Assembly (NCBI GenBank): GCA_963753065.1
Contig: CAVWAQ010000001.1
Location: forward strand, 303,441 to 367,440
Length of the DNA: 64,000 nt
Reading direction: 5' to 3'
DNA from: Candidatus Bathyarchaeota archaeon
GTDB lineage: Archaea; Thermoproteota; Bathyarchaeia; 40CM-2-53-6
In this document: one piece after another, positions 1-64,000 of the stretch
How the letters are laid out: every line of letters begins with the position of its first letter
How positions within the stretch are numbered: the first letter of the stretch is position 1
The notes under the pieces: generated by a model
Seen by the model: the letters and a program-made list of their open reading frames with translations, nothing else
Told to the model about the DNA's origin: nothing
Database searches by the model: none
Position numbers and translations under genes: made by a program

Positions 1-1
1 T

Positions 2-937
2 ACTATATCGGCGGTTGCGATAATTTGCGCCGTCGCATTCTCCTCCTTTTTCCCAAATTTCCACACCGCCCTTAGCGCGCAAGTTATTTTCACAGTTGCT
101 GCAACTTACGCCATAGTCGGCGTTGGTGAAAGCATGCTGCTCATATCTGGAGAGCTGGATCTTTCTGTAGGAACTGTTTTCGCTCTAGCGCCATTTCTCA
201 TGAACTCTTTTTATGTCCAGGGCATTCCTCTTCTGATAGCTTTTCTGATGTCCTTGCTATTAATGGCGGGAGTTGGTTTCGCAAATGGATACGTGACTGC
301 CAAGGTTGGCGTCCCCGCGTTGATTACAACACTTGGGATGTTCTTCTTGATCAGAGGATTGACGTTGATCGTATCCAACTTTCATCTCATCACCCTCCCA
401 GACATAGAACCATTCAGAACTCTGGTCGGCTCTGGGGTGATTTTCGGGATCGTTCCGATTCCGATGATTTGGGCTGTGGGTGCCACTGCCGTTGTTGCGC
501 TTATTCTTCAAAGGACTCGACACGGATTATGGACAGTCGCTACCGGAAGTAATCCAACTGGGGCTGCGGAAGTCGGGGTTAACACGGTGCGGACAAAAAT
601 CTATAACTTCATGCTCACAGCAATTCTTGCTGGACTCGCAGGGATCATACAGGCTATGCGAATAGGGTCAGCTGAGCCCGTTCAAGGAGGATTTGGTCTA
701 ACCCTTGGGAGCATTGCCGCTTCCGCGGTTGGGGGGACCTCCATGCTCGGTGGATCAGGGACAATCATCGGAACACTGATAGGTTCACTTTTGTTCGGGA
801 TCTTCAGAGACGGTCTCATCATAGGTGGAGCGAGCGAAATCATATACGAGATGGCATTGGGCATAGCGGTAGTCTTGTCGGTCAGCCTGAACGCGTTGCT
901 AATCGGCCATCGAGCAAGGTCGGGTACGCATATTTGA
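2..937 (+). CDS. ABC transporter permease, ribose/xylose (CUT2)-type; 5' end cut by the window edge
   Basis: The reading frame is open from nt 2 into the listed ORF 134..937. The sequence is polytopic and hydrophobic. It shares the GGTSxxGGSGTIIG motif with the next permease. The gene order is permease-permease-ATPase. Confidence 0.8.
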   Translation, partial: TISAVAIICAVAFSSFFPNFHTALSAQVIFTVAATYAIVGVGESMLLISGELDLSVGTVFALAPFLMNSFYVQGIPLLIAFLMSLLLMAGVGFANGYVTAKVGVPALITTLGMFFLIRGLTLIVSNFHLITLPDIEPFRTLVGSGVIFGIVPIPMIWAVGATAVVALILQRTRHGLWTVATGSNPTGAAEVGVNTVRTKIYNFMLTAILAGLAGIIQAMRIGSAEPVQGGFGLTLGSIAASAVGGTSMLGGSGTIIGTLIGSLLFGIFRDGLIIGGASEIIYEMALGIAVVLSVSLNALLIGHRARSGTHI

Positions 938-1926
938 GAACCACCCCGCGGAGATATACGGTTAAAGACTTTCTCTCGATGAGGGAGGGCGCCGTTGTCA
1001 TGGTTACTGTGGTTCTGATTGTTGGCTTTACCTCATTGAAAGGCAGCTTCCTGACCGTAGCGAATTCCAAGAACCTAGCGGATTTTGTGGCCGGAAACGT
1101 TGCAGTCGCGGCAGCCCAAGTCATGCTCATGATCGTCGGCGAAATAGACCTCTCAGTAGGACAGGTTTACGCATTGTCACCTTATGTGATGTATCTTGTC
1201 TATCAGGACGGTCTATCATTTGGCATCGGAATCCCAGTAGCGATCCTGGCCGCTGCGCTAGTCGGACTTGTCAATGGAATCGTAACTGTCAGGCTTCATG
1301 TTCCTTCGCTCATTGCGACTCTCGGCATGGGGTTTTTCCTATCTGGCTTCAACATCTACATCTCAAATGGATGGTACCAAATAATGCCTAAGCAGGAGCC
1401 CTACACGGCCGTGTTTGGAGGCGGCGTCATAGCCGGAATTGATGTTACTTATTTGTGGACAGCAGCCGCCCTCGTAGCAATGGCCGTAGTGCTTGCTAGA
1501 ATGCGACATGGGATTTGGTCTATAGCAACCGGCGGCAACCTGTTCGGTGCAAGGGAGGTTGGCGTCAACATACGGAGAACAAAGATCATGAACTTCATTC
1601 TGGCCTCTGTAATTGCTGGGATTTGGGGGATCTTCATTGCGAACCGGGGATTCACATTTGGCGCAAGCGGCGTCGCAGATCCAGCTCAAGGGGGCGACAC
1701 TTTAACCTTGGAGAGCATTGCAGCGGCAGTAATAGGAGGGACATCGCTCATGGGCGGCTCCGGAACAATAATCGGGGCCTTCGCAGGGTCACTACTGATT
1801 GCCGTCCTGCAAGATGGGCTGATATTGGTGGGAGCAGGCGCTTTTATCTACCAAACCTTATTGGGTATCGCGATAATCCTCAGCATGGCCCTTAACATAC
1901 AAGCGAGGAAGTGGGCAAGAAAATGA
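934..1926 (+). CDS. ABC transporter permease, ribose/xylose (CUT2)-type
   Basis: 330 aa hydrophobic paralog of the upstream ORF (VIGGTSLMGGSGTIIG). The TTG start overlaps the upstream stop. An alternative ATG start lies at 979. Confidence 0.8.
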   Translation: MRTTPRRYTVKDFLSMREGAVVMVTVVLIVGFTSLKGSFLTVANSKNLADFVAGNVAVAAAQVMLMIVGEIDLSVGQVYALSPYVMYLVYQDGLSFGIGIPVAILAAALVGLVNGIVTVRLHVPSLIATLGMGFFLSGFNIYISNGWYQIMPKQEPYTAVFGGGVIAGIDVTYLWTAAALVAMAVVLARMRHGIWSIATGGNLFGAREVGVNIRRTKIMNFILASVIAGIWGIFIANRGFTFGASGVADPAQGGDTLTLESIAAAVIGGTSLMGGSGTIIGAFAGSLLIAVLQDGLILVGAGAFIYQTLLGIAIILSMALNIQARKWARK

Positions 1927-2687
1927 CTGCTGTAGTAAGTGAAGAGCAACCCGTTGTGAAGATGGAAGGGATCAGCAAGAATTTCGGGGCTATCAAAGCG
2001 CTTGACGATGTGACTATTACAGTTCAGCGTGGGGAAGTTCTAGGCATTGTCGGAGACAACGGAGCGGGCAAGTCTACTCTGATAAAGATTCTTTCGGGAG
2101 TCTATCAGCCGGACAAAGGCGAGATCTACTTCGACGGAAAGAAAGTAACATTCAACTCTCCCATCGACGCTAGGAAAATGGGAATCGAGACCATCTATCA
2201 AGACCTCGCCCTAGTCGACGACCTAAGCATCTACCACAATATCTTTCTCGCAAAAGAACAGTTTCTCAACGCAACGCCCGTTGTGAGATTTCTAGACAAC
2301 AAGAAGATGAGGACCAGCGCCGGGGGATTCCTGAAGGACCTTGAGATTGACATTCCGGAGATTAATGCCAAAGCGAGACTTCTTTCTGGAGGTCAACGCC
2401 AGGCGATAGCAATAGCTCGCTCAGTATATTTCTCTGCGAAGCTTCTCATCATGGATGAACCGACAGCAGCCCTAGGCGTGGTTGAAACGAAAAGGGTCTT
2501 GGATCTTATCGAGAATTTGAAGAAGCGAAGGGATGTCGGGATAATAATCATCGCCCACAACCTTGCACACGTTCTCTTAGTCGCGGACAAAATCCTCATA
2601 CTTAGCAGAGGACGGGTGATCGCTGAAAGGGAAACGAAAGAAACAAACATAGATGACATTACTGAAATCATATCGAAAAGGGCCTAA
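1923..2687 (+). CDS. ABC transporter ATP-binding protein (single nucleotide-binding domain)
   Basis: Walker A GDNGAGKST, signature LSGGQRQ, Walker B LLIMDEPTAALG. The ATG at 1923 overlaps the permease stop (ATGA). The ORF track begins at 1911. Confidence 0.9.
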   Translation: MTAVVSEEQPVVKMEGISKNFGAIKALDDVTITVQRGEVLGIVGDNGAGKSTLIKILSGVYQPDKGEIYFDGKKVTFNSPIDARKMGIETIYQDLALVDDLSIYHNIFLAKEQFLNATPVVRFLDNKKMRTSAGGFLKDLEIDIPEINAKARLLSGGQRQAIAIARSVYFSAKLLIMDEPTAALGVVETKRVLDLIENLKKRRDVGIIIIAHNLAHVLLVADKILILSRGRVIAERETKETNIDDITEIISKRA

Positions 2688-3007
2688 GCCAGTTCAGATG
2701 TTGACGAACGATCGGGTTTCGGAAATTCTTCATTCGAAGCGAGCCTCAAGGCTCGTAGATCCTTTCTGTGCTCAGCGCAGCGACCTTTATGCTGGTACAT
2801 TTCGATTGAGCTAATACTTGTACCAAATTTGAAAAGGACCGTTGCCAACGCGTAGCTTCTTTCTCCACTTGACCTGTCACACGACCAGTAGACTTTCAGT
2901 GTGGAGGCCCCGTTAGCGGGAGTCGGTAGAGGCTCTTGCATGTTTCGACGCTAATGAACGGCCATGGCTTCCATAGATCGCAGGCACGTATGCCTGAATA
3001 TGGCTTA

Positions 3008-4021
3008 TCAAGCATTCCTGTATCTGGGTACGAGGTACGGCAGAACGCTCTTTCTGCAAACTTGCAAGAACTCTTCCTCATTTGTGCTGGCGCTGTGGAA
3101 CTCTATCTCGTTGAAGCCCATCGCGATAGCATCCTCAGCCTTCTTGATTAGCTCCTCTCCGTGGGTGACGATAGTCCAAACCTTTGCGAGCTCTAAATCA
3201 GAATACTCGTCGCCTCTCTTCTCTAACTCCCTTGGATCATATATTGGCGAGTTGAAAACGTCCGGTATCAATACGGATTTCCACTTTCGGGCAGCCTTCA
3301 CGGCCTTGTCGTAGTCTTCACCGTAAGAAACAAACAACTCTATGTGTTTACTTATGCTCGCAGGATCTCTGCCAGCATTCTTTGCTGTTCGCTCTATGAT
3401 GGACCAGAGTTCCTTGAATCTAGCGAGCGTAGGGTTTATGGTCGCGTATCCGTCCGCACACTTCCCTACGAGTGCTGCTGTTTTTGGGCCATTTGCAGCC
3501 AGATAGATTGGTATGCGAGTGCGCGGCTTGGTATAGAGGTTAGCTCCACTTAGCGAATAGAATCTTCCTTCATACTTGACGAAATCCGAGGACCAAAGTG
3601 CCCTGATTATTTCCACGGATTCTTTGAGGCGTTCAAGTCTTTCTTCAAATTTAGGCCAAGGAAAACCTAGTGGCACTTCATTCATTGCCTCCCCCGTTCC
3701 TAAACCTAGGAAGAAACGTCCTGGGAACATCTCATCCATAGTCGCGAATGCTTGTGCAATGATTGCTGGATGATATCTCCCAATAGGTGCTGCAACCATC
3801 GGTCCAAGTTTTATCTCTGGGACCGTGGCAGCCGCAGCGGAAATCCACGTCCACGCAAATCCCCCTGCGGCGCCACTATGGAACCAAGGATGAAAGTGGT
3901 CGCTAATAGGCATGGATTGGAATCCAACCTCATGAGCCAACCTTGCCAATTCGAGCAATTTGCTGGGTTGGTGTCCTTCCTGCTCAGCCCGATATCCGAA
4001 TTGGATAGGTAACAAGTGCAC
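3008..4021 (-). CDS. LLM-class F420-dependent oxidoreductase (G6PDH-family like)
   Basis: The N-terminus IQFGYRAEQEGHQPSKLLELARLAHEVGFQSMPISDHFHPW resembles the FGD / luciferase-like monooxygenase family. 337 aa. Confidence 0.7.
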   Translation of the reverse strand: MHLLPIQFGYRAEQEGHQPSKLLELARLAHEVGFQSMPISDHFHPWFHSGAAGGFAWTWISAAAATVPEIKLGPMVAAPIGRYHPAIIAQAFATMDEMFPGRFFLGLGTGEAMNEVPLGFPWPKFEERLERLKESVEIIRALWSSDFVKYEGRFYSLSGANLYTKPRTRIPIYLAANGPKTAALVGKCADGYATINPTLARFKELWSIIERTAKNAGRDPASISKHIELFVSYGEDYDKAVKAARKWKSVLIPDVFNSPIYDPRELEKRGDEYSDLELAKVWTIVTHGEELIKKAEDAIAMGFNEIEFHSASTNEEEFLQVCRKSVLPYLVPRYRNA

Positions 4022-4095
4022 TTACTGCCTTCACTTTCGACAAATCTGTTGAGAAAAATAAGGGTTACCTTGACCTGACAGCGTACATACAGAAG

Positions 4096-4915
4096 CTAGA
4101 ATAGAACATATCCTCCGCAGACCGATATGCATTGTCCAGTGACGTAGTCTGACAGATCGGTGACGAGGAATTCAACAACTTTGGCTACGTCTTTTGGATA
4201 ACCCATGCGACCAAGCGAGATCTGTTTGATTAGCTCTTCCGCGATTTCTTCCCTTCCATCTGCGATAGCTCTAGACGTGTATATCCATGCAGGGGCTACA
4301 CAATTGACGTTTATGTTGTAATGCCCAAGTTCTGCTGCGAGGCAGCGTGTGTAGTGTATGACTGCTGCCTTGGCTACGTTGTATGACATCGCATTGATCA
4401 TCTCTGGGGATGAATGCAAACCTGCTTGAGAGGCTATGTTGACTATCTTGCCGGATCTCTGTTGCTTCATTGGGATGCTCCCCGCTTGGCAACACAGTAT
4501 GCAGCTCCGCAGGTTAGCATCCATAATGTACCTGTGATCTTCCTCGGAGGCCGTGGAGGGGTACGTAGTTGGAGGCCCGGCTCGGGGACCCAAGGGATTC
4601 AGGTTACCTCCAGCGTTGTTGACCAGTATGTCCAGGTGCCCAAACTCGTCAAGGATCTGTCTTGAACATTCCATCTACTTGATTTCTGCTGGTCACGTCA
4701 GCTTGAATACCGACCGAGCGTCTGCCTAGCTTCTTGATTTCGTCTGCTACTGTCGGCGCAGTGAGTTCTTCGTGGTAATCCTTTGCTGATTCAAGGTTAA
4801 TGTCGTTGACCACTACATCGGCACCTATCTCAGCAAGGTGAAGGGCGTAGGCCCTACCCAGGCCTCTACCTGCCCCCGTGACCAGCGCGACCTTACCAGC
4901 AAGCTTCAGGCACAT
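4096..4915 (-). pseudogene. Short-chain dehydrogenase/reductase (SDR), interrupted by one frame shift near 4650-4675
   Basis: N-terminal ORF 4649..4915 carries the Rossmann motif TGAGRGLG. C-terminal ORF 4096..4674 continues with FGHLDILVNNAG and YNVAKAA (catalytic YxxxK). The two ORFs overlap in different frames. Confidence 0.8.
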
Positions 4916-4974
4916 GAGGAACTCAACAAGTTGGTACGCTGCCAGACCTCTCTATTACCTTATCCATGACGTGC

Positions 4975-6124
4975 TTACTTAAGCCTCAGTGGGTAGGCTC
5001 CAAACTTTCTTCCGGCTTCAAACATGGATTGGATATTTTCTACGGGGGTGTCAGGCTGTATGTTGTGAGCACCTGCCAATATGTAGCCGCCGTTCCGTGC
5101 TGCCAGTCGTATTACACGCTTTACTTCCGCAACGACATCATTCGGAGTCCCGAGAGGGAGAACTCTTTGAATATCAACTCCTCCGTGCAGACTCAGCTTG
5201 TCTCCGAATTCTTTCTTTATGTTTCCAATGTCCATGTTCGCTGCTAAGCGGTTGGATCGGATTGAGTACGTCTACGCCCACATCAATCAGATCTCCTATG
5301 AATGGATAAATGCTCCCACACGAGTGATGGAAGATCTTTGCCTTCGTCTTGCTGTGTATCAGATCGTACAGTTTCTTCCATCTCGGTTTGATGTACTTTC
5401 TAAGTAGTCCAGGCGAGATCATCGGGGCCGTCTGAGCTCCAACATCGTCACCCAACTCAACCATCTGGACATAGTCTCCTACCTCGTCCATGTAGCGACT
5501 GTAAAACCCCATGTACAGTTCTAGTACTTTGTCTAGAAGAGCTTCGGCAAAATCAGGCCTCTTGTACATGTCCACAGCGAATTTCTCGAATCCTCTTAGC
5601 CACCATGCGCACTCGAATATGCCTCCGAAGATTGCGTCGGCCACAAGCGCGTAGTCCGTTGTCTGGTAGACGTCCTTGACTTCTTCCCCCAGCCCTTCGT
5701 ACCTGGTTGGGTCTCTCGGGTCTGGCCACGCGTAGTCATCTAGGTCGTCTGTTCCCAAGTTCTGGAGCGGATGATAGATCATATCGTAGTAGTAGGGGCT
5801 CTTACCCCATTTTATCCCCCAATCGTCGATGAAGTATGGTCTGCCTGATGGGTCGTCGAATCGATCCTCGCCGCCAATGAAGAAGCCCTTCTTTAACGAG
5901 AAATGTCTGAAATCCACCTCAAGTGTTTTGAGGACAGCCTCATCAAGTATGGCGAGCTGCTGAATCTTGTCCGCTATTTTCACTTCAGGTTTCAATCCTA
6001 ATCGCTTGACCAGTCTCTCGTAGGCGAGAGAGTGCATGGAAGATACGCTTCCGCCCAAATCTATTGGAACTCTGTCCGGCTCTCTATGCTCTAGTGCCAA
6101 CGCAACTCTCTCTCTAGGTCTCAC
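4975..6124 (-). pseudogene. Uroporphyrinogen decarboxylase (URO-D) family protein, MtaA/CmuA-like methyltransferase type, with one frame shift near 5241-5252
   Basis: ORF 5174..6124 reads a URO-D-like body through VGVDVLNPIQP and then runs into nonsense. ORF 4975..5235 supplies the family C-terminus (MDIGNIKKEFGDKLSLHGGVDIQ...NGGYILAGAHNIQPDTPVENI). Confidence 0.75.
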
Positions 6125-6400
6125 TTAGAAGCCCTCGAGCAAGTGTCGAGAAGAACCCGTAGAAAAACTTGCTGTGGGCTTTCGCCTAATTAGTTGGATA
6201 TCGTTATCCGGAGACTCGAAACTCCACCCTTGATCATAACCGAGTCATTTGGTCGACTCTTCACAGCAGAGGGATCCGTTCTCTTCAGCGCACAATCTCG
6301 TCTTTCAATGCTTCGTCCAAACGACCCAGCTTGTTTTTATTGATGAGAGCCGTGCGTAGCTAGTTTCAACCGGCCGAGAAGCAAACAGGTTTGGAGAAAC

Positions 6401-7837
6401 TTGACGAGAGTCAAACTCGAGATTCTCACAAAAGACGAGTTGAGTCAGATCCACGATGCTTCACTTGAGGTCCTCGCGAGCGCTGGAGTGCAGGTTGATG
6501 ACTCTTCCGCTCGTGAAATGATGAGAGAAGCAGGAGCCCAAGTTGACGAGAGTAAAGGAATCGTCAAGATTCCAGAGGGGCTCGTTCAGGAGGCGTTGAG
6601 GAAAGCACCGAAGGAGTTTGCATTGTATGGCAGGGATGAAGTTGAGCCACTGAGGCTCGGGCAGTGGGACACCTACTTCACTACCGGCGGTTACGCGACC
6701 TATGTCTATGATCTCACAACCGGTGCGCGAAGAGAGGTCACGTCTCGCGATCTAGCAGACGCTGTCAAGCTCGCAGATGCGCTGCCAAACTGCGACCTTA
6801 TCGCAAATCTACCTGCCGCTCCGAGGGATGTCCCACAAGCAACTCTCGACAGGCATCAGTGGGCCATCGGACTAACGAACACGCGCAAGCATGTTCTGAG
6901 CGAGGCGAGAGGCTACGACAGCGTCAAGGATGCAATTGCAATGGCCGCCACAATTGCAGGAAGCACGGACGCATTGAAGAAGCGGCCAATCATCACATTC
7001 GATGTAACGACCATTAGTCCGCTCACCCAAGATCGGCTTCAGACCCAGGAAATAGTTGGAGGCGCTAGGAACGGAATACCAGTCAGCATAAGCCCGGGCC
7101 CAATGGCAGGCGCGAGTTCTCCAGTCACCTTGGCGGGCACCATGACTCAGGCGAACGCTGAATTTCTGAGCGGCTTGGTACTCTCACAAGTTGCGTCGCC
7201 TGGTGCTCCTGTCATCTACGCCTGCTGGGCGAGACATCTGGATCAGAAGACCGCCAACGTTACCATGGGGACCCCGGAGTTTGCACTTCTGAGGGTCTGC
7301 CAAGCACAGTTGGGCAGGCACTATGGCCTGCCGACGCGTGGAGGAGGCCTTGTCACCGATTCGAAGATAGCCGACGCGCAAAGCGGATACGAAAAGATGG
7401 CTACCTGTTTGATCCCGGCGATGGCAGGATTGAACATTGTTGCAGGCATGGCAATGGTGGACTCGTTGAATACGATGAGCTTTGAGCAGTTCATCTTGGA
7501 CGAGGAGATCGTTGGATTCGCGAGGAGGGTTCTCAAGGGGATAGACGTTACCGCGGAGAAGATTGCCGCGGACATAATCAAGACGATAGGGCCTGGCGGC
7601 AGTTTCCTAGGCACAAAGCATTCTCTGAAGCATTTCAGGGAAGAACTGTGGATGCCGCAGATCTCGGATAGGACGACTTGGTCTCAGTGGCATGAGAGAG
7701 GAGAGAAGGGTGCTGAAGTCAGGGCTCATGAGGCAGCCAAGAAGCTGCTCGCCTCACACCAACGCCCCGCGTTGCCAGATGAAGTCGAGAAGAAGATCTG
7801 GAGCATTGTCCGAGAAGCCGAGAAACGCCAAGCCTAA
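6401..7837 (+). CDS. MttB-superfamily methyltransferase (trimethylamine methyltransferase family), non-pyrrolysine type
   Basis: 478 aa uninterrupted ORF. The N-terminus LEILTKDELSQIHDASLEVLASAGVQVDD is typical of the MttB family. There is no in-frame TAG. Confidence 0.75.
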   Translation: MTRVKLEILTKDELSQIHDASLEVLASAGVQVDDSSAREMMREAGAQVDESKGIVKIPEGLVQEALRKAPKEFALYGRDEVEPLRLGQWDTYFTTGGYATYVYDLTTGARREVTSRDLADAVKLADALPNCDLIANLPAAPRDVPQATLDRHQWAIGLTNTRKHVLSEARGYDSVKDAIAMAATIAGSTDALKKRPIITFDVTTISPLTQDRLQTQEIVGGARNGIPVSISPGPMAGASSPVTLAGTMTQANAEFLSGLVLSQVASPGAPVIYACWARHLDQKTANVTMGTPEFALLRVCQAQLGRHYGLPTRGGGLVTDSKIADAQSGYEKMATCLIPAMAGLNIVAGMAMVDSLNTMSFEQFILDEEIVGFARRVLKGIDVTAEKIAADIIKTIGPGGSFLGTKHSLKHFREELWMPQISDRTTWSQWHERGEKGAEVRAHEAAKKLLASHQRPALPDEVEKKIWSIVREAEKRQA

Positions 7838-8487
7838 GGCGCATGGCATTTCAGTGACAGCATTATCGGTTCAATGATCTTTCCCACCTGTTCGGATGTC
7901 TCAGGCCGCGCGAAAGCGTAGACGACGTAGTACCTTCCCGACTCATCGCACTGCAGGTGCATGGAGTGCGAGTCCTGCGTCACCCGACGTGACCCGAACG
8001 GGAAACCTCCTCGGTCGACGAACATCCGCGTGTGAGTATAGGTGGCATCATGCCCCTGAATCTTCAAGTTCCTGGTCTCAGGAGTACCGTCCAGTTTCGC
8101 ACGTGTGCTCTTGATGGAGCGCTCAATGCTGGCAGATGCTTGAGCTGCGGCTGTTGCGTATCGCTTTCTCGCATCCTCCAGACTTCCCCATGATAGGAAA
8201 ACCTTGAAGCCCTCTTCAAGATGGAACACGATATCACCCTTTTCCCTTCGCGTCTTAGGATTGAGTTCAAGACGTGCGTTGTTCGGATAGTTGGCTGAGA
8301 GCCCGTACATCGCTAGGAGTTCGTACTCTGGTTGAGCAGTCTTCGATTCGTCGGCTTCTGTGCCTTCCGTCACAACTAGCTCTTCATCGCTTGCCTGCTT
8401 ACTGGTGTCTGAACCCTTCGTGGCTCGCTTTCGAGTGATCCCCAGCAATTTCAGTAGCTTGTGGGTAAGATCGTCCGTGTCTTTCAT
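7834..8487 (-). CDS. hypothetical protein
   Basis: 217 aa ORF convergent with the MttB-like gene. I recognise no motif. Confidence 0.35.
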   Translation of the reverse strand: MKDTDDLTHKLLKLLGITRKRATKGSDTSKQASDEELVVTEGTEADESKTAQPEYELLAMYGLSANYPNNARLELNPKTRREKGDIVFHLEEGFKVFLSWGSLEDARKRYATAAAQASASIERSIKSTRAKLDGTPETRNLKIQGHDATYTHTRMFVDRGGFPFGSRRVTQDSHSMHLQCDESGRYYVVYAFARPETSEQVGKIIEPIMLSLKCHAP

Positions 8488-8666
8488 GATTACTGCCTGA
8501 GGGCAAAATAGCGAGGTTGGATATTACCCCTCCGCACGCGGAGAGCGCTCACACGAGTTGCTTGCCAGCATGAGAGAACGGTATTTACATCCGAAGTGAT
8601 TGCATTCATTCGTAGTCATGATTCAATAACTGTGTCCGCGGTGATCCGAGGTCTGGTCGAGGTGGC

Positions 8667-9017
8667 TTGGTAGAACTGATCGAGTCCTATGATTTCGGTC
8701 GAATTGTGATCAATGGGATCGTCTACACGAAAGACGTGATAATCACAGGAGAGAAGACAATGGCCGGCTGGATGAGGAAGGAAGGGCATCTGCTGCAGGT
8801 TGCTGACATTAGCCAAGCGATAGAGGAGTCAGCTCCCGAGGTTACAATTGTCGGGACAGGCTACGACGGGATGATGAGTGTTCCGGAAGAAACCAGACTG
8901 TACTTCCAAAGGAAGGGCATCGAGTTGCTCGTCGAGAAGACAAGAGAGGCCTGCGACCTCTTCAACGTCTTGTCAAGAACCAAACGAACGCTAGCAGCTT
9001 TGCATCTCACCTGTTGA
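8667..9017 (+). CDS. Mth938-domain (DUF498-like) protein
   Basis: 116 aa. IESYDFGRIVINGIVYTKDVII...VTIVGTGYDG matches the Mth938-like family pattern as I remember it. Confidence 0.5.
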   Translation: MVELIESYDFGRIVINGIVYTKDVIITGEKTMAGWMRKEGHLLQVADISQAIEESAPEVTIVGTGYDGMMSVPEETRLYFQRKGIELLVEKTREACDLFNVLSRTKRTLAALHLTC

Positions 9018-9155
9018 CAACTGTCTTGAAAGAGCCGAGCGATGCATCGCTTTCTCAGACTTGCACCGCACCAGACAGAGATCTGAGAGGCACATTGACC
9101 ACAAAGGTGAATTACGTGACAGATCGGTTCGGTTGAACGGTCTAGGTGTTACGGG

Positions 9156-10469
9156 TTGGGCAAGGGCATAGAGATCAGCAAGCCATCGGGTAAGTTGGGT
9201 GTATTACTTGTCGGCCTCGGAGCTGTCAGTACAACGTTGATTGCCGGAGTCGAAGCCGTGAAGCTTGGAATCGCCAAGCCAATCGGCAGTCTCACGCAGA
9301 TGGGAACCATCCGCCTTGGGAAACGAACCGACAAAAGGACTCCCCTCATCAAGGAGTTCGTGCCCCTTGCGGACCTTCAAGATCTTGTGTTCGGTGCATG
9401 GGACATCTTTCCAGATGACGCATTTGTAGCCGCGTCGAAGGCTGCCGTCTTGGATCAGACACTGTTGAACAGTCTGGAGATACCGCTTCGGAATATCAAG
9501 CCAATGAAAGGCGCTTTTGAACAGAAATGGGTGAAGCGACTCACAGGGACCCATGTCAAGGTTGGCCGCAACAAGAAAGACCTCGCTGACCAAATTGTGG
9601 ACGACATCAAGCAGTTCAAGGCTAGGACAGGAGCTTCAAGGCTCGTCATGATCTGGTGTGCCTCCACAGAGGCATACACTACTATCAAACCCGAACATCA
9701 GAACCTTGCGGGATTTGAGAAGGCACTGGAAGACAATTCACCTGAGATATCTCCATCAATGATCTACGCTTATGCGGCTCTTGCGGCAGGAGTCCCATTC
9801 GCAAACGGTGCCCCGAATCTCTCCGTCGACATTCCAGCGCTTGTCGAGATGGCCAAACGCAACAACGTACCCATTGCCGGCAAAGACTTGAAGACCGGCC
9901 AGACTCTCATGAAAACTATCCTTGCGCCAGGATTCAAGGCGCGAATGATCGGCCTGCGCGGCTGGTACTCGACGAATATTCTGGGCAACCGAGATGGCGA
10001 GGTATTGGATGATCCTGAAAGCTTCAAGACCAAGGAAGAGTCCAAGCTCGGAGTTCTGCAGTACATACTTCAGCCCGAATTGTATCCTGACTTGTATGGA
10101 AACGTCAGACATCAAGTCAGAATTGACTACTATCCACCTCGAGGCGACAACAAGGAGGGGTGGGACAACATTGACATCTTCGGATGGCTCGGCTACCCCA
10201 TGCAGATCAAGATCAACTTCCTATGTAGGGATTCCATCCTCGCCGCTCCAGTCGTGCTGGATGTGGCACTTTTCATGGATCTAGCGCAGCGAAGCGGCAT
10301 GAAAGGGATCCAGGAATGGCTGAGTTTCTACTTCAAGAGCCCAATGACTGCACCAGGTCTCTACCCAGAGCATGACCTATTCATCCAGCTGATGAAACTG
10401 AAGAATACGCTCCGACACCTCAGAGGAGAAGAGCTGATCACACACCTAGGCCTCGAGTACTACGACTGA
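9156..10469 (+). CDS. inositol-3-phosphate synthase (myo-inositol-1-phosphate synthase)
   Basis: 437 aa. N-terminal NAD-binding GVLLVGLGAVSTTL. Conserved core NGAPN / IAGKDLKTGQT / LGNRDG typical of archaeal/bacterial MIPS. Confidence 0.85.
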   Translation: MGKGIEISKPSGKLGVLLVGLGAVSTTLIAGVEAVKLGIAKPIGSLTQMGTIRLGKRTDKRTPLIKEFVPLADLQDLVFGAWDIFPDDAFVAASKAAVLDQTLLNSLEIPLRNIKPMKGAFEQKWVKRLTGTHVKVGRNKKDLADQIVDDIKQFKARTGASRLVMIWCASTEAYTTIKPEHQNLAGFEKALEDNSPEISPSMIYAYAALAAGVPFANGAPNLSVDIPALVEMAKRNNVPIAGKDLKTGQTLMKTILAPGFKARMIGLRGWYSTNILGNRDGEVLDDPESFKTKEESKLGVLQYILQPELYPDLYGNVRHQVRIDYYPPRGDNKEGWDNIDIFGWLGYPMQIKINFLCRDSILAAPVVLDVALFMDLAQRSGMKGIQEWLSFYFKSPMTAPGLYPEHDLFIQLMKLKNTLRHLRGEELITHLGLEYYD

Positions 10470-10578
10470 CTAACGGAAACTCTACACAGCCCAATCGTAT
10501 TGTGCGCGCGTGCACGAACCCCTTCTACACTCGATCCAAGTCAGTCCGTACGCTCATTAAGGCCTCCTACAGGACATA

Positions 10579-12591
10579 GTGAGCGAAGCCACGTTGAGTA
10601 GGCACACGTCTACCGATTCCTCGGTTCGCCACATCCTCCGACAGGTCCAGCAAGGACAGACATTAGCGGCTGCCGATCATCTGCTTGTGCGTGGACGGCG
10701 AAGCGATTCTGCCGCCGTCGTAGAGCGCCTGATGAGCCAACTGCCTGGTTTTCTGACAAGGCACAGCGGTTCGGAGAGAGACGTTTTCACGACACTAATC
10801 CGAATCGGACTCAATCTGGTAGGGCAAGATGCGAAAGTGGCTCAAGTGCTGCCACGGGCAGCTCAAAAGGCATTGTCAAGTCTGAGGACGAACGCTTTGG
10901 CTCTCGAAGATTCCTGGACAGAATTTGCAAGAGACGCCACCAACAACTACCTCGCGGACATGGCAAGCGTCAATGCAGGAGACAGTCTGCCCGGTTACAT
11001 GGCCGAGAGCATCCGCAGCCATCTCGGAACCGATCTCAGACCCTCACATTTCATCGATGCATTTGCGCAGGTCGCACGCGATACGGTTTACTGGAAGATG
11101 GTCAATGGGAAATTCTGCAAATTCGGGAACGATTACGCTCGCGGCCTAGAAACGTTGAGGCATCTCGGGTTCTCTCAGGTCTCTACGAATCCTGTGCTGG
11201 CAGCGAAAGCCTTTGAAGAAGACCCAGGATTGGTCAAGAAACTGCGGAAAGAGATCAGCGAGAACTCGAGTTGGAAACAAGACCCACAGAAATACGCACA
11301 CGAGATTGTGATGGCTGGGACGCTTCTTGCCCTATGGCCGAACCTCGAGGTCTTCAGACCACTAGCGTGCCTCGTAAACAACTGGGACTACATGATCAGT
11401 TTCCAGTTGAACCCGAACGTCGCCGACGATGCCAAAGCAAGTCTTGACGACGCAAGACGAGCATACAAGCTAGTTCAGCGTCATCTTGTCATCTATGACA
11501 GATGTTTGGGCATTCCGAACCCAGGCAGGATGCGTCCGAACCTCGTTTTCAAAGTCGCCGGAAGCTCAAGAGCTGCGAGAGAGGTCACGCGAGCACTCAA
11601 TGCAGCTGGAATAGGCACTAACAACACGGTCACGTACACCGTGACACAGGAGGTACAGTTGATCATCGATGCTTTGGAGGGCAAATCTAGAGCTGTGAAA
11701 TCTGGAAAACCTATCACCCGGACCTACGAGACAAACATGGGTGGACGATTCGTAAGTCATCTTCGCGAGGTTGAAGCAGAGAGAATCCTTCTTGATATTG
11801 TGCGCCGAATCGGCGAAGAAAAGGCGAATGAGCTTCTACTGCAACTCGCGAAACAGCTCGGTCTCTCGGACCAAGACAGTGGCCGCCTACAGAGCGCCCC
11901 CAATGTTGCTCAGAAGGTCAAGATCGCCTGTGCCTTCAAGAATCTGAAAACGCTCGCTCACGAGGCCTTCATGACTGTCGCAACTAAAGGAGACATGAGC
12001 CGAGCTGAGATTGAACAACTCGAAGCAGACCTCAAGAAGGCTGGCACGCTCGTCGCAAAGAGAGTCTACTGGGTCTTCTATGACAGGAAGAACCATGACA
12101 GGTGGGTGCTTTGGCTCCAGCGGCAACACAAGATAAGCCGCCGAGACGCGATCACCGTCCTCGACTCTATGGATGTGCTTCCTGCATCCAAACGAGTCCC
12201 TGAGGATACGTACGACACGCTAGGCTCTCCCAACATGTGCAACACCGAGTTTCCCAATCACGCAAGAGCAGTGCAGCTCTACTCCGAGCGTGACAACTTC
12301 GACCTGAATTCCTTCAGGAACGCGGTAACATCAGCTCCTGACCAAGAGGTGGTCAAACGACTGATGAGTATCGATGATTTCGTTCGAGGATACGATTCGA
12401 CAAAGGCAATCTCGACAGAATTGGTCCGCGTCGGAGTCCTGTCTGATGAACAGGAACTGGGTCTTCGAGGGGTCCCGGAAGATGAATGGCAGGGTTTTGG
12501 AGCAGTCCAGAAGACAATGGCTGAATTCAAAGACGCATATGAGAGATTCCTCGCACGCTGCGTAGATCTCGCCAGCACGGAATTCGGGTAG
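10579..12591 (+). CDS. transaldolase-fold protein with long N- and C-terminal extensions (function unknown)
   Basis: The central region carries transaldolase-like motifs in the canonical order: GFSQVSTNP (cf. GVTTNP), ISFQLNP, NLVFKVAGS (Schiff-base Lys position), GIGTNNTVTYTVTQ, TNMGGRF. At 670 aa it is about 3 times a minimal transaldolase. Confidence 0.55.
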   Translation: MSEATLSRHTSTDSSVRHILRQVQQGQTLAAADHLLVRGRRSDSAAVVERLMSQLPGFLTRHSGSERDVFTTLIRIGLNLVGQDAKVAQVLPRAAQKALSSLRTNALALEDSWTEFARDATNNYLADMASVNAGDSLPGYMAESIRSHLGTDLRPSHFIDAFAQVARDTVYWKMVNGKFCKFGNDYARGLETLRHLGFSQVSTNPVLAAKAFEEDPGLVKKLRKEISENSSWKQDPQKYAHEIVMAGTLLALWPNLEVFRPLACLVNNWDYMISFQLNPNVADDAKASLDDARRAYKLVQRHLVIYDRCLGIPNPGRMRPNLVFKVAGSSRAAREVTRALNAAGIGTNNTVTYTVTQEVQLIIDALEGKSRAVKSGKPITRTYETNMGGRFVSHLREVEAERILLDIVRRIGEEKANELLLQLAKQLGLSDQDSGRLQSAPNVAQKVKIACAFKNLKTLAHEAFMTVATKGDMSRAEIEQLEADLKKAGTLVAKRVYWVFYDRKNHDRWVLWLQRQHKISRRDAITVLDSMDVLPASKRVPEDTYDTLGSPNMCNTEFPNHARAVQLYSERDNFDLNSFRNAVTSAPDQEVVKRLMSIDDFVRGYDSTKAISTELVRVGVLSDEQELGLRGVPEDEWQGFGAVQKTMAEFKDAYERFLARCVDLASTEFG

Positions 12592-12634
12592 CTGATGACA
12601 AGCTTCATTTTCTGTCGAGATTCACTTCTTCCTG

Positions 12635-13030
12635 ATGATCGAGATGGAAAAGCGCATTAGAATAACAACCACAGCAACGGGCGCCTTGGAAGCCGTTATG
12701 ACCTCTGAGAATCCTAAGACTGCAGAGGCGATCTGGACGGCGCTTCCAATCAAAGGTAACGCAAACACATGGGGAGACGAAATCTACTTCTCAACCCCAC
12801 TGGGTCTCAAGGAAGAGAAAGCGAGGGCTGAGGTCGAAGTTGGCAGCATTGCGTATTGGCCGCCGGGCAAGGCTCTATGCATCTTCTTCGGAGCAACCCC
12901 GGTTAGTCAGCACGGCGAGCCGCGAGCATACAGCCCCGTCAACGTTTTTGCCAAAATCACCACCAATTCGGCGGCCTTCAAGAAAGTCCGCGACGGCGAT
13001 CAAGTGACCGTAGAAAAGGTCGAAAGCTGA
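12635..13030 (+). CDS. cyclophilin-like fold protein (DUF3830-type)
   Basis: 131 aa. NPKTAEAIWTALPIKGNANTWGDEIYF...IAYWPPGKALCIFFG matches the cyclophilin-like superfamily small proteins as I remember them. Confidence 0.5.
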   Translation: MIEMEKRIRITTTATGALEAVMTSENPKTAEAIWTALPIKGNANTWGDEIYFSTPLGLKEEKARAEVEVGSIAYWPPGKALCIFFGATPVSQHGEPRAYSPVNVFAKITTNSAAFKKVRDGDQVTVEKVES

Positions 13031-13046
13031 GGTTGTGTGAGGCCAA

Positions 13047-14097
13047 TTGACCTGCTATCATGCAACTCTAGACTGGACTTATCGCGGAATGCGAACGCTG
13101 ATCCTTGAAAATCGTTATCTACGGCTCGTCTCACTTCTCGACAAAGGATCAGACATCTCGGAGTTAACCTACAAGCCGCTCGACCTTGACCTGTTGTTCC
13201 ACGCACCGACCGGCTACAGGAAACCCGGAAGCATCATCGGAACCTGCAAGAGATCTGAAGGCGAATTCATGGAATACTACGGAGGGGGCTGGCAGGACAT
13301 ACTTCCGTTTGCAGGCAACGAACCGGTCAAGCACAGGTTCGGCGAGTGGGGTATGCACGGCGAGACCCCGCTTCTTCCTTGGAACGCAGTGATCGAGAAA
13401 GACTCCCCTTCTGAGGCGACCGCAAGGCTCTCCGTCGATGTTCCCCGATATCCATTCCATCTAGACAAGTGGATCACAATCAATGACAGAGCAGCGACAA
13501 TCTCGCTACGAGAGAGATTGACGAATACTAGCGATCAGACGCTCGAGTACTGTTGGGTCCAGCATCCTGCTCTCGGTAGCCCATTCGTGGGCCCAGGCAC
13601 AAGGATAACCGTCCCCGCTGAGACAGTCGTGATGGACAAGGCAGAGCCATGGGGTCGCCTCAAAGCGGAAACGACCTACAGATGGCCATACGTGGAGGAC
13701 AAAGCGGGAAACAAGGTCGATCTGAGCATACTGCCAGCGGACAATGTGGTTGCTGACGAGACAGCCTTCATCACGAACATCAAGGAACCATGGTATACCG
13801 TCGTGAATCCGAATCTAAAAGCTCGGGTTCGCGCTCAGATGGGACCTATCCGTATTTCCAGGTCTCTGGTTCTGGCAGAGCTACCGAATTCCGGATCACC
13901 CATGGTTCGGAAAGGCGTACTGTATCGCGCTGGAACCATGCTCCGGCCACCTCACAGCCTACGAGCAGCTGAAAAGGGGAACCATCAAGAAACTCGAAGG
14001 CAATGCATCCCTCGAGAGCCAGCTGACCGCCACAGTGTTCCCCGGAATTGAGAAAGTGAAGACTGTCAACCCGGACGGAACTGTCGTTCCGTCTTAG
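13047..14097 (+). pseudogene. DUF4432 / aldose-1-epimerase-like protein, frame shift at the A4 run 13817-13820
   Basis: After ...VVNPNLK the listed ORF turns into low-complexity nonsense. My hand translation of the +1 frame from 13819 to the TAG at 14095-14097 gives LGFALRWDLSVFPGLWFWQSYRIPDHPWFGKAYCIALEPCSGH..., a credible family C-terminus. Confidence 0.65.
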
Positions 14098-14163
14098 GCG
14101 GTCTGAGCCAATTGTTACAGTGATGTATACAGCAAACGGTCCTGATGCGCGTATTGCACTGTA

Positions 14164-14532
14164 GTGGTGAATGCCATCAGATCGTTGGGCTTTGGAAAAC
14201 CGAATGGTTTAGAATCTCCTTCCCACCAACTTGGATATGTGATTAGGATGGCTCTTGTAATCTTAGGTGCGCTTGGCGGCGCAGCTCTTGGCGGATTCGG
14301 TGGGTTGGCTCTTGGCGGATTGACTGGGGCAGCAATAGGAGGACTTGCCGGGGCCGCGGTCGGTGGCGCAGTAGGTATGGCTGCTATCCTACCCGTGGTA
14401 CTACTATCATTACTGGTCTCCCTATTACCAACGAAACAGTACTATCAGCCGTACTATCCGGTCATGGCCCCACGCATGTACCCACAGTACCCGATGCAAT
14501 GGGTACCAGCGCCTGCCTTCGGATACTGGTAG
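14164..14532 (+). CDS. small membrane protein with a Gly/Ala zipper and a Pro/Tyr/Gln-rich tail
   Basis: 122 aa. GGAALGGFGGLALGGLTGAAIGGLAGAAVGGAVG is followed by a TM stretch and QYYQPYYPVMAPRMYPQYPMQWVPAPAFGYW. No family assigned. Confidence 0.35.
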   Translation: MVNAIRSLGFGKPNGLESPSHQLGYVIRMALVILGALGGAALGGFGGLALGGLTGAAIGGLAGAAVGGAVGMAAILPVVLLSLLVSLLPTKQYYQPYYPVMAPRMYPQYPMQWVPAPAFGYW

Positions 14533-14635
14533 ACATAGCGCGGAGATTCGTGCTGACTCGACTGAATGCGCTAGGTTAGATCTTGAAGAATTACTGAACC
14601 AGTGTGAGGGATGCTTAGCTTCGGGAACGCAAGGT

Positions 14636-15073
14636 CTAGAGTAGGGACTGCCTTCTGGACCAGACATACCAGATTATGATAGGGCCTAGAGTCAGTGTTA
14701 ATATGTTAATCGCGATTTCGACGGCGACGTCTGTGCCTGCGGGCGAGGATAGTCTTCCATAGATTCCGTTGAGGATATCGTAGAGGACATCCATCAGTCC
14801 AAGGTAGATCGAGGCGCTTCCGCCAAGCAAGGCGAAGAGAACTCCCCATGACTTGCGTGTTAAGAGTCCTATCGCACCAACAAGTGCAGTGATCGCGAGC
14901 CACGCATCTGCGGCGGGGAAAGCGGTCTCGAAGGTCATGTAGCAAGGGACGCCGGAAAGTGCCGGTGCGCCAGAGAAAAAGAGGATCCAGTATATCGCGA
15001 CCATTACGGCTGCAAATAGTAGGATCCCCGCTATCAGCGGCACACTCTTCGGTCTAGCAGCATGCTTCGCCAT
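14636..15073 (-). CDS. integral membrane protein, hypothetical
   Basis: 145 aa with about 4 hydrophobic spans. The start abuts the stop of the upstream SCP2-like ORF. Confidence 0.45.
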   Translation of the reverse strand: MAKHAARPKSVPLIAGILLFAAVMVAIYWILFFSGAPALSGVPCYMTFETAFPAADAWLAITALVGAIGLLTRKSWGVLFALLGGSASIYLGLMDVLYDILNGIYGRLSSPAGTDVAVEIAINILTLTLGPIIIWYVWSRRQSLL

Positions 15074-15352
15074 TCAAGGTCCACCTTTGATAGATGAAGA
15101 CACATAGGCTCCCTCAAACTCGGTTGGGATTGTCCTAAGGATCTCCAGCCATCTCATGGTTGAATCGGAACTCTGAAGTATCCTGAGAAAGTTTCCACGG
15201 ACCTTCAGTTTCCTCGTGACAAAGGCCTTGCTTGCTCCTAACTTGCGAGCAATATCTTTGCCGCAGAATACCTGTTCACTATTCAGCATCAGCGTTTCTC
15301 TCTTCATTACCTCGTTCATGTACTCCATACTGCCAAACTTAGGCAACCACAA
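15074..15352 (-). CDS. SCP2-like protein, internally shortened paralog of 15371..15817
   Basis: It shares both ends with its neighbour (EYMNEVMKR...; LGASKAFVTRKLKVRGNFLRIL...RWLEILRTIPTEFEG) but lacks about 55 central residues. Confidence 0.45.
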   Translation of the reverse strand: MWLPKFGSMEYMNEVMKRETLMLNSEQVFCGKDIARKLGASKAFVTRKLKVRGNFLRILQSSDSTMRWLEILRTIPTEFEGAYVSSSIKGGP

Positions 15353-15370
15353 TCAACCTCGTGCGTCTGC

Positions 15371-15817
15371 TTATGTTCCCTTGATGTTGAACTGCGAGTA
15401 CTGTCCTTCGAATTCCGTTGGGAGTGTCTTGAGAATCTCTACCCAGCGAAGGACGCCGTCAGAGTACTTCAGGAGTTTCATGAAGTTACCTTTGACCTTT
15501 AGCTTTCGAGTCATCAGCGCCTTGTTCGCTCCGAGCTTCCCCGTTAGGATCTCAACCCATGTCCCGTAGGGCGCAGATATGCGAAACGTCGCCTCCTTTT
15601 CCATGGGGTAAACCTCGACGATTTTTCCATCTTCAAGCCTGTAGCAGAGAGTAAGTGCTTGGGCGACTCCTTTCTCAGGCTCGGCGTCAAGCACGAGCGT
15701 GTAGATCTCGTTCTCACCTTTGGAGAGCTCAAGGTACTTTGCATCAGAATTCGTTCTCTTCAGAACTTCCTGCATATACTCCGGGGTACCGAGTTTCAAG
15801 AAGACCCACCTCGGCAT
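15371..15817 (-). CDS. SCP2 sterol-carrier-like domain protein
   Basis: 148 aa. The C-terminal GKLGANKALMTRKLKVKGNFMKLLK resembles the SCP2 motif (Gkl..A.m.Gkl.i.Gd). Confidence 0.55.
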   Translation of the reverse strand: MPRWVFLKLGTPEYMQEVLKRTNSDAKYLELSKGENEIYTLVLDAEPEKGVAQALTLCYRLEDGKIVEVYPMEKEATFRISAPYGTWVEILTGKLGANKALMTRKLKVKGNFMKLLKYSDGVLRWVEILKTLPTEFEGQYSQFNIKGT

Positions 15818-16059
15818 CTAATTGATCTTGGCTATGATCTTAACAGCTTCGGTGGGGCTTCGCCAACACATGTGCACACATCAGAGACTTGACATCGACA
15901 CGTTTCTTGATCAAGACTCCGTTCGGATCTGGCTTGGGTTTCGGGACATCAGCGATGTCTATCTTACGCATTCCACGGAAAACAGCGGATTCCCTCGGAC
16001 CTGATTAGTGCCTTGACAAGAGTTAATTTCTTCGATGCTGAGACCTCGCTCGGCAGGTC

Positions 16060-18081
16060 TTGATCCTCTTGACAGCTGACCCTAGCTCTGAGATGCAGGT
16101 TGGGCTCTACCGTGTGATGACGAGGATACGTCTTTTCGAGGAATCCATCGGGGGAACATATATCGACGAGATGGCTGAAGGCAGGAGCCTGCTCGGCGAG
16201 CTTCACCTGTCTACCGGACAGGAAGCAGTCGCTGCAGGGGTATCTGCTCATCTTCGAAGAGAGGACAGTGTGACTAGCTACTATCGCGGGCATGGCCACG
16301 CAATAGCGAAGGGCGTCGACATTGGAAAGATAGCCGCCGAAATCCTCGGGAGAGAAACCGGACTATGCAGGGGAAAAGGAGGTCACATGCACCTCTTCGA
16401 TTCATCAAACAACTTCTCCACCACTGGAATAGTTGGTGCTCAACTTCCGCTCGGACTTGGGCCTGCATTGGCCTTCAAGACTCTTGGAAAGGAGTTGGTT
16501 TCCACTATCTTCTTCGGGGATGGCGCAGCAAATCAAGGGACGTTCCACGAGTCCATGAACCTTGCGTCCGTTTGGAAGCTCCCAGTCGTCTTCGTCTGTG
16601 AGGATAATGCTTGGGCCATGTCGGTTCCAAAGTCAGCGAGCACTTCTGTGCAAGATAACGCCCAGCGGGCTGCGAGCTACAATATGCCAGGCGTCATAGT
16701 GGACGGAAACGATGTTCTCGACATCTGGAAAGTTGGGCGTGATGCAGTTGCTCGCGCAAGATCAGGCAAGGGACCTACTTTGCTCGACTGTAAGACCTAC
16801 CGGTTCCGAGGGCACATAGAGGGAGACCAGCAGATCTACCGCTCCAAAGAGGAGGCGGAGGCGTGGCTCAGTAAGGATCCGATCGCGAGAATGAAGGAGC
16901 ATTTCCTCGCAGGAGGCGTACTAGCTCAGTCCGAGCTTGATCGCATCGACGCAGAGGAGAAAGAGAAAGTCCGCAGCGCGCTCGAGTTTGCTAGGAGATC
17001 CCCTTGGCCTAGGCCGGAGGAGTCCGTGGATTCGGTATTCGAAAGAGCATCTGAACCAAGTGAGCCCTTGATTGAACCGGGGGCTCGAGAGATCACGTTC
17101 GGTGAGGCCATTACAGAGGCGATGAGGCAGGAGATGGAACGTGACAGTCGAGTCATTCTTCTCGGTGAAGATGTCAGGGTCGGCTTGGGAGGCGGAGCTT
17201 TCGGGTGCTCGACGGGCCTCCATGAGCAATTCGGGGATCAGAGGGTTCTTGACACGCCCATTTCGGAATCAGCCTTCATTGGAGCTTCGATTGGTTCAGC
17301 ATCCGTAGGCCTGAGGCCAATAGTGGAGCTTCAATTCATAGACTTCTTCGGAGTTGCTATGGATCAGATCTACAACCAGATGGCGAAGATCCACTACATG
17401 TCAGCGGGAGGGTTCAAAGTTCCGCTTGTCCTCCGCGCCGCCATGGGGGGAGGCTACGGAGACGCTGCTCAGGGTTCCCAGTGTCTCTACTCGATCTTCG
17501 CGCACGTCCCAGGGCTCAAAGTCGCGGTTCCATCTTCGCCTTACGATGCCAAGGGCATGCTAATCAGAGCAATTCGCTGTGACGACCCAGTCTTGTTCCT
17601 AGAGCACAAGCTTCTGTACAATGTCCCATTCCTTCCGTTCGGAGTAAGCGGCCCGGTTCCCGAGCAGGAATACGAAATTCCATTCGGCAAGGCTGTCAAG
17701 CGGCGTTCAGGCAAAGATGTGACGGTCGTTGCCGTGGCACTCATGGTGCACAAATCGCTTGCTGCAGCAGAAAGGCTCGCAAAGGAAGGAATCGACGTGG
17801 AGATAATCGACCTGCGCACAATTGTTCCACTAGATAGGGAATCGATTCTTGAATCAGTCGCAAAGACTGGGCGCCTCCTTGTAGTTGACGAGGATTATCT
17901 CAGCTTCGGACTATCAGGTGAGATTGTCGCGCTGACGTGCGAGCGTCTGGAGGGAAAGCTGAAGCGGCCACCGCAGAGAATTGCGGTCCCGGACGTCCCG
18001 ATACCAGCGAGTTGGCCAATGGAGCAGTATGTCATACCAAGTGAGGAAAGGATCTATCGCTCGATCCAATCCTTGATATGA
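16060..18081 (+). CDS. 2-oxoacid (pyruvate/acetoin-type) dehydrogenase E1 component, fused alpha-beta subunits
   Basis: The N-terminal half has the E1-alpha ThDP motifs (YRGHGHAIAKG, FFGDGAANQGTFHESMNLASVWKLPVVFVCEDN). The C-terminal half is E1-beta (ITFGEAITEAMRQEMERD...DTPISESAF...). The linker is about 14 aa. The start may be the ATG at 16093. Confidence 0.8.
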   Translation: MILLTADPSSEMQVGLYRVMTRIRLFEESIGGTYIDEMAEGRSLLGELHLSTGQEAVAAGVSAHLRREDSVTSYYRGHGHAIAKGVDIGKIAAEILGRETGLCRGKGGHMHLFDSSNNFSTTGIVGAQLPLGLGPALAFKTLGKELVSTIFFGDGAANQGTFHESMNLASVWKLPVVFVCEDNAWAMSVPKSASTSVQDNAQRAASYNMPGVIVDGNDVLDIWKVGRDAVARARSGKGPTLLDCKTYRFRGHIEGDQQIYRSKEEAEAWLSKDPIARMKEHFLAGGVLAQSELDRIDAEEKEKVRSALEFARRSPWPRPEESVDSVFERASEPSEPLIEPGAREITFGEAITEAMRQEMERDSRVILLGEDVRVGLGGGAFGCSTGLHEQFGDQRVLDTPISESAFIGASIGSASVGLRPIVELQFIDFFGVAMDQIYNQMAKIHYMSAGGFKVPLVLRAAMGGGYGDAAQGSQCLYSIFAHVPGLKVAVPSSPYDAKGMLIRAIRCDDPVLFLEHKLLYNVPFLPFGVSGPVPEQEYEIPFGKAVKRRSGKDVTVVAVALMVHKSLAAAERLAKEGIDVEIIDLRTIVPLDRESILESVAKTGRLLVVDEDYLSFGLSGEIVALTCERLEGKLKRPPQRIAVPDVPIPASWPMEQYVIPSEERIYRSIQSLI

Positions 18082-18410
18082 TGGTCTCTTAAGCTCGGAA
18101 TGACTGGCATGGGGCGTCTTCAAGAGACCTCAGGAGCTCCTGTCAAAGGAGCCGAGATAGGCAAACCCTCTAAGTAATGTTGGCCAAACCTCCGGGGTAG
18201 TATTCCGGGCACAGATAACCCGAAAGATGTCGGTGCCGCAATTGGTCCAGTGAAGTCTCTAGACTTCCTCCATGATCTGCTCATGGTGACTCTGGTGCTG
18301 GGCAGGTCGAATGTTTTCACTTGGAAGGATCCAGACACGTCGTAAACCGAAACTCCTATGAGCCCGCAAAGTCGGGTTTGACGGTCCAAACGCAGGATCG
18401 TGGTAAGGTC

Positions 18411-19043
18411 TTGAGTCAAGACGAAGGTCTTAAACAGGAAATAGTGAGGATTACCTCGTTACTATACGACAGGGGCCTGATAACCGCCGTCGGCGGCAAT
18501 GTGAGCGCCAGAACAGCCGGAGCCAAAGAATTCTGGATCACGCCAAGCAACCTCTTCAAGAAGGACGTGAGACCAGACGACCTAGTGAAATGCGATCTAC
18601 AGGCCAAAGTCGTCAAAGGACTCATGAAACCCTCGATCGAAACACCGTTCCACGCAGCCATCTTCCGGCGCCGGGAAGACGTTAACGCGGTAGTGCATGC
18701 CCACAACCCTATCGCGACCGCGCTCGGCGTCGCAGGTGTGAAGATCGAGCCCGTCACCATGGAAGGAGCCTTGTTTCTTGGAGAGGTGCCTATCGTACCT
18801 TTCAAGAATCCAGGAACGAACGCCCTGGCGGATGCCATTGCGGAGCATATCGTAGGTCACCGGGCTCTGATTCTGAAGAATCACGGGGTCATAGGAGTCG
18901 GCTACGAGCTCATCGAAGCCATGTCCGCTGTGGAAATCCTGGAGGAAGCAGCAACGATCATGTATGTCTCGAAGATATTCGGAAAGACGACGACAATTCC
19001 AAGTGAAGAGATAGAAGCAATCAAGAAACTCTACAAGATCTGA
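18411..19043 (+). CDS. class II aldolase/adducin-family protein (fuculose-1-P aldolase / MTRu-1-P dehydratase-like)
   Basis: GGNVSAR, FWITPSN and VVHAHNP (His metal ligands). The ORF track starts at 18321. The in-frame TTG at 18411 gives a family-typical N-terminus. Confidence 0.75.
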   Translation: MSQDEGLKQEIVRITSLLYDRGLITAVGGNVSARTAGAKEFWITPSNLFKKDVRPDDLVKCDLQAKVVKGLMKPSIETPFHAAIFRRREDVNAVVHAHNPIATALGVAGVKIEPVTMEGALFLGEVPIVPFKNPGTNALADAIAEHIVGHRALILKNHGVIGVGYELIEAMSAVEILEEAATIMYVSKIFGKTTTIPSEEIEAIKKLYKI

Positions 19044-19206
19044 GGCGCAGCCATGACATTTGGATACGTTGGCAAACTGCTTAGAGTCGGCGAGTCAAGA
19101 GAGAGACAAGCGTAGAGAGAGAAGCGTAGACAAGCGTACACGCGGGGTAAGAAAGCGCTGTAATCCGACAAGGGATATTCCTTCCCATCAGACGAGAGCT
19201 GATGCG

Positions 19207-19461
19207 CTAGCGTTTCCAGGGGGAAGAAGCCTGATCGATCGCAGCAAACTCCTCGTGCCTCAGTTCCCAGCTGAGCGTGTCGGCGTCTTCTAGCGCGTGG
19301 AGCTTATTGGTGGTACCAGGGATAGGAATCACGTGTTCATCTCTCCGCAGAAGCCGGTTAGCCAACTGATAACACCTTTTTTTGTGACTATTTTCGTGGA
19401 ATGCAACTGTATGCGACTTTGGATCTCGGAGAAGCTCGCAAGGAATTCTGTCTAGCCACAC
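19207..19461 (-). pseudogene. C-terminal remnant of an aldo/keto reductase
   Basis: QLANRLLRRDEHVIPIPGTTNKLHALEDADTLSWELRHEEFAAIDQ matches the AKR C-terminal consensus (ALAWLL...vIPIPGt..HLeEN...L..eE...id). The N-terminal roughly 250 aa are absent, and the upstream space is occupied by the next gene. Confidence 0.45.
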
Positions 19462-20411
19462 GTGAAAAGATGGCTCTTTATGTCATCTTTGCCGAGATTC
19501 ACGATGCAGCCGTGGAGGATGCCCTCCCCATATTCACTTCCGGGATTAATGCAGAGAGTACGCCCTATTTTCTCCAGCCCTCGTGACTCATGTATATGCC
19601 CATGAAGACCTAACAACGGCTGATACTTCTCGATTGCAGCGCGAACAGCGGTGCTGCCAGCAGGAGCGATGACAACTCCGCCACCAGACATGACTGGTCG
19701 CAATTTCTCATCTACCTTGGGAGCTGCGTCCAGCATCGTTCCGTAGGGTGGACAGTGAAAGTTGAATATGGCTGACTTCATGTTCTTGACCTTACTGGCC
19801 ATGTCCTCGATCTTTCGGGCCAATTCATCTTCAGGGATATCTCTCTCTGCGTGCCATGGAGTGATGTTGGTAAATCCAGTGCTAATCATCTCGTGCTCAT
19901 CGTCTATCATGACGACTTTACCTTCAGGGTTCACGATACTTTCGGAACCAGTGACGTTTAGTGGCTCATCGATTACAAAATCGTCGTCGTTCCCAGGGAG
20001 CATGAACAGTCTGACTTTCCTCCCTCTAAGTGCCTCCGCTGCGAAACTGACCCACCTCTTCATAGTCTCTGGGATTAGCTGTTTGAATACTCTGGCCTGC
20101 ATCTCTTCGCTGGCTCTAAAATTCTCCATCTCGCTAGGCGTACAATGCCACTCATACCAACCGTTCATCCTGATCTTATCAACTAGTTTCGTGACTTCCT
20201 CTTTGCTTCGCAGCTCGTAGGCCTTGTCGTAGAAACTCGACTTGAAGCTCCCATCAGATTGTTGCACGATGGGCACGATTCCCTTTCCCGTAAGATCACC
20301 GCAGACGGTTATTACATCCGGTTTGTACATTTCCACGCACTTGACGACTTTGCGAAAGCACATTTCGGAGCCGTGAAGGTCCGCTACGTGAAGCAACCGC
20401 GTAAGTTTCAT
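19452..20411 (-). CDS. metallophosphoesterase (calcineurin-like)
   Basis: LHVADLHGS, CGDLTGKG, LPGNDDD and GLHGHIHES form the classic D-x-H / GD / GNH(D/E) / GH motif series. Confidence 0.75.
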   Translation of the reverse strand: MKLTRLLHVADLHGSEMCFRKVVKCVEMYKPDVITVCGDLTGKGIVPIVQQSDGSFKSSFYDKAYELRSKEEVTKLVDKIRMNGWYEWHCTPSEMENFRASEEMQARVFKQLIPETMKRWVSFAAEALRGRKVRLFMLPGNDDDFVIDEPLNVTGSESIVNPEGKVVMIDDEHEMISTGFTNITPWHAERDIPEDELARKIEDMASKVKNMKSAIFNFHCPPYGTMLDAAPKVDEKLRPVMSGGGVVIAPAGSTAVRAAIEKYQPLLGLHGHIHESRGLEKIGRTLCINPGSEYGEGILHGCIVNLGKDDIKSHLFTCG

Positions 20412-20423
20412 CCTGACTCATCC

Positions 20424-21209
20424 CTAAGTTATGGATAGCTCCTCGACATCATTATACCATTTCTTCCGTGTTCCAATCCTTGCGCGAAATCTCCACCGGC
20501 TCGTTTTCGGTTCAGATTCGATGATGCCAAGAAGCTTATTGACCTTTGATTCAATTATCGTGCGATCTTCAGTTGACAACCAATCATATTGATTCTTCTG
20601 AACGTTAACCTTCTTCAGGTTCGCCGTTACGGTATACCAGAATCCCCAATCATCCTTGAGTGTGTGAGCAATCCAGGAAGCATTAATGACGTCTTTGTCG
20701 TCATTCCCGAGGTCATGAGTTCGTAACAATAGCAGTGTATCTTTGATATCTTTCTCATTTATTCTTACGATTTGCATTTTCTCCAGCAAGAGATCAGCGA
20801 GAGGAATTGTAGGATAATCCTGCTCAAGTCGGCCTGTGAAATCAATTACGTGTGACATGTTTAGTTTGTCGCAGAAAACGTCCGCATGCAAATCGTTTGA
20901 GCCCGTGAAATTAAGCTGCTTGTCGCCGTGAAGGGCGTTGAACCTTTCGTTTGGTTGAAATCCTTGTTTTTGGAAGAAGTCCTCTATCTTTGACCAGCAC
21001 TTTCGGTAGGTTACAAAGTCAATGTCGGTCAATTTACGATATGGCTTGAATACGTCGAGAATGGGTGTGTCCTTCCCGACATGAATCAGCACAGATGTGG
21101 CTCCTATGACGCGAAGGATAATGTCTTTCTCCTTCGCGCTGTTCACAAGTCGCGTTGCTGTTCCAATAAATTCCTCAGGCGTTCTTTCTGTCACTGGAGG
21201 TTGTTCCAA
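20424..21209 (-). CDS. hypothetical protein, possibly nucleotidyltransferase-fold
   Basis: RVIGATSV...DIDFV resembles the G-[SA]-x9-13-D-x-D Pol-beta NTase motif. The gene is visibly more A+T-rich than its surroundings. Confidence 0.35.
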   Translation of the reverse strand: MEQPPVTERTPEEFIGTATRLVNSAKEKDIILRVIGATSVLIHVGKDTPILDVFKPYRKLTDIDFVTYRKCWSKIEDFFQKQGFQPNERFNALHGDKQLNFTGSNDLHADVFCDKLNMSHVIDFTGRLEQDYPTIPLADLLLEKMQIVRINEKDIKDTLLLLRTHDLGNDDKDVINASWIAHTLKDDWGFWYTVTANLKKVNVQKNQYDWLSTEDRTIIESKVNKLLGIIESEPKTSRWRFRARIGTRKKWYNDVEELSIT

Positions 21210-21306
21210 AAGGATCGCGTTTTCTAGCGTCGTGCTGTTATTAAAGTAAGTTCACGTTTCTTCTCAATTGCTTTGCTGGTTTGGGTTGGGCTCTCTTTGA
21301 CCATTA

Positions 21307-21588
21307 TTAGCGCTTCGTGGATGCGGTTTTGGGGTAGGTGTATGTGCTGTTCCGGAGCGTTAGCTCTTTGGTTTGATGGTCGTCGTAGGCTTGTAGAATG
21401 AGGTTGGCTTCTTTGAGCTTTTGGGGTTGGCGTGATCTTCTAGGCTGTTTGAGGGTTGCTGTGGTGCCTGTTAGCCGGTAGGTTTGCCATAGTTGCTTCA
21501 CCCGTCTACTCGTTACGATGCGACACACTGGATCATGTCCTCTCAAGTAATCACCTGTCTGCAGCGGAAGGCTGTTGGGCTTACACAT
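21307..21588 (-). CDS. small ORF, possible remnant of a transposase/integrase N-terminal HTH
   Basis: VTSRRVKQLWQTYRLTGTTATLKQPRRSRQPQKL...ILQAY loosely resembles IS-element orfA/HTH N-termini. No catalytic domain follows. Weak call. Confidence 0.2.
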   Translation of the reverse strand: MCKPNSLPLQTGDYLRGHDPVCRIVTSRRVKQLWQTYRLTGTTATLKQPRRSRQPQKLKEANLILQAYDDHQTKELTLRNSTYTYPKTASTKR

Positions 21589-21662
21589 GTACTGTACTTA
21601 CCCAAACGTTAACTATCGTTAGCAGTGCGAGTAATTCCTGAAAACGTAAGGAGTTACAATCA

Positions 21663-23270
21663 TTGTCGACCGGAGGCGCCGAGGTATTCGTTCGAAAAGC
21701 AACTGGTGTGGTAAGAGAAGTATCTTCACATGAAGCATTGCTAGCAAACATTGCTCTGCTGCAGATCGGCCTGCCGGGTTTCTACGTTTACGTCACCTCA
21801 TGGCTCTTCCCAGGCTGGGATATCGCTACCGTATTCCTGATCAGTTTGATACCAGTCACTGCGCACGCCATTGTTCTCTCAATCATGACGAGTCAGTTTC
21901 CGAGGTCGGGCGCGGATTATGCGTGGGCAAGTCGAATCGTCCATCCGGTTTGGGTTGTGGCACCAAGTGTTGCCGGCCTTGTTCTCGGTACGCTGCTCAC
22001 TCCGGGTTTTCTCGACTGGGGGATGTACGGAGGAATTGGAACCATCGTCGAGAGTTTGAGCATTATCTTGAACAGACCTGATCTCCTGAGTGGTGCTGCG
22101 ACCGCCGTGGACCCGAATGTCAGATTTGTTTATGTTTCTGCATTCCTTGTGCTCTTTTTGGTATTGAACATAACACGCTTTTCATGGGTCAGAAAGTGGA
22201 TATCATTCTGGGCTATCGTCGGAACTGTCGCTGGGTTAGTTGCGGGAATCTCTCTACTCCTGAGTTCCCATGAGACTTTCGTTAGTCTCTGGAACCTGCA
22301 CATGGGTCAATACATGACTTACGATCAGGTCATCCAGACGGCTTCATCTAATGGCTATCCCTGGGTCGCAGCGGGCGCAGGAACCTTTGGAGCGTTCTTT
22401 GCAATTCTCGCTAACACCTACGAGATGAGCATTGGATATAGTGGTTCGATTTCATTTTCCGGTGAAATCAAGAACGCTAGGCGGAGCATCCCATATTCAG
22501 TTCTGGGATGCGTCTATCTCGGCGCACTTGTCCTCTTCCTGATGGTTTATGGAATCGCTCATGTGGTGGGTCAGCGGTTCGTCTACTCCGCATTGTACCT
22601 GTACTATGCTCGTCCAGACCTGTGGAAGAGTCCGTTCGTGGCTGATCCATTCTTATTCGCCACAATCGCTACAGGTTTGAATCCTATTCTCGCGGTTGTC
22701 ATTCCGCTGGGTTTGATTGCCGGAGCATTTGGCCTCTTAGGGATGTTTTACCTTGTCTTCAGCCGCTACCTGCTGGCGTACAGCTTCGACCGATTCATGC
22801 CCACCGCTATGGCTAGAGTCAGCAAGAGATACCACACCCCATGGCTTGCTCTACTCGTAATCTTCTTGATCTCAGAATGTGGTATTGCATTCAGCGCATA
22901 TTGGGCAACCGGAGTCATCTTCCTTGGGCTTCCGTTTAGATCGATGTCCATGTTGAACATAGTTGTGACCGTCGCAGCTGCTCTGCTATTTCCGTTGCTC
23001 GCTAAATCTCTCTACCAACGTTCTGACATAGTGCAACGTTACAAGTATGTCCTCGCGTTATGCTGTGTCATTGTGCTCGCGTTTTTCGCATTAGCCGTCC
23101 CAATGGTGCTATCGCATCCCGAGTACGGTGGTCCATCTAACCCCCAGATCGCAGTGTTCTACATTTCACTGCTGTTCATTGGACCAGTGATTTGGGGGCT
23201 GTCGAAGGTATACTGGAAACGAAGAGGTCTGGACATCACGTTAGCGTACAAGGAAATCCCACCACAGTAA
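21663..23270 (+). CDS. APC-superfamily amino acid/polyamine-type permease
   Basis: 535 aa with about 12-13 hydrophobic spans and a composition typical of archaeal APC permeases. TTG start. Confidence 0.65.
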   Translation: MSTGGAEVFVRKATGVVREVSSHEALLANIALLQIGLPGFYVYVTSWLFPGWDIATVFLISLIPVTAHAIVLSIMTSQFPRSGADYAWASRIVHPVWVVAPSVAGLVLGTLLTPGFLDWGMYGGIGTIVESLSIILNRPDLLSGAATAVDPNVRFVYVSAFLVLFLVLNITRFSWVRKWISFWAIVGTVAGLVAGISLLLSSHETFVSLWNLHMGQYMTYDQVIQTASSNGYPWVAAGAGTFGAFFAILANTYEMSIGYSGSISFSGEIKNARRSIPYSVLGCVYLGALVLFLMVYGIAHVVGQRFVYSALYLYYARPDLWKSPFVADPFLFATIATGLNPILAVVIPLGLIAGAFGLLGMFYLVFSRYLLAYSFDRFMPTAMARVSKRYHTPWLALLVIFLISECGIAFSAYWATGVIFLGLPFRSMSMLNIVVTVAAALLFPLLAKSLYQRSDIVQRYKYVLALCCVIVLAFFALAVPMVLSHPEYGGPSNPQIAVFYISLLFIGPVIWGLSKVYWKRRGLDITLAYKEIPPQ

Positions 23271-23407
23271 GACGACAAGGACCGCGTGAAGAGGTATCTG
23301 TTTACGAGCGGGTGAGTGTACTCACCCTCCTTGAATCGATGAGCAATCCGCAAAGACAGTCGACTTCATCAGTAGGGCCATTGGGAGAAATTAGGGAGGT
23401 TGGGATA

Positions 23408-24865
23408 ATGGGCGAGCAGGAGTATGCCATTTCTCATTGGCCCGATACTGAAGAAATCCTCGCAAAGCTGGACCGGCTAGTCAAGTTGCCTATGCGTCCG
23501 ATCAAACGTCAGCAGATGGCGAACTACTTGGAACATTTTGAGGCGGCCTGCAATCAGTCGAAGCAGTTGAACGAGGAAGCTAGGAGGTACATCCCAGGAG
23601 GCGTTCAGCATAATTTGGCCTTCAATTACCCCTTTCCCATAGCCGTCAGCAAGGCACAAGGACCATACCTTTGGGACGTGGACGGTAACCGATACATTGA
23701 TTTTCTCCAGGCCGGAGGCCCGACTCTTCTTGGTAACAACTATCCGGCCGTGCAGGAGAAGGTTTCTGAGCTGGTGCGAGAATGCGCGCCTGTAACTGGT
23801 CTTTTCCACGAGTTCGAGCTGAAGCTTGCGAAACTGATTAACAGCCACATGCCTTCGGTAGAGTTGTTTCGTATGCTCGGCAGCGGCACCGAGAGTGTTA
23901 TGGCAGCCATCAGAGCAGCCCGCACGTTTACTGACAAAGCCAGAATCGTCAAAGTGGGCGGCGCGTACCACGGGTGGAGCGACCAGATGGTCTACGGCCT
24001 ACATATACCAGGCACCGGTGCCATGGAAGCTTTCGGCATTCCAAGCGGTTGCCTCAAGGGAACCGACGAGGTCTTCCCAAACGATATCGACAGCCCGAAG
24101 GGCCTGAGGGCACTGCTTGAGAAGAACCAGAAGAAGGGCGGCACAGCCGCCGTGATCGTGGAGCCGCTGGGACCTGAAAGCGGTACTCGCCCAGTGACAC
24201 GCGACTACAACCGGAGGGTGAGGGAAGCATGTGACGAATTCGGTGCGCTGTTCATCTTCGACGAAGTCGTCACCGGTTTTCGTGTAGGTCTTGGTGGAGC
24301 ACAGGGCTACTTCAGCGTGAAACCGGACCTGACTGTATTTGGCAAATGCGTGGCCGGCGGGTACCCGGCGGCCGGTGGCTTGGGCGGCCGACGTGACATC
24401 ATGACATGCCTGTCTGCCGGTTTGGAAACTGGCAAACCGCGCGCCTACGTTGGCGGTACGCTTTCCGCGAATCCTCTGAGCTGCGCTGCAGGCTACTACT
24501 CCATTCTGGAAATAGAGAAGACAAAGGCTTACATCAAGGCAGGCCGCGCGGGCGACCGATTGTCTGACGGCCTACAGGGTATTATCAATAGGTACGGATT
24601 GCCCTACGTGGCCTTCAACCACGGCTCGATCTGCCATCTCGAGACCTCGGGCGCTATGCTCTTGGACATCACGGCTCCTAACGCGCTTGCCGAGGCCGGG
24701 CCACGCAAGCAAATGATGGAAGAGATGGGCGCGGCATTTACAGCCGAAGGCATAATCACGCTTGCTGGAAGCCGACTGTACACCAGCATGGCCGACACCG
24801 ACGAAGTCATTGACACCGCTCTGCAGGGATTCGACCGAGTCTTCCGCAACATTGAAAACGCGTAG
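23408..24865 (+). CDS. class-III (omega) aminotransferase, glutamate-1-semialdehyde aminomutase-like
   Basis: GPYLWDVDGNRYIDF, GSGTESVMAAIRAAR, FIFDEVVTGFR and FGKCVAGGYP (PLP-Lys position). I chose the ATG at 23408, preceded by GGGAGGT. The listed ORF start at 23192 overlaps the permease. Confidence 0.8.
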   Translation: MGEQEYAISHWPDTEEILAKLDRLVKLPMRPIKRQQMANYLEHFEAACNQSKQLNEEARRYIPGGVQHNLAFNYPFPIAVSKAQGPYLWDVDGNRYIDFLQAGGPTLLGNNYPAVQEKVSELVRECAPVTGLFHEFELKLAKLINSHMPSVELFRMLGSGTESVMAAIRAARTFTDKARIVKVGGAYHGWSDQMVYGLHIPGTGAMEAFGIPSGCLKGTDEVFPNDIDSPKGLRALLEKNQKKGGTAAVIVEPLGPESGTRPVTRDYNRRVREACDEFGALFIFDEVVTGFRVGLGGAQGYFSVKPDLTVFGKCVAGGYPAAGGLGGRRDIMTCLSAGLETGKPRAYVGGTLSANPLSCAAGYYSILEIEKTKAYIKAGRAGDRLSDGLQGIINRYGLPYVAFNHGSICHLETSGAMLLDITAPNALAEAGPRKQMMEEMGAAFTAEGIITLAGSRLYTSMADTDEVIDTALQGFDRVFRNIENA

Positions 24866-24879
24866 CATCGAGCATCCTA

Positions 24880-25299
24880 GTGGTGCGTATGTTGAACGAA
24901 GAATTGAGGCAGCGTTTGGCAAAAAAGATTAGCGAGGGCGAGTTCACAGCGAGTGATCTTCCCGACTTCCTCACAGTCTTCTGCGAAGTGTGCAACGAGT
25001 CCGAAGAAGTTCAGAGTGAGGTGGAGGCTTGGAACGCCAAGTTACAGCTTGATATCACAGACGGCGACAAGTTCTGGTTGACGATAGCCAATGGAAACTT
25101 CACTTGTGGGACCGGCGACATAGAAGCTCCCGATACTACTCTAAGGACCTCGGGCGATGTCGCAGCCCGAGTATTCACCGGCGAAAAAGACGCAACCTCC
25201 GCATACATGGATGGGTCGCTAAAGATCGGCGGCAGTCAACGTGAAGCACTCAAACTACGTGGCGTAATTGGCATTGTGCTCGACAGACTCCAAGGTTGA
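24880..25299 (+). CDS. SCP2 sterol-carrier-like domain protein
   Basis: DVAARVFTGEKDATSAYMDGSLKIGGSQREALKL matches the SCP2 C-terminal motif. 139 aa. Confidence 0.55.
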   Translation: MVRMLNEELRQRLAKKISEGEFTASDLPDFLTVFCEVCNESEEVQSEVEAWNAKLQLDITDGDKFWLTIANGNFTCGTGDIEAPDTTLRTSGDVAARVFTGEKDATSAYMDGSLKIGGSQREALKLRGVIGIVLDRLQG

Positions 25300-25356
25300 T
25301 CAACAGGCCCGTTCAGGAAATGCTGCGCTGTTCAGCTGGGCCAGCAGAGGGCGCCG

Positions 25357-26979
25357 ATGAAAGATCAGAACTACGTGTTGTCCTACGACATTGGGACCAC
25401 CGGTGACAAGACATGCCTGTACCGAATAGGCCCAAAGCTTGAGCTTGTGGATTCCTGCGTAGCAGAGTATCCTTTGCAGATTCTGCCTAATGGCGGCGCA
25501 GAGCAGAACGTGGACGATTGGTGGGGCGCCATCTGTGAAACGACTAATGCTATTCTTTCACGGGCCAAACTAGAGCGTTCGGAGATTCGTGGCATAGCCT
25601 TCTGCTGCCAGATGCTAGGCTCGGTAATGGTGGATTCGACCGGCCAACCTTTGCGTAACCCTATGATCTGGATGGACAGCAGGGCCACAAAACAAATCGA
25701 GGAATTCCTGTACACGGGCCTCGTACGCATCAGCAATTTCAACGCACTCATCACTTTGAAATCCTTGAGAATCACTGGAGCTCTCGCCGGGAGTTCAAAG
25801 GACCCATTATGGAAATACCACTGGGTTCGGGAGAACGAGCCAGAAATATTCAGAAAGGTGTACAAGTGGCTTGACGTGAAGGACTACCTGCTGCTACGAT
25901 GCACCGGCCACTATGGCATGACCCAAGACTCGGCTCACCTGACGTTCCTTTATGATACTCGACCCGGCCACTTGGGCTGGCACAAGGGGCTGTGTGACAC
26001 CTTCAGAGTCGACATGCGCCACTTGCCCCCGGTTGTAAAATCAACCGATATCGTGGGCGGCCTCACGAAAGAAGCCGCGGACGAAATGGGCCTTGACGAA
26101 GGGACACCAGTATTCGGCGGAGGAGGCGACCTGGCACTTGTCACTATTGGGTCCGGATGTGTGCAGCAATACGACACCCACATCTACATCGGCACCTCGG
26201 GTTGGCTGGCGGCGAATGTTGAGAGACGGATAGTTGACATCAGCAATTTCATGGGCTCAATCATCGGTGCTATCCCAGGCTGCTACAGTTACGTAGGGGA
26301 GCAGGAGACATCGGGCGTTTGCCTGCAATGGATCAGGGACCTACTGGCTCTAGACAGGGTTGCTGCATCTGCACGAAAGAGCGAGAGCGCAACAGAAAGA
26401 AAGGAACTAAGAGATCCGTACGACGCGGTTAACAAAGCCGCCAGTGAAACGACACCAGGTGCGGGAAACATCATCTTCGCACCATGGCTGCAAGGCAACC
26501 GCTCGCCCCGTGACGACCCCTACGCGCGTGGAATGTTCTTCAACATCAGTCTGAAAGCCGAGACGGGGATGCTGATCCGCGCCGTAATGGAGGGCGTGGC
26601 CTATCACAACCGCTGGATGCTAGACGCACTGGAGAAGAAGATCTCAAGGCAGAACTCCATACGGTTAGTGGGTGGTGGAGCAAAGTCAGAAGTGTGGTGC
26701 CAGATCATGGCGGATGTGACCGGGCGCACAATTGAGACAATCGAGAACCCACAGAATGCAGGGGCTTTCGGCGCAGCTGTTGTCACTGGCGTAGGGCTTG
26801 GTTTGCTTCCTTCCTTCCATGACGCCAAGTCATTCATTCCCGTCAAGAAGCGTTACACGCCGCGAACCGAATTCAAGGAGATATACGACCATAACTTCAA
26901 GGCGTTCGCCAAACTCTACGAGAATAACAAGAAGCTCTTTCGGCTGCTCAACCAAACCCAAAACGCGGTTGCCGTCTAG
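25357..26979 (+). CDS. FGGY-family carbohydrate kinase (xylulokinase/glycerol kinase-like)
   Basis: N-terminal YDIGTTGDK (actin-like ATPase phosphate-1), internal GGGDLALVTIG, C-terminal GGGAKSEVWCQIMADVTG. Confidence 0.85.
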   Translation: MKDQNYVLSYDIGTTGDKTCLYRIGPKLELVDSCVAEYPLQILPNGGAEQNVDDWWGAICETTNAILSRAKLERSEIRGIAFCCQMLGSVMVDSTGQPLRNPMIWMDSRATKQIEEFLYTGLVRISNFNALITLKSLRITGALAGSSKDPLWKYHWVRENEPEIFRKVYKWLDVKDYLLLRCTGHYGMTQDSAHLTFLYDTRPGHLGWHKGLCDTFRVDMRHLPPVVKSTDIVGGLTKEAADEMGLDEGTPVFGGGGDLALVTIGSGCVQQYDTHIYIGTSGWLAANVERRIVDISNFMGSIIGAIPGCYSYVGEQETSGVCLQWIRDLLALDRVAASARKSESATERKELRDPYDAVNKAASETTPGAGNIIFAPWLQGNRSPRDDPYARGMFFNISLKAETGMLIRAVMEGVAYHNRWMLDALEKKISRQNSIRLVGGGAKSEVWCQIMADVTGRTIETIENPQNAGAFGAAVVTGVGLGLLPSFHDAKSFIPVKKRYTPRTEFKEIYDHNFKAFAKLYENNKKLFRLLNQTQNAVAV

Positions 26980-27160
26980 TACGGCGAGCATTCTCTGAGT
27001 ACCGAGCAGTGAATGTCAAGTCCAACATATTCGGCGGGTCATCACGAGCCACTGGGACTTGTGGAGAAGAAACCAAGCACGCGGAAAGCAGGGACGCTGT
27101 CGGCTGCTGATAAGGCCGGTGCGATTACGGCCGTCATGCCGGGCTTGCCCGTCAAAGTGC
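26950..27160 (+). repeat. repeat copy A: kinase 3' end + intergenic + 5' part of the BCCP-like gene
   Basis: By-eye alignment: 26964-27056 (cgcggttgccgtctagtac..gcattctctga..gaatgtca.gtcca.ca.attc.gcg.g.tcatcacga.ccact) matches 28771-28862. 27144-27157 (cttgcccgtcaaag) matches 28892-28906. Confidence 0.7.
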
Positions 27161-27303
27161 TCAAGAAGGAAGGAGACAGAGTCCAAGCGGGAGAGGTGGT
27201 TCTAATACTTGAGGCAATGAAGAGACAGAACGAACTCCGCGCCAGTCAATCGGGCGTGATGAAGCAGATAAATATTCGAGAAGGCAAGTCGGTAAGCAGG
27301 TAG
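27013..27303 (+). CDS. biotinyl/lipoyl-carrier-type domain protein (BCCP-like, short)
   Basis: AVMPGLPVKVLKKEGDRVQAGEVVLILEAMKRQNEL is the biotinyl-domain consensus (MPG..v..V..GD.V..G..L..lEAMKM). Here the motif is EAMKR and the domain ends early. Confidence 0.65.
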   Translation: MSSPTYSAGHHEPLGLVEKKPSTRKAGTLSAADKAGAITAVMPGLPVKVLKKEGDRVQAGEVVLILEAMKRQNELRASQSGVMKQINIREGKSVSR

Positions 27304-27317
27304 AAAGGTGCTCATGC

Positions 27318-28724
27318 TTGGAGAAACTCGGAACGGACATGTCTACATGGGCAGAGGCACTGATGGACGGCATCGACATCGACAAGTTCATCGTGTGCAC
27401 GTATATCGTGTGCTTGCCCTATGATTACGAGAACGCATTCGCCAGTATCGCCAAGGTAATCGCGGAGGAACAGTCGATCGGGACGTGGACGCACGTCCCC
27501 GAGGAAACACCCGAAGTGAGGCGCCGCTTCATCGGCAAGGTGCTTCAATGCGTCGAGATTCCGCAGTATGAGGTCGTCCGCCCCGATCGGAAGAACCGGG
27601 AACCCTTCGGCGACAAGCAGATCCCGCTCATCCCGTACCTCATGACGATCGGCTACCCAGCGGACTTGTTCAACGACGACAACTTCAGCCTCGTCTTGAC
27701 GTCGATTTACGGCAACATTTCCATGGTCGGCCCCATCCGCCTTGTCAGCGTTCGCTTTGGCAAGGAGACCATGAACCGGTACAAAGGCCCGACCTTCGGT
27801 CTCGAGGGCATTTACAAGAAGCTCAAGATCCCGATCGCTCCCGACAAAGCGACGAGGCCGCTCACGATCAACATGATCAAGCCCAAGACGGGCTATACCA
27901 AGGACGTCGGCAAGAAGATCTTCTGGGAGGCAGCCATCGGTGGCGTCGACATCATCAAGGACGACGAGATGATCGCTAACTGCGCTCAGATGGACAACGC
28001 GCTGGAGGAACGCGTCCCCATGTACATGGAGATGCGTGACAAGAAATTGGCCGAAACGGGCGAGGAGACCATCTACACCGTGAACATTTCGGACCGCATG
28101 GATCGGATGTTGGAGATGTACGACAAGGTAGTTTCGATGGGTGGTAACGGCGTGATGATCAACTACATCAACTGTGGCTGGTCGTGCGTCAAGCCATTAA
28201 CTGACAAAGGCAAACTGATCGTGCTCGGGCACACGGACGGCGGTGGTGCCTACTATGTGTCGCCCCTGTCCGGTATCTCGTCCGACCTCGTGCTCGGTAT
28301 CTTCCCGCGCATGCTCGGTATCGACATCCCGCTCGTCCCTGCCCCCTACGGCAAAGCCCCATACATCGTCGACCGGTACCTCCAGCTCTGCAAGTCGCTC
28401 ACCATGCCCCTCGGCTACGGCGACAACCAGCTCAAGGCCTGCTTGCCCTTCCCCTCCGGCGGTATCCAGACCCAGCACATTCCCCAGCTCGTTAAGGATC
28501 TCGGCCCCAACATCGGTGTCGGCACGGGCGGCGGTATCCACGCCCATCCCATGGGTACCATAGCCGGCGCCAAGGCTTTCCGCCAGGCGTTCGACGCCTG
28601 CATGGCAGGCGAGTTCGACCTCAAGAAATACGCTAAGGAGAAGAACTTGCAGGAGCTCGCCGTCTCGTTGGGCATGATGGAACTGGCTCACGATGGTTTG
28701 AAAACCATGATGAAAAAGAAGTAA
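27318..28724 (+). CDS. RuBisCO large-subunit-like protein (form IV RLP-like; not a canonical carboxylase by eye)
   Basis: EEQSIGTW, YGNIS, IKPKTG, GGVDIIKDDE, PSGGI and GTGGGIHAHP align to RuBisCO E60/T65/W66, N123, K175/K177, K201/D203/E204, S379-G381 and G403/G404. R295, H298 and H327 appear replaced (LGHTDGGG; VPAPYGK). AAAGGTG lies 8 nt before the TTG at 27318. Confidence 0.85.
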   Translation: MEKLGTDMSTWAEALMDGIDIDKFIVCTYIVCLPYDYENAFASIAKVIAEEQSIGTWTHVPEETPEVRRRFIGKVLQCVEIPQYEVVRPDRKNREPFGDKQIPLIPYLMTIGYPADLFNDDNFSLVLTSIYGNISMVGPIRLVSVRFGKETMNRYKGPTFGLEGIYKKLKIPIAPDKATRPLTINMIKPKTGYTKDVGKKIFWEAAIGGVDIIKDDEMIANCAQMDNALEERVPMYMEMRDKKLAETGEETIYTVNISDRMDRMLEMYDKVVSMGGNGVMINYINCGWSCVKPLTDKGKLIVLGHTDGGGAYYVSPLSGISSDLVLGIFPRMLGIDIPLVPAPYGKAPYIVDRYLQLCKSLTMPLGYGDNQLKACLPFPSGGIQTQHIPQLVKDLGPNIGVGTGGGIHAHPMGTIAGAKAFRQAFDACMAGEFDLKKYAKEKNLQELAVSLGMMELAHDGLKTMMKKK

Positions 28725-28754
28725 TCCGGGTTCGAATCACATTGGGTTCGAACC

Positions 28755-28906
28755 TCCACAATCCAGCAGCACGGTTGCCGTCTAGTACAACATGCATTCT
28801 CTGACACAAGGGTACTGAATGTCATGTCCAGCACATTCAGCGAGCTCATCACGAACCACTAGATAATCCGTTGATTGCTTCGTCCGACCGACTTGCCCGT
28901 GCAAAG
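28755..28906 (+). repeat. repeat copy B: decayed duplicate of the kinase-3'/BCCP-5' junction, downstream of the RLP gene
   Basis: Roughly three quarters identity to copy A by eye over about 95 nt, plus a second 14-nt block. The BCCP-like reading frame here stops after about 15 codons, so the copy is non-functional. Confidence 0.7.
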
Positions 28907-28992
28907 GCCCCCTATCCGCAGATGATCCACAACACCTCTCATCGGAATTCTCAAGAGGGGGCGGGAATCATCAGAACCTTCAGTGGTTTCTA

Positions 28993-29646
28993 TTGCGTAC
29001 ACTGAATCTCAGCCCGGACGAGCTGCTTACTACGACGAGGGCGGTACGTAGACGCCTAGATCTTTCTCGACCGGTCGAGCGCGAGGTAATAGAAGAATGC
29101 GTCGCCATTGCTCAGCAGGCTCCTACTGGGTCGAATAGGCAGAACTGGCATTTCGTGGTGGTCACCGATTCCAGTAAACGTGCCGCGCTTGCGAGCCTCT
29201 ATCGTAAAGGCGCGGAGATCTACCACTCTCTTCCAGCTGCAGGGCATGGCAAGAGACTCGACGACCCCGCGAGGAATACCACGCAGGCAAGAGTTAGGGC
29301 CTCGTCTATGTACTTGATTGAACATATCCACGAGGTTCCAGTACACGTTATCCCATGCATCGAGGGCCGTACGGATGGTCTCCCGACGGTCGCCCAGGCT
29401 GCGCAGTGGTGTTCAATTGTGCCTGCTGCATGGAGTTTCATGCTTGCCGCACGAGCCCGAGGTCTCGGCACAACCTTCACCAGTTTTCACTTGTTCTTTG
29501 AGGAAGATGCTGCGAAGCTACTCGGTATTCCTTTCGAGGCAGTCATGCAGACAGCGCTGATTCCAATGGCTTACACGAAAGGCGCGAGGTTCAAGCCTGG
29601 CCCCCGTGAGCCTGTCGGCACCATTCTGCATTGGGACGATTGGTAG
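28993..29646 (+). CDS. nitroreductase-family protein
   Basis: TTRAVRRRLDLSRPVEREVIEECVAIAQQAPTGSNRQNWHFVVV is a typical nitroreductase N-terminal pattern. 217 aa. Confidence 0.7.
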   Translation: MRTLNLSPDELLTTTRAVRRRLDLSRPVEREVIEECVAIAQQAPTGSNRQNWHFVVVTDSSKRAALASLYRKGAEIYHSLPAAGHGKRLDDPARNTTQARVRASSMYLIEHIHEVPVHVIPCIEGRTDGLPTVAQAAQWCSIVPAAWSFMLAARARGLGTTFTSFHLFFEEDAAKLLGIPFEAVMQTALIPMAYTKGARFKPGPREPVGTILHWDDW

Positions 29647-30021
29647 GATCTCTGAGAGGCAGCCACGTTCAAGGCAGATCCGACTGCATTTGTACTTCCC
29701 GTATGAATGGCGTTCCCCTAAGTGTGCGGTTAGCGCCTGCTGAGTGTGTCGGTCTCATGGTGCGCACAAACAAGAAGCAAGGCAGGCTCGACCAGTGCGA
29801 GCCTCTCGAAATCACACAGCATGAAACCCAGTATTGTTCAGGGAAGATGATGCAGACCTTTAGAGGAATCGAAATCTTGGTTGCTTCCGACTCTGCGTCA
29901 GCAATGCAAGTAGTGGGGCTGCATGGCGGCGGTTCCCCTCAGATGGAAACCATCACCATGACTGCCCACGGCGACAAGGCTCTTAAGCACCTCTGAGAAA
30001 GCGGATTGCGGTTCCGGTACG

Positions 30022-31042
30022 ATGAATGCCATAAAGTCGATTCAGACTGTTCCATATGCGGATTACACGAAGCATGGGATGACTAAGGATATTCTGCTCG
30101 GCATGCTTCGGAAGATGATCGAGATCCGAAGGTTCGAGGAGCGCGTGGAACGGCTATTCCTCCAAGAAGGGGCGCTCATTGGACCATCGCACCTCTATTT
30201 GGGAGAGGAGGCAGTCGCAGCTGGCGCTGTCGGTGCGCTCAACGATAATGACCTGATCACTAGTACTTATCGAGGCCACGGCCACGCTATCGCAAAAGGC
30301 GTTCCCATGAAGCCTCTGATGGCAGAGCTATTCGGGAAATCCACGGGCACCTGCAAAGGACTAGGCGGTTCAATGCATGTCGCGATCTATCCCGAAAAAG
30401 GATCCGTATATGCGACAGCGATTGTCGGAAGCGGAGTTCCAATAGCGACCGGCTTAGGGCTTGCGCTTCAGGACGGAAGGAAAACGGCGAGTCGCTATGA
30501 CGTTCTTTGGGGACGGTGCAACTAACACCGGCGCCTTCCACGAAGGAATCAACCTCGCATCCGTCTGGAAGGTCCCAGTCATCTTCGTCTGTGAGAACAA
30601 CATGTACGCTATGTCAACTCGAGCCGACTATGCAGTGGCAGCGGAAAGCGTTGCGGCTAGGGCGCAGACCTACAGGATGCAAAGTATGGTTGCTGATGGA
30701 AACGACGCGGTCGCGGTCTACTTGGCCGCCAAAGAAGCGATCGGTGCTGCTCGAAATGGTCAAGGTCCAACCCTTCTTGAATGCATGACCTACAAGCTCC
30801 ACGGCCATGGGGTCTACGACAAAGGTGACTACAGACCCAAGGAAGAGGTCGAAGCGTGGCTCAAGCGAGATCCTATCAACGGGCTTGAGGACAAGCTCCT
30901 GAAAGCAAAGTTGGCTACCCAAGCAGATTTCGACAAGATTGAGAAAGAGGTCGCGGCCGAAGTGGAAGAGTCTGTTTCATTCGCGAAAAACAGTCCCGTT
31001 CTGCCGTTCGATGAACTTGCGAAGTACGTGTACGCGAGGTAG
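30022..31042 (+). pseudogene. 2-oxoacid dehydrogenase E1 alpha subunit, frame shift at the A4 run 30481-30484
   Basis: ORF 30022..30525 (YRGHGHAIAKG...GLGLALQDGRK) and ORF 30461..31042 (RRVAMTFFGDGATNTGAFHEGINLASVWKVPVIFVCENN) join into one E1-alpha if one A is removed. Confidence 0.85.
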
Positions 31043-31048
31043 AGAGAG

Positions 31049-32023
31049 ATGCCAGAGCTGACATACGCCGACGCTTTGCGCGAAGCTCTGCGCGAGGAGA
31101 TGCTCAGAGATCCTCGTGTCGTGTTGATGGGCGAGGAGATCGGAGTCTTCGAGGGGGTCTACAAAGTCACTCGAGGACTGCTAAAGGAGTTTGGCCCGGA
31201 GAGAGTTAGGGACACTCCGATCTCTGAAGCTGCGATTGCGGGCGCCGCTGTGGGTGCCGCGTTAGGCGGCCTCAAGCCGGTTGCCGAGATCATGTACATG
31301 GATTTTCTGACAATATGCCTCGATCAGATAGCGACGAACGCATCAAAGATGCACTTCATGAGCGGCGGCAAGCTCAAGGTTCCATTCGTCCTCAGAACAC
31401 AGTACAGCCTCGGACGAGTGCATGGTGCGCAGCATTCCCAGTTCTTTCCGTCAATATTCTTCCAAGTGCCTGGCCTGAAAGTTGTCTTACCATCCACACC
31501 ACATGATGCCAAAGGTCTCCTGAAAGCTGCCATCCGAGAGGACAACCCAGTGGTCTTCATTGAAAGTGGCATGCTCTACAGAACCAAAGGCCCGGTTCCT
31601 GACGGGGAATATCTCGTGCCCTTGGGCCAATGTGATGTCAAGAAAACGGGTAGTGATATCACAATTGTCGCAGTCTCGAGAACTGTAACTGAGGCCTTGG
31701 CCGCGGCCGTGAAACTGGAAGAGCAGGGCATCACCGCAGAAGTCATAGACCCGAGGACGATCCAGCCGCTTGATTTGGCAACAATCTTGGAGTCTGTGAA
31801 GAAAACTGGCAGGTTGATAATCGCCTCTGACGATGTCAAGTGTGGAGGCATCGGATCAGAGATAGCGGCCCAGGTAGTGGAAGAAGCCTTTGACTCTCTA
31901 GATGCTCCCGTCTTGCGTGTCGCCTCACCGGACATGCCAATCCCGTTTTCGCCAACGCTCGAACAGGCGTACATGCCTAATGCGCAGAAGATCATTGAAG
32001 CAGCAAAGAAACTGATTGGGTGA
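31049..32023 (+). CDS. 2-oxoacid dehydrogenase E1 beta subunit
   Basis: 324 aa. LTYADALREALREEMLRDPRVVLMGEEIG...VRDTPISEAAIAGAAVGAAL is the transketolase-like pyrimidine-binding domain plus C-terminal domain. Confidence 0.9.
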   Translation: MPELTYADALREALREEMLRDPRVVLMGEEIGVFEGVYKVTRGLLKEFGPERVRDTPISEAAIAGAAVGAALGGLKPVAEIMYMDFLTICLDQIATNASKMHFMSGGKLKVPFVLRTQYSLGRVHGAQHSQFFPSIFFQVPGLKVVLPSTPHDAKGLLKAAIREDNPVVFIESGMLYRTKGPVPDGEYLVPLGQCDVKKTGSDITIVAVSRTVTEALAAAVKLEEQGITAEVIDPRTIQPLDLATILESVKKTGRLIIASDDVKCGGIGSEIAAQVVEEAFDSLDAPVLRVASPDMPIPFSPTLEQAYMPNAQKIIEAAKKLIG

Positions 32024-32029
32024 GCTACA

Positions 32030-33223
32030 GTGATGTTCAGGGTTGCAATGCCCCGTCTAGATCCCGGCATGCAGTCAGGCAAAATAGTCGAGTGGCTGAA
32101 AAAGGAAGGAGACCGCGTCGAGAAGGACGTGCCGATTGTCAGGATCGAAGGAGAGAAGACCACTTTCGAAGTGAACTCCCCTGGACCGGGGGTGGTCCGG
32201 AAATTCCTGTTTGAGCCCGGCATGGATGTTCAGGTAGGGCAAACGATCGCCCTTGTAGGTGAGCCAAACGAGCCGCTGCCGGTCGAAGCCGAAGCACCGG
32301 TCACTCTTGAGCCTGTCGTGGTGCAAGAAGCCATCGTTGCTCCTCCTGTTGTTTCACGACTGGCAGAGCCTCCAGCCTCGCCGGTCGCGCGTAAGATGGC
32401 CCGAGAGGCCGGCATCGACATTTCGAAGATCAAGGGGTCCGGACCTGGTGGTAGAATAGTTCGTGAGGACATTCAGAGAGCAATCGAGCAGATGAAGGCT
32501 CAGCCGGTAGTGGCCGCTGTTTCCGCCCAAGGAGCTAGGGCTGTTCCGGTTGCGAGGACGATTAAACTGGCGGGGAAGCGGAAGGCTACGGCGGAGCGGC
32601 TCTCGTACGGTTTCCACACGACCGTTCCGGTCACGATCACGATGGAGACAAGGATGGAGGCGGTCCTTGAGCAGAGAAAACAGCTTCACAGCCAAACTGG
32701 TGAGGAGATCTCCATAACGGCATTCGTTGTCAAGGCTGCTGCAAAGGCTCTGGAAGATCACCAGATGATCAACTCGTCTCTTGAGGGAGACGAACTTCGA
32801 ATCTATGGTGACATCAATGTCGCCGTGGCAATCAACACGCCTGACGGACTTGTTGCGCCGGTGATACCACAGACGAACAGGAGGTCGTTGTCTGAGGTAT
32901 CGCGTGACATTCGTGAACTGACAGAACGAGCTGTGCAGAACAAGCTCACCGTTTCAGATCTTACCGGAGGCACATTCACCGTGTCGAACCTTGGCGGTTA
33001 TGGTGTCGATCTCTTTGCGCCAGTCATCAACCCGCCGCAATGCGCAATCCTTGGCTTCGGCCGAACCTGTGAGAGACCCGTAATCGTCGAAAAACAGGTG
33101 CGAGCGGCATCAGTCACGACACTCTCGTTAGTATTCGATCACAGGATCGTCGACGGCGTCCCGGCGGCTCAGTACCTTCAGCGAGTCAAAGAGCTGCTAG
33201 AAGATCCGAAGAAGCTCGTATGA
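32030..33223 (+). CDS. dihydrolipoamide acyltransferase (E2)
   Basis: N-terminal lipoyl domain (IVRIEGEKTTFEV), peripheral subunit-binding domain (ASPVARKMAREAGIDISKIKGSGPGGRI), and catalytic domain with DHRIVDG. Confidence 0.9.
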   Translation: MMFRVAMPRLDPGMQSGKIVEWLKKEGDRVEKDVPIVRIEGEKTTFEVNSPGPGVVRKFLFEPGMDVQVGQTIALVGEPNEPLPVEAEAPVTLEPVVVQEAIVAPPVVSRLAEPPASPVARKMAREAGIDISKIKGSGPGGRIVREDIQRAIEQMKAQPVVAAVSAQGARAVPVARTIKLAGKRKATAERLSYGFHTTVPVTITMETRMEAVLEQRKQLHSQTGEEISITAFVVKAAAKALEDHQMINSSLEGDELRIYGDINVAVAINTPDGLVAPVIPQTNRRSLSEVSRDIRELTERAVQNKLTVSDLTGGTFTVSNLGGYGVDLFAPVINPPQCAILGFGRTCERPVIVEKQVRAASVTTLSLVFDHRIVDGVPAAQYLQRVKELLEDPKKLV

Positions 33224-33241
33224 TCGCCCTTGGTTCGGCAG

Positions 33242-34273
33242 CTAAGGCGTGATTGCCACTTTGATCGCCGCGCCTTTCTGCATTAGACGTAACGCTGCCT
33301 CAACCTCAGTCAGTTTCATTCTGTGAGTGACGAGCGATGCAACCTTCACCTGACCTGTCGAGATCAGCCTCAAGGACTCGCGCACATCACTTGGCGTGTG
33401 ATGAAATACTCCCTTCAATGTGAGTTCTCCGTAGTGCACTGTGCCCGTGTCAATTGAGGCAGTGCTTCCTGCTGGGCATCCCCCGAAGAGTACGGTCGTT
33501 CCCCCTTTCCTAGTCGCCCGTACGGCCAACTCCCAAGTCTCTGGTTTTCCAACAGCTTCGATTGTGACATCTGCTCCGCGGTTGCCAGTTAACGCCCTCA
33601 CCTGACTCACAGTATCGCTTGAGGTCACCGTCTTGTCCGCACCCAGTTGGGCGGCCCTCTGCAACCTCTCAGGGCTCGCGTCGGCAACGACAACGGTCCC
33701 GGCACCGCGGACTTTCGCAAGCTGCACGTGCAACAGTCCGATGGGCCCAGCACCAATGACGAAAACGAGATCGCGTGCCTTGATATTGGACAGTTCGATT
33801 CCGTGAACTACGCACGCCAATGGTTCAACGAATGCGGCAGCCTCGAATGAGATGTCCTTGGGAATCTCGTAGGTGTTCTGCTTCACGATTCGTGCTGGCA
33901 GCCGTACATACTCGGCATACGCGCCAGGGGACGAGAATCCGATAAGGACCTCGTCCAGTCGATCGCACAGGTTTGGTTTGCCGATCCGGCAATAGTAGCA
34001 GGACATGCAAGGTGCCGAATTCGCAGCTACGACTCTCATGCCCTCCTCAAAGCCTTCGACTTCTTCTCCTACCTTCTCCACAGTTCCTGCAAATTCGTGT
34101 CCTATGGTAAGTGGAGGAATCGCGAGCCTATGGCCGCGAAGGAACATCTTGAGATCCGTACCACATGTAAGCGCCACATGATTTCGGATCAGTAGTTCGC
34201 CCCTGCCTATGTTGGGCACGTCGACCTCTTCGACACGCAAGTCGCCAGGAGCATAGAAACGGGCCGCTTTCAA
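33242..34273 (-). CDS. Zn-dependent alcohol/polyol dehydrogenase (MDR family; sorbitol/threonine/butanediol-DH-like)
   Basis: GHEFAGTVEKVG, structural-zinc Cys cluster CMSCYYCRIGKPNLC, and VIGAGPIGLL NAD fold. Confidence 0.85.
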   Translation of the reverse strand: MKAARFYAPGDLRVEEVDVPNIGRGELLIRNHVALTCGTDLKMFLRGHRLAIPPLTIGHEFAGTVEKVGEEVEGFEEGMRVVAANSAPCMSCYYCRIGKPNLCDRLDEVLIGFSSPGAYAEYVRLPARIVKQNTYEIPKDISFEAAAFVEPLACVVHGIELSNIKARDLVFVIGAGPIGLLHVQLAKVRGAGTVVVADASPERLQRAAQLGADKTVTSSDTVSQVRALTGNRGADVTIEAVGKPETWELAVRATRKGGTTVLFGGCPAGSTASIDTGTVHYGELTLKGVFHHTPSDVRESLRLISTGQVKVASLVTHRMKLTEVEAALRLMQKGAAIKVAITP

Positions 34274-34293
34274 TCGATGTTCACATCCAGAAA

Positions 34294-35337
34294 CTATTCA
34301 TGAACCATGACTTTCAGGGATGATTGTGCATCGTCTGCAATTCGAAAAGCCTCTTCAATCTCACTCAAACGAAAGCCATGCGTTATCATGTCAGTCAAAC
34401 GGATCATTCCGGCTTCCATCATGTCCAAGGCTCTTTTGATTTCATTCTCGGTCGTCGAGTAACTCGGAATCAGCTTGATCTCACGTATGAACACGCCACA
34501 TGCATCGCAGGCGAATACACTCCCCTCCGGGGGGATCCCGAATAGGAGGATCTTGCCACCTTTCCTCACGAGTGGGAAGGAAGCTTGGATCGCCTTCACG
34601 TTTCCTGAAGCGACGACTACGTTATCAACTCCGCGACCTTCCGTCGCATCGAGGATTTGCTTCTTCAAGTCCGCGGCGGCAGCGTTGAACGCCTGATCAG
34701 CTCCGAACTTCTTTGCCCACTTCACCCTGGATTCGATCATGTCGGTAGCGATTATTAGGGAGGCTCCTAATGCTCGGAGAAGCTTCACGTACGTAAGTCC
34801 CGCAGGTCCTGCTCCAACTATCAAGGTACTATCTTCTTTCCGGATTCCGAGTCTATCCATGCCCCTTATGCAACAACCTGTCGGCTCGGCTAGGGCAGCC
34901 TCCTCATAGCTCAGGCCATCTGGAAGCCTGAATACGGCGCCCTTGTTAACGTTGGTCGCGGGTACTCGGAAGTGTTCCGCGAACCCACATGGGTCAAGAT
35001 TGCTCTTGGGAAACTCCTGACAGAGCGTGTGGTCGCCATGCAGACAGTAGTAGCATGTGTTGCATGGTACGTGGTGATGCACGGCGACTCGATCGCCTTT
35101 CGAATAACCCCTTACATCTGATCCAACTTCCTCGATGTCTCCAGCCACTTCATGTCCGAGGACAGGTGGAGTCACCCTCACACCATGGATTTTCTCCAAG
35201 TCAGTTCCGCAGATCCCGCACGCTTTCATCTTCACAAGAAGCTCTCCGCGCCCAATGCGCGGCCTGTCAACGTTGGCGAGTTGAAGTCGTCCCAGAGAAT
35301 CAACATATGCAGCTTTCAAGGTGCGGCCAAGTTGCAT
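34294..35337 (-). CDS. Zn-dependent alcohol/polyol dehydrogenase (MDR family)
   Basis: GHEVAGDIEEVG, CNTCYYCLHGDHTLC, VGAGPAGL. The internal Met at 35337 is preferred over the ORF-track start at 35391. Confidence 0.85.
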   Translation of the reverse strand: MQLGRTLKAAYVDSLGRLQLANVDRPRIGRGELLVKMKACGICGTDLEKIHGVRVTPPVLGHEVAGDIEEVGSDVRGYSKGDRVAVHHHVPCNTCYYCLHGDHTLCQEFPKSNLDPCGFAEHFRVPATNVNKGAVFRLPDGLSYEEAALAEPTGCCIRGMDRLGIRKEDSTLIVGAGPAGLTYVKLLRALGASLIIATDMIESRVKWAKKFGADQAFNAAAADLKKQILDATEGRGVDNVVVASGNVKAIQASFPLVRKGGKILLFGIPPEGSVFACDACGVFIREIKLIPSYSTTENEIKRALDMMEAGMIRLTDMITHGFRLSEIEEAFRIADDAQSSLKVMVHE

Positions 35338-35737
35338 GTCTAGCTTCTCAGCTTGGATAAAGGAACCGCTTTTTCCTCCACATCCCCACATCTGCGGCTA
35401 TGAATGACATTTCATGGGTCAGTGACTTGAGGATTGGAGCTTGCTATCTGTCGCTTGGACCAATAGCGGTCAAACTACCGGGCTGGCACGCAAGCACACC
35501 GCCGGATTCCGGATCATCATCTGATCGGTCCGTCTGTCAGTCCATTTCGTTTCATCATTGGCACGATTGTCTTCAGGATGTGATCGTATCAATAACCGCC
35601 AAATCTTCTGGTGTACGTCCTTAAAATTGGGAAGAACCTATGAGTTACATTGGACCGAGACTTGCTTAATCGAGTGGCTCTCGCAAGCACTTGTGCATAT
35701 TGGTTCGGGGTTCGAGATCGGAGGTTGAGAAGAAGGG

Positions 35738-38095
35738 TTGAACGATAGAATCAAGAAGCTCCGAGAACAAAGCTTGAACGCCAAAGCTCGTCTCTCGACA
35801 GAAAGGGCGGAGCTGGTCACCGATTTCTATGGGCGTATTCGGGGCGTCTCAGCTCCGGTCCGCAGGGCTCTAGCTTTCAAGTACTTGATGGAAAACAAGA
35901 CGATCTGCATCAACGACGGAGAATTGATCGTGGGAGAGCGAGGACCATTTCCAAAAGCTGTCCCCACGTATCCAGAGCTATGCTGTCACAGCCTTCAAGA
36001 TCTGGGCATCCTCAGCGGCCGCTCGAAGGTGCCTTTCATTGTTAGCGCCGAGGATCGAGAAACCTACCAGAAGAGGATCATACCATTCTGGCAGGGGCAA
36101 TCGATGCGCGACATGATCTTTCAAGAGATGTCAGACGATTGGAAGGCTGCATACGAAGCGGGGATCTTCACAGAATTCATGGAACAACGTGCCCCGGGTC
36201 ACACGGTATTGGGCGACAAGATCTATCGCCAGGGGTTTCTCGATATCAAGGCTGACATTGAGAGAAGTTGGCAGAGTCTGGACTATCTTAACGACCCAGA
36301 GGCCTACGACAAGTGCGAAGAACTGAAGGCGATGTCCATTTGCGCAGACGCGATCATTCGTTTTGCTGTACGGCATGCTGAGAAAGCACAGGAGATCGCC
36401 AAAAGCGAGAACGATCCTCAGCGACATGAGGAGCTAGAGAAGATTGCGGACGTCTGCTCTCATGTCCCCTCGCATGCACCGCGCGATTTCTGGGAAGCCC
36501 TCCAATTCTACTGGTTTGTCCATCTGGGCGTCATCACTGAGCTGAATACTTGGGACTCATTCTCGCCTGGCCGCCTTGATCAGCACTTGTATCCATTCTA
36601 CAAGATGGGTCTTGAAGACGGGGGGCTTACTCCTGAGAAGGCGAGAGAGCTACTGGAATGTCTGTGGGTGAAGTTCAACAACCACCCCGCTCCGCCAAAG
36701 GTCGGCGTCACAGCCGCTGAGAGCGGAACATACAATGATTTCGCCGCTATCGATCTCGGTGGTCTCAGGCCAGATGGTTCCGACGGAGTGAACGAACTGA
36801 CCTACCTGATCCTTGACGTCATTGACGAGATGAGACTCATACAGCCATCGTCGAATGTTCAACTCTCCAAGAAGAGTCCTGACCGTATTCTGAAGAGGGC
36901 GTGTGAGATTGTCAGGCAGGGGTGGGGCCAGCCTTCGATCTTCAATGCGGATCTGGTCGTTGAGGAGCTTGTGCGTCAGGGAAAGTCGATTGAAGATGCC
37001 CGAACTGGAGGTACAAGCGGTTGTGTGGAGACCGGCTGTTTTGGCAAAGAAGCCTACATACTAACAGGATACTTCAATCTCGCAAAGGTCTTGGAGGTCA
37101 CGCTGAACAACGGACTGGATCCCCGTACGGGCAAGAGGATCAGTTTGCAGGCAGGAGATCCTTTGCACTTCGAGTCATTCGAGAACCTATTTGAGGCCTT
37201 CAGAAAACAGCTGAAGCACTTCGTTGATATCAAAGTCAAAGGAAACAACATCATCGAAAGACTGTACGCTAACCACATGCCTGCTCCCTTTCTTTCAACA
37301 CTCATCGACGACTGCGTGAAGCGAGGCAAGGACTACAACGACGGAGGCGCTCGATACAACTCATCCTACATAATGGGCGTGGGAATCGCCACATTAGCCG
37401 ATAGCCTAGCTGCCATCAAGTATCATGTCTTCGACGAGAAAGGACTTTCCATCACGACGCTCCTGCAGGCGCTCAAAGATGACTTCCAAGGTAACGAGAA
37501 GGTTTGCCTCTCGCTGTGGAACAAGACGCCGAAGTACGGCAACGATGACGACTACGCTGACGACCTGCTGAGAGCTGCGTTCAACATGTTCTATGATGAG
37601 ATCAATGGCAGAGGAAACACTCGAGGCGGGCTCTATCGAGTCAATTATCTTTCGACTACTTGCCATGTCTATTTTGGTGCTGTGACAGGCGCAACACCAG
37701 ACGGTAGGAGAGCTGGTGAACCTGTTTCTGAAGGCGTGTCGCCCGTGCAGGGTGCAGATCGCCATGGCCCCACGGCTGTGATCAAGTCGGTGGCCAAGAT
37801 GGATCAAGTTCGAACCGGCGGAACGCTCCTTAATCAGAAGTTCACCCCGATGTTGCTGGAGGGAGACCATGGCATTGAGGATCTCTCACATCTGGTCCGA
37901 GCCTACTTCAAGCTGGGTGGCCACCACATTCAATTCAACGTGGTAACCTCGGAGACTCTACGTGACGCTCAGGCAAACCCCGATAAGCACAGAGACCTTA
38001 TCGTCCGAGTCGCAGGCTACAGCGACTACTTCTGCGATCTCAACAAAACCTTACAGGACGAAATCATCGCCCGCACGGAACACAAATCCTACTGA
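35738..38095 (+). CDS. glycyl radical enzyme, PFL2 / glycerol-dehydratase-like (1,2-eliminase clade)
   Basis: C-terminal glycyl-radical motif LIVRVAGYSDYF...IIARTEH and thiyl loop GGTSGCVETG (Cys plus Glu, single Cys). 785 aa, collinear with B12-independent glycerol dehydratase as I remember that sequence. Confidence 0.9.
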   Translation: MNDRIKKLREQSLNAKARLSTERAELVTDFYGRIRGVSAPVRRALAFKYLMENKTICINDGELIVGERGPFPKAVPTYPELCCHSLQDLGILSGRSKVPFIVSAEDRETYQKRIIPFWQGQSMRDMIFQEMSDDWKAAYEAGIFTEFMEQRAPGHTVLGDKIYRQGFLDIKADIERSWQSLDYLNDPEAYDKCEELKAMSICADAIIRFAVRHAEKAQEIAKSENDPQRHEELEKIADVCSHVPSHAPRDFWEALQFYWFVHLGVITELNTWDSFSPGRLDQHLYPFYKMGLEDGGLTPEKARELLECLWVKFNNHPAPPKVGVTAAESGTYNDFAAIDLGGLRPDGSDGVNELTYLILDVIDEMRLIQPSSNVQLSKKSPDRILKRACEIVRQGWGQPSIFNADLVVEELVRQGKSIEDARTGGTSGCVETGCFGKEAYILTGYFNLAKVLEVTLNNGLDPRTGKRISLQAGDPLHFESFENLFEAFRKQLKHFVDIKVKGNNIIERLYANHMPAPFLSTLIDDCVKRGKDYNDGGARYNSSYIMGVGIATLADSLAAIKYHVFDEKGLSITTLLQALKDDFQGNEKVCLSLWNKTPKYGNDDDYADDLLRAAFNMFYDEINGRGNTRGGLYRVNYLSTTCHVYFGAVTGATPDGRRAGEPVSEGVSPVQGADRHGPTAVIKSVAKMDQVRTGGTLLNQKFTPMLLEGDHGIEDLSHLVRAYFKLGGHHIQFNVVTSETLRDAQANPDKHRDLIVRVAGYSDYFCDLNKTLQDEIIARTEHKSY

Positions 38096-38193
38096 CGAGC
38101 TCATTAAGAATGCCTGCGTCGGACTCATGTGCGAATCCGACAACGCGCTATGCCGAAATATCGACTGACTAATCTAATGTTCGACCGCGGTAT

Positions 38194-38649
38194 CTATTGT
38201 CCCAGACCTAGTGTGGTCTTGATTCGTTCGAAGATGGGCCTCGCGAAAGTTCCGGCCTCCAAACTCAGAACGATCGCATATTCCGGCGTTCTGAACAGCA
38301 TCAATGTGAGTTGCTGAAAACATAGGAGAGAGTATCTGATCTTGCCTAAGTCATCTTCCAGTTTCTGGGCCATTCCAAGTATCAAGTCGGGAATCAGTTC
38401 GATAAATTCTCGGACCTTGTCATCCGATCCACTCGACTCGAGACCCTGCCTCATGCGCGACACTTTGACATCATAGTCAGGGCCCTTGCTAACAACTCCG
38501 ACGTATCGTATGTTTTTGTCGACGGAGAAAATCGTATCGGCTATCTGTTCCGGGTCCATGGCGCAAGCGCCCCCATTGAGATCGATATAAACTCTCACAA
38601 GTTGCAGGTCCGTCTTGGGTTTTGCCCTGCAGGAATCAAGCAGGTTCAA
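38194..38649 (-). CDS. hypothetical protein, paralog of 44259..44678
   Basis: Shares IFSVDK(N/R)IRYV(G/T)V and a collinear remainder with the ORF at 44259..44678. No family recognised; a roadblock/LC7-like fold is only a guess. Confidence 0.45.
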   Translation of the reverse strand: MNLLDSCRAKPKTDLQLVRVYIDLNGGACAMDPEQIADTIFSVDKNIRYVGVVSKGPDYDVKVSRMRQGLESSGSDDKVREFIELIPDLILGMAQKLEDDLGKIRYSLLCFQQLTLMLFRTPEYAIVLSLEAGTFARPIFERIKTTLGLGQ

Positions 38650-38854
38650 GAAGAAGCGCGCGGAGATTTGTGCACCAATATGTCAGCGCCCATTGTCCCT
38701 TGCATAGATAGGATCGCTCAGCTGACACACAAGAGGATTGCGTCAACATCCGGCCTGTCTAGACATCAGAGGAACTAATACTGAGAGTCGATTGGTTGCT
38801 TGATGATGTAGAGAACTTGAGCCCGCTGCGCAACACGTTGAGAAGAAGTGTGGT

Positions 38855-39634
38855 TCAGGATTCAAGAGCCAGCAATGCGGCGCCAAGAGCACCTGTGATC
38901 TGCGGATTGTCGGGCATCCATAGTTCCGTGCTGAGCTGTTTCGACAAGTAGTATCGGAAAGCTGGATTCAGCGCCACACCTCCGGTGACACAGACGGGTG
39001 TGACAACACCGACGCGCTTCGAGAGTGTGCTGATCTTCGACGCCATGGCCGCATGGACTCCTGCCGCAATATCCTTTGGGCTTTCTCCCGCCCCGATCCG
39101 TCCAACTACCTCGCTTTCCGCAAAGACTGTGCAGGTACTGCTGATCATACAAGGCGAGTTGGACTGCAGAGCAAATGGACCTAGCTCGTTAATGGAAACC
39201 CCAAGGACCCGGGCCATGACTTCCAGGAACCTCCCGGTGCCGGCGCTACACTTGTCGTTGAGTTCGAAATCTGTTGGCCTACCGTTCTCGCCTACGCGGA
39301 TGACTTTTGAATCCTGACCACCAATATCAATCAAGAGGCGGATACTAGGATTCAGATGGTGCACGCCAATGCTATGGCACGTTATTTCAGTCACGGATTT
39401 CTCCGCGAAATCAATGAGAGATCGACCGTAGCCCGTGCTGATCGTAGGGGCATTCTTGGTGTCTGCACCAGATTCTCTGCTGAGCTCTCCCAGACATCTC
39501 ATTGCTGCACTAACTCCAGATGCTCCAGTAGGAACGACACGAGAGCCCAGGACGTTCCCCCTAGAGCCAACCACTACGGCTTTAGTGGTGCTTGACCCCA
39601 CATCAAGTCCGATTCCGAGACTTCGTCCTGACAC
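38855..39634 (-). CDS. BcrAD/BadFG-type ATPase, HgdC-like activator of 2-hydroxyacyl-CoA dehydratase
   Basis: GIGLDVGSSTTKAVV (actin-fold), KCSAGTGRFLE and SSTCTVFAESEV (cluster-bridging Cys positions), VTGGVALN. Confidence 0.85.
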   Translation of the reverse strand: MSGRSLGIGLDVGSSTTKAVVVGSRGNVLGSRVVPTGASGVSAAMRCLGELSRESGADTKNAPTISTGYGRSLIDFAEKSVTEITCHSIGVHHLNPSIRLLIDIGGQDSKVIRVGENGRPTDFELNDKCSAGTGRFLEVMARVLGVSINELGPFALQSNSPCMISSTCTVFAESEVVGRIGAGESPKDIAAGVHAAMASKISTLSKRVGVVTPVCVTGGVALNPAFRYYLSKQLSTELWMPDNPQITGALGAALLALES

Positions 39635-39648
39635 TGGTTTCTCTCCTG

Positions 39649-40863
39649 TTACTCGAACATCTCTAGCAGTGCGTCGATGCGTGTCTGAATCTGAGCCTCG
39701 TTGAAGAGACGACTGTCCACCATGTCGCCCTCGATCACTACGCCTGGCACACCCGTTGCCTCCGTGACGAGTTCCTTGGAAACCAGCTGCCCTAAGGAAT
39801 ATCGCTTGCAGGACCTGACTGAGAACATGACGAACCCGTCAAGATCATAATCCTTGATGAGCTCTACCATTTTGTCGACTTTTGCCTGGAGACCTTTGTT
39901 GAGGTATACATTGCTGTATATCGTGGCTGCGCTGTCGAAGAGGTCTTTTCCTTCAAGGGAGCCTGACCAGGCGTGAGTGTACGTGTCTGCAGGAAACACC
40001 ACGCCCCTCTTAGCTAATCCATTGAAGAATCTGAAGATGTTGAACCAAGGAGGTATATTGTCCCATAGCAGCCTAACCTTCTCATCCCTTATTGACCCGA
40101 TGCCCTGGGAAACGCGTTCCCGCACCTCATCATGCAACGCTTGGTAGAACTCGATGATGTGCTCTGTCCCTCTCATTGTCACTACAGGAGCCATAGTCGT
40201 GAACCTATCTGCGCAGTTGAGGGGGCTCGGCTTATTCTTGCAGGCTTCAAGTGACTTCGTCCAGAGACCTATTGCCTTGCTCGAGTTCGCAGCTACTTCT
40301 CTCAGCCTCTCCTCCTCGAGCGTGACAGTGAAGGTCTTTGACAAGAACTCGCCAAGGCGCTCAATGCCTCTTCGAACATAGGCTAGATGATGTGGTTGCT
40401 GCTCTCCCTCGATAGGCGGAGTGTCCAGAAGGAAGACTGGTGCACCTGTCATCTGTGAGATGGCATCATACCAGCGCAGGACTGTCCCACAAATGTTGTT
40501 GCAGGCTAGGAGGGCCTGCGGTTTCGGAAGTCCGTTCAAGGGGCTCTCTTCAGGCTTCCGCGTCGAACCAATACTCGAGCGGGCATAGGAACAGAGTTCT
40601 TGAGAGTACCCTAGCTCTTCTGCAAATCCGCAAATTGTCGGGCCAACCTTCTCCGCCCCCACCACCGCACCATACTGTTCGGGGTACGCGGACGTTACGC
40701 CCATGGCTAATGGTATCTCTACCGGAAATCCCGAGGTCACCCACGCAAGGCGGCCCTGCTCGCTAGCCGCATTACCCTCAAGCACATAGCGAAACAGTAC
40801 TTGCCGCAGAAGGTCCTGCGTCTTGAGAGGCCTGTATGCTTTCTCTTCCTTCCCGGAGCTCAT
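39649..40863 (-). CDS. 2-hydroxyacyl-CoA dehydratase / benzoyl-CoA reductase family subunit (HgdA/B, BcrB/C-like)
   Basis: About 404 aa with HGD-D family architecture and conserved Cys (LCSYARS, LACNNICGT). The start is taken at Met-40 of the listed ORF (MSSGKEEK), 10 nt after the upstream stop. Confidence 0.7.
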   Translation of the reverse strand: MSSGKEEKAYRPLKTQDLLRQVLFRYVLEGNAASEQGRLAWVTSGFPVEIPLAMGVTSAYPEQYGAVVGAEKVGPTICGFAEELGYSQELCSYARSSIGSTRKPEESPLNGLPKPQALLACNNICGTVLRWYDAISQMTGAPVFLLDTPPIEGEQQPHHLAYVRRGIERLGEFLSKTFTVTLEEERLREVAANSSKAIGLWTKSLEACKNKPSPLNCADRFTTMAPVVTMRGTEHIIEFYQALHDEVRERVSQGIGSIRDEKVRLLWDNIPPWFNIFRFFNGLAKRGVVFPADTYTHAWSGSLEGKDLFDSAATIYSNVYLNKGLQAKVDKMVELIKDYDLDGFVMFSVRSCKRYSLGQLVSKELVTEATGVPGVVIEGDMVDSRLFNEAQIQTRIDALLEMFE

Positions 40864-40873
40864 CTCGGTCGTC

Positions 40874-42238
40874 TTACCTCGTACCTCCTTCGAATGTTTC
40901 GAGGAATGATTGGATCCTTCCCTCCAGCCTGTTTCTATCAGACAGTTCAGGATCCATTGGCAATCGAACCGAGGGAACATTCACCTCTGATGCGGCCTTC
41001 AAAAGAGACGGAGCCTCGAACTGATCAGGGTCACAGAATGATTGCTCGCACACCACTAGCCCGTCGATCGAAAGTCGCGACAGGACGCCCTTGAGAAACT
41101 CAAGCCTCTCGGGGAGCCCTTCCTGTGTTGGTTCAGAAGGAGCGCCTAAGATAGATCTTGAGAGAGCAACAAACAGGTCGCCCTCCAGCTCAACCGGAGG
41201 CGTGAATACGGTCTTGAAACCGAAACTGAGCAAATCCAAGACAACAACCTCCCCACCAATTATCTCTGAGCCCTCGAACAAGGATGCAACTACCATCGGC
41301 TCCACCATGCCGCCCACGACCAAGATTCTCGGGATGCTCGATTCCACATCAATCCTGGTATCGCCCAGCGCCCCGCTCAGCAATTCCTTCCGCAGTGACT
41401 TCACTACAGTGAGTTGGCCTCTCTCGTCCAGAATCTGCGAAGCAGTATTAGCGGACTTGCTAATCTGAGCGACTGCGTCAGCACTTGGGATGGCCAAGAA
41501 CTGCCTTACCATCCGAGCCGCCTCGGAATAAGAGACAAGACTTGGATCTACGACTCTGCACGAATAGAGGGTTTGCGTGGCGTCTCTGAAATCGTTGACG
41601 AGAGATGCCGCGGCGGAAAGAGCGTCATTCGAGAGGGGGCGCCCGTATACGTCCTTCAGGCATTGACTGAGAATCCTCAATTCCTCTGCCAAGAATCGAA
41701 CCGAGTCGTCACTAGGTGTGGTCGCCGGATAGGTCAGTTTAAAGACCTTGTCTTCTGGGAAGCGGCGTCGCCACACATCTGACACATTGTGAAGCGAGTC
41801 GCATGTATTGCTGGGAAAGAGAAGGCCGCCAAGGAAAGGTAGTCCACCGTTTGAGCGTTGGCCGAACAAGTTTCTTGTGAGCGAGCACGAGAATGTCTGA
41901 AGACTCGCCTCGAATCCGCCCTGAACGCTCGGATTGGTCCATACTAGTGAAGGAGTGATTCCGTGGGCGAATATGAGTTCAAGCGGCGCATGCGGATACA
42001 TATAGCCAACTATCGTTCCTCCGCTCCCTGAGAGTTCCCTTAGCTGTTGTTCGAAATTCCCGAAAACCTCCCCGAACCTCAATTGGAACCCAGTCCTTTC
42101 TTGCGTTGGAGCTTCGACCGAACAGCGCTGCACGTCCGACAGCCAGCGTCTTATTCCTTGTGTTTTGGACCAGCGGCGAACGAGGTATTCTAGCAGAGCC
42201 CAGATTCCGAGTCCGTAGAAGGAATTATCAACAAGCAC
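40874..42238 (-). CDS. 2-hydroxyacyl-CoA dehydratase family subunit (second component)
   Basis: 454 aa. Family-like segments (IVGYMYPHAPLELIFAHGITP; FPSNTCDSLHN; VCEQSFCDP) and tight coupling to the downstream subunit. Confidence 0.65.
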   Translation of the reverse strand: MLVDNSFYGLGIWALLEYLVRRWSKTQGIRRWLSDVQRCSVEAPTQERTGFQLRFGEVFGNFEQQLRELSGSGGTIVGYMYPHAPLELIFAHGITPSLVWTNPSVQGGFEASLQTFSCSLTRNLFGQRSNGGLPFLGGLLFPSNTCDSLHNVSDVWRRRFPEDKVFKLTYPATTPSDDSVRFLAEELRILSQCLKDVYGRPLSNDALSAAASLVNDFRDATQTLYSCRVVDPSLVSYSEAARMVRQFLAIPSADAVAQISKSANTASQILDERGQLTVVKSLRKELLSGALGDTRIDVESSIPRILVVGGMVEPMVVASLFEGSEIIGGEVVVLDLLSFGFKTVFTPPVELEGDLFVALSRSILGAPSEPTQEGLPERLEFLKGVLSRLSIDGLVVCEQSFCDPDQFEAPSLLKAASEVNVPSVRLPMDPELSDRNRLEGRIQSFLETFEGGTR

Positions 42239-42310
42239 TGCGGAAACTATCGGACTGTTCTTCCTTGATTACTCTCTCAATCAGACCAAAGGGAGTTGTG
42301 ACGAAGTAAG

Positions 42311-44059
42311 ATGGACGAGTATCTTTGGCATAAACACAAGTGGCCTGCGGACGTTCCAAAAACGCTGGAATATCCAAAGGAACCGCTCTTTGCCATGCTT
42401 GATAGGTCCGCAGAGAAGAGCGGCAACCTGCCATACACGACGTGGGAGGGGCAAGCGTGGACCTTTTCACAGGTGAGGGATGATGCAAACCGGATTGCCA
42501 ACTTTCTGGCAAGTCGAGGCATAAAGAAGGGCGACAGAGTTGCCGTCTTTCTGCCGAATACCCCGCACTTTCCCCCAGTTCTATTTGGTTCTCTGAAGAC
42601 TGGAGCGACTGTCGTCACGTGCAACCCCATGTACAAGGCAGGGGAACTGAATTTCCAGTTGAAGGACTCAGGAGCACTTGCGGTCTTCGTGTTGGATCAC
42701 CCCGCATTCACACCAACCTGCTATGAGGCGATCAAGAACACAGCCGTCAAGACTGTGGTCGTGTGCAGTGCGAAGAACTTCCTGCCCAAGGCCAAGGCTG
42801 TGCTCGGAGGTCTTCTCGGGAAGATCCCGAAGAGCCCGTACTACCAGAAGGATGTGACATTCTTCTACGGGGATATCATGACCAAGAACGAGCCTGTAGC
42901 GCCCAAGGTCGACGTTGATCCTGACGACGTTGCCATGGTATTGTACACCGGAGGAACCACAGGCACACCTAAAGGCGCAGCTCTGAGCCACAGGAACCTC
43001 GTGTCCAACGTTCACCAAATCTACGAGTGGGTCAATCTAGCACCCGAGGACATCGACGCAGCAAAGAAAATCGAGTATGGGAAAGAAGTGTTCGTCGGGG
43101 CACTGCCATGGTACCACAGCTACGGTCTGACTTTGACACTGTTGATCAGCACAAACTACGCTGGCCAACTAGTATGCGTCCCAGATCCAAGAGCCGGCAA
43201 GCCACCATTGGCAGACCTGCTCAAGGCACTGGAGAGGTACAAGGGGACTATTTTCAATTGCGTGCCTGCTCTGTATGCAGGCGTAGTCAATCATCCAGAT
43301 GTGAAGAAGTACAATCTCAGATCCATCAAGATATGCAGCTCTGGAGCAGCACCTCTGCCGCCAGAACTTGCGAAGAGATTCGAGGAGGTGACCGGGGCGA
43401 TCCTGTTTGAGGGATACGGCCTAAGCGAAACATCTCCTGTGACCCACATCAACCCTACAAACAGAAGAGACCGCAAGTTCGGCTCAATCGGATTACCGAT
43501 CTCAGATACCGTCGCAAAGATACTTGATGTTGAGACGGGAACTAGGGAGATGCCTGTCAAGGAAACTGGCGAACTTGCAGTGCACGGACCGCAGGTAATG
43601 AAGGGATACTGGAACAAGCCACAAGAAACAGAGAACGTGATGAGAGAGATTGATGGCAGACGTTTCTTCCTGACCGGCGACATCGGGCACATGGACGAAG
43701 AAGGCTACTTCATCATCTCAGATCGCAAGAAACAGATGATAAACGTCGGAGGGCTGAAAGCCTACCCGCGCGAAATCGAGGACATGTTCTACGAGCATCC
43801 AAAAGTAAAAATGGTCGCCGCCGTCGGCATCCCACGAGAGGACGAACCGAGCAATGAGTTCGTCAAGGCATTCATCGTACTGAAAGACGGAGTGAAAGCA
43901 ACTCCAGAAGAGTTCATCGAGTGGGCACGAACCAGAATGGCAGGTTACAAGAGACCTAGAGAAGTCGAATTCAGAGACTCACTACCACTTAGTAATGTGG
44001 GGAAGGTACTACACAGAGTGCTCAAAGAAGAGGAACTGGAAAAGAGAACAGCAAAGTAG
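42311..44059 (+). CDS. AMP-forming acyl-CoA synthetase/ligase (long/medium-chain or aryl type)
   Basis: LYTGGTTGTPKGA (A3 motif), GYGLSETSP, TGDIG and the C-terminal lysine region PLSNVGKVLHRVL. Confidence 0.9.
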   Translation: MDEYLWHKHKWPADVPKTLEYPKEPLFAMLDRSAEKSGNLPYTTWEGQAWTFSQVRDDANRIANFLASRGIKKGDRVAVFLPNTPHFPPVLFGSLKTGATVVTCNPMYKAGELNFQLKDSGALAVFVLDHPAFTPTCYEAIKNTAVKTVVVCSAKNFLPKAKAVLGGLLGKIPKSPYYQKDVTFFYGDIMTKNEPVAPKVDVDPDDVAMVLYTGGTTGTPKGAALSHRNLVSNVHQIYEWVNLAPEDIDAAKKIEYGKEVFVGALPWYHSYGLTLTLLISTNYAGQLVCVPDPRAGKPPLADLLKALERYKGTIFNCVPALYAGVVNHPDVKKYNLRSIKICSSGAAPLPPELAKRFEEVTGAILFEGYGLSETSPVTHINPTNRRDRKFGSIGLPISDTVAKILDVETGTREMPVKETGELAVHGPQVMKGYWNKPQETENVMREIDGRRFFLTGDIGHMDEEGYFIISDRKKQMINVGGLKAYPREIEDMFYEHPKVKMVAAVGIPREDEPSNEFVKAFIVLKDGVKATPEEFIEWARTRMAGYKRPREVEFRDSLPLSNVGKVLHRVLKEEELEKRTAK

Positions 44060-44258
44060 AAGGACACGTCCCACCCTCTCCGCTTTGCCTATCGGCCGAA
44101 ACCTCGTACTTGTCTCGCCCAAGCAGTCTTAGACAGTGCGAAGTGGGACACGCATATCATCATACGGTGCAAATCACGCCACTCACAGTGGCGGCGGGCC
44201 TGCAATGAGCACCAACTATTATAACTGGACTTCAGGCGCCTGAGCCCCTGAACCGCTC

Positions 44259-44678
44259 TTGGCAAACATGCTTTATACTTGCACTACAGCGGATTGCAGT
44301 ACAGCGCTGACGGTGATGAACTACCAGCAGCTCTGTAACCGGATCTTCTCGGTCGATAAGCGGATCAGGTATGTTACGGTGGCCGATGGCAAGTGCAAGA
44401 TTTTGGCCGGAGGGATGCGGCCTGGCGTCGCACCATTGGAAGCGAGTACTAAGGAGGCGGAGAAGATCGACCTTCAGGTGGCGGTCCTGGGTGGCGTCAT
44501 GGAATCATGGGCTGAGTCTCTAGGGCGCGCGAGATTCGCGTTGATACAACACGAGAGAGCGTACATGCTGATAGTTCCATTCGACGACAAACGCCTTGAG
44601 CTTTCAATCGAGACAAGCACGTCCATTCAGCAGATTGGCAGAATACTTACTGCAATTGAGAATGCTATTCGTCAGTGA
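44259..44678 (+). CDS. hypothetical protein, paralog of 38194..38649
   Basis: NRIFSVDKRIRYVTV... is collinear with the 38194..38649 product. The start may be the ATG at 44268. Confidence 0.45.
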   Translation: MANMLYTCTTADCSTALTVMNYQQLCNRIFSVDKRIRYVTVADGKCKILAGGMRPGVAPLEASTKEAEKIDLQVAVLGGVMESWAESLGRARFALIQHERAYMLIVPFDDKRLELSIETSTSIQQIGRILTAIENAIRQ

Positions 44679-44894
44679 TTGAAGCAAACACAAAGTTGCT
44701 GGCGAGTGAGGCCACTAGCAGACTGCCCGCAGGAACTTCATGCCACAACTCAACAAGGAATGGGGCCTCCCTTGGCGAGGCATTATTCTGCGCATGCGCA
44801 CAGCCCCTTGGGATAGACCATGCAATGCCCACAGAAGCCAGACAGGCCTCTGCCCTTGAGCAACTCTCGCGATTTCGCCTGCCCGACAGGTTGC

Positions 44895-45125
44895 TTACTG
44901 CTTAGCTCCGCACTTTGGACAGAAGCTAGCGCTTCCGTAGAGTTCGGCTCCACAGTTCGTACAGAACCTCTTCTCTCCTGCAGACGGAGCGACTGCGGGG
45001 ACGGGCACCGCGCCCACTGGCGCCGCACCGGACTTGATTACGACCGTTTTCGCGATTCTATCGCCGAGCCGTTGCTTCTCATCCGATCGCGACATGAAGA
45101 TCAAGCCGATGAAGCAACAACACAA
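44895..45125 (-). CDS. small zinc-ribbon protein
   Basis: C-terminal FCTNCGAELYGSASFCPKCGAKQ (CxxC...CxxC). The N-terminal part resembles only the tail of an RDD-type domain. Confidence 0.4.
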   Translation of the reverse strand: MCCCFIGLIFMSRSDEKQRLGDRIAKTVVIKSGAAPVGAVPVPAVAPSAGEKRFCTNCGAELYGSASFCPKCGAKQ

Positions 45126-45221
45126 CTCATTCTACTATTCTGTTGTATGATTCATAGGTACTGGGTAGTATATTCGACTTGGGCATGATGTGTTTGTGTG
45201 CGTGCTGTTATGTGTGAATGC

Positions 45222-45794
45222 CTATTCACTGATACCGAATGTGATTCTGAGGCCGTGTTCCTCGATGAATGCCAGTTCAGACTGGGAGAGGGTTGGATAT
45301 TTCTTGAGAAACTCTTTGATGATGAAGTCAGTGTCCTGTGATAGAAACTTTCGCCAGATGAATGGGCTAAGTACGACATAGAGGAAGGCAATCCCAAAAA
45401 CAGCCGCTATTAGCACCATTGTTGCTGGCTCTAGCTTCAGCGTGCTCACGAACCAAGGCACTTGAATAGATTGCAGATAATCCATTACTTGCATATACGA
45501 GAAGACCGACGTTAGCAAGGAGATACCGCCAAGTACAACCCCGTTCCACCGTTTCGTCACTGCTTGTCCCATTAGGTAGAGTAGTGACATGAGTAACCAT
45601 ACGATGAGCGAATAACGAATCGGAGACATCATGTCTCCGACAAATGGGCTGAGGGGCAAGTCGAATAGTGCCCCCCACAAAGAGATCACATAGACACCAA
45701 ACACGAATACTGCGAAGGCGTATCCCATGAGATATAGCGACGATATTACACCAAGGACATCCCGCAGAGTTGAGATGGAACTCACTTTGGCCAA
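45222..45794 (-). CDS. integral membrane protein, hypothetical
   Basis: 190 aa with about 5 hydrophobic spans, in an A+T-richer stretch. Confidence 0.4.
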   Translation of the reverse strand: MAKVSSISTLRDVLGVISSLYLMGYAFAVFVFGVYVISLWGALFDLPLSPFVGDMMSPIRYSLIVWLLMSLLYLMGQAVTKRWNGVVLGGISLLTSVFSYMQVMDYLQSIQVPWFVSTLKLEPATMVLIAAVFGIAFLYVVLSPFIWRKFLSQDTDFIIKEFLKKYPTLSQSELAFIEEHGLRITFGISE

Positions 45795-46088
45795 GCAGAA
45801 GACCTCTGGTTAGGAAACCGCGGTCTGGTCTTTAGGCATTTGCGCATGTCTGCTGACTTGATAGGGTCTGGTGGCCCGCCGCGCTTCATTATAACCCAAA
45901 AACGCTCTAAACAGCAACTAAGAGGGGACACCGCAGGTTCAGATTAGATTTCCTTTGGTGTCATACCACTCCAATTTGGTGTCACTATTTGAGCGTCGTT
46001 GGAGGAATTGGCTGGCATCATGAGTTTCTTTGATAGCGGCTGAGTTCAAGACTGCGGCTTCGGAGTGGTCGTAACCTATAGGGGCTAT

Positions 46089-46373
46089 CTACCGCTTCTT
46101 GCCCGATTTTTCAAACTCCATTTCAAAGTGAATGGGACTCCCAACGTCGTCGATAAGCAATATGAAACGCCACGTCTCGTCACGTAGCCCCATCTCCGCA
46201 AGAAATTTCCCCTTTGTTTTCCACAGCGCCTTGTCTTCGTCATAAAAGGCACCCGTCAGATTGAGTTCCTTCGGTGCGAAGTGTTCTTTCACGTACTTTC
46301 TTGCCGCCTCTTGAATCTCCTCGATCGGGCGAATCGGAGTACCTTCCAACAGACTGCACTCCTTGAAGCTCAT
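46089..46373 (-). CDS. hypothetical protein
   Basis: 94 aa ORF immediately downstream of the integrase on the same strand. No motif recognised. Confidence 0.35.
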   Translation of the reverse strand: MSFKECSLLEGTPIRPIEEIQEAARKYVKEHFAPKELNLTGAFYDEDKALWKTKGKFLAEMGLRDETWRFILLIDDVGSPIHFEMEFEKSGKKR

Positions 46374-46469
46374 CTGGACACGTTAGCCATTATAACCTTG
46401 CGGCAGAGCCTATAACAGTTCACAATCTGGGCAGCCTCATGGCAAACGTGTGGGTCAAGCATGAGGTTC

Positions 46470-47366
46470 TCATTTTCTCTTGCGGAACAACTTCAGGCCT
46501 TCGACATCGGTGACATATTCGAAACCGCTTTCGACCAAGTCTTTTGCCTCTTCGACTGTCTTTGCCACTTTGCAGATGAACTGATCACTTTCGTTGTTGA
46601 TCAAGTGAGTGTAAACGAGCGTGTTCTGTATGTTTCTATGGCCCAGCATTTGCATGACATGGAGGATATCTTTGGTTTTCTGATACTCCATCGTCGCCTT
46701 GAAGTGGCGTAGGGTCTTGAAGCTTATGCGCAGCATCTGTGGGTTCTGTAGTTTCTCAGCGATCTTTCTTCTTTGTGCGCTGAAGTTGCGGCTGAAGTCA
46801 TCCAGCGACTCGGACTTGTCGATTGCGGGATTGCGAAGGACATACTCTGAGCGGTGCGGCAAGTGATCTAGCATCATGACGAGTGAGCTTGTGATTTTCA
46901 AGCGCCTTGCTCTACTGCCTTTCTCGGGCGTAATTGTGGCGGTTCCTTGCTGAGAGTTGATGTCAACCCATCTAATGTTCCATGCCTCACCAGCGCGAGC
47001 GCCAGTCTCCTTCAATAGTTGAAGGTAGACAGCGGTCTTTTTGCCGACACCAGGAATTAGCTGATCAACTTCGCTCTCCATTGGGATGAATGGGAGCGTG
47101 TCAACAGCCACATAGTGGGGCTTGTCGAATGGAATCCGCTTGTACGTGTAGAACCTAGCCATGTGTTGAACAAGAATCGCCTTGCGCGCCTCGCTCAGTT
47201 TCGCGCCAGCCAAGTACGCTTTGACCGATTCAGGATTCAGCAAATCCGCCCGTCTAGCCAGACCCTTCAGAGACCGTACGCAAGCCCTGATGGTTGAGTC
47301 CTTGTATCCCTGTTTCATCATCCATGAGGCAAATGACAGAATCTCGCCAAGTGCTCCAGACGACAA
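46470..47366 (-). CDS. tyrosine recombinase / site-specific integrase
   Basis: ETGARAGEA (Arg I), LRHFKAT, GHRNIQNTLVYTH (His/Arg II ... Tyr). The C-terminal GFEYVTDVEGLKLFRKRK tail is typical of archaeal integrases as I remember them. The start lies 20 nt from the tRNA 3' end. Confidence 0.85.
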   Translation of the reverse strand: MSSGALGEILSFASWMMKQGYKDSTIRACVRSLKGLARRADLLNPESVKAYLAGAKLSEARKAILVQHMARFYTYKRIPFDKPHYVAVDTLPFIPMESEVDQLIPGVGKKTAVYLQLLKETGARAGEAWNIRWVDINSQQGTATITPEKGSRARRLKITSSLVMMLDHLPHRSEYVLRNPAIDKSESLDDFSRNFSAQRRKIAEKLQNPQMLRISFKTLRHFKATMEYQKTKDILHVMQMLGHRNIQNTLVYTHLINNESDQFICKVAKTVEEAKDLVESGFEYVTDVEGLKLFRKRK

Positions 47367-47385
47367 CGGTGGATTTGTCGAAAAG

Positions 47386-47539
47386 TGCGGGGGGTGGGAT
47401 TCGAACCCACGAAGGCCTACGCCGCAGGATCTCTCATCCCGAGGCGGATCTTAAGTGTGGCACGACTCAGAGTGGTCGTCCTGCCCCTTTGACCTGAATC
47501 CCGCCCACATCGTATCGTACGGGTCTCGGGAACCCCCGC
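47386..47539 (-). tRNA. tRNA-Leu (anticodon UAA), 154 nt gene with about three intervening sequences
   Basis: Hand fold. Acceptor GCGGGGG/CCCCCGC plus A73. T-arm GTGGG-TTCGAAT-CCCAC. D-arm CCCG..AGGG with GG. Anticodon arm CAGGA-CTTAAGA-TCCTG, assembled only after removing inserts at about 47498-47524, 47456-47478 and 47431-47449. Long variable arm. CTTTT follows the 3' end. Confidence 0.8.
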
Positions 47540-47565
47540 TCGTATCTGCTAGGATACTAGTTTGG

Positions 47566-47573
47566 CTAAAAAC
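47566..47573 (-). promoter_or_regulatory. TATA-like box for tRNA-Leu
   Basis: GTTTTTAG on the minus strand, centred about 31 nt upstream of the tRNA 5' end. Confidence 0.3.
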
Positions 47574-47623
47574 TTGTCATGGCGAACCTCAGCTCGTGGC
47601 CACATGCGGCGTGTTCTGAGCAA

Positions 47624-47631
47624 ACTATATG
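47624..47631 (+). promoter_or_regulatory. TATA-like box for the plus-strand tRNA
   Basis: ACTATATG, centred about 31 nt upstream of the tRNA 5' end at 47659. Confidence 0.3.
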
Positions 47632-47658
47632 ATGGCACAGAGGCTAGTCTCGTCGCGT

Positions 47659-47828
47659 GGGCCCGTGGCGCAGTCTCGCAGGTTGACGCCTGCTAGGCGA
47701 AATACGGACAGCGCGGCAGATAGGCCTCTTGGGCTAGCCGAGCCTCCTAAGCAAACCGCGGAACCAGCTGTAGAGTGCGTCCAAAACGCACGCAAAAGTC
47801 CGGGGTTCAAATCCCCGCGGGCCCGCCA
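47659..47828 (+). tRNA. tRNA, probably Arg (anticodon CCU), 170 nt gene with encoded CCA and about four intervening sequences
   Basis: Hand fold. Acceptor GGGCCCG/CGGGCCC, G73, CCA. T-arm CGGGG-TTCAAAT-CCCCG. D-arm GCGC-AGTCTGGACA-GCGC after removing 47677-47705. The local GCCTCCTAAGC (anticodon at 47746-47748) is completed by the distal GCA/TGT stem halves. Variable loop AG/GTC flanks 47774-47797. Confidence 0.7.
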
Positions 47829-47841
47829 TCCCCGACTCTGT

Positions 47842-49161
47842 CTATTCAGATGGCATGCGCCTGATTCGAGTGATGATCTCGTCTAGGGTCAGGGTTTCCT
47901 CTGTGCGTTTCTTCATGTCTCTGAGCTTGAACTGGCCGGATTTGAGTTCTTGAGGGCCGACGATCAAAGCATAGGGAATACCCAGCGAGTTTGCGTACTC
48001 AAGCTGTTTTGCCAGCGACTTGCGCTTAACATCCACATCTGAAGCGATTCGAGCGTCACGAAGCTTAGCTGCAATCGAGAGTGTATGCTGTCTAACTCAT
48101 CATTCACCGCGGCCACGAACACAGTCCCAACTTCTTTGTGCTTGGGAAGTACGCCGGCCTTCTCCAGTGAAATCAGCAGTCTCTCGACACCTCCGGCAAC
48201 TCCTGTCGCTGGAATGCTCCTTTTTCCATAGACGCCGCAGAGTCTGTCGTATCTTCCTCCTCCAAGCACCGCTCCAACCTCTTCTCCTCCTTTGTCGAAT
48301 GCCTCGAAGACGATGCCATCGTAGTATCCGATACCCCTAACGACACTCATGTCGAATAGGCAACGATCCAGTTTGCCTAGACCTTGCAGCGCGTCAGCCA
48401 GCAGCGACGAGTTGCCTGTATCCCAGTTTTGCTTCCTCGCTTCGTGTTTGCACTTCAGAGATCTTCTCGAGAACGCTGGCAGGTTTATCCTGGATCGATA
48501 TGAATTCAACCAGTGAATCAGTGACGCTGCTCTCTAGGCCCGCGGAAAGAAGCTCGGTCTTGACAGCCTCAGCAGAGATCTTTCGAGACTTGTCGACTGT
48601 TCGGAACACTGCCTCGATTTTCTCTTGACTCTTCAACCCCAAGCTTTCGACGAATCCCTGTATGACTTTACGATTCGAGATTCGCACTTCGAATTCCTTC
48701 AACCCAACGTTGCTTAGAATGTCCATGCTTAGGGCGACGGCTTCTGCGTCAGCTGTTGGGTCATCGGATCCGAAGATCTCCGCGTCCCATTGAGTGAAGT
48801 ACCTGTATCGGCCAAATTGTGGTTCATCATATCGCCAGTTTCCGCCAATACACGCGAACTTGATTGGTTCAGGGAGGTCGGAGCGACCAGCTACCATGCG
48901 AGCCATACCGACCGTGAGGTCGAACCTGAGGCCGATGCTGCGGCCTGCCTTGTCGTTAAACCAGTAGATCTCATCCTTGATCGCCGGTCCACTCTTGGCT
49001 TCTAGGGTTCTGAGTTCCTCAAGCGTCGCGGGTTCCATTTCTTGAAAGGCGTATCTTCGAAACATCTCTCTTATTCTCTCGTAGACCCAGTTTCGCTTCG
49101 CCATCTCATCTGGCTCGATATCCCTGATACCTCTCGGCAAGGTGAACTGCTTGTCTGACAT
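47842..49161 (-). pseudogene. hisS: histidine--tRNA ligase, broken by two frame shifts (near 48395-48440 and near 48085-48095)
   Basis: Three consecutive ORFs carry collinear HisRS parts. The first has LPRGIRD...RFDLTVGMARM...WRYDEPQFGRYRYFTQWDAEIFG. The second has FDMSVVRGIGYYDGIVFEAF...GGGRYD...IPATGVAGGVERL. The third has the anticodon-binding end (KRKSLAKQLEYANSLGIPYALIVGPQEL). My hand translation of the third frame bridges the second gap (VRQHTLSIAAKLRDARIASDVDVK). Confidence 0.85.
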
Positions 49162-49294
49162 GCCGCTCGCCCCTATGCTAGTACGATCCGCTAATTCATT
49201 CCGAGGTGTGCTAAGTGTTTTCTTTCGATTCGGTCGCACCACGGCTTATTAGGGGGGAGCAGCAGGTTTCCTAGACTCCTGTCAGGATGCGTGA

Positions 49295-49822
49295 ATGTTG
49301 CCAGCAATGAGAACAAACATGGGCCTATCCGTCGTTGCCGGGTTGGCAATCGGAGGAATCATAGGAGTCGTTCTCGACATCACCGAAGTTCCCGCGGGAA
49401 GCGCCATTGGCACCTTTGTTGGAGGGCTCGTCGCCGCGCTACTCCTGTACGCCGGACGTAGGAGGGCGTTGATCGCCGGATTTGTTGTGGGATTGTTCGG
49501 CTTCCCCGTTCAACTCCTAATCTTCTTGGCGCTGGTTTCTACTAATCTGTACACGCCACCTCAGGTCCCAGAGATTTCTCAGGACGTTCTTCTCGTCGCC
49601 TTAGCTGTAACTGTGCTCATGCAGGTCGTAGGAGGCGCGATTGGAGGACTACTTGGCGGCATGATTCGGCATCCTCCTCCGGGAACCGTGGAAGCACCGC
49701 GCCCGTATTTGCCTCCCCCTCCGCCTCCGTCGCGTCCGGAGAAGTATTGTGTTCAATGTGGAGCGGGACTGGCAAAGGAGACCTTGATCTGTCCCGCTTG
49801 CGGAGCAAAACAGCCTTCCTGA
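49295..49822 (+). CDS. membrane protein with C-terminal zinc ribbon
   Basis: 4 hydrophobic spans, a proline-rich linker, then YCVQCGAGLAKETLICPACGAKQ. Confidence 0.45.
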   Translation: MLPAMRTNMGLSVVAGLAIGGIIGVVLDITEVPAGSAIGTFVGGLVAALLLYAGRRRALIAGFVVGLFGFPVQLLIFLALVSTNLYTPPQVPEISQDVLLVALAVTVLMQVVGGAIGGLLGGMIRHPPPGTVEAPRPYLPPPPPPSRPEKYCVQCGAGLAKETLICPACGAKQPS

Positions 49823-49911
49823 TCGATCCACAATTGCGCTGGCTCAGCAACCCGAACCTTAGTCGGCCATCGTTTCACTGAGGCAGACGTAGCCCAGGAT
49901 TCGAAGTGCAG

Positions 49912-50451
49912 CTAGACTCTGAGGAATTCAAGTGAATAGTAGACGATGTCAGTTCGTCTGTCAACCACGGCGAGTATCAGGTCTTTCTTGTCCCTGGAGG
50001 CTCGTTTCAGCAGTGTGCGAAGCGTCTTGAGGTCGGCTTCACCGCCTTCGTAGATTATGTAGACGTACCTTCGCATCGGTCCCTTTCCGTGGACCTCGAA
50101 ATCGAAAACGGGGCATTCTCTGACAACATATCCTCTGTCGCGGAGGTCGCGATATACGAGGTACTTCACCCAGACTGCAGGTTGCCTCGTAGAAACCGAC
50201 TTCACCAGTTCCTCGAATGTGATGTTCTCTTTGTTCTTTCCCTCGACGGTAATCCTGCCCTTTTCGAGAAGATAGAAGGCCTCGTGAGATGTGAGAACGA
50301 GTCTTCTTCCCTTCAGCGTTCCGAAACCGCGCTCACGCATCTCCATCAGTTCTGAGGCTCTCGGAAGGAAAACTTCGCCTGCTCGCAGGGAAGCTTCGTA
50401 GACCTGGAATGGCTTCTCGCTCTCCGACTCATTCGCTGTGTGCTCAGTCAC
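49912..50451 (-). CDS. endA: tRNA-splicing (intron) endonuclease
   Basis: 179 aa. YLVYRDLRDRGYVV, FEVHGKG and KKDLILAVVD fit the Tyr/His/Lys catalytic triad context of archaeal EndA. Confidence 0.8.
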   Translation of the reverse strand: MTEHTANESESEKPFQVYEASLRAGEVFLPRASELMEMRERGFGTLKGRRLVLTSHEAFYLLEKGRITVEGKNKENITFEELVKSVSTRQPAVWVKYLVYRDLRDRGYVVRECPVFDFEVHGKGPMRRYVYIIYEGGEADLKTLRTLLKRASRDKKDLILAVVDRRTDIVYYSLEFLRV

Positions 50452-50529
50452 GTGCAGTCAATCCGAGGCCATCTACGCCGACCTTGCACTTTTAATGTAA
50501 TCGCGCCACGCACTACAGTGGCGTCACAT

Positions 50530-51586
50530 ATGGTTGACCTTACGACTCTGAGGACTGTAGAATGGACTCGTGACGGTGTGCGACTAATTGATCAGAGGCA
50601 GCTGCCAAACCGGCTGACATTTCTCTTGTGCAGGAACTACAGGCAAGTCGCTCGAGCGATACGCGACATGACCGTGAGAGGGGCGCCCGCCATCGGAGTG
50701 ACCGCGGCGATGGGCTTGGCCCTGGCAGCAAAACGCAGCAGACACAGCGACGGAAAGATGCTATTGCTCGACGTTGAGAAAGCCGCAGAGATCATCCGAG
50801 CGACACGACCCACCGCGAGAAACCTGTTCTGGGCGGTCGAGCGAATGCTCGGGAAAGCCCGAGAGGCGGCTGATCAGGGACGTGACATGCGAGAAACGCT
50901 CGCGGCTGAAGCACAGCTCATGGCCGATGAAGACGTGCAAGCCAACCGGAAGATGGGAGCCTACGGCGCAGAGCTGATTCAAGACGGGGATACGATCCTA
51001 ACGCACTGTAACACAGGCACGATGGCCACGGTGAGCTATGGAACGGCCTTAGGAGTAATCCGAAGTGCGATCTCGCAAGGCAAGAAAGTCAAACTCATCG
51101 CAACCGAAACTAGGCCTAGACAGCAAGGTGCCAGAATAACTGTCTATGAGGCTTTATCAGACAAGATCCCCGACGACCTTGATAGTTGATAGTGCTGTCG
51201 CGATCACGATGTCAAGAGGCATGGTAGACAAGGTCATCGTGGGCGCCGATCGCATAACTAGGACTGCAGTCGCCAACAAGGTGGGCACTTTCATGATCGC
51301 GCTCGCAGCCAAACATCATAGTATTCCATTCTACGTTGCGGCACCTACTACAACCTTCGACCTGACCATAGAGCCCACTGCCATGTCGATCGAAGAACGT
51401 GATCCCAGGGAAGTCACTGAGATTAACGGAAGGCAAATCACACCAAAGAAGGGGGTCAGGGTTTTCAATCCAGCCTTCGACTTGACTCCGTTAGAACTCG
51501 TCACCGCCGTCATCACAGAAAAAGGAGTCCTTTCAAGAGAACAGATTCAGAACATGACCAAGATCAGACCGAATACTGGCGGTTAG
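50530..51586 (+). pseudogene. eIF-2B alpha/beta/delta-family isomerase (MtnA 5-methylthioribose-1-P isomerase or ribose-1,5-bisphosphate isomerase), frame shift at the C4 run 51168-51171
   Basis: ORF 50440..51189 (LIDQRQLP..., RGAPAIGV, THCNTG, ETRPRQQGARIT) and ORF 51146..51586 (TTLIVDSAVA...VGADRI...ANKVGT...PFYVAAP) fuse as ...DKIPTTLIVDSA if one C is removed. The start is taken at the ATG at 50530. Confidence 0.8.
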
Positions 51587-51601
51587 ACTTGTCGGCTCGG
51601 C

Positions 51602-52654
51602 CTACTCTGATCTCTTGAAGTCGCAGAGGTCAGTCGGTTCTTCCAGGTATCTGTTGATCGTCACCTCTGCGATCATCTGACAGTATCGCGCCGTCTCTGT
51701 CAGATTCCACGCAATCGACCTGAATGCCAGTGCAACATTCCGATTTGAGACGTCGTCCACAATCTTTTCCGAGATCTTCCTGTTTCTGGTTTGAGCGCGT
51801 ATCCCGTCTTCAATCGACTTGTTCGCAAGGTCAACATCAAGCTTAACGAATGCCTTCATCGTGTTCTCAGAAATCAGCTTGACTGCCTTGCTCATTTCAG
51901 TGATCTCATCAAGTACCGATTTGTGCTTGTCATAATCCTCGTCTTTGATTCCGATGACTTCCTTAGCCTCACTCTCTGCACAGTCTGCGATACATTCGAG
52001 GTACTTGGAGACTATGCGGTTCCCCAAGGCGTGCTGCGGATTGACAACTCCAATATCGCGAGCAGCGCTCAGCTTAGTAGTTGCAAGTATCAGTTGGCGA
52101 ACTATCAACCAATAGATCCTATCAGCCTCGTTCTCCATCTGAAGGACCTCACCTGCGATGTCCTGCCTCTTATCCAAAAGAGCGGTCATCGCCGCGTCCT
52201 GCATGGATAGCCCAACTCTATGTAGCCTCTGTATTAGGCCGCTTACGGGGAACTTTGAGGGGTCCACGAAACTCTGAATCACAACCTGCTTTGGAGTTTG
52301 CTCGACAATGCTAAGCCCCATCAGCCTCTGAACAGTGCTTCTAATCTCCCACAGATGCTCGGAACTGAGGTCCTTGCTAGATGTGATTACTATCGAATCT
52401 CGCCCTTCGATGTAGTTGCCTGTGATTATCCTTGACAGTAGTTCGTGTTCTTTGCAGAGATCAGCGTTGACTCTGGCCGCCATAGATTCTGCTTTGTCGC
52501 CAGCCAAACCTGGGATTAGCCTGAGGCAGCCGTCGTCGGTGCGTCTCATGGTTACAACGTTTCCTTGTTTCAGTCCTACTTGTTCGACCCAGTCTCGTGG
52601 CAGTGAGACTGTGAGTGTCGAGTGTCCGACTTTCTGTACCTTCCGGATTTCCAT
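51602..52654 (-). CDS. AbrB/SpoVT-domain plus PhoU-domain regulator (archaeal phosphate-uptake-regulator-like)
   Basis: N-terminal VQKVGHSTLTVSLPRDWVEQVGLKQGNVV (SpoVT/AbrB swapped hairpin), followed by two PhoU-like helical repeats. Confidence 0.7.
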   Translation of the reverse strand: MEIRKVQKVGHSTLTVSLPRDWVEQVGLKQGNVVTMRRTDDGCLRLIPGLAGDKAESMAARVNADLCKEHELLSRIITGNYIEGRDSIVITSSKDLSSEHLWEIRSTVQRLMGLSIVEQTPKQVVIQSFVDPSKFPVSGLIQRLHRVGLSMQDAAMTALLDKRQDIAGEVLQMENEADRIYWLIVRQLILATTKLSAARDIGVVNPQHALGNRIVSKYLECIADCAESEAKEVIGIKDEDYDKHKSVLDEITEMSKAVKLISENTMKAFVKLDVDLANKSIEDGIRAQTRNRKISEKIVDDVSNRNVALAFRSIAWNLTETARYCQMIAEVTINRYLEEPTDLCDFKRSE

Positions 52655-52845
52655 CTGTTTTGCACGACCGAGGGCTGGGCAGCGTGGCCTTCGTCGCGTT
52701 GCTCACGTCATTACCCAGTGTGTAGTGGAGGAACGAAGTTTGGATCATATATATTCCGATTAGAAAGCAAGTAGAACAATTAGCTCCGGGGCAAGTCACA
52801 CTCCCGGCACGGGTGTAGCATACCCTCGTTCTATCCTAAGCCGCG

Positions 52846-53964
52846 CTAGACTCGGCATCTCATCGTCGATATGATCTTGTGGTCTGCCCAGATCTTGCAG
52901 GTTCCCTCGGACGAAACCATCGTAGGACCAAGCGGGCTCGCAGGAGTACATTCCTTCATGTATAGTGGACATTCTGGAGGGTCGATCTTGCCGATGATCA
53001 CGTCAGCACAACGAGCATTCCTAACAAAGTCCGCGCCCTCACGCTTCGTCTTGAGGCCATAGTGTTCCCGTGCGTCCAGACGGGAGAACTCAGCTTTCAA
53101 GTCGAGTGCACTGTTCGGTATCGTTGCGACACCACGCCAGTATCCTTCGTGAAGGTCGAATGCTTTCCTCATGGTTTCCTGTGCTTTCAGGTTCCCATCC
53201 CAAGTCACGGCCCGAGTGTATTGGTTCTCCATCTTAGGTTCATTGTCACGGATCTGCGCCAGGATCATGGCCACGGACATGAGGACATCAAGCGGTTCGA
53301 ATCCTGAGAAGACCATCGGCTTGTGGCATTCATCAAAACACGGCTTGTAGGCTTTCATTCCTGTGATCGTTGAGGCATGCCCCGCGTTGATGAAAGCATC
53401 AACCCGAAGATCCGGCGATCTCGAAACCGTCTCGACCGCAGACGGCACATACCGATAGCATGTAAGAAAACGAAGATTAGAAGGTGGCCCTTCGAGTATC
53501 TCGTACGCAGTCGCCGGCGCCGTAGTCTCGAAACCAACTGCGAAGAACACGAACTCCTTATCCGGCCGCGACCTTGCGATCTTGACCGCGTCGTGGACAC
53601 TGTACACCACTCGAACGTCTCCGCCGAGAGTTTTCGCCTCGGCAAGTGATTGCTTCGATCCCTTCGCTCGTGACATGTCGCCGTAGGTCAGGATTGCCTT
53701 TCCGTCAAGTGCGAGATCTACTGCTGAGTCGATGTCAGTTGCGGGCGTGACGCATACCGGACAACCGGGGCCTGCCCGTACCTCTACATTCTCGGGCAGC
53801 AAGCTTCTCACGCCATGGTGTGTGATTGTCCACTCATGGGAACCGCAGACATGCATGATCAGTATTCTTCGTCCTATCTCATGGCTGAGACGGTTGATCC
53901 TTGCCTGCAGCTTCTTCGCTAGGTCAGCGTCCCTATAACCATCAAGGATCGACAAAGCAGTCAC
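52846..53964 (-). CDS. hypD: hydrogenase maturation protein HypD
   Basis: MHVCGSHE, GPGCPVCVT, FETTAP and the C-terminal Cys-rich PECPLYMKECTP...EGTC. Confidence 0.9.
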   Translation of the reverse strand: MTALSILDGYRDADLAKKLQARINRLSHEIGRRILIMHVCGSHEWTITHHGVRSLLPENVEVRAGPGCPVCVTPATDIDSAVDLALDGKAILTYGDMSRAKGSKQSLAEAKTLGGDVRVVYSVHDAVKIARSRPDKEFVFFAVGFETTAPATAYEILEGPPSNLRFLTCYRYVPSAVETVSRSPDLRVDAFINAGHASTITGMKAYKPCFDECHKPMVFSGFEPLDVLMSVAMILAQIRDNEPKMENQYTRAVTWDGNLKAQETMRKAFDLHEGYWRGVATIPNSALDLKAEFSRLDAREHYGLKTKREGADFVRNARCADVIIGKIDPPECPLYMKECTPASPLGPTMVSSEGTCKIWADHKIISTMRCRV

Positions 53965-54206
53965 CGACTAGGGGGTCCTGACTCCTGCTCGTACGCGAGG
54001 ATCTCTCGCCAATACGACAGAGTCTTCTGCGCCTCCTTTTCGTCCATCACTTGAATCGCGTATCCCGCATGGACGAGAACGTACTGGCCGGGCTTGACCT
54101 CAACAAGTGACACGTTGATGCCCTCTCTTGCGGTTCCTTCACCAAAGTCAACCTTGGCGAAGTCACCATCTATGCTGAGGACACGTCCCGGAAAGGCGAG
54201 GCACAT
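53961..54206 (-). CDS. hypC: hydrogenase maturation chaperone HypC
   Basis: MCLAFPGRV N-terminus, 81 aa OB-fold size, 4-nt overlap with hypD. Confidence 0.85.
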   Translation of the reverse strand: MCLAFPGRVLSIDGDFAKVDFGEGTAREGINVSLVEVKPGQYVLVHAGYAIQVMDEKEAQKTLSYWREILAYEQESGPPSR

Positions 54207-54275
54207 GGAGACCTTCGCTCGATTGTGAAGAGCTACTATTAGGGTTGTTGTTCACGCGACATTTAGAGAAAATAG

Positions 54276-54473
54276 GGGAGGTGCGGTCGGCTAGCTGGCG
54301 TGCAAAGAATCCTTCCTTTCGGATCGGCTCAAGAAGTAAGGGAGAATGTACGCCCGATGATCGGCAGGATCGGTAAGGGTGGAGGATACATACTTGGTCC
54401 TTCCCACGATGTTCTGGCGGACGCACCGGTTCAAAACATCGTAGCCTTAATCGATCAAGTTCGAAACAAATAG
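54276..54473 (+). pseudogene. 3' remnant of a second URO-D-family gene
   Basis: My hand translation gives ...VQRILPFGSAQEVRENVRPMIGRIGKGGGYILGPSHDVLADAPVQNIVALIDQVRNK*, matching the C-terminus of the URO-D-like gene at 4975..6124 (NGGYILAGAHNIQPDTPVENI). A stop lies immediately upstream at 54273-54275. Confidence 0.5.
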
Positions 54474-54525
54474 CGGACTTCGCTGCGTCTATTCACTCGC
54501 AGGGGATGAGTTTCGATTCCAAAGA

Positions 54526-54555
54526 GGGCCCCCATTTTGGTTCAATCGGGGGCCC
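54526..54555. terminator. perfect 8-bp GC hairpin between convergent hypF and the URO-D remnant
   Basis: GGGCCCCC-(14 nt)-GGGGGCCC, with TTTT in the loop and T-rich flanks on both strands. Confidence 0.3.
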
Positions 54556-54602
54556 GTTTCACCATGATTTCCAAAGCTCAGACTAGTAGGTGAATCATGT
54601 GA

Positions 54603-56873
54603 CTACGAACTCTGAGCAGCCACAACTGCCTGTCCGAATGACAGGCCGCCGTCTCCGGGCGGCACTGAGTCGTGGGTTAGGAAGTGGAGTCCTTCGCTTT
54701 CAACCGTCGCTTTCAGAATACGTGTGATCGTCTCGTTACATGCGACGCCACCTGTGAAACCCACAGTCTTCAGTCCCAGCTCGTTTGTGAGCATTATCGC
54801 GCTCCTGCCCAGCGATCGTGCCAAGTATGATTGGGCCGAGTACGCGAGATCTCGAACGCTCAGCCTCCCGAGACTCGCGAAGATCTCACGAACCATCGAA
54901 GTCGTCTCAATCACTTCTCCATTGAGCACCGGTCCGAGCCGTAGCGCGTCCTCCCCGCCAAGCGCGGCGGACTCGAGCTTCATGGCTGGTTCGCCCTCGT
55001 AGGTTCGCTCGTGACACAGACCCAGGATAGCTGAGATCGCGTCAAGAACACGCCCACAGCTGGTCGTCATCGTTTGCGCAGAGTGCATTTGATTGAGAAT
55101 CATGTTGACCTCTTCTTCGCCATGCCGGAAGTGCTGTCTGCGTTCAAGCAACCAATCTGCAACTTCCGGCTGATCTCTAAGGATGCCGGCGACTATCCTA
55201 AGCGGATACTTTGTCGCAAGGTCTCCTCCGATCATAGGTTGTGGTTCAAGGTGTCTGACGCGTCTGTGTCCGTTGTGGTCCGCGACGATGATCTCGCCGC
55301 CCCAAGCCGATCCGTCATCGCCGTATCCGTAACCATCGCAACAGACGCCAACGATTTCGTCGATGTTGTGTTCAGCCATGAGGCCCGCTACATGGGCGTA
55401 GTGATGTTGAACGGGAATTACTCGCATATTTGTTTCTTGGGCAAGCTCATCAGCAAACTTCGTTGTGTTGAACAGTGGATGTAGGTCCCGTCCGACTACG
55501 TTCGGCTTGCAACCGGTAAGGGCCAACAAGTGTCGCGTCGCCTCTTTCTGAAACTGGAAAGTCTGGAGCGTCTCCACGTCGCCAATGTGCTGTGTCATGT
55601 ACGCTCGCCCCTGATAGACAAGACAGGAGGTGACGTTGAGCTCTCCCCCAACTCCGAGCGTACATGCTTCTTTAGAAACAGCGACAGAAATTGGGGCAGG
55701 GGCATACCCTCTGGATCGCCTCAACAACGTAGCGGTGCCGTTAACCCACCTGACGACCGAGTCATCGCATCTCTGTGAGATCCTGCGGTTGTGCACTAGG
55801 AAATAGTCGACGACATCTCTCAATCTGGCGAAGGCTTCTTCATCATCCTTAATGATCGGCTCATTCGGAGGATTAGCACTCGTCATGACAAAGGCACGCT
55901 CGCTCGTTTCGTCGAACAGCATGTTGTGGAGTCCTGTGTAGGGAAGCATGACGCCGATGTTGTGAAGGCCAGGTGCAATTTGGTCGGAGAGGTCGAAAGA
56001 CGGCAGCTTCCGAAGTAGAACTATCGGCCTTACGTAGGAGGTCATTAGTTCCGCCTCTGCGGGAGTGACCTCTGCGAATGATCGTGCAGCCTCAATATCC
56101 CTCGCCATCACGGCGAGAGGTTTCTGCACTCTAAACTTGGTCTTTCGGAGCCGGACTATTGGCTCGGTTTGGCGGGTAGATGATGCCAGATAGTAACCGC
56201 CATTACCCTTGATCGCAATGATATGACCACGCTCCAATAGTCTTCCGGCCTCGCGTATGGGGTTAGGTGATTCGACTCTCTTCCCATCGCACCTGACGAG
56301 AATCACCGAGGGGCCACAGTTGGCGCATGCAACCGTTTGTGCATGGAATCTACGATTGCTTGGATCCTTGTACTCACGCGAGCACTTTTCGCACATCCCG
56401 AAGTCTCGCATGCTTGTCCGTGGCCGATCGTAAGGTAGAGCGTCAATGATAGTATAGCGCGGACCGCAGTCCGTGCACGTGATGAAAAAGTAATCATGCC
56501 TGCGGTCTTTCCTATCGCGCAGCTCTCTGAGACAATTATCACACATGGCAATGTCTGGAGGTATAACGGAACCTGCATGAACTCGCGCCTCGTCGCTCTC
56601 GAGGATCCGAAACTCATTGAACTCTCCCGTCTCGGGGGGGTGCGTCGTATCGACTTGATGTATTCTGCATGTAGGCGGTTGCTCAGTCTGAAGCTGTGTC
56701 ACGAATCTAGAGATCGAATCTGCTGTGCCTTCAACCATGACCTCGACGCCGGCATCGCCAAGGTTTCGAACGAATCCGACAAGCCTGTTGGCGGTTGCGA
56801 TTCTGTAGACGAATGGTCTGAACCCTACCCCTTGAACGATACCCTTGACGAGAAGTCGAGTCCTCGTTACACC
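54603..56873 (-). CDS. hypF: carbamoyltransferase HypF (start codon unresolved)
   Basis: Acylphosphatase motif GIVQGVGFRPFVYR (in frame upstream of the listed Met at 56738), two zinc-finger pairs (CDNC...CTDCGPRY; CEKC...CANCGP), a YrdC-like domain and a Kae1-like domain. The frame is open up to 56873 with no ATG/GTG/TTG. Confidence 0.9.
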   Translation of the reverse strand, partial: GVTRTRLLVKGIVQGVGFRPFVYRIATANRLVGFVRNLGDAGVEVMVEGTADSISRFVTQLQTEQPPTCRIHQVDTTHPPETGEFNEFRILESDEARVHAGSVIPPDIAMCDNCLRELRDRKDRRHDYFFITCTDCGPRYTIIDALPYDRPRTSMRDFGMCEKCSREYKDPSNRRFHAQTVACANCGPSVILVRCDGKRVESPNPIREAGRLLERGHIIAIKGNGGYYLASSTRQTEPIVRLRKTKFRVQKPLAVMARDIEAARSFAEVTPAEAELMTSYVRPIVLLRKLPSFDLSDQIAPGLHNIGVMLPYTGLHNMLFDETSERAFVMTSANPPNEPIIKDDEEAFARLRDVVDYFLVHNRRISQRCDDSVVRWVNGTATLLRRSRGYAPAPISVAVSKEACTLGVGGELNVTSCLVYQGRAYMTQHIGDVETLQTFQFQKEATRHLLALTGCKPNVVGRDLHPLFNTTKFADELAQETNMRVIPVQHHYAHVAGLMAEHNIDEIVGVCCDGYGYGDDGSAWGGEIIVADHNGHRRVRHLEPQPMIGGDLATKYPLRIVAGILRDQPEVADWLLERRQHFRHGEEEVNMILNQMHSAQTMTTSCGRVLDAISAILGLCHERTYEGEPAMKLESAALGGEDALRLGPVLNGEVIETTSMVREIFASLGRLSVRDLAYSAQSYLARSLGRSAIMLTNELGLKTVGFTGGVACNETITRILKATVESEGLHFLTHDSVPPGDGGLSFGQAVVAAQSS

Positions 56874-57050
56874 TCACATCCAATTCATGCTGGGGTATCT
56901 CGGTTCGGGATTCGACACTTAGTGTCGAACGTTGTGCGCACTGGACCCCCGCCCCGCTAAATAGTTCGCCCTATTCTCAACCTCAGGCGCAGTCATGTCT
57001 CCGCATTTAGACTAGCTACGAAACGCACTTAAGCTCGGCCGAGAGACCGC

Positions 57051-57320
57051 ATGACGCCTTCAAGGTCGGGATATCTTTTGGCACAGACTATGCAGCAAAA
57101 ATCCCTAGTTAGGATTCTTGAAGAGCGCTGCAAGGGGTGCGAACTCTGCGTGCTGGCGTGCCCTCAAGGCAACCTTGCTCTATCTGACAGATTGAACAAG
57201 ATGGGCTTCCACCCTGCGGTGTGGCGCTACGCGGGCACGAAAGGGCCTTGCACTGCATGCGGGATCTGTTACTGGGTGTGTCCGGACTTCGCCATACACG
57301 AGGTCTTGGTGAGGACCTGA
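57051..57320 (+). CDS. 2-oxoacid:ferredoxin oxidoreductase delta subunit (2x[4Fe-4S] ferredoxin-like)
   Basis: CKGCELCVLACP and CTACGICYWVCP. The start may be the ATG at 57091. Confidence 0.75.
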   Translation: MTPSRSGYLLAQTMQQKSLVRILEERCKGCELCVLACPQGNLALSDRLNKMGFHPAVWRYAGTKGPCTACGICYWVCPDFAIHEVLVRT

Positions 57321-57323
57321 CAG

Positions 57324-58388
57324 ATGACCGAACGAGTTTACATGAAAGGCAACGAAGCGCTTGCATATGGCGCGTTGAAGTCGAAGCTCAACGCGTATTT
57401 TGCTTACCCAATCACACCTTCCACCGAAATTCCGGAAACGCTCGCTAAGGAGTTCGGTAACAAAGAGTACCCGGACTTCAAGGTGTTCCTGCAGGCCGCG
57501 AGTGAGCTTGAAGCCGTAAACATGGTGTTAGGTGCTGCCGCAAGCGGAGTTCGAGCGATGACCGCCACGTCAAGTCCTGGTTTCAGTCTCAAACAGGAAG
57601 CTCTATCGTACGCTGCGGGAATGGAGTTGCCGCTGCTCGTCGTCAATGTCAACAGAGGGGGCCCGGGACTCGGGAACATAGCCCCTGAACAGAGCGACTA
57701 TTTCCAGATGACAAAGGGAGGTGGCCACGGGAGCTATCGTCTGATCGTGCTGGCGCCAAATTCAGTTCAGGAGATGGCGAGTTTCCCCAAGATTGCGTTT
57801 GATCTTGCTTTCAAGTATCGCAACCCCGCCTGCATTGCAGGAGACGCTTTCACAGGCCAACTGAAGGAAGACATAATCTTCCCAACAATTGAACCAACAG
57901 ACTACGACGTTTCGAACTGGGCCGTCACAGGTGCGAAGGGAAGAAGCCCCCACATACTCAATTCCATGAACTTGGATCCTGAAGTTCACGCGAAGCACGT
58001 GACGCATCTCGATGAGAAGTACAAGACTATCCAGCGAAATGAAGTCAGATACGAGACCTACTTGACAGATGATGCGGAGATCGTGATTGCAGCATTCGGT
58101 ATCACTTCGCGAATCTGCAAGAGCGTCGTAAACAAGCTTAGGCACGAGGGTGCGAAGATAGGCTTGTTCAGGCCGATCACTTTGTGGCCGTTCCCGTACG
58201 AAGAGGTACGGAAGTTGGCTGAACACGCAAAGCGGTTCTTGGTCGTGGAGCTAAACACCGGCCAAATGGTCGAAGACATTCGATTAGGCTTGGAAGGAAG
58301 AGCAGGGGTCGATTTCTTCGGAAGGGTAGGCGGGCTTCTCCCAACCGAACGAGAGATTGAGGACAAGATCGCAGAGGAGGCGAATTGA
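57324..58388 (+). CDS. 2-oxoacid:ferredoxin oxidoreductase alpha subunit
   Basis: MKGNEALAYGALKSKLNAYFAYPITPSTEI is the typical POR/KOR alpha N-terminus. 354 aa. Confidence 0.85.
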   Translation: MTERVYMKGNEALAYGALKSKLNAYFAYPITPSTEIPETLAKEFGNKEYPDFKVFLQAASELEAVNMVLGAAASGVRAMTATSSPGFSLKQEALSYAAGMELPLLVVNVNRGGPGLGNIAPEQSDYFQMTKGGGHGSYRLIVLAPNSVQEMASFPKIAFDLAFKYRNPACIAGDAFTGQLKEDIIFPTIEPTDYDVSNWAVTGAKGRSPHILNSMNLDPEVHAKHVTHLDEKYKTIQRNEVRYETYLTDDAEIVIAAFGITSRICKSVVNKLRHEGAKIGLFRPITLWPFPYEEVRKLAEHAKRFLVVELNTGQMVEDIRLGLEGRAGVDFFGRVGGLLPTEREIEDKIAEEAN

Positions 58389-59206
58389 GCTTGACTACAC
58401 AGGAACCAAGCTTGGGAGGGTACCGCAGGAAGCTCGGCAAACTCGAGGCCTTGACGGACAAGCCCACTCATTACTGTCAGGGCTGCGAGCACGGCGAGCT
58501 AACGCGGTTGATCGCAAGCGCGATCGAGAACCTTGGGATTAGAGAAAGAACCGTGATGATAGACTCGGTTGGATGTAGCGTGTTAGCGTTCGATTACTTC
58601 AACGTCGACCACATACAGTCGCCTCACGGCCGAGCTCCTGCCATCGCAACAGGACTCAAGAGAGTCAGACCCGACCTCGCAGTCTATACAGTCCAGGGAG
58701 ACGGTGACACACTGGCCATAGGCTTGCTGGAAGTCATGTACGCAGCGATTCGTGGGGAACCGATCTCAGTATTCCTCGTGAACAACGCGATCTACGGAAT
58801 GACAGGTGGACAGATGGCTCCCACAACGATTCAGGGCCAAGTCACGACAACCACCCCGTACGGACGAGATGTTGGGTTCACAGGTGCGCCTGTCGACGGA
58901 TCAAAACTGATCTCGTCGATCGACGGATCCGCATACGTGAAGAGGGTAAGCCTCGCCGTTAGCGAGTTGGAAACTCCCAAGGGCAAGACCTACAGCATAA
59001 AGAACATCCTCGAAGCAAAGCAAGCCATTGAGAACGCGTTCAAGGTCCAGCTGATGGGAGGATTCACGTTCGTTGAATGCCTTTCAAGCTGCTGGGTCAA
59101 CTGGAAACTACCCATCATGGAAGCGAAGCGATTCGTCAATGAGCGTCTTGTGAAGCAGTATCCGCTTGGAACTTACAAGGATAAGTTCGGGATTGAGAAG
59201 AAGTGA
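58385..59206 (+). CDS. 2-oxoacid:ferredoxin oxidoreductase beta subunit (ThDP-binding)
   Basis: YCQGCEHG (cluster Cys), GDGDTLAIG and NNAIYGMTGGQ ThDP motif. 4-nt overlaps with both neighbours. Confidence 0.85.
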   Translation: MSLTTQEPSLGGYRRKLGKLEALTDKPTHYCQGCEHGELTRLIASAIENLGIRERTVMIDSVGCSVLAFDYFNVDHIQSPHGRAPAIATGLKRVRPDLAVYTVQGDGDTLAIGLLEVMYAAIRGEPISVFLVNNAIYGMTGGQMAPTTIQGQVTTTTPYGRDVGFTGAPVDGSKLISSIDGSAYVKRVSLAVSELETPKGKTYSIKNILEAKQAIENAFKVQLMGGFTFVECLSSCWVNWKLPIMEAKRFVNERLVKQYPLGTYKDKFGIEKK

Positions 59207-59802
59207 CGAAGACTCAGATTCTTCTCTCCGGACACGGAGGACAGGGTGTGCTTCTACTCGGGGACTGCATTGCGTACTCTGCCGTGCTCGACGGCAGACA
59301 TGTAGTATACACTCCCTCGTATGGGCCTGAGACACGAGGCGGAAAAGCAAGGTGCTACGTGGTGATCTCCGACGGCGAGATAGACACGCCGATCCCGGAA
59401 GAGCCTGATCTCATGATCATACTGAATCAGCCTTCAATGGACTTCGTACCGATGCTGGGAAAGGGCGGCCTCCTGCTCTACAACAGCTCACTAGTGCAAG
59501 GAGAGCCGCAGCGGGACGACATCAAGAAGATCCCGGTTCCAGCGACTGAGCTGGCCGACTCTCTTGCGAAGGAGCTGAGTCCCGAGATCCTGGGAGACAT
59601 GAAGGATACAAGGCTCGTGGCCAACTTGGTGATGTTCGGCGCGTACCTTGGGACCCCGGCAGGCCAGACGGCAAAGAAGCATCTAGACGAAACCCTGCGG
59701 CACTTCCTTGCAGGAAAGAAAGCCAGTCTCCTCGAACTCAACCGATCGGCAGTGGAACGTGGCCTCCGCCTTATGTCGGCGATGCCCACGGCGAACCGTT
59801 GA
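59203..59802 (+). CDS. 2-oxoacid:ferredoxin oxidoreductase gamma subunit
   Basis: ILLSGHGGQGVLLLG and YGPETRGG are typical of the gamma subunit. Confidence 0.8.
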   Translation: MTKTQILLSGHGGQGVLLLGDCIAYSAVLDGRHVVYTPSYGPETRGGKARCYVVISDGEIDTPIPEEPDLMIILNQPSMDFVPMLGKGGLLLYNSSLVQGEPQRDDIKKIPVPATELADSLAKELSPEILGDMKDTRLVANLVMFGAYLGTPAGQTAKKHLDETLRHFLAGKKASLLELNRSAVERGLRLMSAMPTANR

Positions 59803-59907
59803 TTTTGATCCTGCGCATCGAGTGCCGTTTCCGCGTATAACATTGAGAGCATATACGGAAGCCACATATCTATTTACAAAGTAGCTGCTCGCGGAAGGCA
59901 ATGCGAG

Positions 59908-61260
59908 ATGCCCGAAGTTACGAAAGAGCAGTTGCTTGAGAAGGCGAAGAAGCCCGCAAAGGATGCGATGCGTCTTCACCCGTTCTACAGGGGGAAAGTG
60001 CAAACCGCCCCGAGATGTGTGATTCGCGATTTCAACGATTTTGCGATATGGTACACGCCAGGTGTAGCTGAACCCTGTCGAGCTATTCAGAAGGATCCGA
60101 AGCTCGTCTATGATTACACGAGCAAATGGAATACCGTCGCCGTCGTGAGCGACGGAACCAGAGTGTTAGGCCTCGGAGACATAGGCCCGAAGGCCGGACT
60201 GCCCGTCATGGAGGGGAAGGCGCTTCTGTTCAAGTACCTTGGAGGCGTCGACGCGGTCCCCATTTGCCTCGACACGAAGAATCCTGACGAGATAATCACG
60301 GCCGTGAAATGGATCCAACCCTCCTTCGGAGGCATCAACCTGGAAGACATCTCCAATCCGAAATGCTTCTACATCTTGGACAGGCTCCGCGCTGAGGCCG
60401 AAATACCGATCTGGCACGACGATCAGCAAGGTACAGCATGTGTGACACTCGCAGGTCTCATCAATGCTCTCGAAGTTGTCGGTAAGAAGATTGGTCGAAT
60501 TACGCTTACCATGGTTGGAGCGGGTGCTGCAAACATTGCCTGCGCCCGTCTCATGTTCGCGTACGGTTTGAAACCTGAGAACACCATTGTCGTTGACACG
60601 AAGGGCATACTGAACCGGCAAAGGAAGGATATCGAGGCAAAGAAAGCCGAATTCTCCTACAAGTGGAAGTTCTGTGAGACCACAAACAAGGAACAGAGGT
60701 CTGGAGGTATACCAGAGGCCCTCAAGGGCGCTGATGTCTGTGTCGCACTGTCACAGCCCGGTCCGGGCACACTCAAGAAAGAGTGGGTTGCAAAGATGGC
60801 AACAGACTCTGTGATCTTCGCCTGCGCGAACCCGATTCCAGAGATCTGGCCTTGGGAGGCCAAAGAGGCAGGAGCGAAGGTTGTCGCCACAGGCCGATCT
60901 GATTTCCCGAATCAGGTGAACAACTCCCTCGGCTTCCCAGGAATCTTCAGAGGAACACTCGATGTCCGTGCTCGAACAATCACAGACGAAATGTGCATTG
61001 CTGCTGCAGAAGAGCTTGCAAAATGCGCTAGGGAGAAAGGGCTGAACGCTGACTACATCGCACCAAACATGGATGAGTGGGAAGTCTTCCCACGCGAGGC
61101 CGTCGCAGTCGGAATGAAAGCACAGGAGCAAGGAATAGCTGGTCTCAAGATCAGTCGAGACGAGCTCTACGAGCGTTCCTCAACGATAATCAAGAGATCA
61201 CGAGATCTGGCCAAGAGCATGATGGCGAACGGCTTCATAGCGCCGGTTCCACCGGAGTGA
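59908..61260 (+). CDS. NAD(P)-dependent malic enzyme
   Basis: YTPGVAEPC, VVSDGTRVLGLGDIG, GINLEDI, WHDDQQGTA, GAGAA and ANPIPEI form the short-form malic enzyme signature series. Confidence 0.9.
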   Translation: MPEVTKEQLLEKAKKPAKDAMRLHPFYRGKVQTAPRCVIRDFNDFAIWYTPGVAEPCRAIQKDPKLVYDYTSKWNTVAVVSDGTRVLGLGDIGPKAGLPVMEGKALLFKYLGGVDAVPICLDTKNPDEIITAVKWIQPSFGGINLEDISNPKCFYILDRLRAEAEIPIWHDDQQGTACVTLAGLINALEVVGKKIGRITLTMVGAGAANIACARLMFAYGLKPENTIVVDTKGILNRQRKDIEAKKAEFSYKWKFCETTNKEQRSGGIPEALKGADVCVALSQPGPGTLKKEWVAKMATDSVIFACANPIPEIWPWEAKEAGAKVVATGRSDFPNQVNNSLGFPGIFRGTLDVRARTITDEMCIAAAEELAKCAREKGLNADYIAPNMDEWEVFPREAVAVGMKAQEQGIAGLKISRDELYERSSTIIKRSRDLAKSMMANGFIAPVPPE

Positions 61261-61433
61261 CCACTACCGCAAGCACCAACAAATGATTGCGCTCGATTGT
61301 TGCCAGCGTAGATTTGCTGTGCAACGATCAGGCACTAGACGCGACCGATCGCTGTTGCATGCGAAGACCTAAAACCACCTTCAATGAGTACGGGTACTAC
61401 GTCAGCGGCCGCGCGCGGAGCGCGCGCTGACAG

Positions 61434-62651
61434 TTGGACTGGGTAGTGCCCACAGTCTCTGATAGAATCGATCTTCTCCATATATCTCCTATACGACGTG
61501 TCGCTGGTTTATTGGCTGAAGCTAGGAAGCAGAGGGACATAATTTCCTTCGGCGGTGGCGCTCCGAGCCTTCCGCCGCCTCAAGAAGTCTTGGATGAGAT
61601 GATACGGGCGCTCAGAGAGGAACCCAAGGCCGCATGCGGATATGTCGGCACCCGTGGTCTCTTGGAACTGCGACGTCTGGTCTCCGCTGATTTCGCAAGT
61701 GAGGAAGGCACCAAGTATGACCCCGAAAACGAGATGGTCATAACTGATGGTGCAAGTGAAGGCGTCTTCGCTCTGTTGATGTCCCTCCTCGGAAAGGGAG
61801 ACGAGGTCATACTCACAGACCCAACCTACTTGGGTTTCAGGGAAGCAGCGGCACTCGCAGGAGCGCGCGTCATCTCGTTACCAGTCAATGTCGAGGAAGG
61901 GTACCAGCCGGATGTCGAGAAGCTCAAGACGCTGATCACAAGAGAGACCAAGCTCTTCGTTCTTCTCTCTCCGGACAATCCGACCGGAAGAGTTGTCAAG
62001 GATGATTTCGTGAAGGCACTGGTCGACCTTTCTGTGGACCACAACTTCTGGATCCTATACGATGCCACATATCGGGACATCCTCTTTGAAGGAACATACC
62101 TGAAGATCTGTAGTCTTCCTGGTGCGCGCGATCACGTCGCGGTAACGGGCAGCTTCTCAAAAGAAGCCGCGATCCCTGGGCTCCGGCTTGGATACGTCAT
62201 GGGTCCACCTGTCGTCGCCGACGCCGTGGAAAAGATCAAGCAGTACACCAGTCTTGCTCCGAACACTCTCAGCCAGATGGCGATGATCAAGTTCTTCTCA
62301 GATGATGTCAAGCAGAGATACCTGAAGACCGCGTTGCCAATCTACAAGGCAAGACGAGATTTCATGGCGAAGTGCATCCGGGAATACCTGCCCGAGGCAA
62401 AGCTCTCAGTACCACACGGGGCCTTCTACTTCTTCTTGGATCTGAAGCATTATCTTGATGATATGAAAAGGGACGACAAGGATTTCTGTAATAGGCTGCT
62501 TGAGCGGAAGAGCGTCGTGCTGATACCCGGCTCGTTCTTCGGTACCAACGCTGCCAATCACACACGAGTGACTTTCGTAAGTGAACCTGAGGAGAGAATC
62601 GAGGCTGGGATGAAAGCCGTCGCTGGCTACGTGTTCAGCTTCACTTTCTAG
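61434..62651 (+). CDS. class I/II (aspartate/aromatic-type) aminotransferase
   Basis: PDNPTG, YDATY and SFSKEAAIPGLRLGY (PLP-Lys). The start may be the GTG at 61443. Confidence 0.85.
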   Translation: MDWVVPTVSDRIDLLHISPIRRVAGLLAEARKQRDIISFGGGAPSLPPPQEVLDEMIRALREEPKAACGYVGTRGLLELRRLVSADFASEEGTKYDPENEMVITDGASEGVFALLMSLLGKGDEVILTDPTYLGFREAAALAGARVISLPVNVEEGYQPDVEKLKTLITRETKLFVLLSPDNPTGRVVKDDFVKALVDLSVDHNFWILYDATYRDILFEGTYLKICSLPGARDHVAVTGSFSKEAAIPGLRLGYVMGPPVVADAVEKIKQYTSLAPNTLSQMAMIKFFSDDVKQRYLKTALPIYKARRDFMAKCIREYLPEAKLSVPHGAFYFFLDLKHYLDDMKRDDKDFCNRLLERKSVVLIPGSFFGTNAANHTRVTFVSEPEERIEAGMKAVAGYVFSFTF

Positions 62652-62652
62652 G

Positions 62653-63405
62653 CTACGGGATTTCCTGCAGTGGTTTCTTGGCAACCTGTAGAACGATCTC
62701 TACAGGAGCCCTTGCAGCCTGTTCGATCTTTGCCTTCCATTCGCTGCCTATCGAGACGAGGGCGTATATCCCGCTAACCTCTGCCTTGGCTTTCTGGACG
62801 ATTCGGGCGAGTGCGACTTGGGTTTCGCCGCTGTCAATCACGTCGTCGACTATGAGGACGCAGTCTCCTCTCTTGATGGCGTCCCGAGGCACGAATAGGC
62901 TCATCATGATCGCGGTCCTGCTTGGAATGTATATCTCCTCGATGAACTCGCGGACGCCTACCTCTCGGCTCTTCTTGGCGATGATGAGGCCCACGCCGAG
63001 CCTATGAGCAACTAGAGTAGCAAGCGGGATACCGTCCACAGCCGCAGCCAGGACTTTTGTGATTCGTTTGCCTGCGAAGGCGTTGATAGCATGTTGTACC
63101 GCCCTTTCTAGAAGAAGCGTGTCCGAAATGAGTCGTGTGTTGTCGAAGTATCCCAGTTCGTCGAATCTGATACGCTGCTGTATCTCACCTTCCAGGCGCA
63201 TGATCTTCTGGAGGGTCTGGTTGATCGACTGAGCGCGGTCAATCGTCGGTAGAACGTGTCCTTTGACATATCTGCTGAGCACAGTCTCCGGTAAGCCGAT
63301 AATCTGGGCCAATTCCCGATATGTATAGTAGTTCTTGGCGAGATTGAGGAGTTCGATCGTCATCAGCTTGTATTTGAGGTCAGAAATCCTAGAACCTGCT
63401 CTCAT
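62653..63405 (-). CDS. HTH plus phosphoribosyltransferase-domain regulator (PurR/GfcR-like)
   Basis: N-terminal HTH (YRELAQIIGLPETVLSRYVKG) and C-terminal PRTase PRPP loop (VLIVDDVIDSGET). Confidence 0.65.
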   Translation of the reverse strand: MRAGSRISDLKYKLMTIELLNLAKNYYTYRELAQIIGLPETVLSRYVKGHVLPTIDRAQSINQTLQKIMRLEGEIQQRIRFDELGYFDNTRLISDTLLLERAVQHAINAFAGKRITKVLAAAVDGIPLATLVAHRLGVGLIIAKKSREVGVREFIEEIYIPSRTAIMMSLFVPRDAIKRGDCVLIVDDVIDSGETQVALARIVQKAKAEVSGIYALVSIGSEWKAKIEQAARAPVEIVLQVAKKPLQEIP

Positions 63406-63510
63406 GGCTGTTACATCTCAAAACGAGTCCATTTTCCTGGACACTAACAGGTTCATGCGCATATCTAATAAGACTTTCCACCCGCCTTTGACATGAACCC
63501 ATGGGGTAGC

Positions 63511-63942
63511 CTACCGGCGGCTACCCACGACCCCACGACTGTCCTGATACCGCCCCTCGTACTTGGTGGCAGCCTGCCTCCCGAGCCTCAGCAGCGTCAA
63601 CTGAACAAACCTCTCCCCCGGCTTCAGCCGAATCGCCTTCTTGCCGCCGTTGAAGAGCGAGATCGTAAGCTGACCTCTGAACCCGGGATCGACCAAAGCT
63701 AGGCTCGCAAGTACCCCCTCGCGGGCCAGAGAAGACCGAATGTGCAGGACCCCAACGAGGTCGCGGCTGAGCTTCACTCTCTCCATTGTGGCAACGAGCC
63801 GATGCTCCGATGGCTCCAGCGCTACCTCAGCGCTCAGCCTCAAGTCGTACCCAGCTGGGTTCAAGCTGGCCTCGTCAAAAGGGTCAATGACCAGACTCTT
63901 CCCGGCTAAAGCGTCTTGAATCTCAGAGTCTGAAAGCGCCAT
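63511..63942 (-). CDS. dCTP deaminase / dUTPase-family protein (short)
   Basis: LNPAGYDLRL and VDPGFRGQLTISLFN are the dCTP deaminase/dUTPase family motifs. 143 aa. Confidence 0.7.
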   Translation of the reverse strand: MALSDSEIQDALAGKSLVIDPFDEASLNPAGYDLRLSAEVALEPSEHRLVATMERVKLSRDLVGVLHIRSSLAREGVLASLALVDPGFRGQLTISLFNGGKKAIRLKPGERFVQLTLLRLGRQAATKYEGRYQDSRGVVGSRR

Positions 63943-64000
63943 TGACGATCCTTCTCCGTATCGTCTAGCTAAAGATGGTTAAGGCTTGCCTAGGATCTAT

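Follow-up and report, generated by a model that had tools for sequence, protein, structure and literature searches.

What reaction is catalyzed by a RuBisCO-like protein (RLP) whose gene follows those of a permease, a class-III aminotransferase, an SCP2-domain protein and an FGGY-family carbohydrate kinase, and does the carrier-like open reading frame (ORF) between kinase and RLP contribute to it? These questions are raised by a gene cluster in the stretch of 64,000 nucleotides analyzed here (in the following, the window). The initial annotation had proposed a route of uptake, transamination, phosphorylation and RLP-catalyzed rearrangement, in which the carrier was either vestigial or served a carboxyl-transfer step. 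As a whole, this interpretation is partly supported, and it is the RLP itself, not the carrier, that is the point of interest in the cluster.

Organization of the cluster and the BCCP gene relic

Six co-directional genes with short gaps had been annotated, and both this layout and the domain assignments were borne out. The six ORFs (permease, aminotransferase, SCP2 protein, FGGY kinase, Biotin_lipoyl ORF and RLP) are all located on the + strand with unchanged coordinates and intergenic gaps of 14–134 nt, and every domain in the cluster scores above its Pfam gathering score; the RLP, the kinase and the aminotransferase remain below every NCBIfam equivalog cut-off. The cluster and its surroundings contain the following features:

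18321..19043, + strand: class II aldolase/adducin-family protein, located 2.6 kb 5' of the cluster (Pfam Aldolase_II); possible accessory, low confidence
21663..23270, + strand: APC-superfamily permease, lineage-specific, predicted importer (Pfam AA_permease, weak match of 40 bits)
23405..24865, + strand: class-III (glutamate-1-semialdehyde-aminomutase-like) PLP aminotransferase (Pfam Aminotran_3); ORF open from 23192
24880..25299, + strand: SCP2-domain protein, lineage-specific cluster member (Pfam SCP2)
25357..26979, + strand: FGGY-family carbohydrate kinase, XylB-like (below cut-off; Pfam FGGY_N, FGGY_C)
26953..27053, + strand: upstream member of a pair of ~100-nt direct repeats, reaching from the FGGY 3' end across the spacer and through the first ~14 relic codons
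27013..27303, + strand: BCCP gene relic, pseudogene-like, with a 96-codon ORF still open (Biotin_lipoyl match, alignment to 158-aa Asgard BCCPs)
27318..28724, + strand: RLP, 468 aa (Pfam RuBisCO_large and RuBisCO_large_N); TTG start (ATG in relatives)
28759..28860, + strand: downstream member of the repeat pair, shortly 3' of the RLP gene (repeat search, alignments)
28993..29646, + strand: nitroreductase-family flavoprotein, directly 3' of the RLP gene (Pfam Nitroreductase); possible accessory, low confidence

The true start of the aminotransferase is likely at 23405, because the resulting 486-aa version aligns with homologs over 99% of its length. The kinase gene ends 338 nt 5' of the RLP gene with the relic alone intervening, and the aminotransferase gene lies two genes further upstream.

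The 96-aa ORF is what is left of a BCCP gene, a decaying fragment that is truncated at both ends and evolves neutrally. It is 55–72% identical to Asgard BCCPs of 158 aa, aligns to their residues ~62–148 and is missing ~60 aa at the N-terminus and ~9 aa at the C-terminus; the intact parent protein (~158 aa) is encoded in a BirA-12S-5S-BCCP operon in related Asgard genomes. A complete biotinyl domain continues for about 34–35 residues beyond the target lysine, the ORF for just 26 beyond K70, and it ends 8–10 residues short of solved biotinyl domains (64/74 in 2d5d, 67/77 in 1dcz and 70/80 in 1bdo), so that the last beta-strand of the fold is missing; full-length relatives extend past this point with ...MRQVLxxIE. 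The EAMKR motif noted as atypical in the initial annotation was confirmed, AMKR being present in this window alone and MKM (AMKM) in 16/16 aligned relatives, but it does not belong to a whole carrier. With 20 nonsynonymous and 7 synonymous changes, the relic shows an ω of ~0.9 (p=0.48 vs neutrality; NG86 approximation, few substitutions), as against an ω of 0.05–0.12 for the RLP gene, in which 23 nonsynonymous and 54 synonymous changes were counted (p=1.5e-19; relic vs RLP, Fisher p=8.7e-5). In the related locus L102 start codon, frame and stop are all lost, and in loci L011-13 an AT-rich insertion shortens the relic further. It was found only where the neighboring RLP shares at least 96% identity with that of the window, and neither next to RLPs of 78–90% identity nor in any of 80 species-representative RLP loci.

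These observations bear on the idea that the ORF encodes a working biotinyl or other swinging-arm protein that passes a carboxyl group to or from the RLP. The ORF is open in four genomes, its Biotin_lipoyl match reaches 54 bits, the target lysine and the domain core are recognizable, as in the 1.3S/BCCP proteins of transcarboxylase-type enzymes, and its stop codon lies 14 nt 5' of the RLP start. It differs from these proteins, however, by the loss of both ends, the AMKR motif, its neutral evolution and the lack of partner enzymes nearby: biotin carboxylase and carboxyltransferase, already noted as lacking in the initial annotation, are indeed absent from the 64-kb window, as is biotin ligase. 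Together with the broken frame in L102, the insertion in L011-13 and the absence from every RLP locus below 96% identity, this makes a functional biotin carboxyl carrier extremely improbable, and we rejected it. Of the two roles proposed at the outset, the vestigial one thus stands and the carboxyl-transfer one does not; decay of the ORF, which the initial annotation had named among the outcomes that would refute its hypothesis, is what was found.

A direct repeat flanks the unit formed by relic and RLP gene. Its two copies, spaced by 1806 nt, match at 74% over 84 nt and at 93% over another 15 nt. The downstream copy is absent from L010, L014 and L011, mixes window-like with L102-like states, and is a window-specific rearrangement scar bracketing this unit. 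The flanks of the RLP gene are rearrangement hot spots.

The cluster consequently consists of five real genes and a dead BCCP fragment lodged between kinase and RLP. Its arrangement is not due to chance, since the order permease-aminotransferase-SCP2-FGGY-fragment-RLP is kept in L102 and the five real genes are under purifying selection: the ω values vs L102, again NG86 approximations from few substitutions, are 0.05 for the RLP, 0.10 for the aminotransferase, 0.20 for the kinase, 0.22 for the permease and 0.27 for the SCP2 protein. Across comparisons, ω ranges from 0.05 to 0.18 for the RLP and from 0.27 to 0.40 for the SCP2 protein, and within the cluster, constraint is by far strongest on the RLP. 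The permease is 91.6% identical in L102 and has neither a homolog near other RLPs nor a PDB relative, and the SCP2 protein is kept in L011-13 and L102 and absent from all 80 species-representative RLP loci; both are lineage-specific additions that do not accompany the RLP elsewhere.

Active site and phylogenetic position of the RLP

The protein belongs to the RuBisCO large-subunit superfamily as an RLP, or 'form IV' member in the broad sense. Its Pfam scores (126 bits for RuBisCO_large, 38 bits for RuBisCO_large_N) exceed the cut-offs, and an AF2 model with a pLDDT of 86.9 matched RLP and form III/RuBisCO structures in Foldseek with TM values of 0.86–0.92, so that the structural check called for by the initial annotation yielded a RuBisCO-type fold. 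Residue numbering was verified against an annotated form I RuBisCO, in which E60, N123, K175, K177, K201, D203, E204, H294, R295, H298, H327, K334, S379 and G381 fall on the mapped columns. At these columns the window RLP (signature ENKKKDEHTGLKSG) differs from form I only by R295T, H298G and H327L, with T173M as an additional change; E60, N123, K175, K177, K201, D203, E204, H294, K334 and the P1 loop are retained. This agrees with the residue pattern that had been derived by hand, to which K334 can be added. In RuBisCO, R295, H298 and H327 are ligands of the distal (P2) phosphate, and E60, N123 and K334 handle CO2 or the carboxylate. K175 and the K201-D203-E204 motif are invariant in the window RLP and 23/23 aligned clade members.

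In a neighbor-joining (NJ) tree with 100 bootstraps, whose key supports are 100/100 and 99/100, the window RLP falls into a tight Asgard clade, which groups in 99/100 bootstraps with a broad clade from Chloroflexota, Actinomycetota, Bathyarchaeia, Thorarchaeota and other hosts. This grouping, which unites the window RLP with sequences of the ENKC...MAVKSG type (99/100), leaves out RuBisCO-signature and MtnW sequences in 99/100 bootstraps. Its neighbor is the MtnW clade (83/100 together, with RuBisCO excluded), which is monophyletic without the window RLP, and OiaX is located in a distant part of the tree. The window RLP fits the signature proposed for an FGGY-linked clade, i.e. E60, N123, K175, K201, D203, E204, H294 and K334 but no basic residue at 295, 298 or 327. 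The latter positions read T, G, L in the window, T, A, L in the tight clade and M, A, V in the broad clade. Tight-clade proteins have K rather than C at K177, T rather than M at 295 and L rather than V at 327, and they are only ~45% identical to the broad clade, so that their reaction could be a different one. The window RLP is a strongly conserved member of a widespread RLP family with a function predicted from context, separate from true RuBisCO, MtnW enolases and OiaX.

Two familiar assignments have to be weighed against this placement, namely a DK-MTP-1-P enolase of methionine salvage (MtnW/YkrW), which is the automated name given by JGI to homologs, and a form III RuBisCO of AMP salvage. 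The nearest NCBIfam and PDB matches are MtnW-type enolases, and the fold is the same as in the MtnW/YkrW proteins of G. kaustophilus (2oek), B. subtilis (2zvi) and the P. megaterium mtnW operon (L098), with TM ~0.9; K175, K201-D-E, H294 and the P1 loop are common to both and the P2 site is lost in both. The operon logic is parallel as well, with kinase, class II aldolase-family enzyme, RLP and aminotransferase. Form III (archaeal) RuBisCO gives a comparable fold match and agrees with the window RLP at 11/14 tabulated catalytic positions, including E60, N123, K175, K177, K201, H294 and K334, and reports on Asgard archaea place type IV and type III RbcL in nucleotide salvage (PMC11291895, PMC6646929).

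The residues argue otherwise. At the N123 column the window RLP and all clade members carry Asn, whereas 16/16 MtnW-type sequences (mtnW and 2oek among them) carry Lys, the catalytic general base of the enolase (Lys98 in G. kaustophilus MtnW); three further columns separate the window's E, K and K from all MtnW sequences, which have Gly for E60, V/M/C for K177 and Ser for K334. The partners are MtnK and a class I aminotransferase in one case and an FGGY kinase and a class-III aminotransferase in the other. A tblastn search with the P. megaterium Mtn proteins revealed no mtnK, mtnB, mtnX or ARD in the window; the sole match was a frameshifted mtnA/e2b2-like gene at 50.5 kb, 22 kb from the RLP gene, which might be counted in favor of the enolase. 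The NCBIfam scores stay far below the cut-offs (PRK09549 236 vs 409 bits, TIGR03332 185 vs 514, rubisco_III 213 vs 497). Form III RuBisCO has R295, H298, H327 and T173, all of which are replaced here. With the NJ placement outside both groups, the DK-MTP-1-P enolase and bona fide RuBisCO (forms I–III) were rejected, and an enolase or form III function is very unlikely; the earlier assignment to form IV rather than to the carboxylases is upheld.

OiaX was likewise rejected (NF042437, 138 vs 700 bits; distant in the tree). Like the window RLP, the OiaX/apiose-pathway RLPs and the D-hamamelose-pathway RLP oxygenase are encoded beside a substrate-making kinase; however, that kinase is a four-carbon acid-sugar kinase and not an FGGY kinase, and their signatures DGKAKDEHRWQKGG and ENKNKDEHRFHKSG differ. 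These sugar-acid-pathway RLPs proceed via an enediolate (PMC10176493).

Gene neighborhoods of related RLPs

Of 43 non-Asgard loci, 38 have an FGGY kinase gene within 3 kb of the RLP gene, and in 30 it immediately precedes the RLP gene in the same orientation. A third gene for an amine- or ene-processing enzyme is found nearby in 44/72 loci; usually the kinase gene is followed by one for either a saccharopine-dehydrogenase-like protein (SacchDH) or a class-III aminotransferase (AT3), and the two never occur together. OYE or nitroreductase flavoproteins sometimes flank broad-clade RLPs. In L079 the order is aminotransferase, class II aldolase, TetR, FGGY, RLP, and this aminotransferase is 76% identical to that of the window. 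The window kinase (TIGR01312, 290 bits vs a cut-off of 380) is 31–44% identical to the FGGY kinases directly upstream of broad-clade RLPs and 25–29% to other FGGY paralogs. The window aminotransferase, whose nearest solved structures are GSA aminomutases, is 42–76% identical to RLP-adjacent aminotransferases in 11 loci and adjoins a tight-clade RLP in L004. As to the possible accessory proteins, the nitroreductase is kept 3' of the RLP in L010, with a different nitroreductase subfamily recurring in five broad-clade loci, and the class II aldolase has the same relative position in L102 (ω=0.20) and homologs in the RLP operons of L079 and of Bathyarchaeia. No published description of this FGGY-RLP-amine-enzyme module was found in the literature.

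Within the tight clade the picture is more diverse. In most genomes the RLP gene stands alone or has an FGGY gene 7–8 kb away, 6/8 contexts have no adjoining FGGY or aminotransferase gene, and the combination of an upstream FGGY and a third gene is confined to the window lineage and L102 and, in part, L004. In L011-13 the adjoining FGGY gene is deleted and the RLP is intact and strongly constrained. The kinase link is therefore weaker for the tight subclade than for the broad clade. Together with the rearrangements at the RLP flanks, these data might indicate that the adjacency in the window is non-functional, i.e. that the tight-clade RLP acts alone or with unlinked partners and that kinase, aminotransferase, SCP2 protein and permease serve another pathway. 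We consider this unlikely, since FGGY-RLP and aminotransferase-RLP pairs recur independently in many phyla as well as in L004 and L102, the window kinase is closest to RLP-linked FGGYs, and L001-3 and L006-7 encode an FGGY kinase of 44–45% identity no more than 8 kb from the RLP. Comparative genomics across many phyla thus corroborates the functional link of RLP, FGGY kinase and class-III aminotransferase suggested by the initial annotation; permease and SCP2 protein do not accompany RLPs elsewhere.

Predicted reaction of the RLP

The reading that we favor, with moderate confidence, is a catabolic or salvage operon of the five genes in which kinase action would be followed by RLP-catalyzed enolization or isomerization of a monophosphorylated ketose and then by amination or reduction. 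The FGGY kinase, the predicted producer of the RLP's substrate, would phosphorylate a terminal hydroxyl of a ketose- or polyol-type compound. The monophosphate would be bound via the intact P1 loop (T65, W66, S379, G380, G381, G403, G404); with R295, H298 and H327 lost, the distal pocket is small and apolar (T/M, G/A, L/V) and would therefore accept an uncharged tail. Carbamylated K201 and Mg2+ (D203, E204), with K175 and H294, would remove the proton alpha to the carbonyl to give a cis-enediolate, and its reprotonation, or an elimination, could yield an isomeric ketone, an alpha-dicarbonyl or an enone. The third enzyme might then transaminate, reductively aminate or reduce this product, and a catabolic route that begins with an imported amine may run the opposite way. 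A lost P2 site and an FGGY partner suggest the kind of substrate used by the R. rubrum-type RLP, a ketose 1-phosphate whose distal tail bears no charge; membership in that type finds no support in the weak PDB match to 3qfw (74 bits). The R. rubrum-type enzyme is a 5-methylthio-D-ribulose-1-phosphate isomerase, and enediolate formation is the step common to all characterized RLPs (PMC10176493).

The conserved E60, N123 and K334 are not needed for a plain isomerase and count against this enolization scheme. They raise the alternative that the RLP performs RuBisCO-type C-C chemistry (carboxylation, decarboxylation or transcarboxylation/hydrolysis) on a monophosphorylated enediolate and not simple proton transfer. 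E60, N123, K175, K201, H294 and K334, which in RuBisCO hold or cleave the CO2-bearing intermediate, are kept clade-wide, the tight clade also keeps K177, with the P2-phosphate ligands as sole losses, and apiose-pathway RLPs, which catalyze decarboxylation or transcarboxylation, possess K334 too (PMC10176493). On the other hand, two acids would be less fitting products for aminotransferase, SacchDH-like protein, OYE and nitroreductase than a carbonyl or an enone, K334 is not diagnostic, being kept in many RLP groups of no assigned function, and neither carbonic anhydrase nor any other partner related to CO2 was seen, which renders C-C chemistry rather improbable. A specific form of it, by which the whole RLP clade would comprise RuBisCO-type carboxylases, or in reverse decarboxylases or C-C lyases, acting on an FGGY-made ketose monophosphate, is doubtful to a similar extent or slightly more so. 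If true, it would explain why E60, N123, K175, K177, H294 and K334 are kept with only the distal phosphate site lost, and a lineage next to the MtnW enolases in the tree would then handle CO2 on a substrate other than RuBP.

Composition and conservation of the cluster

The gene cluster containing the RuBisCO-like protein (RLP) consists of six ORFs separated by gaps of 14-134 nt, with Pfam matches to AA_permease (weak, 40 bits), Aminotran_3, SCP2, FGGY_N and FGGY_C, Biotin_lipoyl, and RuBisCO_large together with RuBisCO_large_N.

21663-28724, forward strand: the six ORFs, in the order permease, class-III aminotransferase, SCP2 protein, FGGY kinase, carrier, RLP
23405-24865, forward strand: aminotransferase gene, position 23405 being the most likely start
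27013-27303, forward strand: carrier, a 96-aa Biotin_lipoyl ORF
27318-28724, forward strand: RLP

The RLP, the kinase, and the aminotransferase all fall below every NCBIfam equivalog cut-off. The order permease-aminotransferase-SCP2-FGGY-carrier fragment-RLP recurs in a related genome (locus L102), as do the class II aldolase gene upstream and two genes on the reverse strand.

Amino acid identity and dN/dS (ω) of cluster genes, window versus L102
RLP: 96.2%, ω 0.05
Aminotransferase: 92.6%, ω 0.10
Permease: 91.6%, ω 0.22
FGGY kinase: 84.3%, ω 0.20
SCP2 protein: 82.4%, ω 0.27

The cluster is real, and the strongest constraint within it falls on the RLP. A solved relative of the permease was sought and none was found, so that this protein gives no clue to the substrate. 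The RLP start codon at 27318 is TTG in the window and ATG in three other loci (L010, L011, L014); the FGGY gene of L010 carries a frameshift near codon 511.

Affiliation of the RLP

The closest homologs of the RLP carry the names Promethearchaeota, Lokiarchaeota, or Sigynarchaeota. Its AF2 model (pLDDT 86.9, pTM 0.87) resembles MtnW-type (DK-MTP-1-P enolase), Chlorobium-type, and form III structures to much the same degree (TM 0.86-0.92, 25-30% identity). We aligned 131 sequences. These were representatives drawn from an exhaustive search, which yielded 1,204 for the superfamily, and annotated references for mtnW, oiaX (the apiose-pathway RLP), form I, and a four-carbon-kinase-linked RLP from plasmids. 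The form I reference has E60, N123, K175, K177, K201, D203, E204, H294, R295, H298, H327, K334, S379, and G381, and at these positions the window RLP differs only by R295T, H298G, and H327L. The corresponding signatures are ENKKKDEHTALKSG in a tight Asgard clade that includes the window RLP, ENKCKDEHMAVKSG in a broad, FGGY-linked clade of many phyla, and GKK(V/M)KDEHPSLSSG in MtnW; the catalytic lysine of the enolase is absent from the window RLP. In NJ trees the tight clade is monophyletic (100/100) and forms with the broad clade a group (99/100) that contains none of the RuBisCO-signature, MtnW, or OiaX-type sequences. The broad clade, which has an Archaeoglobus member (L046), may correspond to the 'IV-Aful' lineage. 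The initial annotation had read the loss of R295, H298, and H327 as a pattern expected for a form IV RLP and not for a carboxylase; the alignment confirms these losses, and the trees place the RLP apart from RuBisCO. Residues, model scores, and tree rule out both nesting within form III and identity with the MtnW enolase; residue signatures and NJ grouping together argue that the RLP, as judged from its sequence, is neither of the two.

A methionine-salvage context was also rejected, the window holding only a distant, frameshifted mtnA/e2b2-like gene. This isomerase gene (50539-51565), of the MTR-1-P or ribose-1,5-bisphosphate isomerase type, is divided between two reading frames.

The carrier ORF and traces of rearrangement

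The closest relatives of the carrier fall into two groups, proteins of 94-96 aa (81-90% identity) and biotin carboxyl carrier proteins (BCCP) of ~158 aa (50-72%). Aligned with the latter, the short form is without ~60 residues at the N-terminus and ~9 at the C-terminus (...MRQVLxxIE). Compared with solved biotinyl domains, the window copy ends 8-10 residues early (64/74 in 2d5d, 67/77 in 1dcz, 70/80 in 1bdo), with only 26 residues following the target lysine, and the final strand of the biotinyl fold is therefore missing. The motif AMKR occurs in the window copy only, the other aligned copies having AMKM. Among four genomes the ORF shows 20 nonsynonymous and 7 synonymous changes (ω~0.9; neutrality not rejected, p=0.48), compared with 23 and 54 in the adjacent RLP (ω~0.12, p=1.5e-19; Fisher test between the two, p=8.7e-5). 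Its C-terminus is shortened further by an AT-rich insertion in L011-13, and the copy in the more distant L102 carries an internal double frameshift and has lost both ATG and stop, so that its ORF extends 46 nt into the RLP gene. Every RLP found next to the fragment is at least 96% identical to that of the window; RLPs of 78-90% identity have no such fragment at their side. A functional carrier is rejected on domain completeness, motif, selection, and distribution, and the partnership of carrier and RLP, the headline of the initial annotation, proves to be an artefact of gene decay. The case is a cautionary one, in which an exotic-looking domain combination is due to a gene fragment, probably left by rearrangement.

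The full-length parent BCCP is encoded in an operon of the order biotin ligase, Carboxyl_trans, HMGL-like/PYC_OADA, BCCP (L015-17). This operon adjoins an ADH-ADH-E2-E1b-E1a block that is also present in the window (30022-35391, 70-88% amino acid identity), from which we infer that the fragment probably arose by local rearrangement. A BCCP operon in the window, as synteny with L015 might predict, was rejected: the block is shared, but 12S, 5S, BirA, and full BCCP are absent. Nor is a biotin carboxylase, carboxyltransferase, or biotin ligase present elsewhere in the window.

The unit of fragment and RLP is bracketed by a direct repeat of ~100 nt (26953-27053 and 28759-28860; 74% identity over 84 nt and 93% over a further 15 nt). 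The upstream copy takes in the 3' end of the FGGY gene and the spacer and reaches ~14 codons into the fragment. The downstream copy is specific to the window and combines window-like with L102-like states, suggestive of a duplication long ago or of a scar from recombination. The 36 nt directly 3' of the RLP stop (28725-28760, TAATCCGGGTTCGAATCACATTGGGTTCGAACCTCC) are kept in L010 and L014 and contain a potential 8-bp hairpin (GGTTCGAA/TTCGAACC) with a tRNA T-arm-like motif; a tRNA or att site behind this motif (GGTTCGAATC) was discounted, no tRNA being predicted there. Upstream of the window cluster lies a block encoding a myo-inositol-1-phosphate synthase, a transaldolase-like fusion protein, and a DUF4432 protein (9156-14051), which in L102 is inverted and located directly downstream of the RLP (11267-16182), placing a rearrangement breakpoint right after the RLP. 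In a cluster of the 2-oxoacid/acetoin dehydrogenase type, the gene for E1-alpha (30022-31042) consists of two overlapping ORFs (30022-30525 and 30461-31042), and its L015 ortholog is a single gene of 312 aa; the split is due to a frameshift or to an indel in the assembly. Together with the split MtnA/e2b2 gene it hints at assembly indel errors or several pseudogenes.

Partner genes and a proposed route

We surveyed 80 RLP loci from species-representative genomes, calling and clustering the ORFs ourselves. Of the 72 broad-clade loci, 42 have an FGGY kinase no more than 3 kb from the RLP; among non-Asgard loci the proportion is 38/43, and in 30 of these 43 the kinase immediately precedes the RLP in the same orientation. 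The third gene, before or after and within 3 kb, varies: 23 broad-clade loci have a saccharopine-dehydrogenase-like NADP enzyme, 14 a class-III aminotransferase, 8 (Thorarchaeota) an OYE flavoprotein, and 5 a nitroreductase-family protein. The saccharopine-dehydrogenase-like enzyme and the aminotransferase never co-occur among the surveyed loci and therefore look like alternatives. Class II aldolase-family genes are part of the RLP operon in L079 and in Bathyarchaeia. Of the neighbours named in the initial annotation, kinase and aminotransferase do recur near RLPs; SCP2, permease, and carrier homologs occur in none of the 80 loci.

The window aminotransferase is 65-76% identical to RLP-adjacent ones (Syntrophales MAG 76%, Chloroflexota and Bacillota 65-68%) and only 43-51% identical to Asgard aminotransferases. 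The RLP and the FGGY kinase of the window show no such affinity to bacterial RLP-linked homologs, a pattern which suggests that the aminotransferase gene may have been acquired by inter-domain transfer.

Within the tight clade the link between RLP and FGGY kinase is looser, the RLP being solitary in several genomes. The kinase lies 7-8 kb away in L001-3 and L006-7, the aminotransferase adjoins the RLP in L004, and in L011-13 the neighbouring kinase is deleted down to a 41-aa remnant beside an intact RLP.

Characterised RLPs all begin with enediolate formation (PMC10176493). The window RLP retains K175, H294, and an intact P1 phosphate loop and carbamate/Mg site, and at its distal phosphate site small or apolar residues have taken over. 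On this basis we propose a route of three steps: the FGGY kinase would provide a monophosphorylated ketose-type substrate, the RLP would enolise it to an isomeric ketone, dicarbonyl, or enone, and the enzyme of the third gene would aminate or reduce the product. The GSA-aminomutase-like aminotransferase would fit alpha-dicarbonyl or alpha-aminoketone chemistry, and there is a notable parallel in the canonical mtnW operon, which likewise combines kinase, RLP, and aminotransferase genes with one for a dehydratase of the class II aldolase family. The main rival reading is a carboxylation- or decarboxylation-type reaction of the RLP, with which the retention of E60, N123, and K334 is consistent. 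The family bears on the question of how carboxylation arose within the RuBisCO/RLP superfamily.

Few RLP reactions have been described so far (PMC10176493). The homologs are named DK-MTP-1-P enolase at JGI, and Asgard metabolic reconstructions count them as nucleotide-salvage RuBisCO, assigning 'type IV' RbcL to this process without analysis (PMC11291895, PMC6646929); both practices are corrected here. The family and its kinase partner constitute an uncharacterised variant of an enzyme kind already known. It is widespread in anaerobic archaea and bacteria and keeps nearly the whole catalytic apparatus of RuBisCO. Its fixed kinase partner and small set of alternative downstream enzymes make its function directly testable. 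A search that left most subscription journals aside, and is weak evidence for that reason, found no literature linking an RLP with an FGGY kinase, saccharopine dehydrogenase, or the other partners.

Other contexts are conserved as well. Six tight-clade loci lacking the cluster (L001-3, L006-7, L018) have an RLP neighbourhood in common: an FAD-linked oxidase with a CCG-domain protein, together D-lactate/glycolate dehydrogenase-like; an M28 peptidase; an MFS transporter whose gene runs divergently from that of the RLP; and, at a distance of 7-8 kb, an FGGY kinase. Loki-type broad-clade RLPs of Promethearchaeota (L034-L093) have a different conserved context in which FGGY is absent: a ~1400-aa and a ~367-aa protein of unrecognised family upstream, and, downstream on the opposite strand, an LRR protein, an unrecognised 357-aa protein, and a class I/II aminotransferase. 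The window further encodes an MttB-family methyltransferase adjoining a URO-D/MtaA-like protein (5174-7837), a 785-aa protein with a glycyl-radical signature (35738-38095, RVAGYSDYF), and a phage-type integrase (46470-47366).

Follow-up and report, generated by a model that had tools for sequence, protein, structure and literature searches.

The window, ie the whole stretch of 64,000 nucleotides (64 kb) of a Candidatus Bathyarchaeota contig that was analysed here, carries a gene for a glycyl radical enzyme beside the genes of a 2-hydroxyacyl-CoA dehydratase-type (Hgd) module. The features at the locus are as follows.

35627..35728, forward strand: stump of a HypD-activase gene, non-coding; its last 33 codons (LGRTYELHWTETCLIEWLSQALVHIGSGFEIGG) and the stop codon.
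35738..38095, forward strand: hypD, predicted trans-4-hydroxy-L-proline dehydratase, a glycyl radical enzyme; 785 aa, TTG start.
38194..38649, reverse strand: orf151, small ORF with no assigned family; 151 aa, paralogue of the ORF at 44259-44678.
38855..39634, reverse strand: hgdC, HgdC/HadI-type ATP-dependent activator of a 2-hydroxyacyl-CoA dehydratase; 259 aa, BcrAD_BadFG, TIGR00241.
39649..40980, reverse strand: alpha-type (HadB/HgdA-like) dehydratase subunit; longest ORF 443 aa, Pfam HGD-D 223 bits.
40874..42238, reverse strand: beta-type (HadC/HgdB-like) dehydratase subunit; longest ORF 454 aa, Pfam HGD-D 132 bits.
42311..44059, forward strand: AMP-forming acyl-CoA ligase; 582 aa, AMP-binding and AMP-binding_C, divergent from hgdB.
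44259..44678, forward strand: orf139, small conserved ORF downstream of the ligase; 139 aa, paralogue of orf151.

The genes upstream of the locus encode a 2-oxoacid dehydrogenase, two Zn-dependent alcohol dehydrogenases, an aminotransferase and an amino-acid permease. Near the integrase gene there is nothing to indicate an integration site, as no tRNA gene was detected in the window. Three housekeeping genes of the window (E1-alpha, HisRS and IF-2B family) contain frameshifts, which suggests that the quality of the assembly is imperfect. The two small ORFs are 28% identical to each other by BLASTP (E 2e-11). No Pfam or NCBIfam match was obtained for orf151, which is present in the related loci L008, L009 and L151 and absent from L001 and L152. 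No Pfam match was obtained for orf139, which is conserved in L088 (86%) and L112 (64%).

The product of hypD matched the PFL-like (775 bits) and Gly_radical (127 bits) families of Pfam. Its glycyl radical loop, RVAGYSDYF, follows the pattern RVxG[FY] with the glycine at position 760, and its thiyl loop, SGCVETG, contains the Cys-x-Glu motif as Cys429 and Glu431. The initial annotation, made from the sequence alone, had reported a 785-aa glycyl radical protein with exactly these motifs, and both loops match those of Clostridioides difficile HypD. Its assignment to a PFL2/glycerol-dehydratase-like eliminase clade was correct as to the eliminase type but too vague. Among the enzymes of solved structure, HypD was by far the best match. 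The NCBIfam equivalog model for HypD (NF043068) matched over positions 1-783 of its 784 and scored 1321.6 bits, above the cut-off of 1100, and the best solved structure was C. difficile HypD (PDB 6vxc) at 1111 bits, the next enzyme reaching 577. All 14 catalytic and substrate-binding residues of C. difficile HypD, for which a role in hydroxyproline binding or turnover was shown by mutagenesis or structure (PMC7077986), are kept in the window protein. These include the HypD-specific His160, Asp278, Asp339, Ser334, Phe340, Tyr450 and Thr645, each numbered five lower in the window; the HypD-specific residues are likewise kept in L001, L008 and L009. Because the equivalog score exceeds its cut-off, C. 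difficile HypD is the best structure and all 14 residues are present, the glycyl radical enzyme of the window is predicted to be an ordinary trans-4-hydroxy-L-proline dehydratase. The initial annotation had also considered glycyl radical enzymes uncommon in archaea. That view is not supported by the HypD homologues, which were common in archaeal metagenome bins and had been reported in archaea earlier (PMC6219649). The database label for genes of this type is mostly 'formate C-acetyltransferase'.

The search for a glycyl-radical activase, defined by a CxxxCxxC motif near the N-terminus and resemblance to HypD activases, found none within the 64 kb, in agreement with the initial annotation. Three tests were applied, two of them independent of reading frame. 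The CxxxCxxC search, applied to every stop-to-stop segment of 80 aa or more, returned two matches, both in alternative frames overlapping ABC-permease genes. The best E value obtained with tblastn for three HypD activases against the window was 0.13. The six-frame translation was also searched, with filters off, using a profile HMM of 69 HypD activases; no activase was found in the window, and the sole match was the ferredoxin subunit of a 2-oxoacid:ferredoxin oxidoreductase (57033-57317). The full-length model also missed the stump, which was detected only by direct comparison with the closest activases. The Smith-Waterman score of the stump against the C-terminus of the L011 activase was 48, a value reached by none of 5000 shuffles. 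In L001, L008, L151 and L152 tblastn located clearer stumps at the corresponding position (E 8e-11 to 4e-10, 56-62% identity). The stump is thus significant in five members of the clade to which the window belongs, and is no longer recognisable in L009. Its end, IGG and a stop codon, lies 10 nt ahead of the hypD start, which is exactly the arrangement of intact activases. The one-time Gly-Gly codons make up the sequence GGAGGT at 35720-35725, 12 nt upstream of the hypD start, which to judge by its sequence and position serves as the Shine-Dalgarno sequence of hypD. Nucleotide identity was 71-74% for the stump, compared with 84-88% for hypD, ie the stump diverges faster.

The activase lies directly upstream of hypD in 66 of 91 related HypD loci and 1.4-7.8 kb away in a further four; in seven others no activase was found in at least 1 kb of upstream sequence. 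The activase-less HypD clade is monophyletic and nested among activase-bearing archaeal HypDs. The missing activase thus appears to be the result of a gene truncation, which points to activation in trans rather than to a different activation chemistry. No directly relevant case of a glycyl radical enzyme lacking a co-localised activase turned up in the literature. Activation in trans is nevertheless plausible because in other HypD loci the activase is distant or was not found in the upstream sequence, and cross-activation between enzymes with identical Gly loops has been documented, although activase specificity is poorly studied (PMC13450708).

The hypD frame of 785 codons is intact in all seven sequences of the clade (six distinct contigs and the window), the Gly loop does not differ from the one found in relatives, and no clade-specific changes were seen at conserved columns. 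Within the clade dN/dS was 0.09-0.12 at dS 0.5-0.9, the same as in activase-bearing pairs. The gene is therefore still under purifying selection, and since it is also intact, we infer that its product is served in trans by an activase whose gene lies elsewhere in the genome.

The initial annotation described the neighbouring genes as an HgdC-type activator, two HgdA/B-like subunits and a divergent AMP-forming ligase, and Pfam confirmed all four, positions included. The hgdC product scored 238 bits with TIGR00241, 'acyl-CoA dehydratase activase' (cut-off 125), and its best solved structure was HadI (4eht, 222 bits). In the alignment with HgdC (1hux), its Cys128 and Cys167 fall on Cys127 and Cys166, the cluster-bridging cysteines. 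Both subunits belong to the HGD-D family (PF06050). The HgdA-like subunit gave 195 bits with HadB (3o3m_A) and 238 bits with NF052455, below the cut-off of 750. Its homologues align from about residue 45, and its true start is likely to be Met40 at 40863, which would give a protein of 404 aa and remove the overlap with the next gene. The HgdB-like subunit gave 64 bits with HadC (3o3m_B) and 65 bits with the HadC equivalog model (cut-off 700); it probably starts near 42133, as called in L151, giving about 419 aa. Neither subunit therefore has an equivalog-level match to a characterised dehydratase, and the FadD-like subfamily matches of the ligase were below their cut-offs. Together the genes comprise one BcrAD_BadFG ATPase with both cysteines and two different HGD-D subunits, the composition of a 2-hydroxyacyl-CoA dehydratase. 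No CoA transferase was found among the window ORFs of at least 116 aa and several shorter ones. Related Asgard genes have been annotated as benzoyl-CoA reductases (PMC8163825). This assignment was rejected for the window, which has a single ATPase gene, as do 57 related loci, and in which the BcrA/D/B/C and BzdQ/O/N models all scored below their cut-offs (42-158 bits against 313-578). The same argument had been drawn from the single ATPase at the outset, and it stands.

About 60 genomes of Asgard archaea and Bathyarchaeia have conserved the ligase/HgdB/HgdA/HgdC module by itself. In 62 archaeal loci HgdA and HgdC occur, most with HgdB, and neither HypD nor an activase lies within 10 kb; the ligase family is found in 35 of them. 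In many Asgard and Bathyarchaeia loci the ligase (62-97% identity) adjoins HgdB. The usual partners of the module in Asgard archaea are subunits of 2-oxoacid:ferredoxin oxidoreductase. In 57 loci devoid of glycyl radical enzymes, HgdC shows strict linkage to HgdA/HgdB.

A pairing of the glycyl radical enzyme with the Hgd-type system had been proposed, together with a check on the conservation of the neighbourhood, and neither the distribution nor the arrangement of the genes bears it out. The hypD and hgdC genes are transcribed convergently and lie 760 nt apart. Their adjacency was seen in a single narrow clade of Bathyarchaeia (HypD identity at least 85%), and among the 91 related HypD loci none outside that clade has Hgd genes. 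Furthermore, the flanking DNA of L088 is 91-94% identical to that of L151, yet the 3.38-kb hypD segment that L151 carries is absent from exactly the same site. L088 might be read as the ancestral 'empty site' of a hypD insertion, but a secondary deletion is at least as likely, because its flanks are closer to L151 than are those of the hypD-carrying L009 (about 82%). The absence shows that hypD can be dispensed with, and would also agree with a gene that is being lost. The adjacency does persist to dS of about 0.9 (window compared with L009), and some selective benefit of the linkage is possible. Nevertheless, as the Hgd module stands alone elsewhere, the genes are convergent and L088 lacks hypD, the arrangement is best read as a recent local rearrangement and not as a conserved partnership.

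Our favoured explanation, which we regard as probable, is that two separate known anaerobic systems lie side by side, namely a HypD whose activase was truncated and an independent Hgd module. The ancestral order would have been activase-hypD, as in most relatives. A rearrangement would then have cut the activase, leaving its last 34-40 codons, and this tail would have survived because the ribosome-binding site of hypD lies in it. A radical-SAM activase, presumably supplied in trans from elsewhere in the genome, would install the radical on Gly760, from where it would pass to Cys429. Cys429 would abstract a hydrogen atom from hydroxyproline, Asp273, His155 and Glu431 would help to eliminate water, and pyrroline-5-carboxylate would be released. 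Independently, the ligase would make the thioester for the Hgd module, HgdC would use ATP to inject an electron into the iron-sulfur enzyme HgdAB, and HgdAB would dehydrate or reduce the acyl-CoA. The two systems would not be co-transcribed, and would be neighbours in the narrow Bathyarchaeia clade only.

The truncated activase, the lack of any activase in the 64 kb and the absence of the hypD segment from the close relative L088 could also mean that hypD is a non-functional orphan, cut from its activase, never activated and heading for loss. This is unlikely, since the frame is intact throughout the clade, dN/dS is low over dS values up to 0.9, and the 14 functional residues, the Gly loop and the ribosome-binding site have all been retained. 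It is quite improbable that hypD and the Hgd module act one after the other in a single fermentation route of this clade, running for example from hydroxyproline through pyrroline-5-carboxylate and a 2-oxo or 2-hydroxy acid to an acyl-CoA as the substrate of dehydration. The adjacency kept in all seven sequences and the upstream dehydrogenase, alcohol dehydrogenase, aminotransferase and permease genes would suit such a route. The convergent transcription would not, and nor would the distribution of the genes, with Hgd occurring without HypD in the 62 archaeal loci and in L088, and HypD without Hgd in every locus outside the clade. Moreover, HypD does not yield a 2-hydroxyacyl-CoA. Enzymes that could connect the two, for instance pyrroline-5-carboxylate dehydrogenase or a member of the usual family of 2-hydroxyacid dehydrogenases, were not found beside the genes.

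A combined version, in which HypD has long been kept (to dS of about 0.9) without a dedicated activase in its genome, is activated by the non-cognate activase of a different glycyl radical enzyme or by another route, and has been recruited with Hgd into a single (hydroxy)proline pathway, is very improbable. That the HgdC-type ATPase or some other non-radical-SAM system took over glycyl radical activation is scarcely credible. Proximity (760 nt) and the lack of a radical-SAM gene in the window are what speak for it. However, the strict linkage of HgdC to HgdA/HgdB where there is no glycyl radical enzyme places its role with those subunits, and the Gly loop is the same as in relatives served by an activase. 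Glycyl radical generation requires hydrogen-atom abstraction by a 5'-deoxyadenosyl radical (PMC6219649), chemistry which an electron-injecting ATPase does not provide.

The evidence supports neither of the two readings that would have made the locus important, namely two radical-enzyme paradigms newly paired or a glycyl radical enzyme independent of an activase. The HypD assignment points instead to anaerobic use of hydroxyproline by Bathyarchaeia in sediments and peat. The locus is also a clear natural instance of selection persisting on a glycyl radical enzyme that has been parted from its activase, and could be used for tests of cross-activation. The module beside it belongs to a type that is widespread in Asgard archaea and Bathyarchaeia, often with 2-oxoacid:ferredoxin oxidoreductase.

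Compared to C. difficile HypD (6vxc), the window enzyme aligns over its full length with no large gaps, and has the same Phe152, Arg156, His160, Trp277, Asp278, Lys326, Ser334, Asp339, Phe340, Tyr450 and Thr645 (C. difficile numbering). It differs in that its host is an archaeon and in that a stump, not an activase, lies next to it. Clostridial hypD operons include a pyrroline-5-carboxylate reductase gene (PMC6219649), whereas none is nearby in the window. The archaeal activase-bearing HypD loci (such as L003, from Bathyarchaeia GCA_052326285.1, and L010-L013) encode proteins of 785 aa that are 74-81% identical and have an identical Gly loop. In those loci the activase stop codon falls 2-10 nt ahead of hypD, and genes for proline racemase, AcnX, a prolidase-type peptidase and peptide ABC transporters lie around it; the window has a 34-codon remnant and unrelated surroundings. 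The class I benzoyl-CoA reductases (BcrABCD, BzdNOPQ, MbdONQP) share protein superfamilies with the Hgd module (104-206 bits to BzdO, MbdO and MbdQ) but have two ATPase genes where the module has one. Among solved structures, HadBC/HadI of C. difficile (3o3m, 4eht) come closest to all three proteins (195, 64 and 222 bits), and like them have one ATPase and the two cluster cysteines in the activator. However, the window proteins score far below the equivalog cut-offs, their nearest relatives are in Asgard archaea, and in their module a CoA ligase replaces the usual CoA transferase.

The region consists of a trans-4-hydroxy-L-proline dehydratase (HypD) orthologue with a truncated adjacent activase gene, beside an independent module of 2-hydroxyacyl-CoA-dehydratase type (the Hgd module). 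The glycyl radical enzyme, HgdC-type ATPase, two HGD-D subunits and ligase described in the initial annotation were all found by ORF listing and Pfam. The features are as follows:

35738-38095, (+): PFL-like/Gly_radical protein, 785 aa (hypD)
38194-38649, (-): small ORF without a family match, only in some clade members
38855-39634, (-): BcrAD_BadFG ATPase, 259 aa (hgdC)
39649-40980, (-): HGD-D protein, alpha-type (hgdA)
40874-42238, (-): HGD-D protein, beta-type (hgdB)
42311-44059, (+): AMP-binding ligase
44259-44678, (+): small ORF without a family match, kept in the Bathyarchaeia loci L088 and L112 (L numbers denote related loci from other genomes)

The longest-ORF calls of the two HGD-D genes overlap by 107 nt. 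This is probably an artefact of the calling, because homologues of the alpha-type protein align only from about residue 45, and with a start at Met40 (position 40863) the overlap is gone. The two small ORFs, which flank the Hgd module, are paralogues (28% identity, E 2e-11) with the motif IFSVDKxIRYV common to both. The DNA of the Hgd region is 91% identical to L088, a contig from an uncultured Bathyarchaeia bin, and the remaining genes of the window are archaeal (tRNA-splicing endonuclease, aIF-2B-family protein, DUF5518). The source is thus most likely a member of the Bathyarchaeia.

The best solved structure for the glycyl radical enzyme was C. difficile trans-4-hydroxy-L-proline dehydratase (6vxc, 1111 bits, residues 3-782), the next-best solved enzyme being glycerol dehydratase at 577 bits. 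The NCBI equivalog model for HypD gave 1321.6 bits (cut-off 1100). Structure and mutagenesis have named 14 catalytic or substrate-binding residues (Phe152, Arg156, His160, Trp277, Asp278, Lys326, Ser334, Asp339, Phe340, Cys434, Glu436, Tyr450, Thr645 and Gly765; PMC7077986), and all are kept in the window enzyme and its close relatives. By its sequence the enzyme can be assigned as a HypD orthologue. Bathyarchaeia homologues at 74-75% identity are already named HypD in several public sources, and HypD in archaeal genomes was reported in 2018 (PMC6219649). The gene at 52846-53964 (-), adjoining HypF (54603-56738), matches the Pfam family 'HypD', a hydrogenase maturation protein which shares the abbreviation and is unrelated to the dehydratase.

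No activase is encoded within the 64-kb window, as had been noted initially. In the full set of stop-to-stop segments of 80 aa or longer the CxxxCxxC motif occurred twice, both times in alternative frames inside permease genes, and tblastn with three HypD activases found no activase. A profile of 69 activases, run against the six-frame translation with all filters off, gave no match other than the ferredoxin subunit of a 2-oxoacid:ferredoxin oxidoreductase. The tblastn and profile searches are independent of reading frame, an advantage given the frameshifts found elsewhere in this assembly. Immediately upstream of hypD, the frame ending at 35726-35728 (stump, 35627-35728) reads LGRTYELHWTETCLIEWLSQALVHIGSGFEIGG*, and the activase C-terminus in L011, the nearest activase-bearing relative, reads LGRTYELLEVKAPSSEQISQTVDRFVRFGLKVKIGG*. 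Their alignment score of 48 was reached by 0 of 5000 shuffles, and the better preserved stump of L001 scored 98 (also 0 of 5000). A stump with the same 5' limit occurs in L008, L151 and L152 (tblastn E 8e-11 to 4e-10, 56-62% identity), and its presence shows that the activase was lost by truncation. Between the same genome pairs DNA identity is 71-74% for the stump versus 84-88% for hypD, which means that the stump is decaying. Its last bases, TCGGAGGTTGA, are retained: the two Gly codons read GGAGGT and, located 12 nt ahead of the TTG start of hypD, form its ribosome-binding site.

Ninety related loci were collected and scored by tblastn, giving 91 sequences with the window. The activase lies directly upstream of hypD in 66 of the 91, typically ending 2-10 nt before it, and 1.4-7.8 kb away in four (L023, L028, L030, L035). 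In seven loci that do not belong to the window's clade, 1 kb or more of sequence upstream of hypD contains no activase (L153, L016, L026, L039, L043, L075, L076); eight more were uninformative, with a contig end too near hypD (five, including clade member L008) or a partial activase visible (three). At L153 (HypD 82%) the position of the activase is occupied by a gene of the Asp/Glu-racemase family, next to a peptide ABC transporter. The loci with a distant activase or none upstream show that hypD and activase separated several times. Hgd neighbours and lack of an activase coincide in the window, L001/L002, L008, L009, L151 and L152, whose HypDs are 85-90% identical to that of the window. In a neighbour-joining tree these group as a single clade within the activase-bearing archaeal HypDs, so that the activase was lost once, as a derived change. 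No Hgd genes were found by tblastn near HypD in the collected loci outside this clade.

Pairwise dN/dS within the clade was 0.09-0.12 at dS 0.5-0.9, and 0.13 for the activase-bearing pair L011/L012. The reading frame is intact in all seven clade sequences, the Gly-loop region RDLIVRVAGYSDYFCDL is identical in the window HypD and relatives, and no clade-specific substitutions were found at columns with 80% or higher conservation among activase-bearing sequences. hypD is thus under continued purifying selection, which has maintained it ever since the activase gene was cut short. We infer that the orphan HypD would be activated in trans by an activase encoded elsewhere, the location of which is the point worth following; cross-activation between enzymes with a common Gly loop has been recorded (review, PMC13450708).

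In the HgdC-type activator both cluster cysteines are conserved. All characterised equivalog models, dehydratase and benzoyl-CoA reductase alike, were far below their cut-offs for the Hgd proteins. The alpha subunit as query against species-representative genomes returned 63 loci, 62 of them archaeal, with identities of 85-97% in Bathyarchaeia bins and 63-79% in Thor-, Hermod-, Prometh- and Odinarchaeota; the single bacterial locus (Spirochaetes) was at 34%. HgdB-HgdA-HgdC are contiguous wherever the contig permits. A gene of the ligase family was found in 35 of the 62 archaeal loci and, as in the window, often lies immediately beside hgdB in divergent orientation. The commonest further neighbours (18-31 of 62) are 2-oxoacid:ferredoxin oxidoreductase alpha, beta, gamma and ferredoxin subunits and a hexapeptide-repeat transferase. 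HypD or activase lay within 10 kb of the module in none of the loci returned. Retained without HypD across Asgard archaea and Bathyarchaeia, the module is thus an ancient unit that stands by itself. Its substrate is probably a thioester derived from a 2-oxo or 2-hydroxy acid, and its presumed function is of 2-hydroxyacyl-CoA-dehydratase type. Ligase, HgdB, HgdA and HgdC are kept in Asgard loci L090-L148; related Asgard genes have been read as benzoyl-CoA reductase in the literature.

The initial annotation had suggested a possible functional pairing of the two systems, to be checked by conservation of their neighbourhood in relatives. The adjacency is narrowly distributed, ie confined to one clade, and each system is found elsewhere without the other. 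As hypD (+) and hgdC (-) are convergent they are not one operon. The pairing is not upheld, and the two are independent of each other. The match between L088 and the window runs from window position 44709 to 38842, a point just beyond the hgdC stop, after which L088 continues into an MttB-family methyltransferase gene; in L151 and L009 this gene lies immediately upstream of hypD. Locus comparison gave this gene, uninterrupted, at:

L151, 8215-9669, (-)
L009, 5191-6660, (-)
L088, 5940-7403

L088 aligns with L151 at 94% identity to L151 position 9730 and at 91% from 13112 on. In L088 only 26 bp separate the two positions, and therefore a 3.38-kb segment (activase stump, hypD and small ORF) is present in L151 and absent in the near-identical L088, which has the MttB-family gene without hypD. 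L088 could represent an ancestral empty site; a secondary deletion would be at least as likely, because L009 is more distant from L151 than L088 is. The window and L001 have undergone a further deletion, of the genes that separated the second alcohol dehydrogenase from the stump. In the older arrangement (L151, L009) hypD is divergent from the adjoining MttB-family gene. The window is without that copy and has a 38-39% identical paralogue at 6401-7837 (+), 29 kb upstream, accompanied by a URO-D-like gene at 5174-6124 (-). If a betaine of hydroxyproline or proline were demethylated to supply HypD, this would be chemically more sensible than a link to the Hgd module.

Elsewhere in the window a pair of overlapping ORFs stands in place of one gene in three cases (30022-31042, 47964-49242 and 50440-51586), namely 2-oxoacid dehydrogenase E1-alpha, histidyl-tRNA synthetase (HisRS) and an IF-2B-family protein. 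The E1-alpha reading frame shifts within an A/G-rich run near 30470, and the L001 orthologue is intact at 337 aa. Assembly indels are probably responsible rather than pseudogene formation, because HisRS is essential. Besides the split E1/E2 set the window encodes a 673-aa 2-oxoacid dehydrogenase in which E1 alpha and beta are fused, and a RuBisCO-large-subunit-like protein adjoins an FGGY kinase and a small lipoyl/biotinyl-domain protein (coordinates together with the fused E1: 27318-28724 (+), 25357-26979 (+), 16060-18081 (+)). Between the ligase region and HisRS (44700-47900) are a tyrosine-recombinase (Phage_integrase) gene at 46470-47366 (-) and several small ORFs without assignment. L001 carries DUF169, CMD and dodecin genes in place of this stretch, which may be an integrated element. 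No tRNA genes were found in the 64-kb window.

The nearest to the three Hgd proteins are HadI, HadB and HadC of C. difficile (activator, alpha and beta; 222, 195 and 64 bits, respectively), and C. difficile HypD and the window enzyme are alike at 14 of 14 catalytic and binding residues.

Follow-up and report, generated by a model that had tools for sequence, protein, structure and literature searches.

Transfer RNA genes interrupted by several introns have mostly been regarded as peculiar to the hyperthermophilic Thermoproteales. Such genes are on record from Pyrobaculum, Thermofilum, Caldivirga and Vulcanisaeta (Sugahara et al. 2007/2008, as cited in PMC4033280 and PMC8450103); closely spaced introns in this order need iterative removal (PMC8450103), and according to reviews an archaeal tRNA gene has no more than three introns (PMC4033280, PMC8450103). 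The target of the archaeal splicing endonuclease is the bulge-helix-bulge (BHB) motif, in which a 4-bp helix (H) lies between two 3-nt bulges that are cut after their second nucleotide; the strict form, hBHBh′, is completed by outer (h) and inner (h′) helices (PMC7714728, PMC6379350). The heteromeric (αβ)2 enzymes of the TACK superphylum also cut relaxed motifs (PMC5829648, PMC6379350), and the EndA of ARMAN-2 is of the ε2 type (PMC3239211, PMC3488258). Thaumarchaeota carry non-canonical tRNA introns, for which tRNAscan-SE 2.0 has a clade-specific model (PMC8450103), and in the red alga Cyanidioschyzon merolae nuclear tRNA genes hold up to three BHB introns, whose ordered removal was shown experimentally (PMC3728597).

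Positions 47386–47539 (minus strand) of the 64-kb stretch of DNA analysed here, which we call the window, hold a 154-nt locus of four exons and three introns. We are highly confident that it works as a tRNA-Leu(UAA) gene in a Bathyarchaeia archaeon and carries three BHB-type introns. Multi-intron archaeal tRNA is a kind already known; what is new here is the host lineage, the breadth of conservation, an adjacent EndA homologue that appears non-catalytic and a neighbouring gene with four apparent introns. The likeness to Thermoproteales lies in short BHB-type introns, up to three per gene, at canonical and non-canonical sites; in their close spacing, by which one intron leaves before the next motif forms; and in reliance, as we infer for the window, on a broad-specificity (αβ)2 endonuclease. 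Unlike Thermoproteales, the host is a soil and sediment Bathyarchaeia lineage rather than a hyperthermophilic crenarchaeon, the three-intron architecture of the tRNA-Leu gene is conserved over at least 88 sequence variants, and the neighbouring gene appears to exceed the published maximum of three.

Two further tRNA-Leu(UAA) genes, from a Micrarchaeota MAG (L025:5600–5818, plus strand, 219 nt) and an ‘uncultured archaeon’ MAG (L050:1621–1845, plus strand, 225 nt), share with the window the isoacceptor, the 15-nt 5′ exon GCGGGGGTTCCCGAG, a D-loop intron after G15 and an intron at 37/38. Their third intron, however, lies in the T-loop instead of at 30/31, their introns are far longer and unrelated in sequence, and the enzyme type in Micrarchaeota and other DPANN is ε2. 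C. merolae resembles the present case in its ectopic and multiple BHB introns, the order of removal there following motif availability and stability (PMC3728597), but it is a eukaryote with another endonuclease complex, and some of its genes are also permuted. Thaumarchaeota, likewise mesophilic members of TACK, are rich in non-canonical introns and have an (αβ)2 EndA, although they form a different class.

Read from 47539 to 47386 on the minus strand, the tRNA-Leu gene runs GCGGGGG...CCCCCGC-A (GCGGGGGUUCCCGAG...GUGGGUUCGAAUCCCAC-CCCCCGC-A). Its 7-bp acceptor stem is perfect, its T arm (GTGGG-TTCGAAT-CCCAC) is canonical, and both A73 and a long variable arm are present, just as an earlier sequence-only reading had described it. 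Exon 1 (47525–47539; tRNA positions 1–15) provides the 5′ strand of the acceptor stem, U8 and U9, the 5′ strand of the D-stem, A14 and G15, and is followed by a 27-nt intron in the D-loop at 15/16 (intron 1; 47498–47524). Exon 2 (47480–47497; positions 16–30) carries the rest of the D arm, G26 and the 5′ strand CAGG of the anticodon stem, and is separated by a 23-nt intron at 30/31 (intron 2; 47457–47479) from a 7-nt micro-exon, ACUUAAG, which holds the anticodon UAA and G37 (exon 3; 47450–47456; positions 31–37). A 19-nt intron at the canonical 37/38 site (intron 3; 47431–47449) precedes exon 4 (47386–47430; positions 38–73), which supplies the 3′ strand of the anticodon stem, the long variable arm, the T arm, the 3′ strand of the acceptor stem and A73; CCA is not encoded. 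The gene thus has the class II variable arm, A73, anticodon UAA and purine 37 of a tRNA-Leu.

To handle the precursor we number its nucleotides as p = 47539 − coordinate + 1, and cut out p16–42, p62–84 and p91–109. The remaining 85 nt form a class II cloverleaf, identified by ARAGORN as tRNA-Leu(taa), as the sequence-only reading had proposed, and the lengths add up (154 − 85 = 69 = 27 + 23 + 19). When only introns 1 and 2 are taken out, ARAGORN itself reports tRNA-Leu(taa) and places a 19-nt intron at the canonical position. The predicted junctions of the spliced RNA are GAG|UCAGG, CAGG|ACUUAAG and UUAAG|AUCCUG, or, as DNA, CCCGAG|TCAGGTC and GGGGCAGG|ACTTAAG|ATCCTG. Unspliced, the gene escapes standard tools: ARAGORN at default settings made no tRNA call anywhere in the 64-kb window, and Rfam at its gathering score found no tRNA match in it; at a permissive E-value the T arm alone fits the tRNA model (14.6 bits). 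An ARAGORN search of the window that allowed introns, one of the checks proposed in the sequence-only reading, called the neighbouring gene, as tRNA-Ser(gct).

We scanned the precursor for the exact BHB register of a 4-bp central helix flanked by 3-nt bulges. The scan recovers all three junctions, as pairs (15,42), (60,83) and (90,109), so that a BHB or relaxed BHB motif stands at every exon–intron junction. At intron 1 (i = 15, j = 42) the central helix is CCCG/CGGG (C10–G13 with C37–G40) and the bulges are AG|A and AU|U; a 6-bp inner hairpin (17–22/31–36) is present and there is no outer exon helix (h = 0), which makes the motif a relaxed HBh′. At intron 2 (i = 60, j = 83) the outer helix pairs A52–U87, G53–U86 and G54–C85 (52–54/85–87; h = 3), the central helix is GGCA/UGCC, the bulges are GG|A and AC|A and the inner helix is CGAC/GUCG (h′ = 4), giving a strict hBHBh′ motif. 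At intron 3 (i = 90, j = 109; h = 1, h′ = 3) the central helix CUUA/UGAG lies between two AG|A bulges, with UCC/GGA as inner helix; the anticodon stem serves as its outer helix, cannot form until intron 2 has been removed, and then makes the motif strict.

This register, together with homologues, agrees with the sizes and sites first proposed for introns 1 and 3. For intron 2, the proposed length and splice product hold, whereas the label 31/32 and the span 47478–47456 give way under the cleavage rule to 30/31 and 47479–47457. The product is identical in both placements because A61 and A84 are both A, and the anticodon exon, which had been put at 6 nt, then measures 7 nt (ACUUAAG) or 6 nt, according to which of these As is retained.

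BHB motifs on their own are no proof of this structure, because a crude count of BHB-like motifs is not above chance (shuffled sequences equal it in 11–70% of trials), because ARAGORN, in an exhaustive enumeration that is too permissive, admits some 20 alternative combinations of crude candidates, and because the nearest-neighbour energy model favours another fold: the BHB conformers lie at −50 to −53 kcal/mol, 16–18 kcal/mol worse than the precursor minimum free energy (MFE) of −68.8 kcal/mol. Folding energy by itself therefore neither supports nor refutes the BHB model. After introns 1 and 2 are removed in silico, the MFE fold consists of the cloverleaf arms and an extended anticodon helix bearing the intron hairpin, and the fully spliced sequence folds as a cloverleaf. 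Proof of the structure comes from the exact register at all three junctions taken together with comparative data.

A scan of metagenomes for genes with both intron 1 and intron 2 matched at least 120 contigs. Among the matches listed were 110 complete genes, representing 88 distinct sequences of 147–174 nt, and all 88 have three introns at the identical three sites, with lengths of 17–40 nt (intron 1), 21–33 nt (intron 2) and 15–20 nt (intron 3). In an alignment of 89 tRNA-Leu sequences, 12 of 85 exon columns vary, as against 57 of 69 intron columns (Fisher p = 2.7e-18); exon 1 and the ACUUAAG of exon 3 show no variation at all, and the C at position 44 of the window's tRNA is found in no other of the 89. 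The BHB register is retained throughout: pairing in the motifs of introns 1 and 2 extends to 93.3% of cells, compared with 43–56% when the partners are slid by 1–3 columns, and none of 500 shuffles reached the covariation score. The central helices are paired in 99.2% (intron 1) and 96.9% (intron 2), and the intron-2 hairpin in 97.5%, with 27, 24 and 28 double-sided compensatory changes at its three variable pairs. Intron 3 is weaker in other clades, its central helix having mostly three pairs (the fourth is A–U in 26 of 89 sequences) and its hairpin often only 1–2 bp. Exons that are kept, introns that drift and intron helices that compensate are the evolutionary signature of a tRNA with BHB introns, and judged from these alignments the comparative evidence for the predicted three-intron structure is decisive.

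Orthologous tRNA-Leu(UAA) genes were also returned by a scan of a genome collection with the 5′ exon. The gene of a DHVE2 genome (L034) is intron-free, 85 nt long and nearly identical to the spliced tRNA of the window in an end-to-end alignment; that of a Hecatellales genome (L079) has the 37/38 intron only; and those of two Thermoproteota MAGs (L001 and L026) have a single intron at the intron-2 site, 30/31, which in L001 keeps the GGCA/UGCC helix of the window with a different hairpin. Intron 1 is missing from all four. The gaps of the five-way alignment add up to 69 = 27 + 23 + 19 nt, and the D-loop left by the intron boundaries (15,42) is equal in length to those of L001, L026, L079, L046 and L097.

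These data bear on the possibility that the locus is a real tRNA gene with another exon–intron structure, either with intron 1 spanning p16–38, that is, ending 4 nt earlier with an outer helix that unwinds the acceptor stem, or with one of the ARAGORN-accepted identities Ser-AGA, Gln-CUG or Leu-CAG. The register scan does list (15,38), with a 5-bp outer helix, and the roughly 20 further combinations that ARAGORN takes point the same way; the motifs concerned are weak, however, variable columns would fall within exons, and the alternative anticodons sit in segments that differ between close relatives. The p38 site is rejected because it would place in an exon the freely varying position 42, which is T, G, C or A in homologues whose exons are otherwise invariant, and would make the D-loop 4 nt longer than in orthologues, which the (15,42) boundaries match. 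We regard any such alternative structure as very unlikely.

The 119-nt spacer between the tRNA-Leu gene and a divergent tRNA-Arg gene holds a TATA-like box on either side. One, at 47565–47572 (GCTAAAAA, which reads TTTTTAGC on the tRNA-Leu strand), lies 26–33 nt upstream of the tRNA-Leu 5′ end on the minus strand; the other, CTATATGA at 47625–47632 (plus strand), lies 27–34 nt upstream of the tRNA-Arg 5′ end. Both are conserved in 24 distinct intergenic sequences, in which the middle of the spacer is variable, and the two boxes would be the archaeal TATA boxes of the two tRNA genes. A short GCTAG motif is also conserved in the spacer (47540–47658), about 10–20 nt upstream of both genes and on either strand, and a T-run is present after the tRNA-Leu gene.

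Could the locus instead be a decaying tRNA-Leu pseudogene that lost its function to three unrelated insertions? Its invisibility to ARAGORN and Rfam, an integrase gene starting 20 nt downstream and frameshifts in nearby genes could all be read in this way. Decay would not be expected, though, to leave exons near-invariant while introns drift across 88 distinct homologues among the matches listed, to produce compensatory changes in an intron hairpin, to place each junction in BHB register, to conserve a promoter box or to yield a perfect spliced cloverleaf, and we give this explanation even less credence than an alternative structure. Least probable of all, to the point of being negligible, is an artefact of a chimeric or error-rich region of the draft assembly, for although the gene for histidyl-tRNA synthetase (HisRS) carries two frameshifts and mtnA one, all within 4 kb, and the 98%-identical orthologues are intact, the architecture recurs in one NCBI assembly and in at least 120 independent contigs, which span many soil and sediment samples, and this recurrence effectively refutes it.

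For the three-intron tRNA-Leu gene, we propose the following route to the mature molecule. The gene would be transcribed from its own TATA-box promoter into a 154-nt precursor, in which exon and intron segments would pair to form the three BHB motifs; a splicing endonuclease would cut between the second and third nucleotides of each 3-nt bulge, and an RtcB-type ligase would join the exons. Structurally, intron 1 does not depend on the other two, and because it carries only a relaxed HBh′ motif it would need a broad-specificity enzyme, presumably the heteromeric (αβ)2 endonuclease usual in the superphylum. Introns 2 and 3 are entangled. Nucleotides 85–87 are shared by the outer helix of intron 2 and the central helix of intron 3, intron 2 splits the anticodon stem that is the outer helix of intron 3, and cutting both introns together would free a 7-nt exon held by only 3–4 base pairs. 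From these three features our model predicts that splicing is probably ordered, intron 2 being excised and its exons ligated before intron 3 is cut.

A candidate component of this machinery is encoded nearby. The gene at 49912–50451 (minus strand), 2.37 kb from the start of the tRNA-Leu gene, specifies a 179-aa EndA-family protein with both Pfam EndA domains, the N-terminal and the C-terminal endonuclease domain. The sequence-only reading had pointed to an endA gene 2.4 kb away, and the distance holds; as a catalytic enzyme, however, the protein falls short, lacking the catalytic His and scoring 49.6 bits against TIGR00324 (NCBIfam endA), below the cut-off of 59.6. Aligned with EndA of M. jannaschii (1a79) and with the α unit of M. 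kandleri (5x89), it has His at the Tyr site and Arg or Tyr at the His site, and retains the Lys. The Tyr-His-Lys triad, Y295/H303/K334 in M. kandleri EndA (PMC5829648), is accordingly not in place. Across 12 family members (53–100% identity) the segment is devoid of His and R127–R128 are invariant; the family comprises more than 500 environmental sequences and as a whole lacks the catalytic histidine, and the Tyr position holds His in the subclade of the window's protein and Tyr in other subclades.

The best NCBIfam alignment of the protein covers positions 22–163 of the 290–350-aa α′2-type models, which corresponds to their N-terminal repeat, the one that we take to be non-catalytic. The match to the NCBIfam β models is weak (28.5 bits, cut-off 157). 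An HMM search of the window and 120 related loci for a second EndA gene found only orthologues of the same gene, so that no catalytic EndA subunit was found in the window or the related loci, nor RtcB in the window. Judging from its residues and alignments, the protein is probably a structural, β-like subunit of the splicing endonuclease, and in the scheme above it would be the non-catalytic subunit of the (αβ)2 enzyme, which fits the TACK (αβ)2 endonucleases that cut relaxed motifs. A structural EndA subunit had been suggested as something to look for, and the nearby protein is probably that subunit, whereas a second EndA did not appear in the window or the related loci. Since the nearby protein lacks the catalytic His, the catalytic subunit would have to lie elsewhere.

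The divergent neighbour, missed in the sequence-only reading, is a tRNA-Arg(CCU) gene at 47659–47828 (plus strand), 120 nt upstream of tRNA-Leu, with an encoded CCA and four predicted introns: 29 nt at 15/16 (47674–47702; 16–44 in the gene's own numbering), 23 nt at 30/31 (47720–47742; 62–84), 16 nt at 37/38 (47750–47765; 92–107) and 24 nt at 45/46 (47774–47797; 116–139), all on the plus strand. Their removal yields a perfect 78-nt cloverleaf with encoded CCA that ARAGORN identifies as tRNA-Arg(cct), with the predicted junctions GCGCAG|TACGGA and GGCAG|CCTCCTA|AGCTGTAG|GTCCGG. Invariant blocks among 22 homologues delimit five exons; varying columns number 2 of 75 in exons (two D-loop pyrimidines) compared with 52 of 92 in introns (p = 2.3e-15). 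All four junctions are in BHB register, with 91.9% of cells paired against 30–49% when slid. In this shallow sample covariation is modest, 31 of 500 shuffles reaching the score, and because the outermost pair of the central helix is usually or always mismatched in three of the four motifs, these motifs are relaxed. When ARAGORN is run with its intron search, it reads 47659–47828 as tRNA-Ser(gct) with an 80-nt intron, a call that is wrong because the ‘anticodon’ varies and covaries as a hairpin among the 22 homologues.

The strongest support for the four-intron model comes from a natural variant. A 111-nt homologue (L176:3013–3123, minus strand) has the introns at 30/31 and 37/38 only, and the gaps in its alignment fall on the predicted D-loop intron and match the 24-nt intron at 45/46 precisely (GCUGUAG|GUCC). 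Literature searches, which were incomplete in coverage, turned up no report of a four-intron archaeal tRNA or of Bathyarchaeia tRNA introns. On balance, and with little more than even confidence, we favour the view that the tRNA-Arg(CCU) gene has four BHB-type introns with exons of only 7 and 8 nt, that it is the most fragmented cis-spliced tRNA gene described, and that together with tRNA-Leu it marks a widespread soil and sediment clade of Bathyarchaeia as a second, independent hotspot of tRNA introns with conserved and necessarily ordered multi-step splicing.

Assignment of the window to a Thermoproteota-type archaeon, as first proposed, is corroborated by the HisRS gene, whose product is, in its N-terminal part, 98% identical to ‘MAG: histidine--tRNA ligase [Candidatus Bathyarchaeia archaeon]’. 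The gene content, with an MttB-family methyltransferase (6401–7837), a RuBisCO large-subunit homologue (27318–28724), a PFL-like glycyl-radical enzyme (35738–38095) and HypF/HypD, fits an anaerobic Bathyarchaeia genome. A relative (L241; NCBI GCA_040961635.1) has an EndA of 72% identity, shares the neighbourhood of HypFCD, PhoU, MtnA, EndA, DUF5518 and HisRS, and holds both tRNA genes, of 156 and 168 nt.

The HisRS gene (47845–49161, minus strand) has two frameshifts, near 48405 and 48095 (frame −2, then −3, then −2), in a reading frame that is intact, at 439 aa, in orthologues of 98–99% identity; the breaks are either assembly indel errors or the mark of a very recent pseudogene. The gene for an MtnA/eIF-2B-related isomerase (50440–51586, plus strand) is split into two overlapping ORFs of 249 and 146 aa, whereas its orthologue in L241 is a single 344-aa protein, and this break lies within 3 kb of the one in HisRS. 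Since two genes close by carry frameshifts, the tRNA too may contain single-base errors.

On the other side of tRNA-Leu, a tyrosine integrase gene (46470–47366, minus strand) starts 20 nt past the tRNA 3′ end; it matches Pfam Phage_integrase and the PHROG integrase family and scores far under the XerA cut-off. Of about 70 related contigs, 6 have homologues or fragments of it (41–97% identity) in the corresponding position and L241 has none there, a distribution that suggests repeated integration beside tRNA-Leu. When the tRNA 3′ end was sought as an att-type direct repeat, which would delimit an integrated element, only chance matches of 9–12 nt came up. The 3.3 kb from an acyl-CoA synthetase gene to the tRNA contain three small ORFs that match no family.

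Related metagenome contigs (L138, L160 and L172) contain more tRNA-like genes of 94–172 nt with intact acceptor and T arms, among them CCCGCGGTAGCTCAG... at 150–172 nt and GCCGCCGTAACG... at 129 nt. They are likely to be further multi-intron tRNAs from this lineage, which suggests that intron proliferation may be a trait of the whole clade.

Our results mean that the multi-intron tRNA phenomenon is stably conserved in an abundant, uncultured and mesophilic lineage. Because standard finders such as ARAGORN and Rfam miss both tRNA genes, the tRNA complements and completeness estimates of such MAGs will come out too low. The locus is a natural test set for how endonuclease and ligase deal with 7–8-nt exons and mutually exclusive motifs, and for splicing order, and the series of intron presence and absence (none, 30/31 only, 37/38 only and all three in tRNA-Leu; two versus four in tRNA-Arg) makes intron gain datable. 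The four-intron tRNA-Arg gene, if confirmed, would raise the known upper limit of tRNA gene fragmentation.

Follow-up and report, generated by a model that had tools for sequence, protein, structure and literature searches.

A probable four-intron tRNA-Arg(CCU) gene in an archaeon of the class Bathyarchaeia

The DNA analysed here is a single stretch of 64 kb, referred to below as the window. Part of it carries, in order, genes encoding an IF-2B-family protein, an EndA-family protein and histidyl-tRNA synthetase (HisRS), followed by a tRNA-Arg gene that converges on the HisRS gene and a tRNA-Leu gene that diverges from the tRNA-Arg gene, an arrangement kept in many contigs. An integrase gene is found close by, and two protein genes in the neighbourhood appear to carry frameshifts in the assembly; a search for direct repeats of att type, copies of the tRNA-Leu 3' end that would bound an integrated element beside the integrase, gave none. 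A search for relatives using the adjacent HisRS places the window in the Bathyarchaeia, the best HisRS contigs being 'Candidatus Bathyarchaeia' MAGs with HisRS identities of 98, 88, 86, 80, 79 and 75%. The subject of this analysis is the tRNA-Arg gene (47659-47828, + strand, 170 nt), which on sequence evidence is very probably a tRNA-Arg(CCU) gene made up of five exons and four short introns of the archaeal bulge-helix-bulge (BHB) type.

The preliminary description of this locus had noted the ends of a tRNA gene, and all of these are present at the positions given there: the acceptor strands GGGCCCG (47659-47665) and CGGGCCC (47818-47824), the T arm CGGGG-TTCAAAT-CCCCG (47801-47817) and an encoded CCA (47826-47828). 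In RNA letters the gene begins 5' GGGCCCG-UG-GCGC-AG and ends CGGGG-UUCAAAU-CCCCG-CGGGCCC-G-CCA 3'. Default ARAGORN reported no tRNA anywhere in the 64-kb window and Rfam at the gathering threshold returned nothing in the whole window, whilst relaxing Rfam to E <= 10 around the locus gave no tRNA match and only a weak, tRNA-like mascRNA match over the 3' part. When introns were allowed, ARAGORN recovered the ends exactly (47659-47828) but parsed the inside as a tRNA-Ser(GCU) with an 80-nt intron. Could this parse, with its single intron at 37/38, simply be right? Beyond the program output itself, it can draw on a BHB-like motif at 47695/47775, which has CTGC/GTAG as its central helix and an outer helix of 5 bp. 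The tRNA-Ser so produced, however, would have a D stem of 3 bp with two non-Watson-Crick pairs, would lack G18-G19 and would carry an 18-nt variable region with no stem, and every orthologue, like the intronless homologues described below, contradicts it; its chances of being correct are close to nil. As the ends are recognised by ARAGORN but the inside is misparsed, the inside needs a different explanation. A third T-loop-like motif in the window (53294-53304) was also considered as a possible tRNA and rejected, as it falls within coding sequence and lacks an acceptor partner.

In the tRNA-Arg(CCU) reading all five exons lie on the + strand. Exon 1 (47659-47673, positions 1-15) would supply the 5' acceptor strand, U8 and G9, the D-stem strand GCGC, A14 and G15; exon 2 (47703-47719, positions 16-30) the rest of the D loop, UACGGACA, the 3' D-stem strand GCGC, G26 and G27-G30; exon 3 (47743-47749, positions 31-37) the sequence CCUCCUA, with U33, the anticodon CCU at 47746-47748 and A37; exon 4 (47766-47773, positions 38-45) A38, the 3' anticodon-stem strand GCUGU, A44 and G45; and exon 5 (47798-47828, positions 46-76) GUC, the T arm, the 3' acceptor strand, G73 and the encoded CCA. 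The introns separating them would lie at 15/16 (29 nt), 30/31 (23 nt), the canonical 37/38 (16 nt) and 45/46 (24 nt), here designated introns A to D. The predicted spliced product is a 78-nt cloverleaf with CCA encoded (GGGCCCGUGGCGCAGUACGGACAGCGCGGCAGCCUCCUAAGCUGUAGGUCCGGGGUUCAAAUCCCCGCGGGCCCGCCA), which ARAGORN calls as tRNA-Arg(cct) with stems of 7/4/5/5 bp and a perfect cloverleaf. Its anticodon loop reads C32 U33 C34 C35 U36 A37 A38 on a stem GCAGC/GCUGU, so that U33, the anticodon CCU and a purine at 37 are all present, as had been proposed from the hand-made parse. The identity elements by which ArgRS recognises tRNA-Arg are A20 and C35, and candidates for both are found: an A directly after G18-G19 in the D loop AGUACGGACA, and C35. 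AGG makes up 22% of the Arg codons in the window's ORFs.

How far can such a parse be trusted? Using HisRS as a guide, we found the same 167+3-nt gene, with the identical set of exons and likewise convergent to HisRS, lying beyond its 3' end on the other strand, in four other Bathyarchaeia MAG contigs (L001, L002, L004 and L006). Other HisRS-linked homologues are 126-153 nt long with three insertions or 103-105 nt long with two. Altogether, a homologous gene is present at the same place relative to HisRS in 21 loci and one regular expression gives the same division into exons for each of them. In L003 and L005, where HisRS is closely related, the tRNA pair is absent downstream and synteny is broken. 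A metagenome scan for genes with an intact D arm yielded intronless tRNA-Arg(CCU) genes, including L148 (GGGCCCGTGGCGCAGTATGGATAGCGCGGCAGCCTCCTAAGCTGTAGGTCGGGGGTTCAAATCCCCTCGGGCCCGCCA), which scores 66.6 bits on the Rfam tRNA model RF00005 and is identical to the predicted product at 74 of 78 positions, with four differences. Plain gapped alignment of the window gene with any of the intronless L148, L107 and L104 requires just four gaps, of 29, 23, 16 and 24 nt. Together with the ends picked by ARAGORN and the matching genes in the four MAG contigs, this goes well beyond chance. Homologue parsing, the intronless metagenomic genes and the four-gap alignment agree with one another, and the predicted exon parse is therefore independent of hand-fitting. 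The preliminary description had arrived by hand at a tRNA-Arg(CCU) with five exons, four introns and a 78-nt mature product including CCA, and in these respects the comparison bears it out, as does the identical 170-nt architecture of the four orthologous genes.

The same comparison bears on whether the gene is functional. Across the five four-intron genes, which are all of equal length (170 nt), 3 of 78 exon columns vary as against 19 of 92 intron columns (Fisher p = 0.001). Within the exons, variation is confined to two D-loop positions (47705 and 47709, the only ones to vary in exon 2) and the middle C of CCA; exon 1 is identical in all five and agrees with the intronless homologues. Since L006 has CTA in place of CCA, the encoded CCA is not strictly required. 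This pattern is unlike that of a decaying relic and suggests that the exons are under purifying selection. A pseudogene filled with insertions and giving rise to no working tRNA might well go unseen by default ARAGORN and by Rfam, and the integrase and the apparently frameshifted genes nearby would suit such a setting. Against this, the exons are almost invariant over five genomes whose HisRS is 75-98% identical, whilst the introns vary; helices are maintained by compensatory changes, the five genes have kept the same length and the promoter box (see below) is conserved; and the insertions sit precisely at the positions that BHB geometry requires. We consider a relic very unlikely.

The archaeal splicing endonuclease recognises two 3-nt bulges placed around a 4-bp helix and cuts between the second and third nucleotides of each bulge. 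We scanned every pair of positions for this arrangement, that is, a 4-bp helix followed by a 3-nt bulge on each strand, with the cut after the second nucleotide. Published descriptions of the BHB motif agree with the geometry used (PMC4090602, PMC7714728), and a relaxed form (HBh' or hBH), comprising the central helix and at least one closed bulge, is taken by (alpha-beta)2 and epsilon2 endonucleases (PMC4090602, PMC4033280). In the window gene only intron B has a strict hBHBh' motif; introns A, C and D have three of four central pairs and conform to the relaxed motif, in the case of intron A through 3 central bp and a nine-position inner helix. Introns A, B and D have in common the bulge signature AG|N ... 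A(A/G)|N.

Intron B (47720-47742, + strand, 23 nt, position 30/31) pairs CGGC (47714-47717) with GCCG (47737-47740) in its central helix; the bulges read AG|A and AG|C, and 47721-47723 form a 3-bp inner helix with 47734-47736. All four central pairs form in each of the 27 distinct homologues that have this intron, including those with the variant helices CGGT/GCCG, CGGC/GTCG and CGGC/GCTG and, in L028, the fully compensatory CAGT/ACTG. Intron C (47750-47765, + strand, 16 nt, position 37/38) has a relaxed motif in which three of the four central pairs form, 47745-47747 with 47760-47762. Its bulges are UA|A and CC|A; the outer helix has 3 bp and the inner helix 2 bp (47751-47752 with 47758-47759). 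Amongst orthologues the inner pair 47752:47758 changes from C:G through U:G to U:A, a compensatory series, and 37/38 is the only junction that fits every orthologue. Because the end of intron B, ...GAG, mimics the exon sequence ...CAG, intron C need not await the removal of intron B to form its outer helix. For these two inserts of 23 and 16 nt the earlier parse had left the junctions ambiguous; they can now be placed at 30/31 and 37/38.

Intron D (47774-47797, + strand, 24 nt, position 45/46 in the variable loop) has a central helix CUGU/GCAA, in which three of four pairs form here (47769-47771 with 47792-47794). Its bulges read AG|A and AA|G, and 47775-47780 pair with 47786-47791 in a 6-bp inner helix. 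In sister clades the central helix is CUGU with GCAG or ACAG, with four of four pairs, and the strict form is found in 13 of 20 distinct homologues. When 14 distinct sequences are aligned with the junctions as anchors, pairing holds in 97.3% of cells, as against 16-39% in slid controls, and all five of five inner-helix pairs have changed on both sides across the 14 sequences. The preliminary description had already placed a 24-nt insert at these coordinates, at about 45/46.

Intron A (47674-47702, + strand, 29 nt, position 15/16) has a relaxed motif with a central helix GCGC/GCGA, in which 47669-47671 pair with 47697-47699 and the fourth position is a G.A mismatch. The bulges are AG|U (47672-47674) and AA|U (47701-47703), the second being AG|U in L004 and L006, and the inner helix (47675-47683 with 47688-47696) spans nine positions with one mismatch whose location varies by orthologue. 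The 3' bulge has no closing outer helix. Changes among orthologues are one-sided only and so uninformative on covariation. The neighbouring tRNA-Leu gene also has an intron at 15/16, with a strict BHB whose central helix is likewise drawn from the 5' strand of the D stem. The scan further picked out a perfect BHB at 47681/47702 (TCGC/GCGA), which shares the 3' site of intron A; we rejected it as a productive site because it would leave an 18-nt D loop.

It is at intron A that our reading departs from the preliminary description, which had correctly recognised a 29-nt insert in the D loop, its CGCC/GGCG hairpin (47687-47690 with 47696-47699), the GCGC stem of the D arm and A20, but had set the junctions at 47677-47705. 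These need correcting to 47674-47702, and the D loop becomes AGUACGGACA rather than AGUCUGGACA. The older placement keeps the four-intron gene and moves this one intron to 17a/18, and several observations accommodate it: two more distant orthologues, L047 and L034, have a D loop (AGTCTGGATG) that AGTCTGGA matches, the alignment of the window gene with L148 scores the two placements equally, and ARAGORN accepts either product. Cleavage by EndA needs a helix between the two bulges. At 47677-47705 the central helix has one of four pairs and flanking helices are absent, in all five orthologues, so that of the four junctions at which the preliminary description had wanted BHB motifs sought, this one has none, the motif lying instead at 47674-47702. 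Amongst junction pairs in the D region, only 47674-47702 combines a BHB-like helix with a normal D loop. Further evidence comes from L110, the closest relative without intron A, in which introns B, C and D are nearly identical and the same divergent tRNA-Leu is the neighbour. Its D loop, AGTATGGATA, is the one that splicing at 15/16 would produce from L006 (AG|TATGGATA), whilst the 47677-47705 junction would give AGTCTGGATA in L006. On homology alone the two placements differ by a single nucleotide (A17 versus C17), and the enzymological argument therefore carries most weight. Provided that the gene is spliced at all, we place intron A at 15/16 with high confidence and hold the 17a/18 placement to be unlikely.

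A further question is whether every insertion is removed. If the D-loop or the variable-region hairpin, for instance, stayed in the mature RNA as an expansion arm, the gene would have three introns or fewer. Introns A and D do fold into stable hairpins and their central helices are imperfect in the window genome. Relatives without the insertions, however, have a standard 10-nt D loop and 5-nt variable loop, and the conserved parts of the insertions are the 4-nt strand complementary to the exon and the AG|N and A(A/G)|N bulges, the hallmark of a BHB. To our knowledge, no class I tRNA-Arg has expansion arms of this kind. We therefore think a retained arm a shade less probable even than a relic, and keep to removal of all four introns.

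This four-intron model has its own weak points, namely the three of four central pairs at three of the four BHBs and the absence of an outer helix at the 3' bulge of intron A. The exon partner in the central helix is the 5' strand of the D stem for intron A, positions 25-28 for intron B and the 3' strand of the anticodon stem for intron D. As three BHBs borrow exon strands in this way, the precursor must adopt alternative local folds before the cloverleaf. Folding the 170-mer to its MFE with no constraints already yields the BHBs of introns B and D. The predicted energy of a conformer with all BHBs formed is -52 to -59 kcal/mol, compared with -75.9 kcal/mol for the MFE fold, which counts against the model.

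The homologues also allow the history of the gene to be considered. Amongst 30 distinct homologues, three have no intron, seven have introns B and C, 14 have B, C and D, and five have all four; two further metagenomic genes, L118 and L122, have the 37/38 intron alone. Orthologues and close homologues together make up a 0-1-2-3-4 intron series, the HisRS-linked members of which are syntenic orthologues. The series suggests stepwise gain, with the 37/38 intron first on its own, then 30/31, then 45/46, and the D-loop intron latest; intron A, the newest in this order, is confined to the window's clade. Nor does the tRNA-Arg gene stand by itself, since 4 of 19 distinct orthologues of the neighbouring tRNA-Leu(UAA) gene (L016, L018, L021 and L023) parse into five exons, and a 174-nt tRNA-Lys(CUU)-like gene in L042 may have five exons too. 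As the neighbouring tRNA-Leu orthologues also reach four introns, the predicted four-intron state is a trait of the lineage and not a one-off.

Where might the introns have come from? Transposition between tRNAs finds no support: the longest word common to the Arg and Leu introns is 11 nt (CCTTGGGCTAG), and shuffled sequences match this in ~13% of trials. Another source, about which we can only speculate and for which the statistics are weak, is that intron A arose by local tandem duplication of the leader and 5' exon. The global similarity of intron A to leader plus exon 1 has P = 0.004-0.08, whilst the part of intron A unconstrained by the BHB shows no similarity to leader plus exon 1. There is a direct repeat, GCGCAG/TCGCAG, and the 7-mer AGTCTCG occurs both in the leader and at the exon 1/intron A junction. 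As the D stem is palindromic, a duplicate would form a BHB immediately. On a broader view, BHB introns would be proliferating, now or recently, in Bathyarchaeia, passing the three-intron ceiling in Arg(CCU), Leu(UAA) and possibly Lys(CUU), with intron A perhaps born by local duplication around the palindromic D-stem GCGC. This is a tentative proposal with a small, though not negligible, chance of being correct; if true, duplication around the D-stem GCGC would offer a concrete mechanism for the birth of archaeal tRNA introns. On this view, new introns would settle at recurring sites (15/16, 30/31 and 45/46), share the AG|N bulge signature and take an exon strand into their central helix.

As to expression, a BRE/TATA-like box, GCAAACTATATG, lies upstream on the + strand at 47620-47631, that is, at -39 to -28 from the mature 5' end. 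Across the window, L001, L002, L004, L006 and L110 its AAACTATATG portion never changes and the 12-mer as a whole hardly does, whilst the flanks diverge; other clades have a different A/T-rich box at an equal distance. By its conservation and position we assign this box as a putative archaeal promoter.

The EndA-family (tRNA intron endonuclease) gene (49912-50451, - strand; Pfam PF02778 and PF01974) lies 2 kb from the tRNA-Arg gene. Aligned with the M. jannaschii and M. kandleri enzymes, the encoded protein is without the loop that bears the catalytic His, a His replaces the catalytic Tyr and the Lys is kept; it scores below the NCBIfam endA cut-off. The His loop is also missing in the M. kandleri beta subunit. 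The loss of the loop, the replacement of the Tyr and the score below the cut-off make this protein a probable structural subunit within an (alpha-beta)2-type enzyme. Neither a catalytic EndA subunit nor RtcB was seen in the 64-kb window. Endonucleases of the (alpha-beta)2 type are reported to accept relaxed BHBs (PMC4033280, PMC5829648).

From these features we infer the following route to the mature tRNA. Transcription from a BRE/TATA-type promoter ~30 nt upstream would give a precursor of at least 170 nt, the ends of which would be trimmed by RNase P and RNase Z. EndA, probably a broad-specificity enzyme of the (alpha-beta)2 type, would recognise the four BHBs and cut each bulge between its second and third nucleotides, releasing introns of 29, 23, 16 and 24 nt from 15/16, 30/31, 37/38 and 45/46, respectively. 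An RtcB-type ligase would then join the five exons into the 78-nt tRNA.

Four introns had been described at the outset as being at or beyond the known extreme, and this holds against the published record, in which a maximum of three introns per tRNA gene is stated (PMC4033280, PMC8450103). In the literature searched, whose coverage leaves most subscription journals outside, we found no report of four introns in one tRNA gene or of tRNA introns in Bathyarchaeia. As far as the searchable literature goes, the window gene would thus raise the documented ceiling from three introns to four for any domain of life, and would do so in a group that is among the most abundant uncultured archaea in sediments and soils and whose tRNA introns are undescribed in that literature. 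The 0-1-2-3-4 series offers an unusually favourable natural experiment on the order in which BHB introns are gained and on the tolerance of the endonuclease for relaxed BHBs. In practice, members of the series with three or four introns escape both ARAGORN and the Rfam tRNA model entirely, and therefore tRNA counts used to judge MAG quality, and any inference of 'missing' tRNAs, will be wrong for this lineage unless an intron-aware search is used.

A close parallel is with the Thermoproteales, in which multi-intron tRNA genes have strict or relaxed BHBs at 30/31, 37/38 and 45/46 (PMC4090602). In Thermoproteales such as Pyrobaculum calidifontis and Thermofilum pendens (Sugahara et al. 2008, cited through PMC4033280 and PMC8450103), the same kind of short, protein-spliced intron is found at 37/38 and at non-canonical positions including 30/31 and 45/46. 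The two groups are alike in having several introns per gene, strict and relaxed BHBs, apparently rapid gain within a lineage and an expected broad-specificity EndA; they differ in that three introns per gene is the maximum stated for Thermoproteales, compared with four in the window gene and in some tRNA-Leu orthologues. Sharing of intron sequences between tRNAs has also been reported for Thermoproteales, and of this the window gene gives no sign (P about 0.13). The Thaumarchaeota, a related TACK lineage with a BHB model of its own in tRNAscan-SE 2.0 (PMC8450103), likewise have many short non-canonical introns that older models miss, but no four-intron genes are reported for them in that paper.

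Outside the archaea, the eukaryotic extremes, C. merolae and nucleomorphs, also stop at three introns (PMC3728597, PMC4090602). The three-intron nuclear tRNA genes of Cyanidioschyzon merolae, such as tRNA-Ile(UAU), resemble the window gene in that their introns, which all have BHBs, occupy the D arm, 37/38 and a third region; stepwise processing intermediates have been shown there by RT-PCR (PMC3728597). C. merolae, however, is a red alga and thus a eukaryote, its maximum is three and some of its genes are permuted, whereas four introns are predicted for the window gene. Finally, the split and tri-split tRNA genes of Nanoarchaeum equitans and Caldivirga maquilingensis are broken at like positions (30/31, 37/38, 25/26 and 29/30) and their pieces are joined at BHB-like structures by EndA and a ligase (PMC4090602). 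Those pieces, however, are encoded at separate loci and spliced in trans, whereas the five exons predicted here are colinear within 170 nt.

The three non-canonical introns of the tRNA-Arg(CCU) gene have a common splice-site sequence, with bulges of the form AG↓N at the 5' site and A(A/G)↓N at the 3' site (the arrow marks the predicted cut). In the window these lie at 47672-47674 and 47701-47703 for the intron at 15/16, at 47718-47720 and 47741-47743 for that at 30/31, and at 47772-47774 and 47796-47798 for that at 45/46. AG↓N and A(A/G)↓N bulges are also found in the introns of the neighbouring tRNA-Leu gene, and the common bulges may reflect a sequence preference, either that of the endonuclease in Bathyarchaeia or that of whatever process gives rise to the introns.

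This second disrupted gene, tRNA-Leu(UAA), is located on the reverse strand at 47386-47539, divergent from the tRNA-Arg gene. BHB introns of 27, 23 and 19 nt are predicted at its positions 15/16, 31/32 and 37/38, respectively; the gene lacks an encoded CCA and is followed by a 3' T-run. Four sister-clade orthologues, at the related loci L016 (183 nt), L018 and L023 (both 173 nt) and L021 (161 nt), possess one more intron, their fourth, which lies in the variable arm.

Possible clues to the origin of the first tRNA-Arg intron come from repeats around it. The 7-mer AGTCTCG occurs both in the 5' leader (47646-47652) and across the exon 1–intron junction (47672-47678), whilst GCGCAG (47668-47673) recurs as TCGCAG (47676-47681). 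The latter copy forms a perfect alternative BHB that shares the intron's 3' site and would be non-productive. Taken together, the repeats within 47646-47702 may have been left by a local duplication that gave rise to this intron.

Disrupted tRNA genes are also seen at related loci. In the sister clade (L008, L010, L011, L013 and L016-L023), the predicted spliced tRNA-Arg(CCU) has the anticodon loop CCCCUAA, in which C33 replaces U33, a nucleotide near-universal in tRNA anticodon loops; the replacement is conserved across all 12 loci. A tRNA-Lys(CUU)-like gene of 174 nt (L042, 5131-5307, forward strand) is interrupted by insertions in its D loop, at positions 30/31 and 37/38, and in its variable region, and may be a further four-intron gene; no clean BHB was found for the insertion in the variable region. 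Finally, L009, L012 and L014 encode a second intron-containing tRNA-Arg (anticodon UCG, loop CUUCGGA) on the reverse strand ~5 kb upstream of HisRS, with a nearly identical acceptor and T arm. The window yielded no counterpart; a T-loop-like motif at 53294-53304 lies inside a coding region and was rejected.

The Rfam tRNA model was compared across L110, L138, L148 and the window: it gave the intronless homologue 66.6 bits and a two-intron homologue 46.3 bits, and missed the genes with three or four introns. Counts of tRNA genes in Bathyarchaeia MAGs are therefore likely to be too low where the tools used are not intron-aware.

On the reverse strand, a tyrosine recombinase gene (phage-integrase family, XerA-like; 46470-47366) lies downstream of tRNA-Leu, its start 20 nt from the 3' end of that gene. 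The orthologous loci L001-L110 carry no homologue of the recombinase, so it looks like an integrated element specific to the strain; a search for att-type direct repeats gave none within 9.6 kb.

Two neighbouring genes, those for HisRS (47964-49242, reverse strand) and an eIF-2B subunit-like protein of the IF-2B family (50440-51586, forward strand), are each broken into two ORFs that overlap and lie in different frames, through either indel errors of this assembly or real frameshifts; the HisRS match in L001 is continuous in a single frame. Also on the reverse strand, 49912-50451 encodes an EndA-family protein in which the loop with the catalytic His is deleted, Lys is kept and the catalytic Tyr position is occupied by His (or Tyr in some homologues). 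No catalytic endonuclease subunit was seen within the 64-kb window. The EndA-family protein is probably a structural subunit of a heteromeric splicing endonuclease, and the same catalytic-His-loop deletion is found in the M. kandleri beta subunit.
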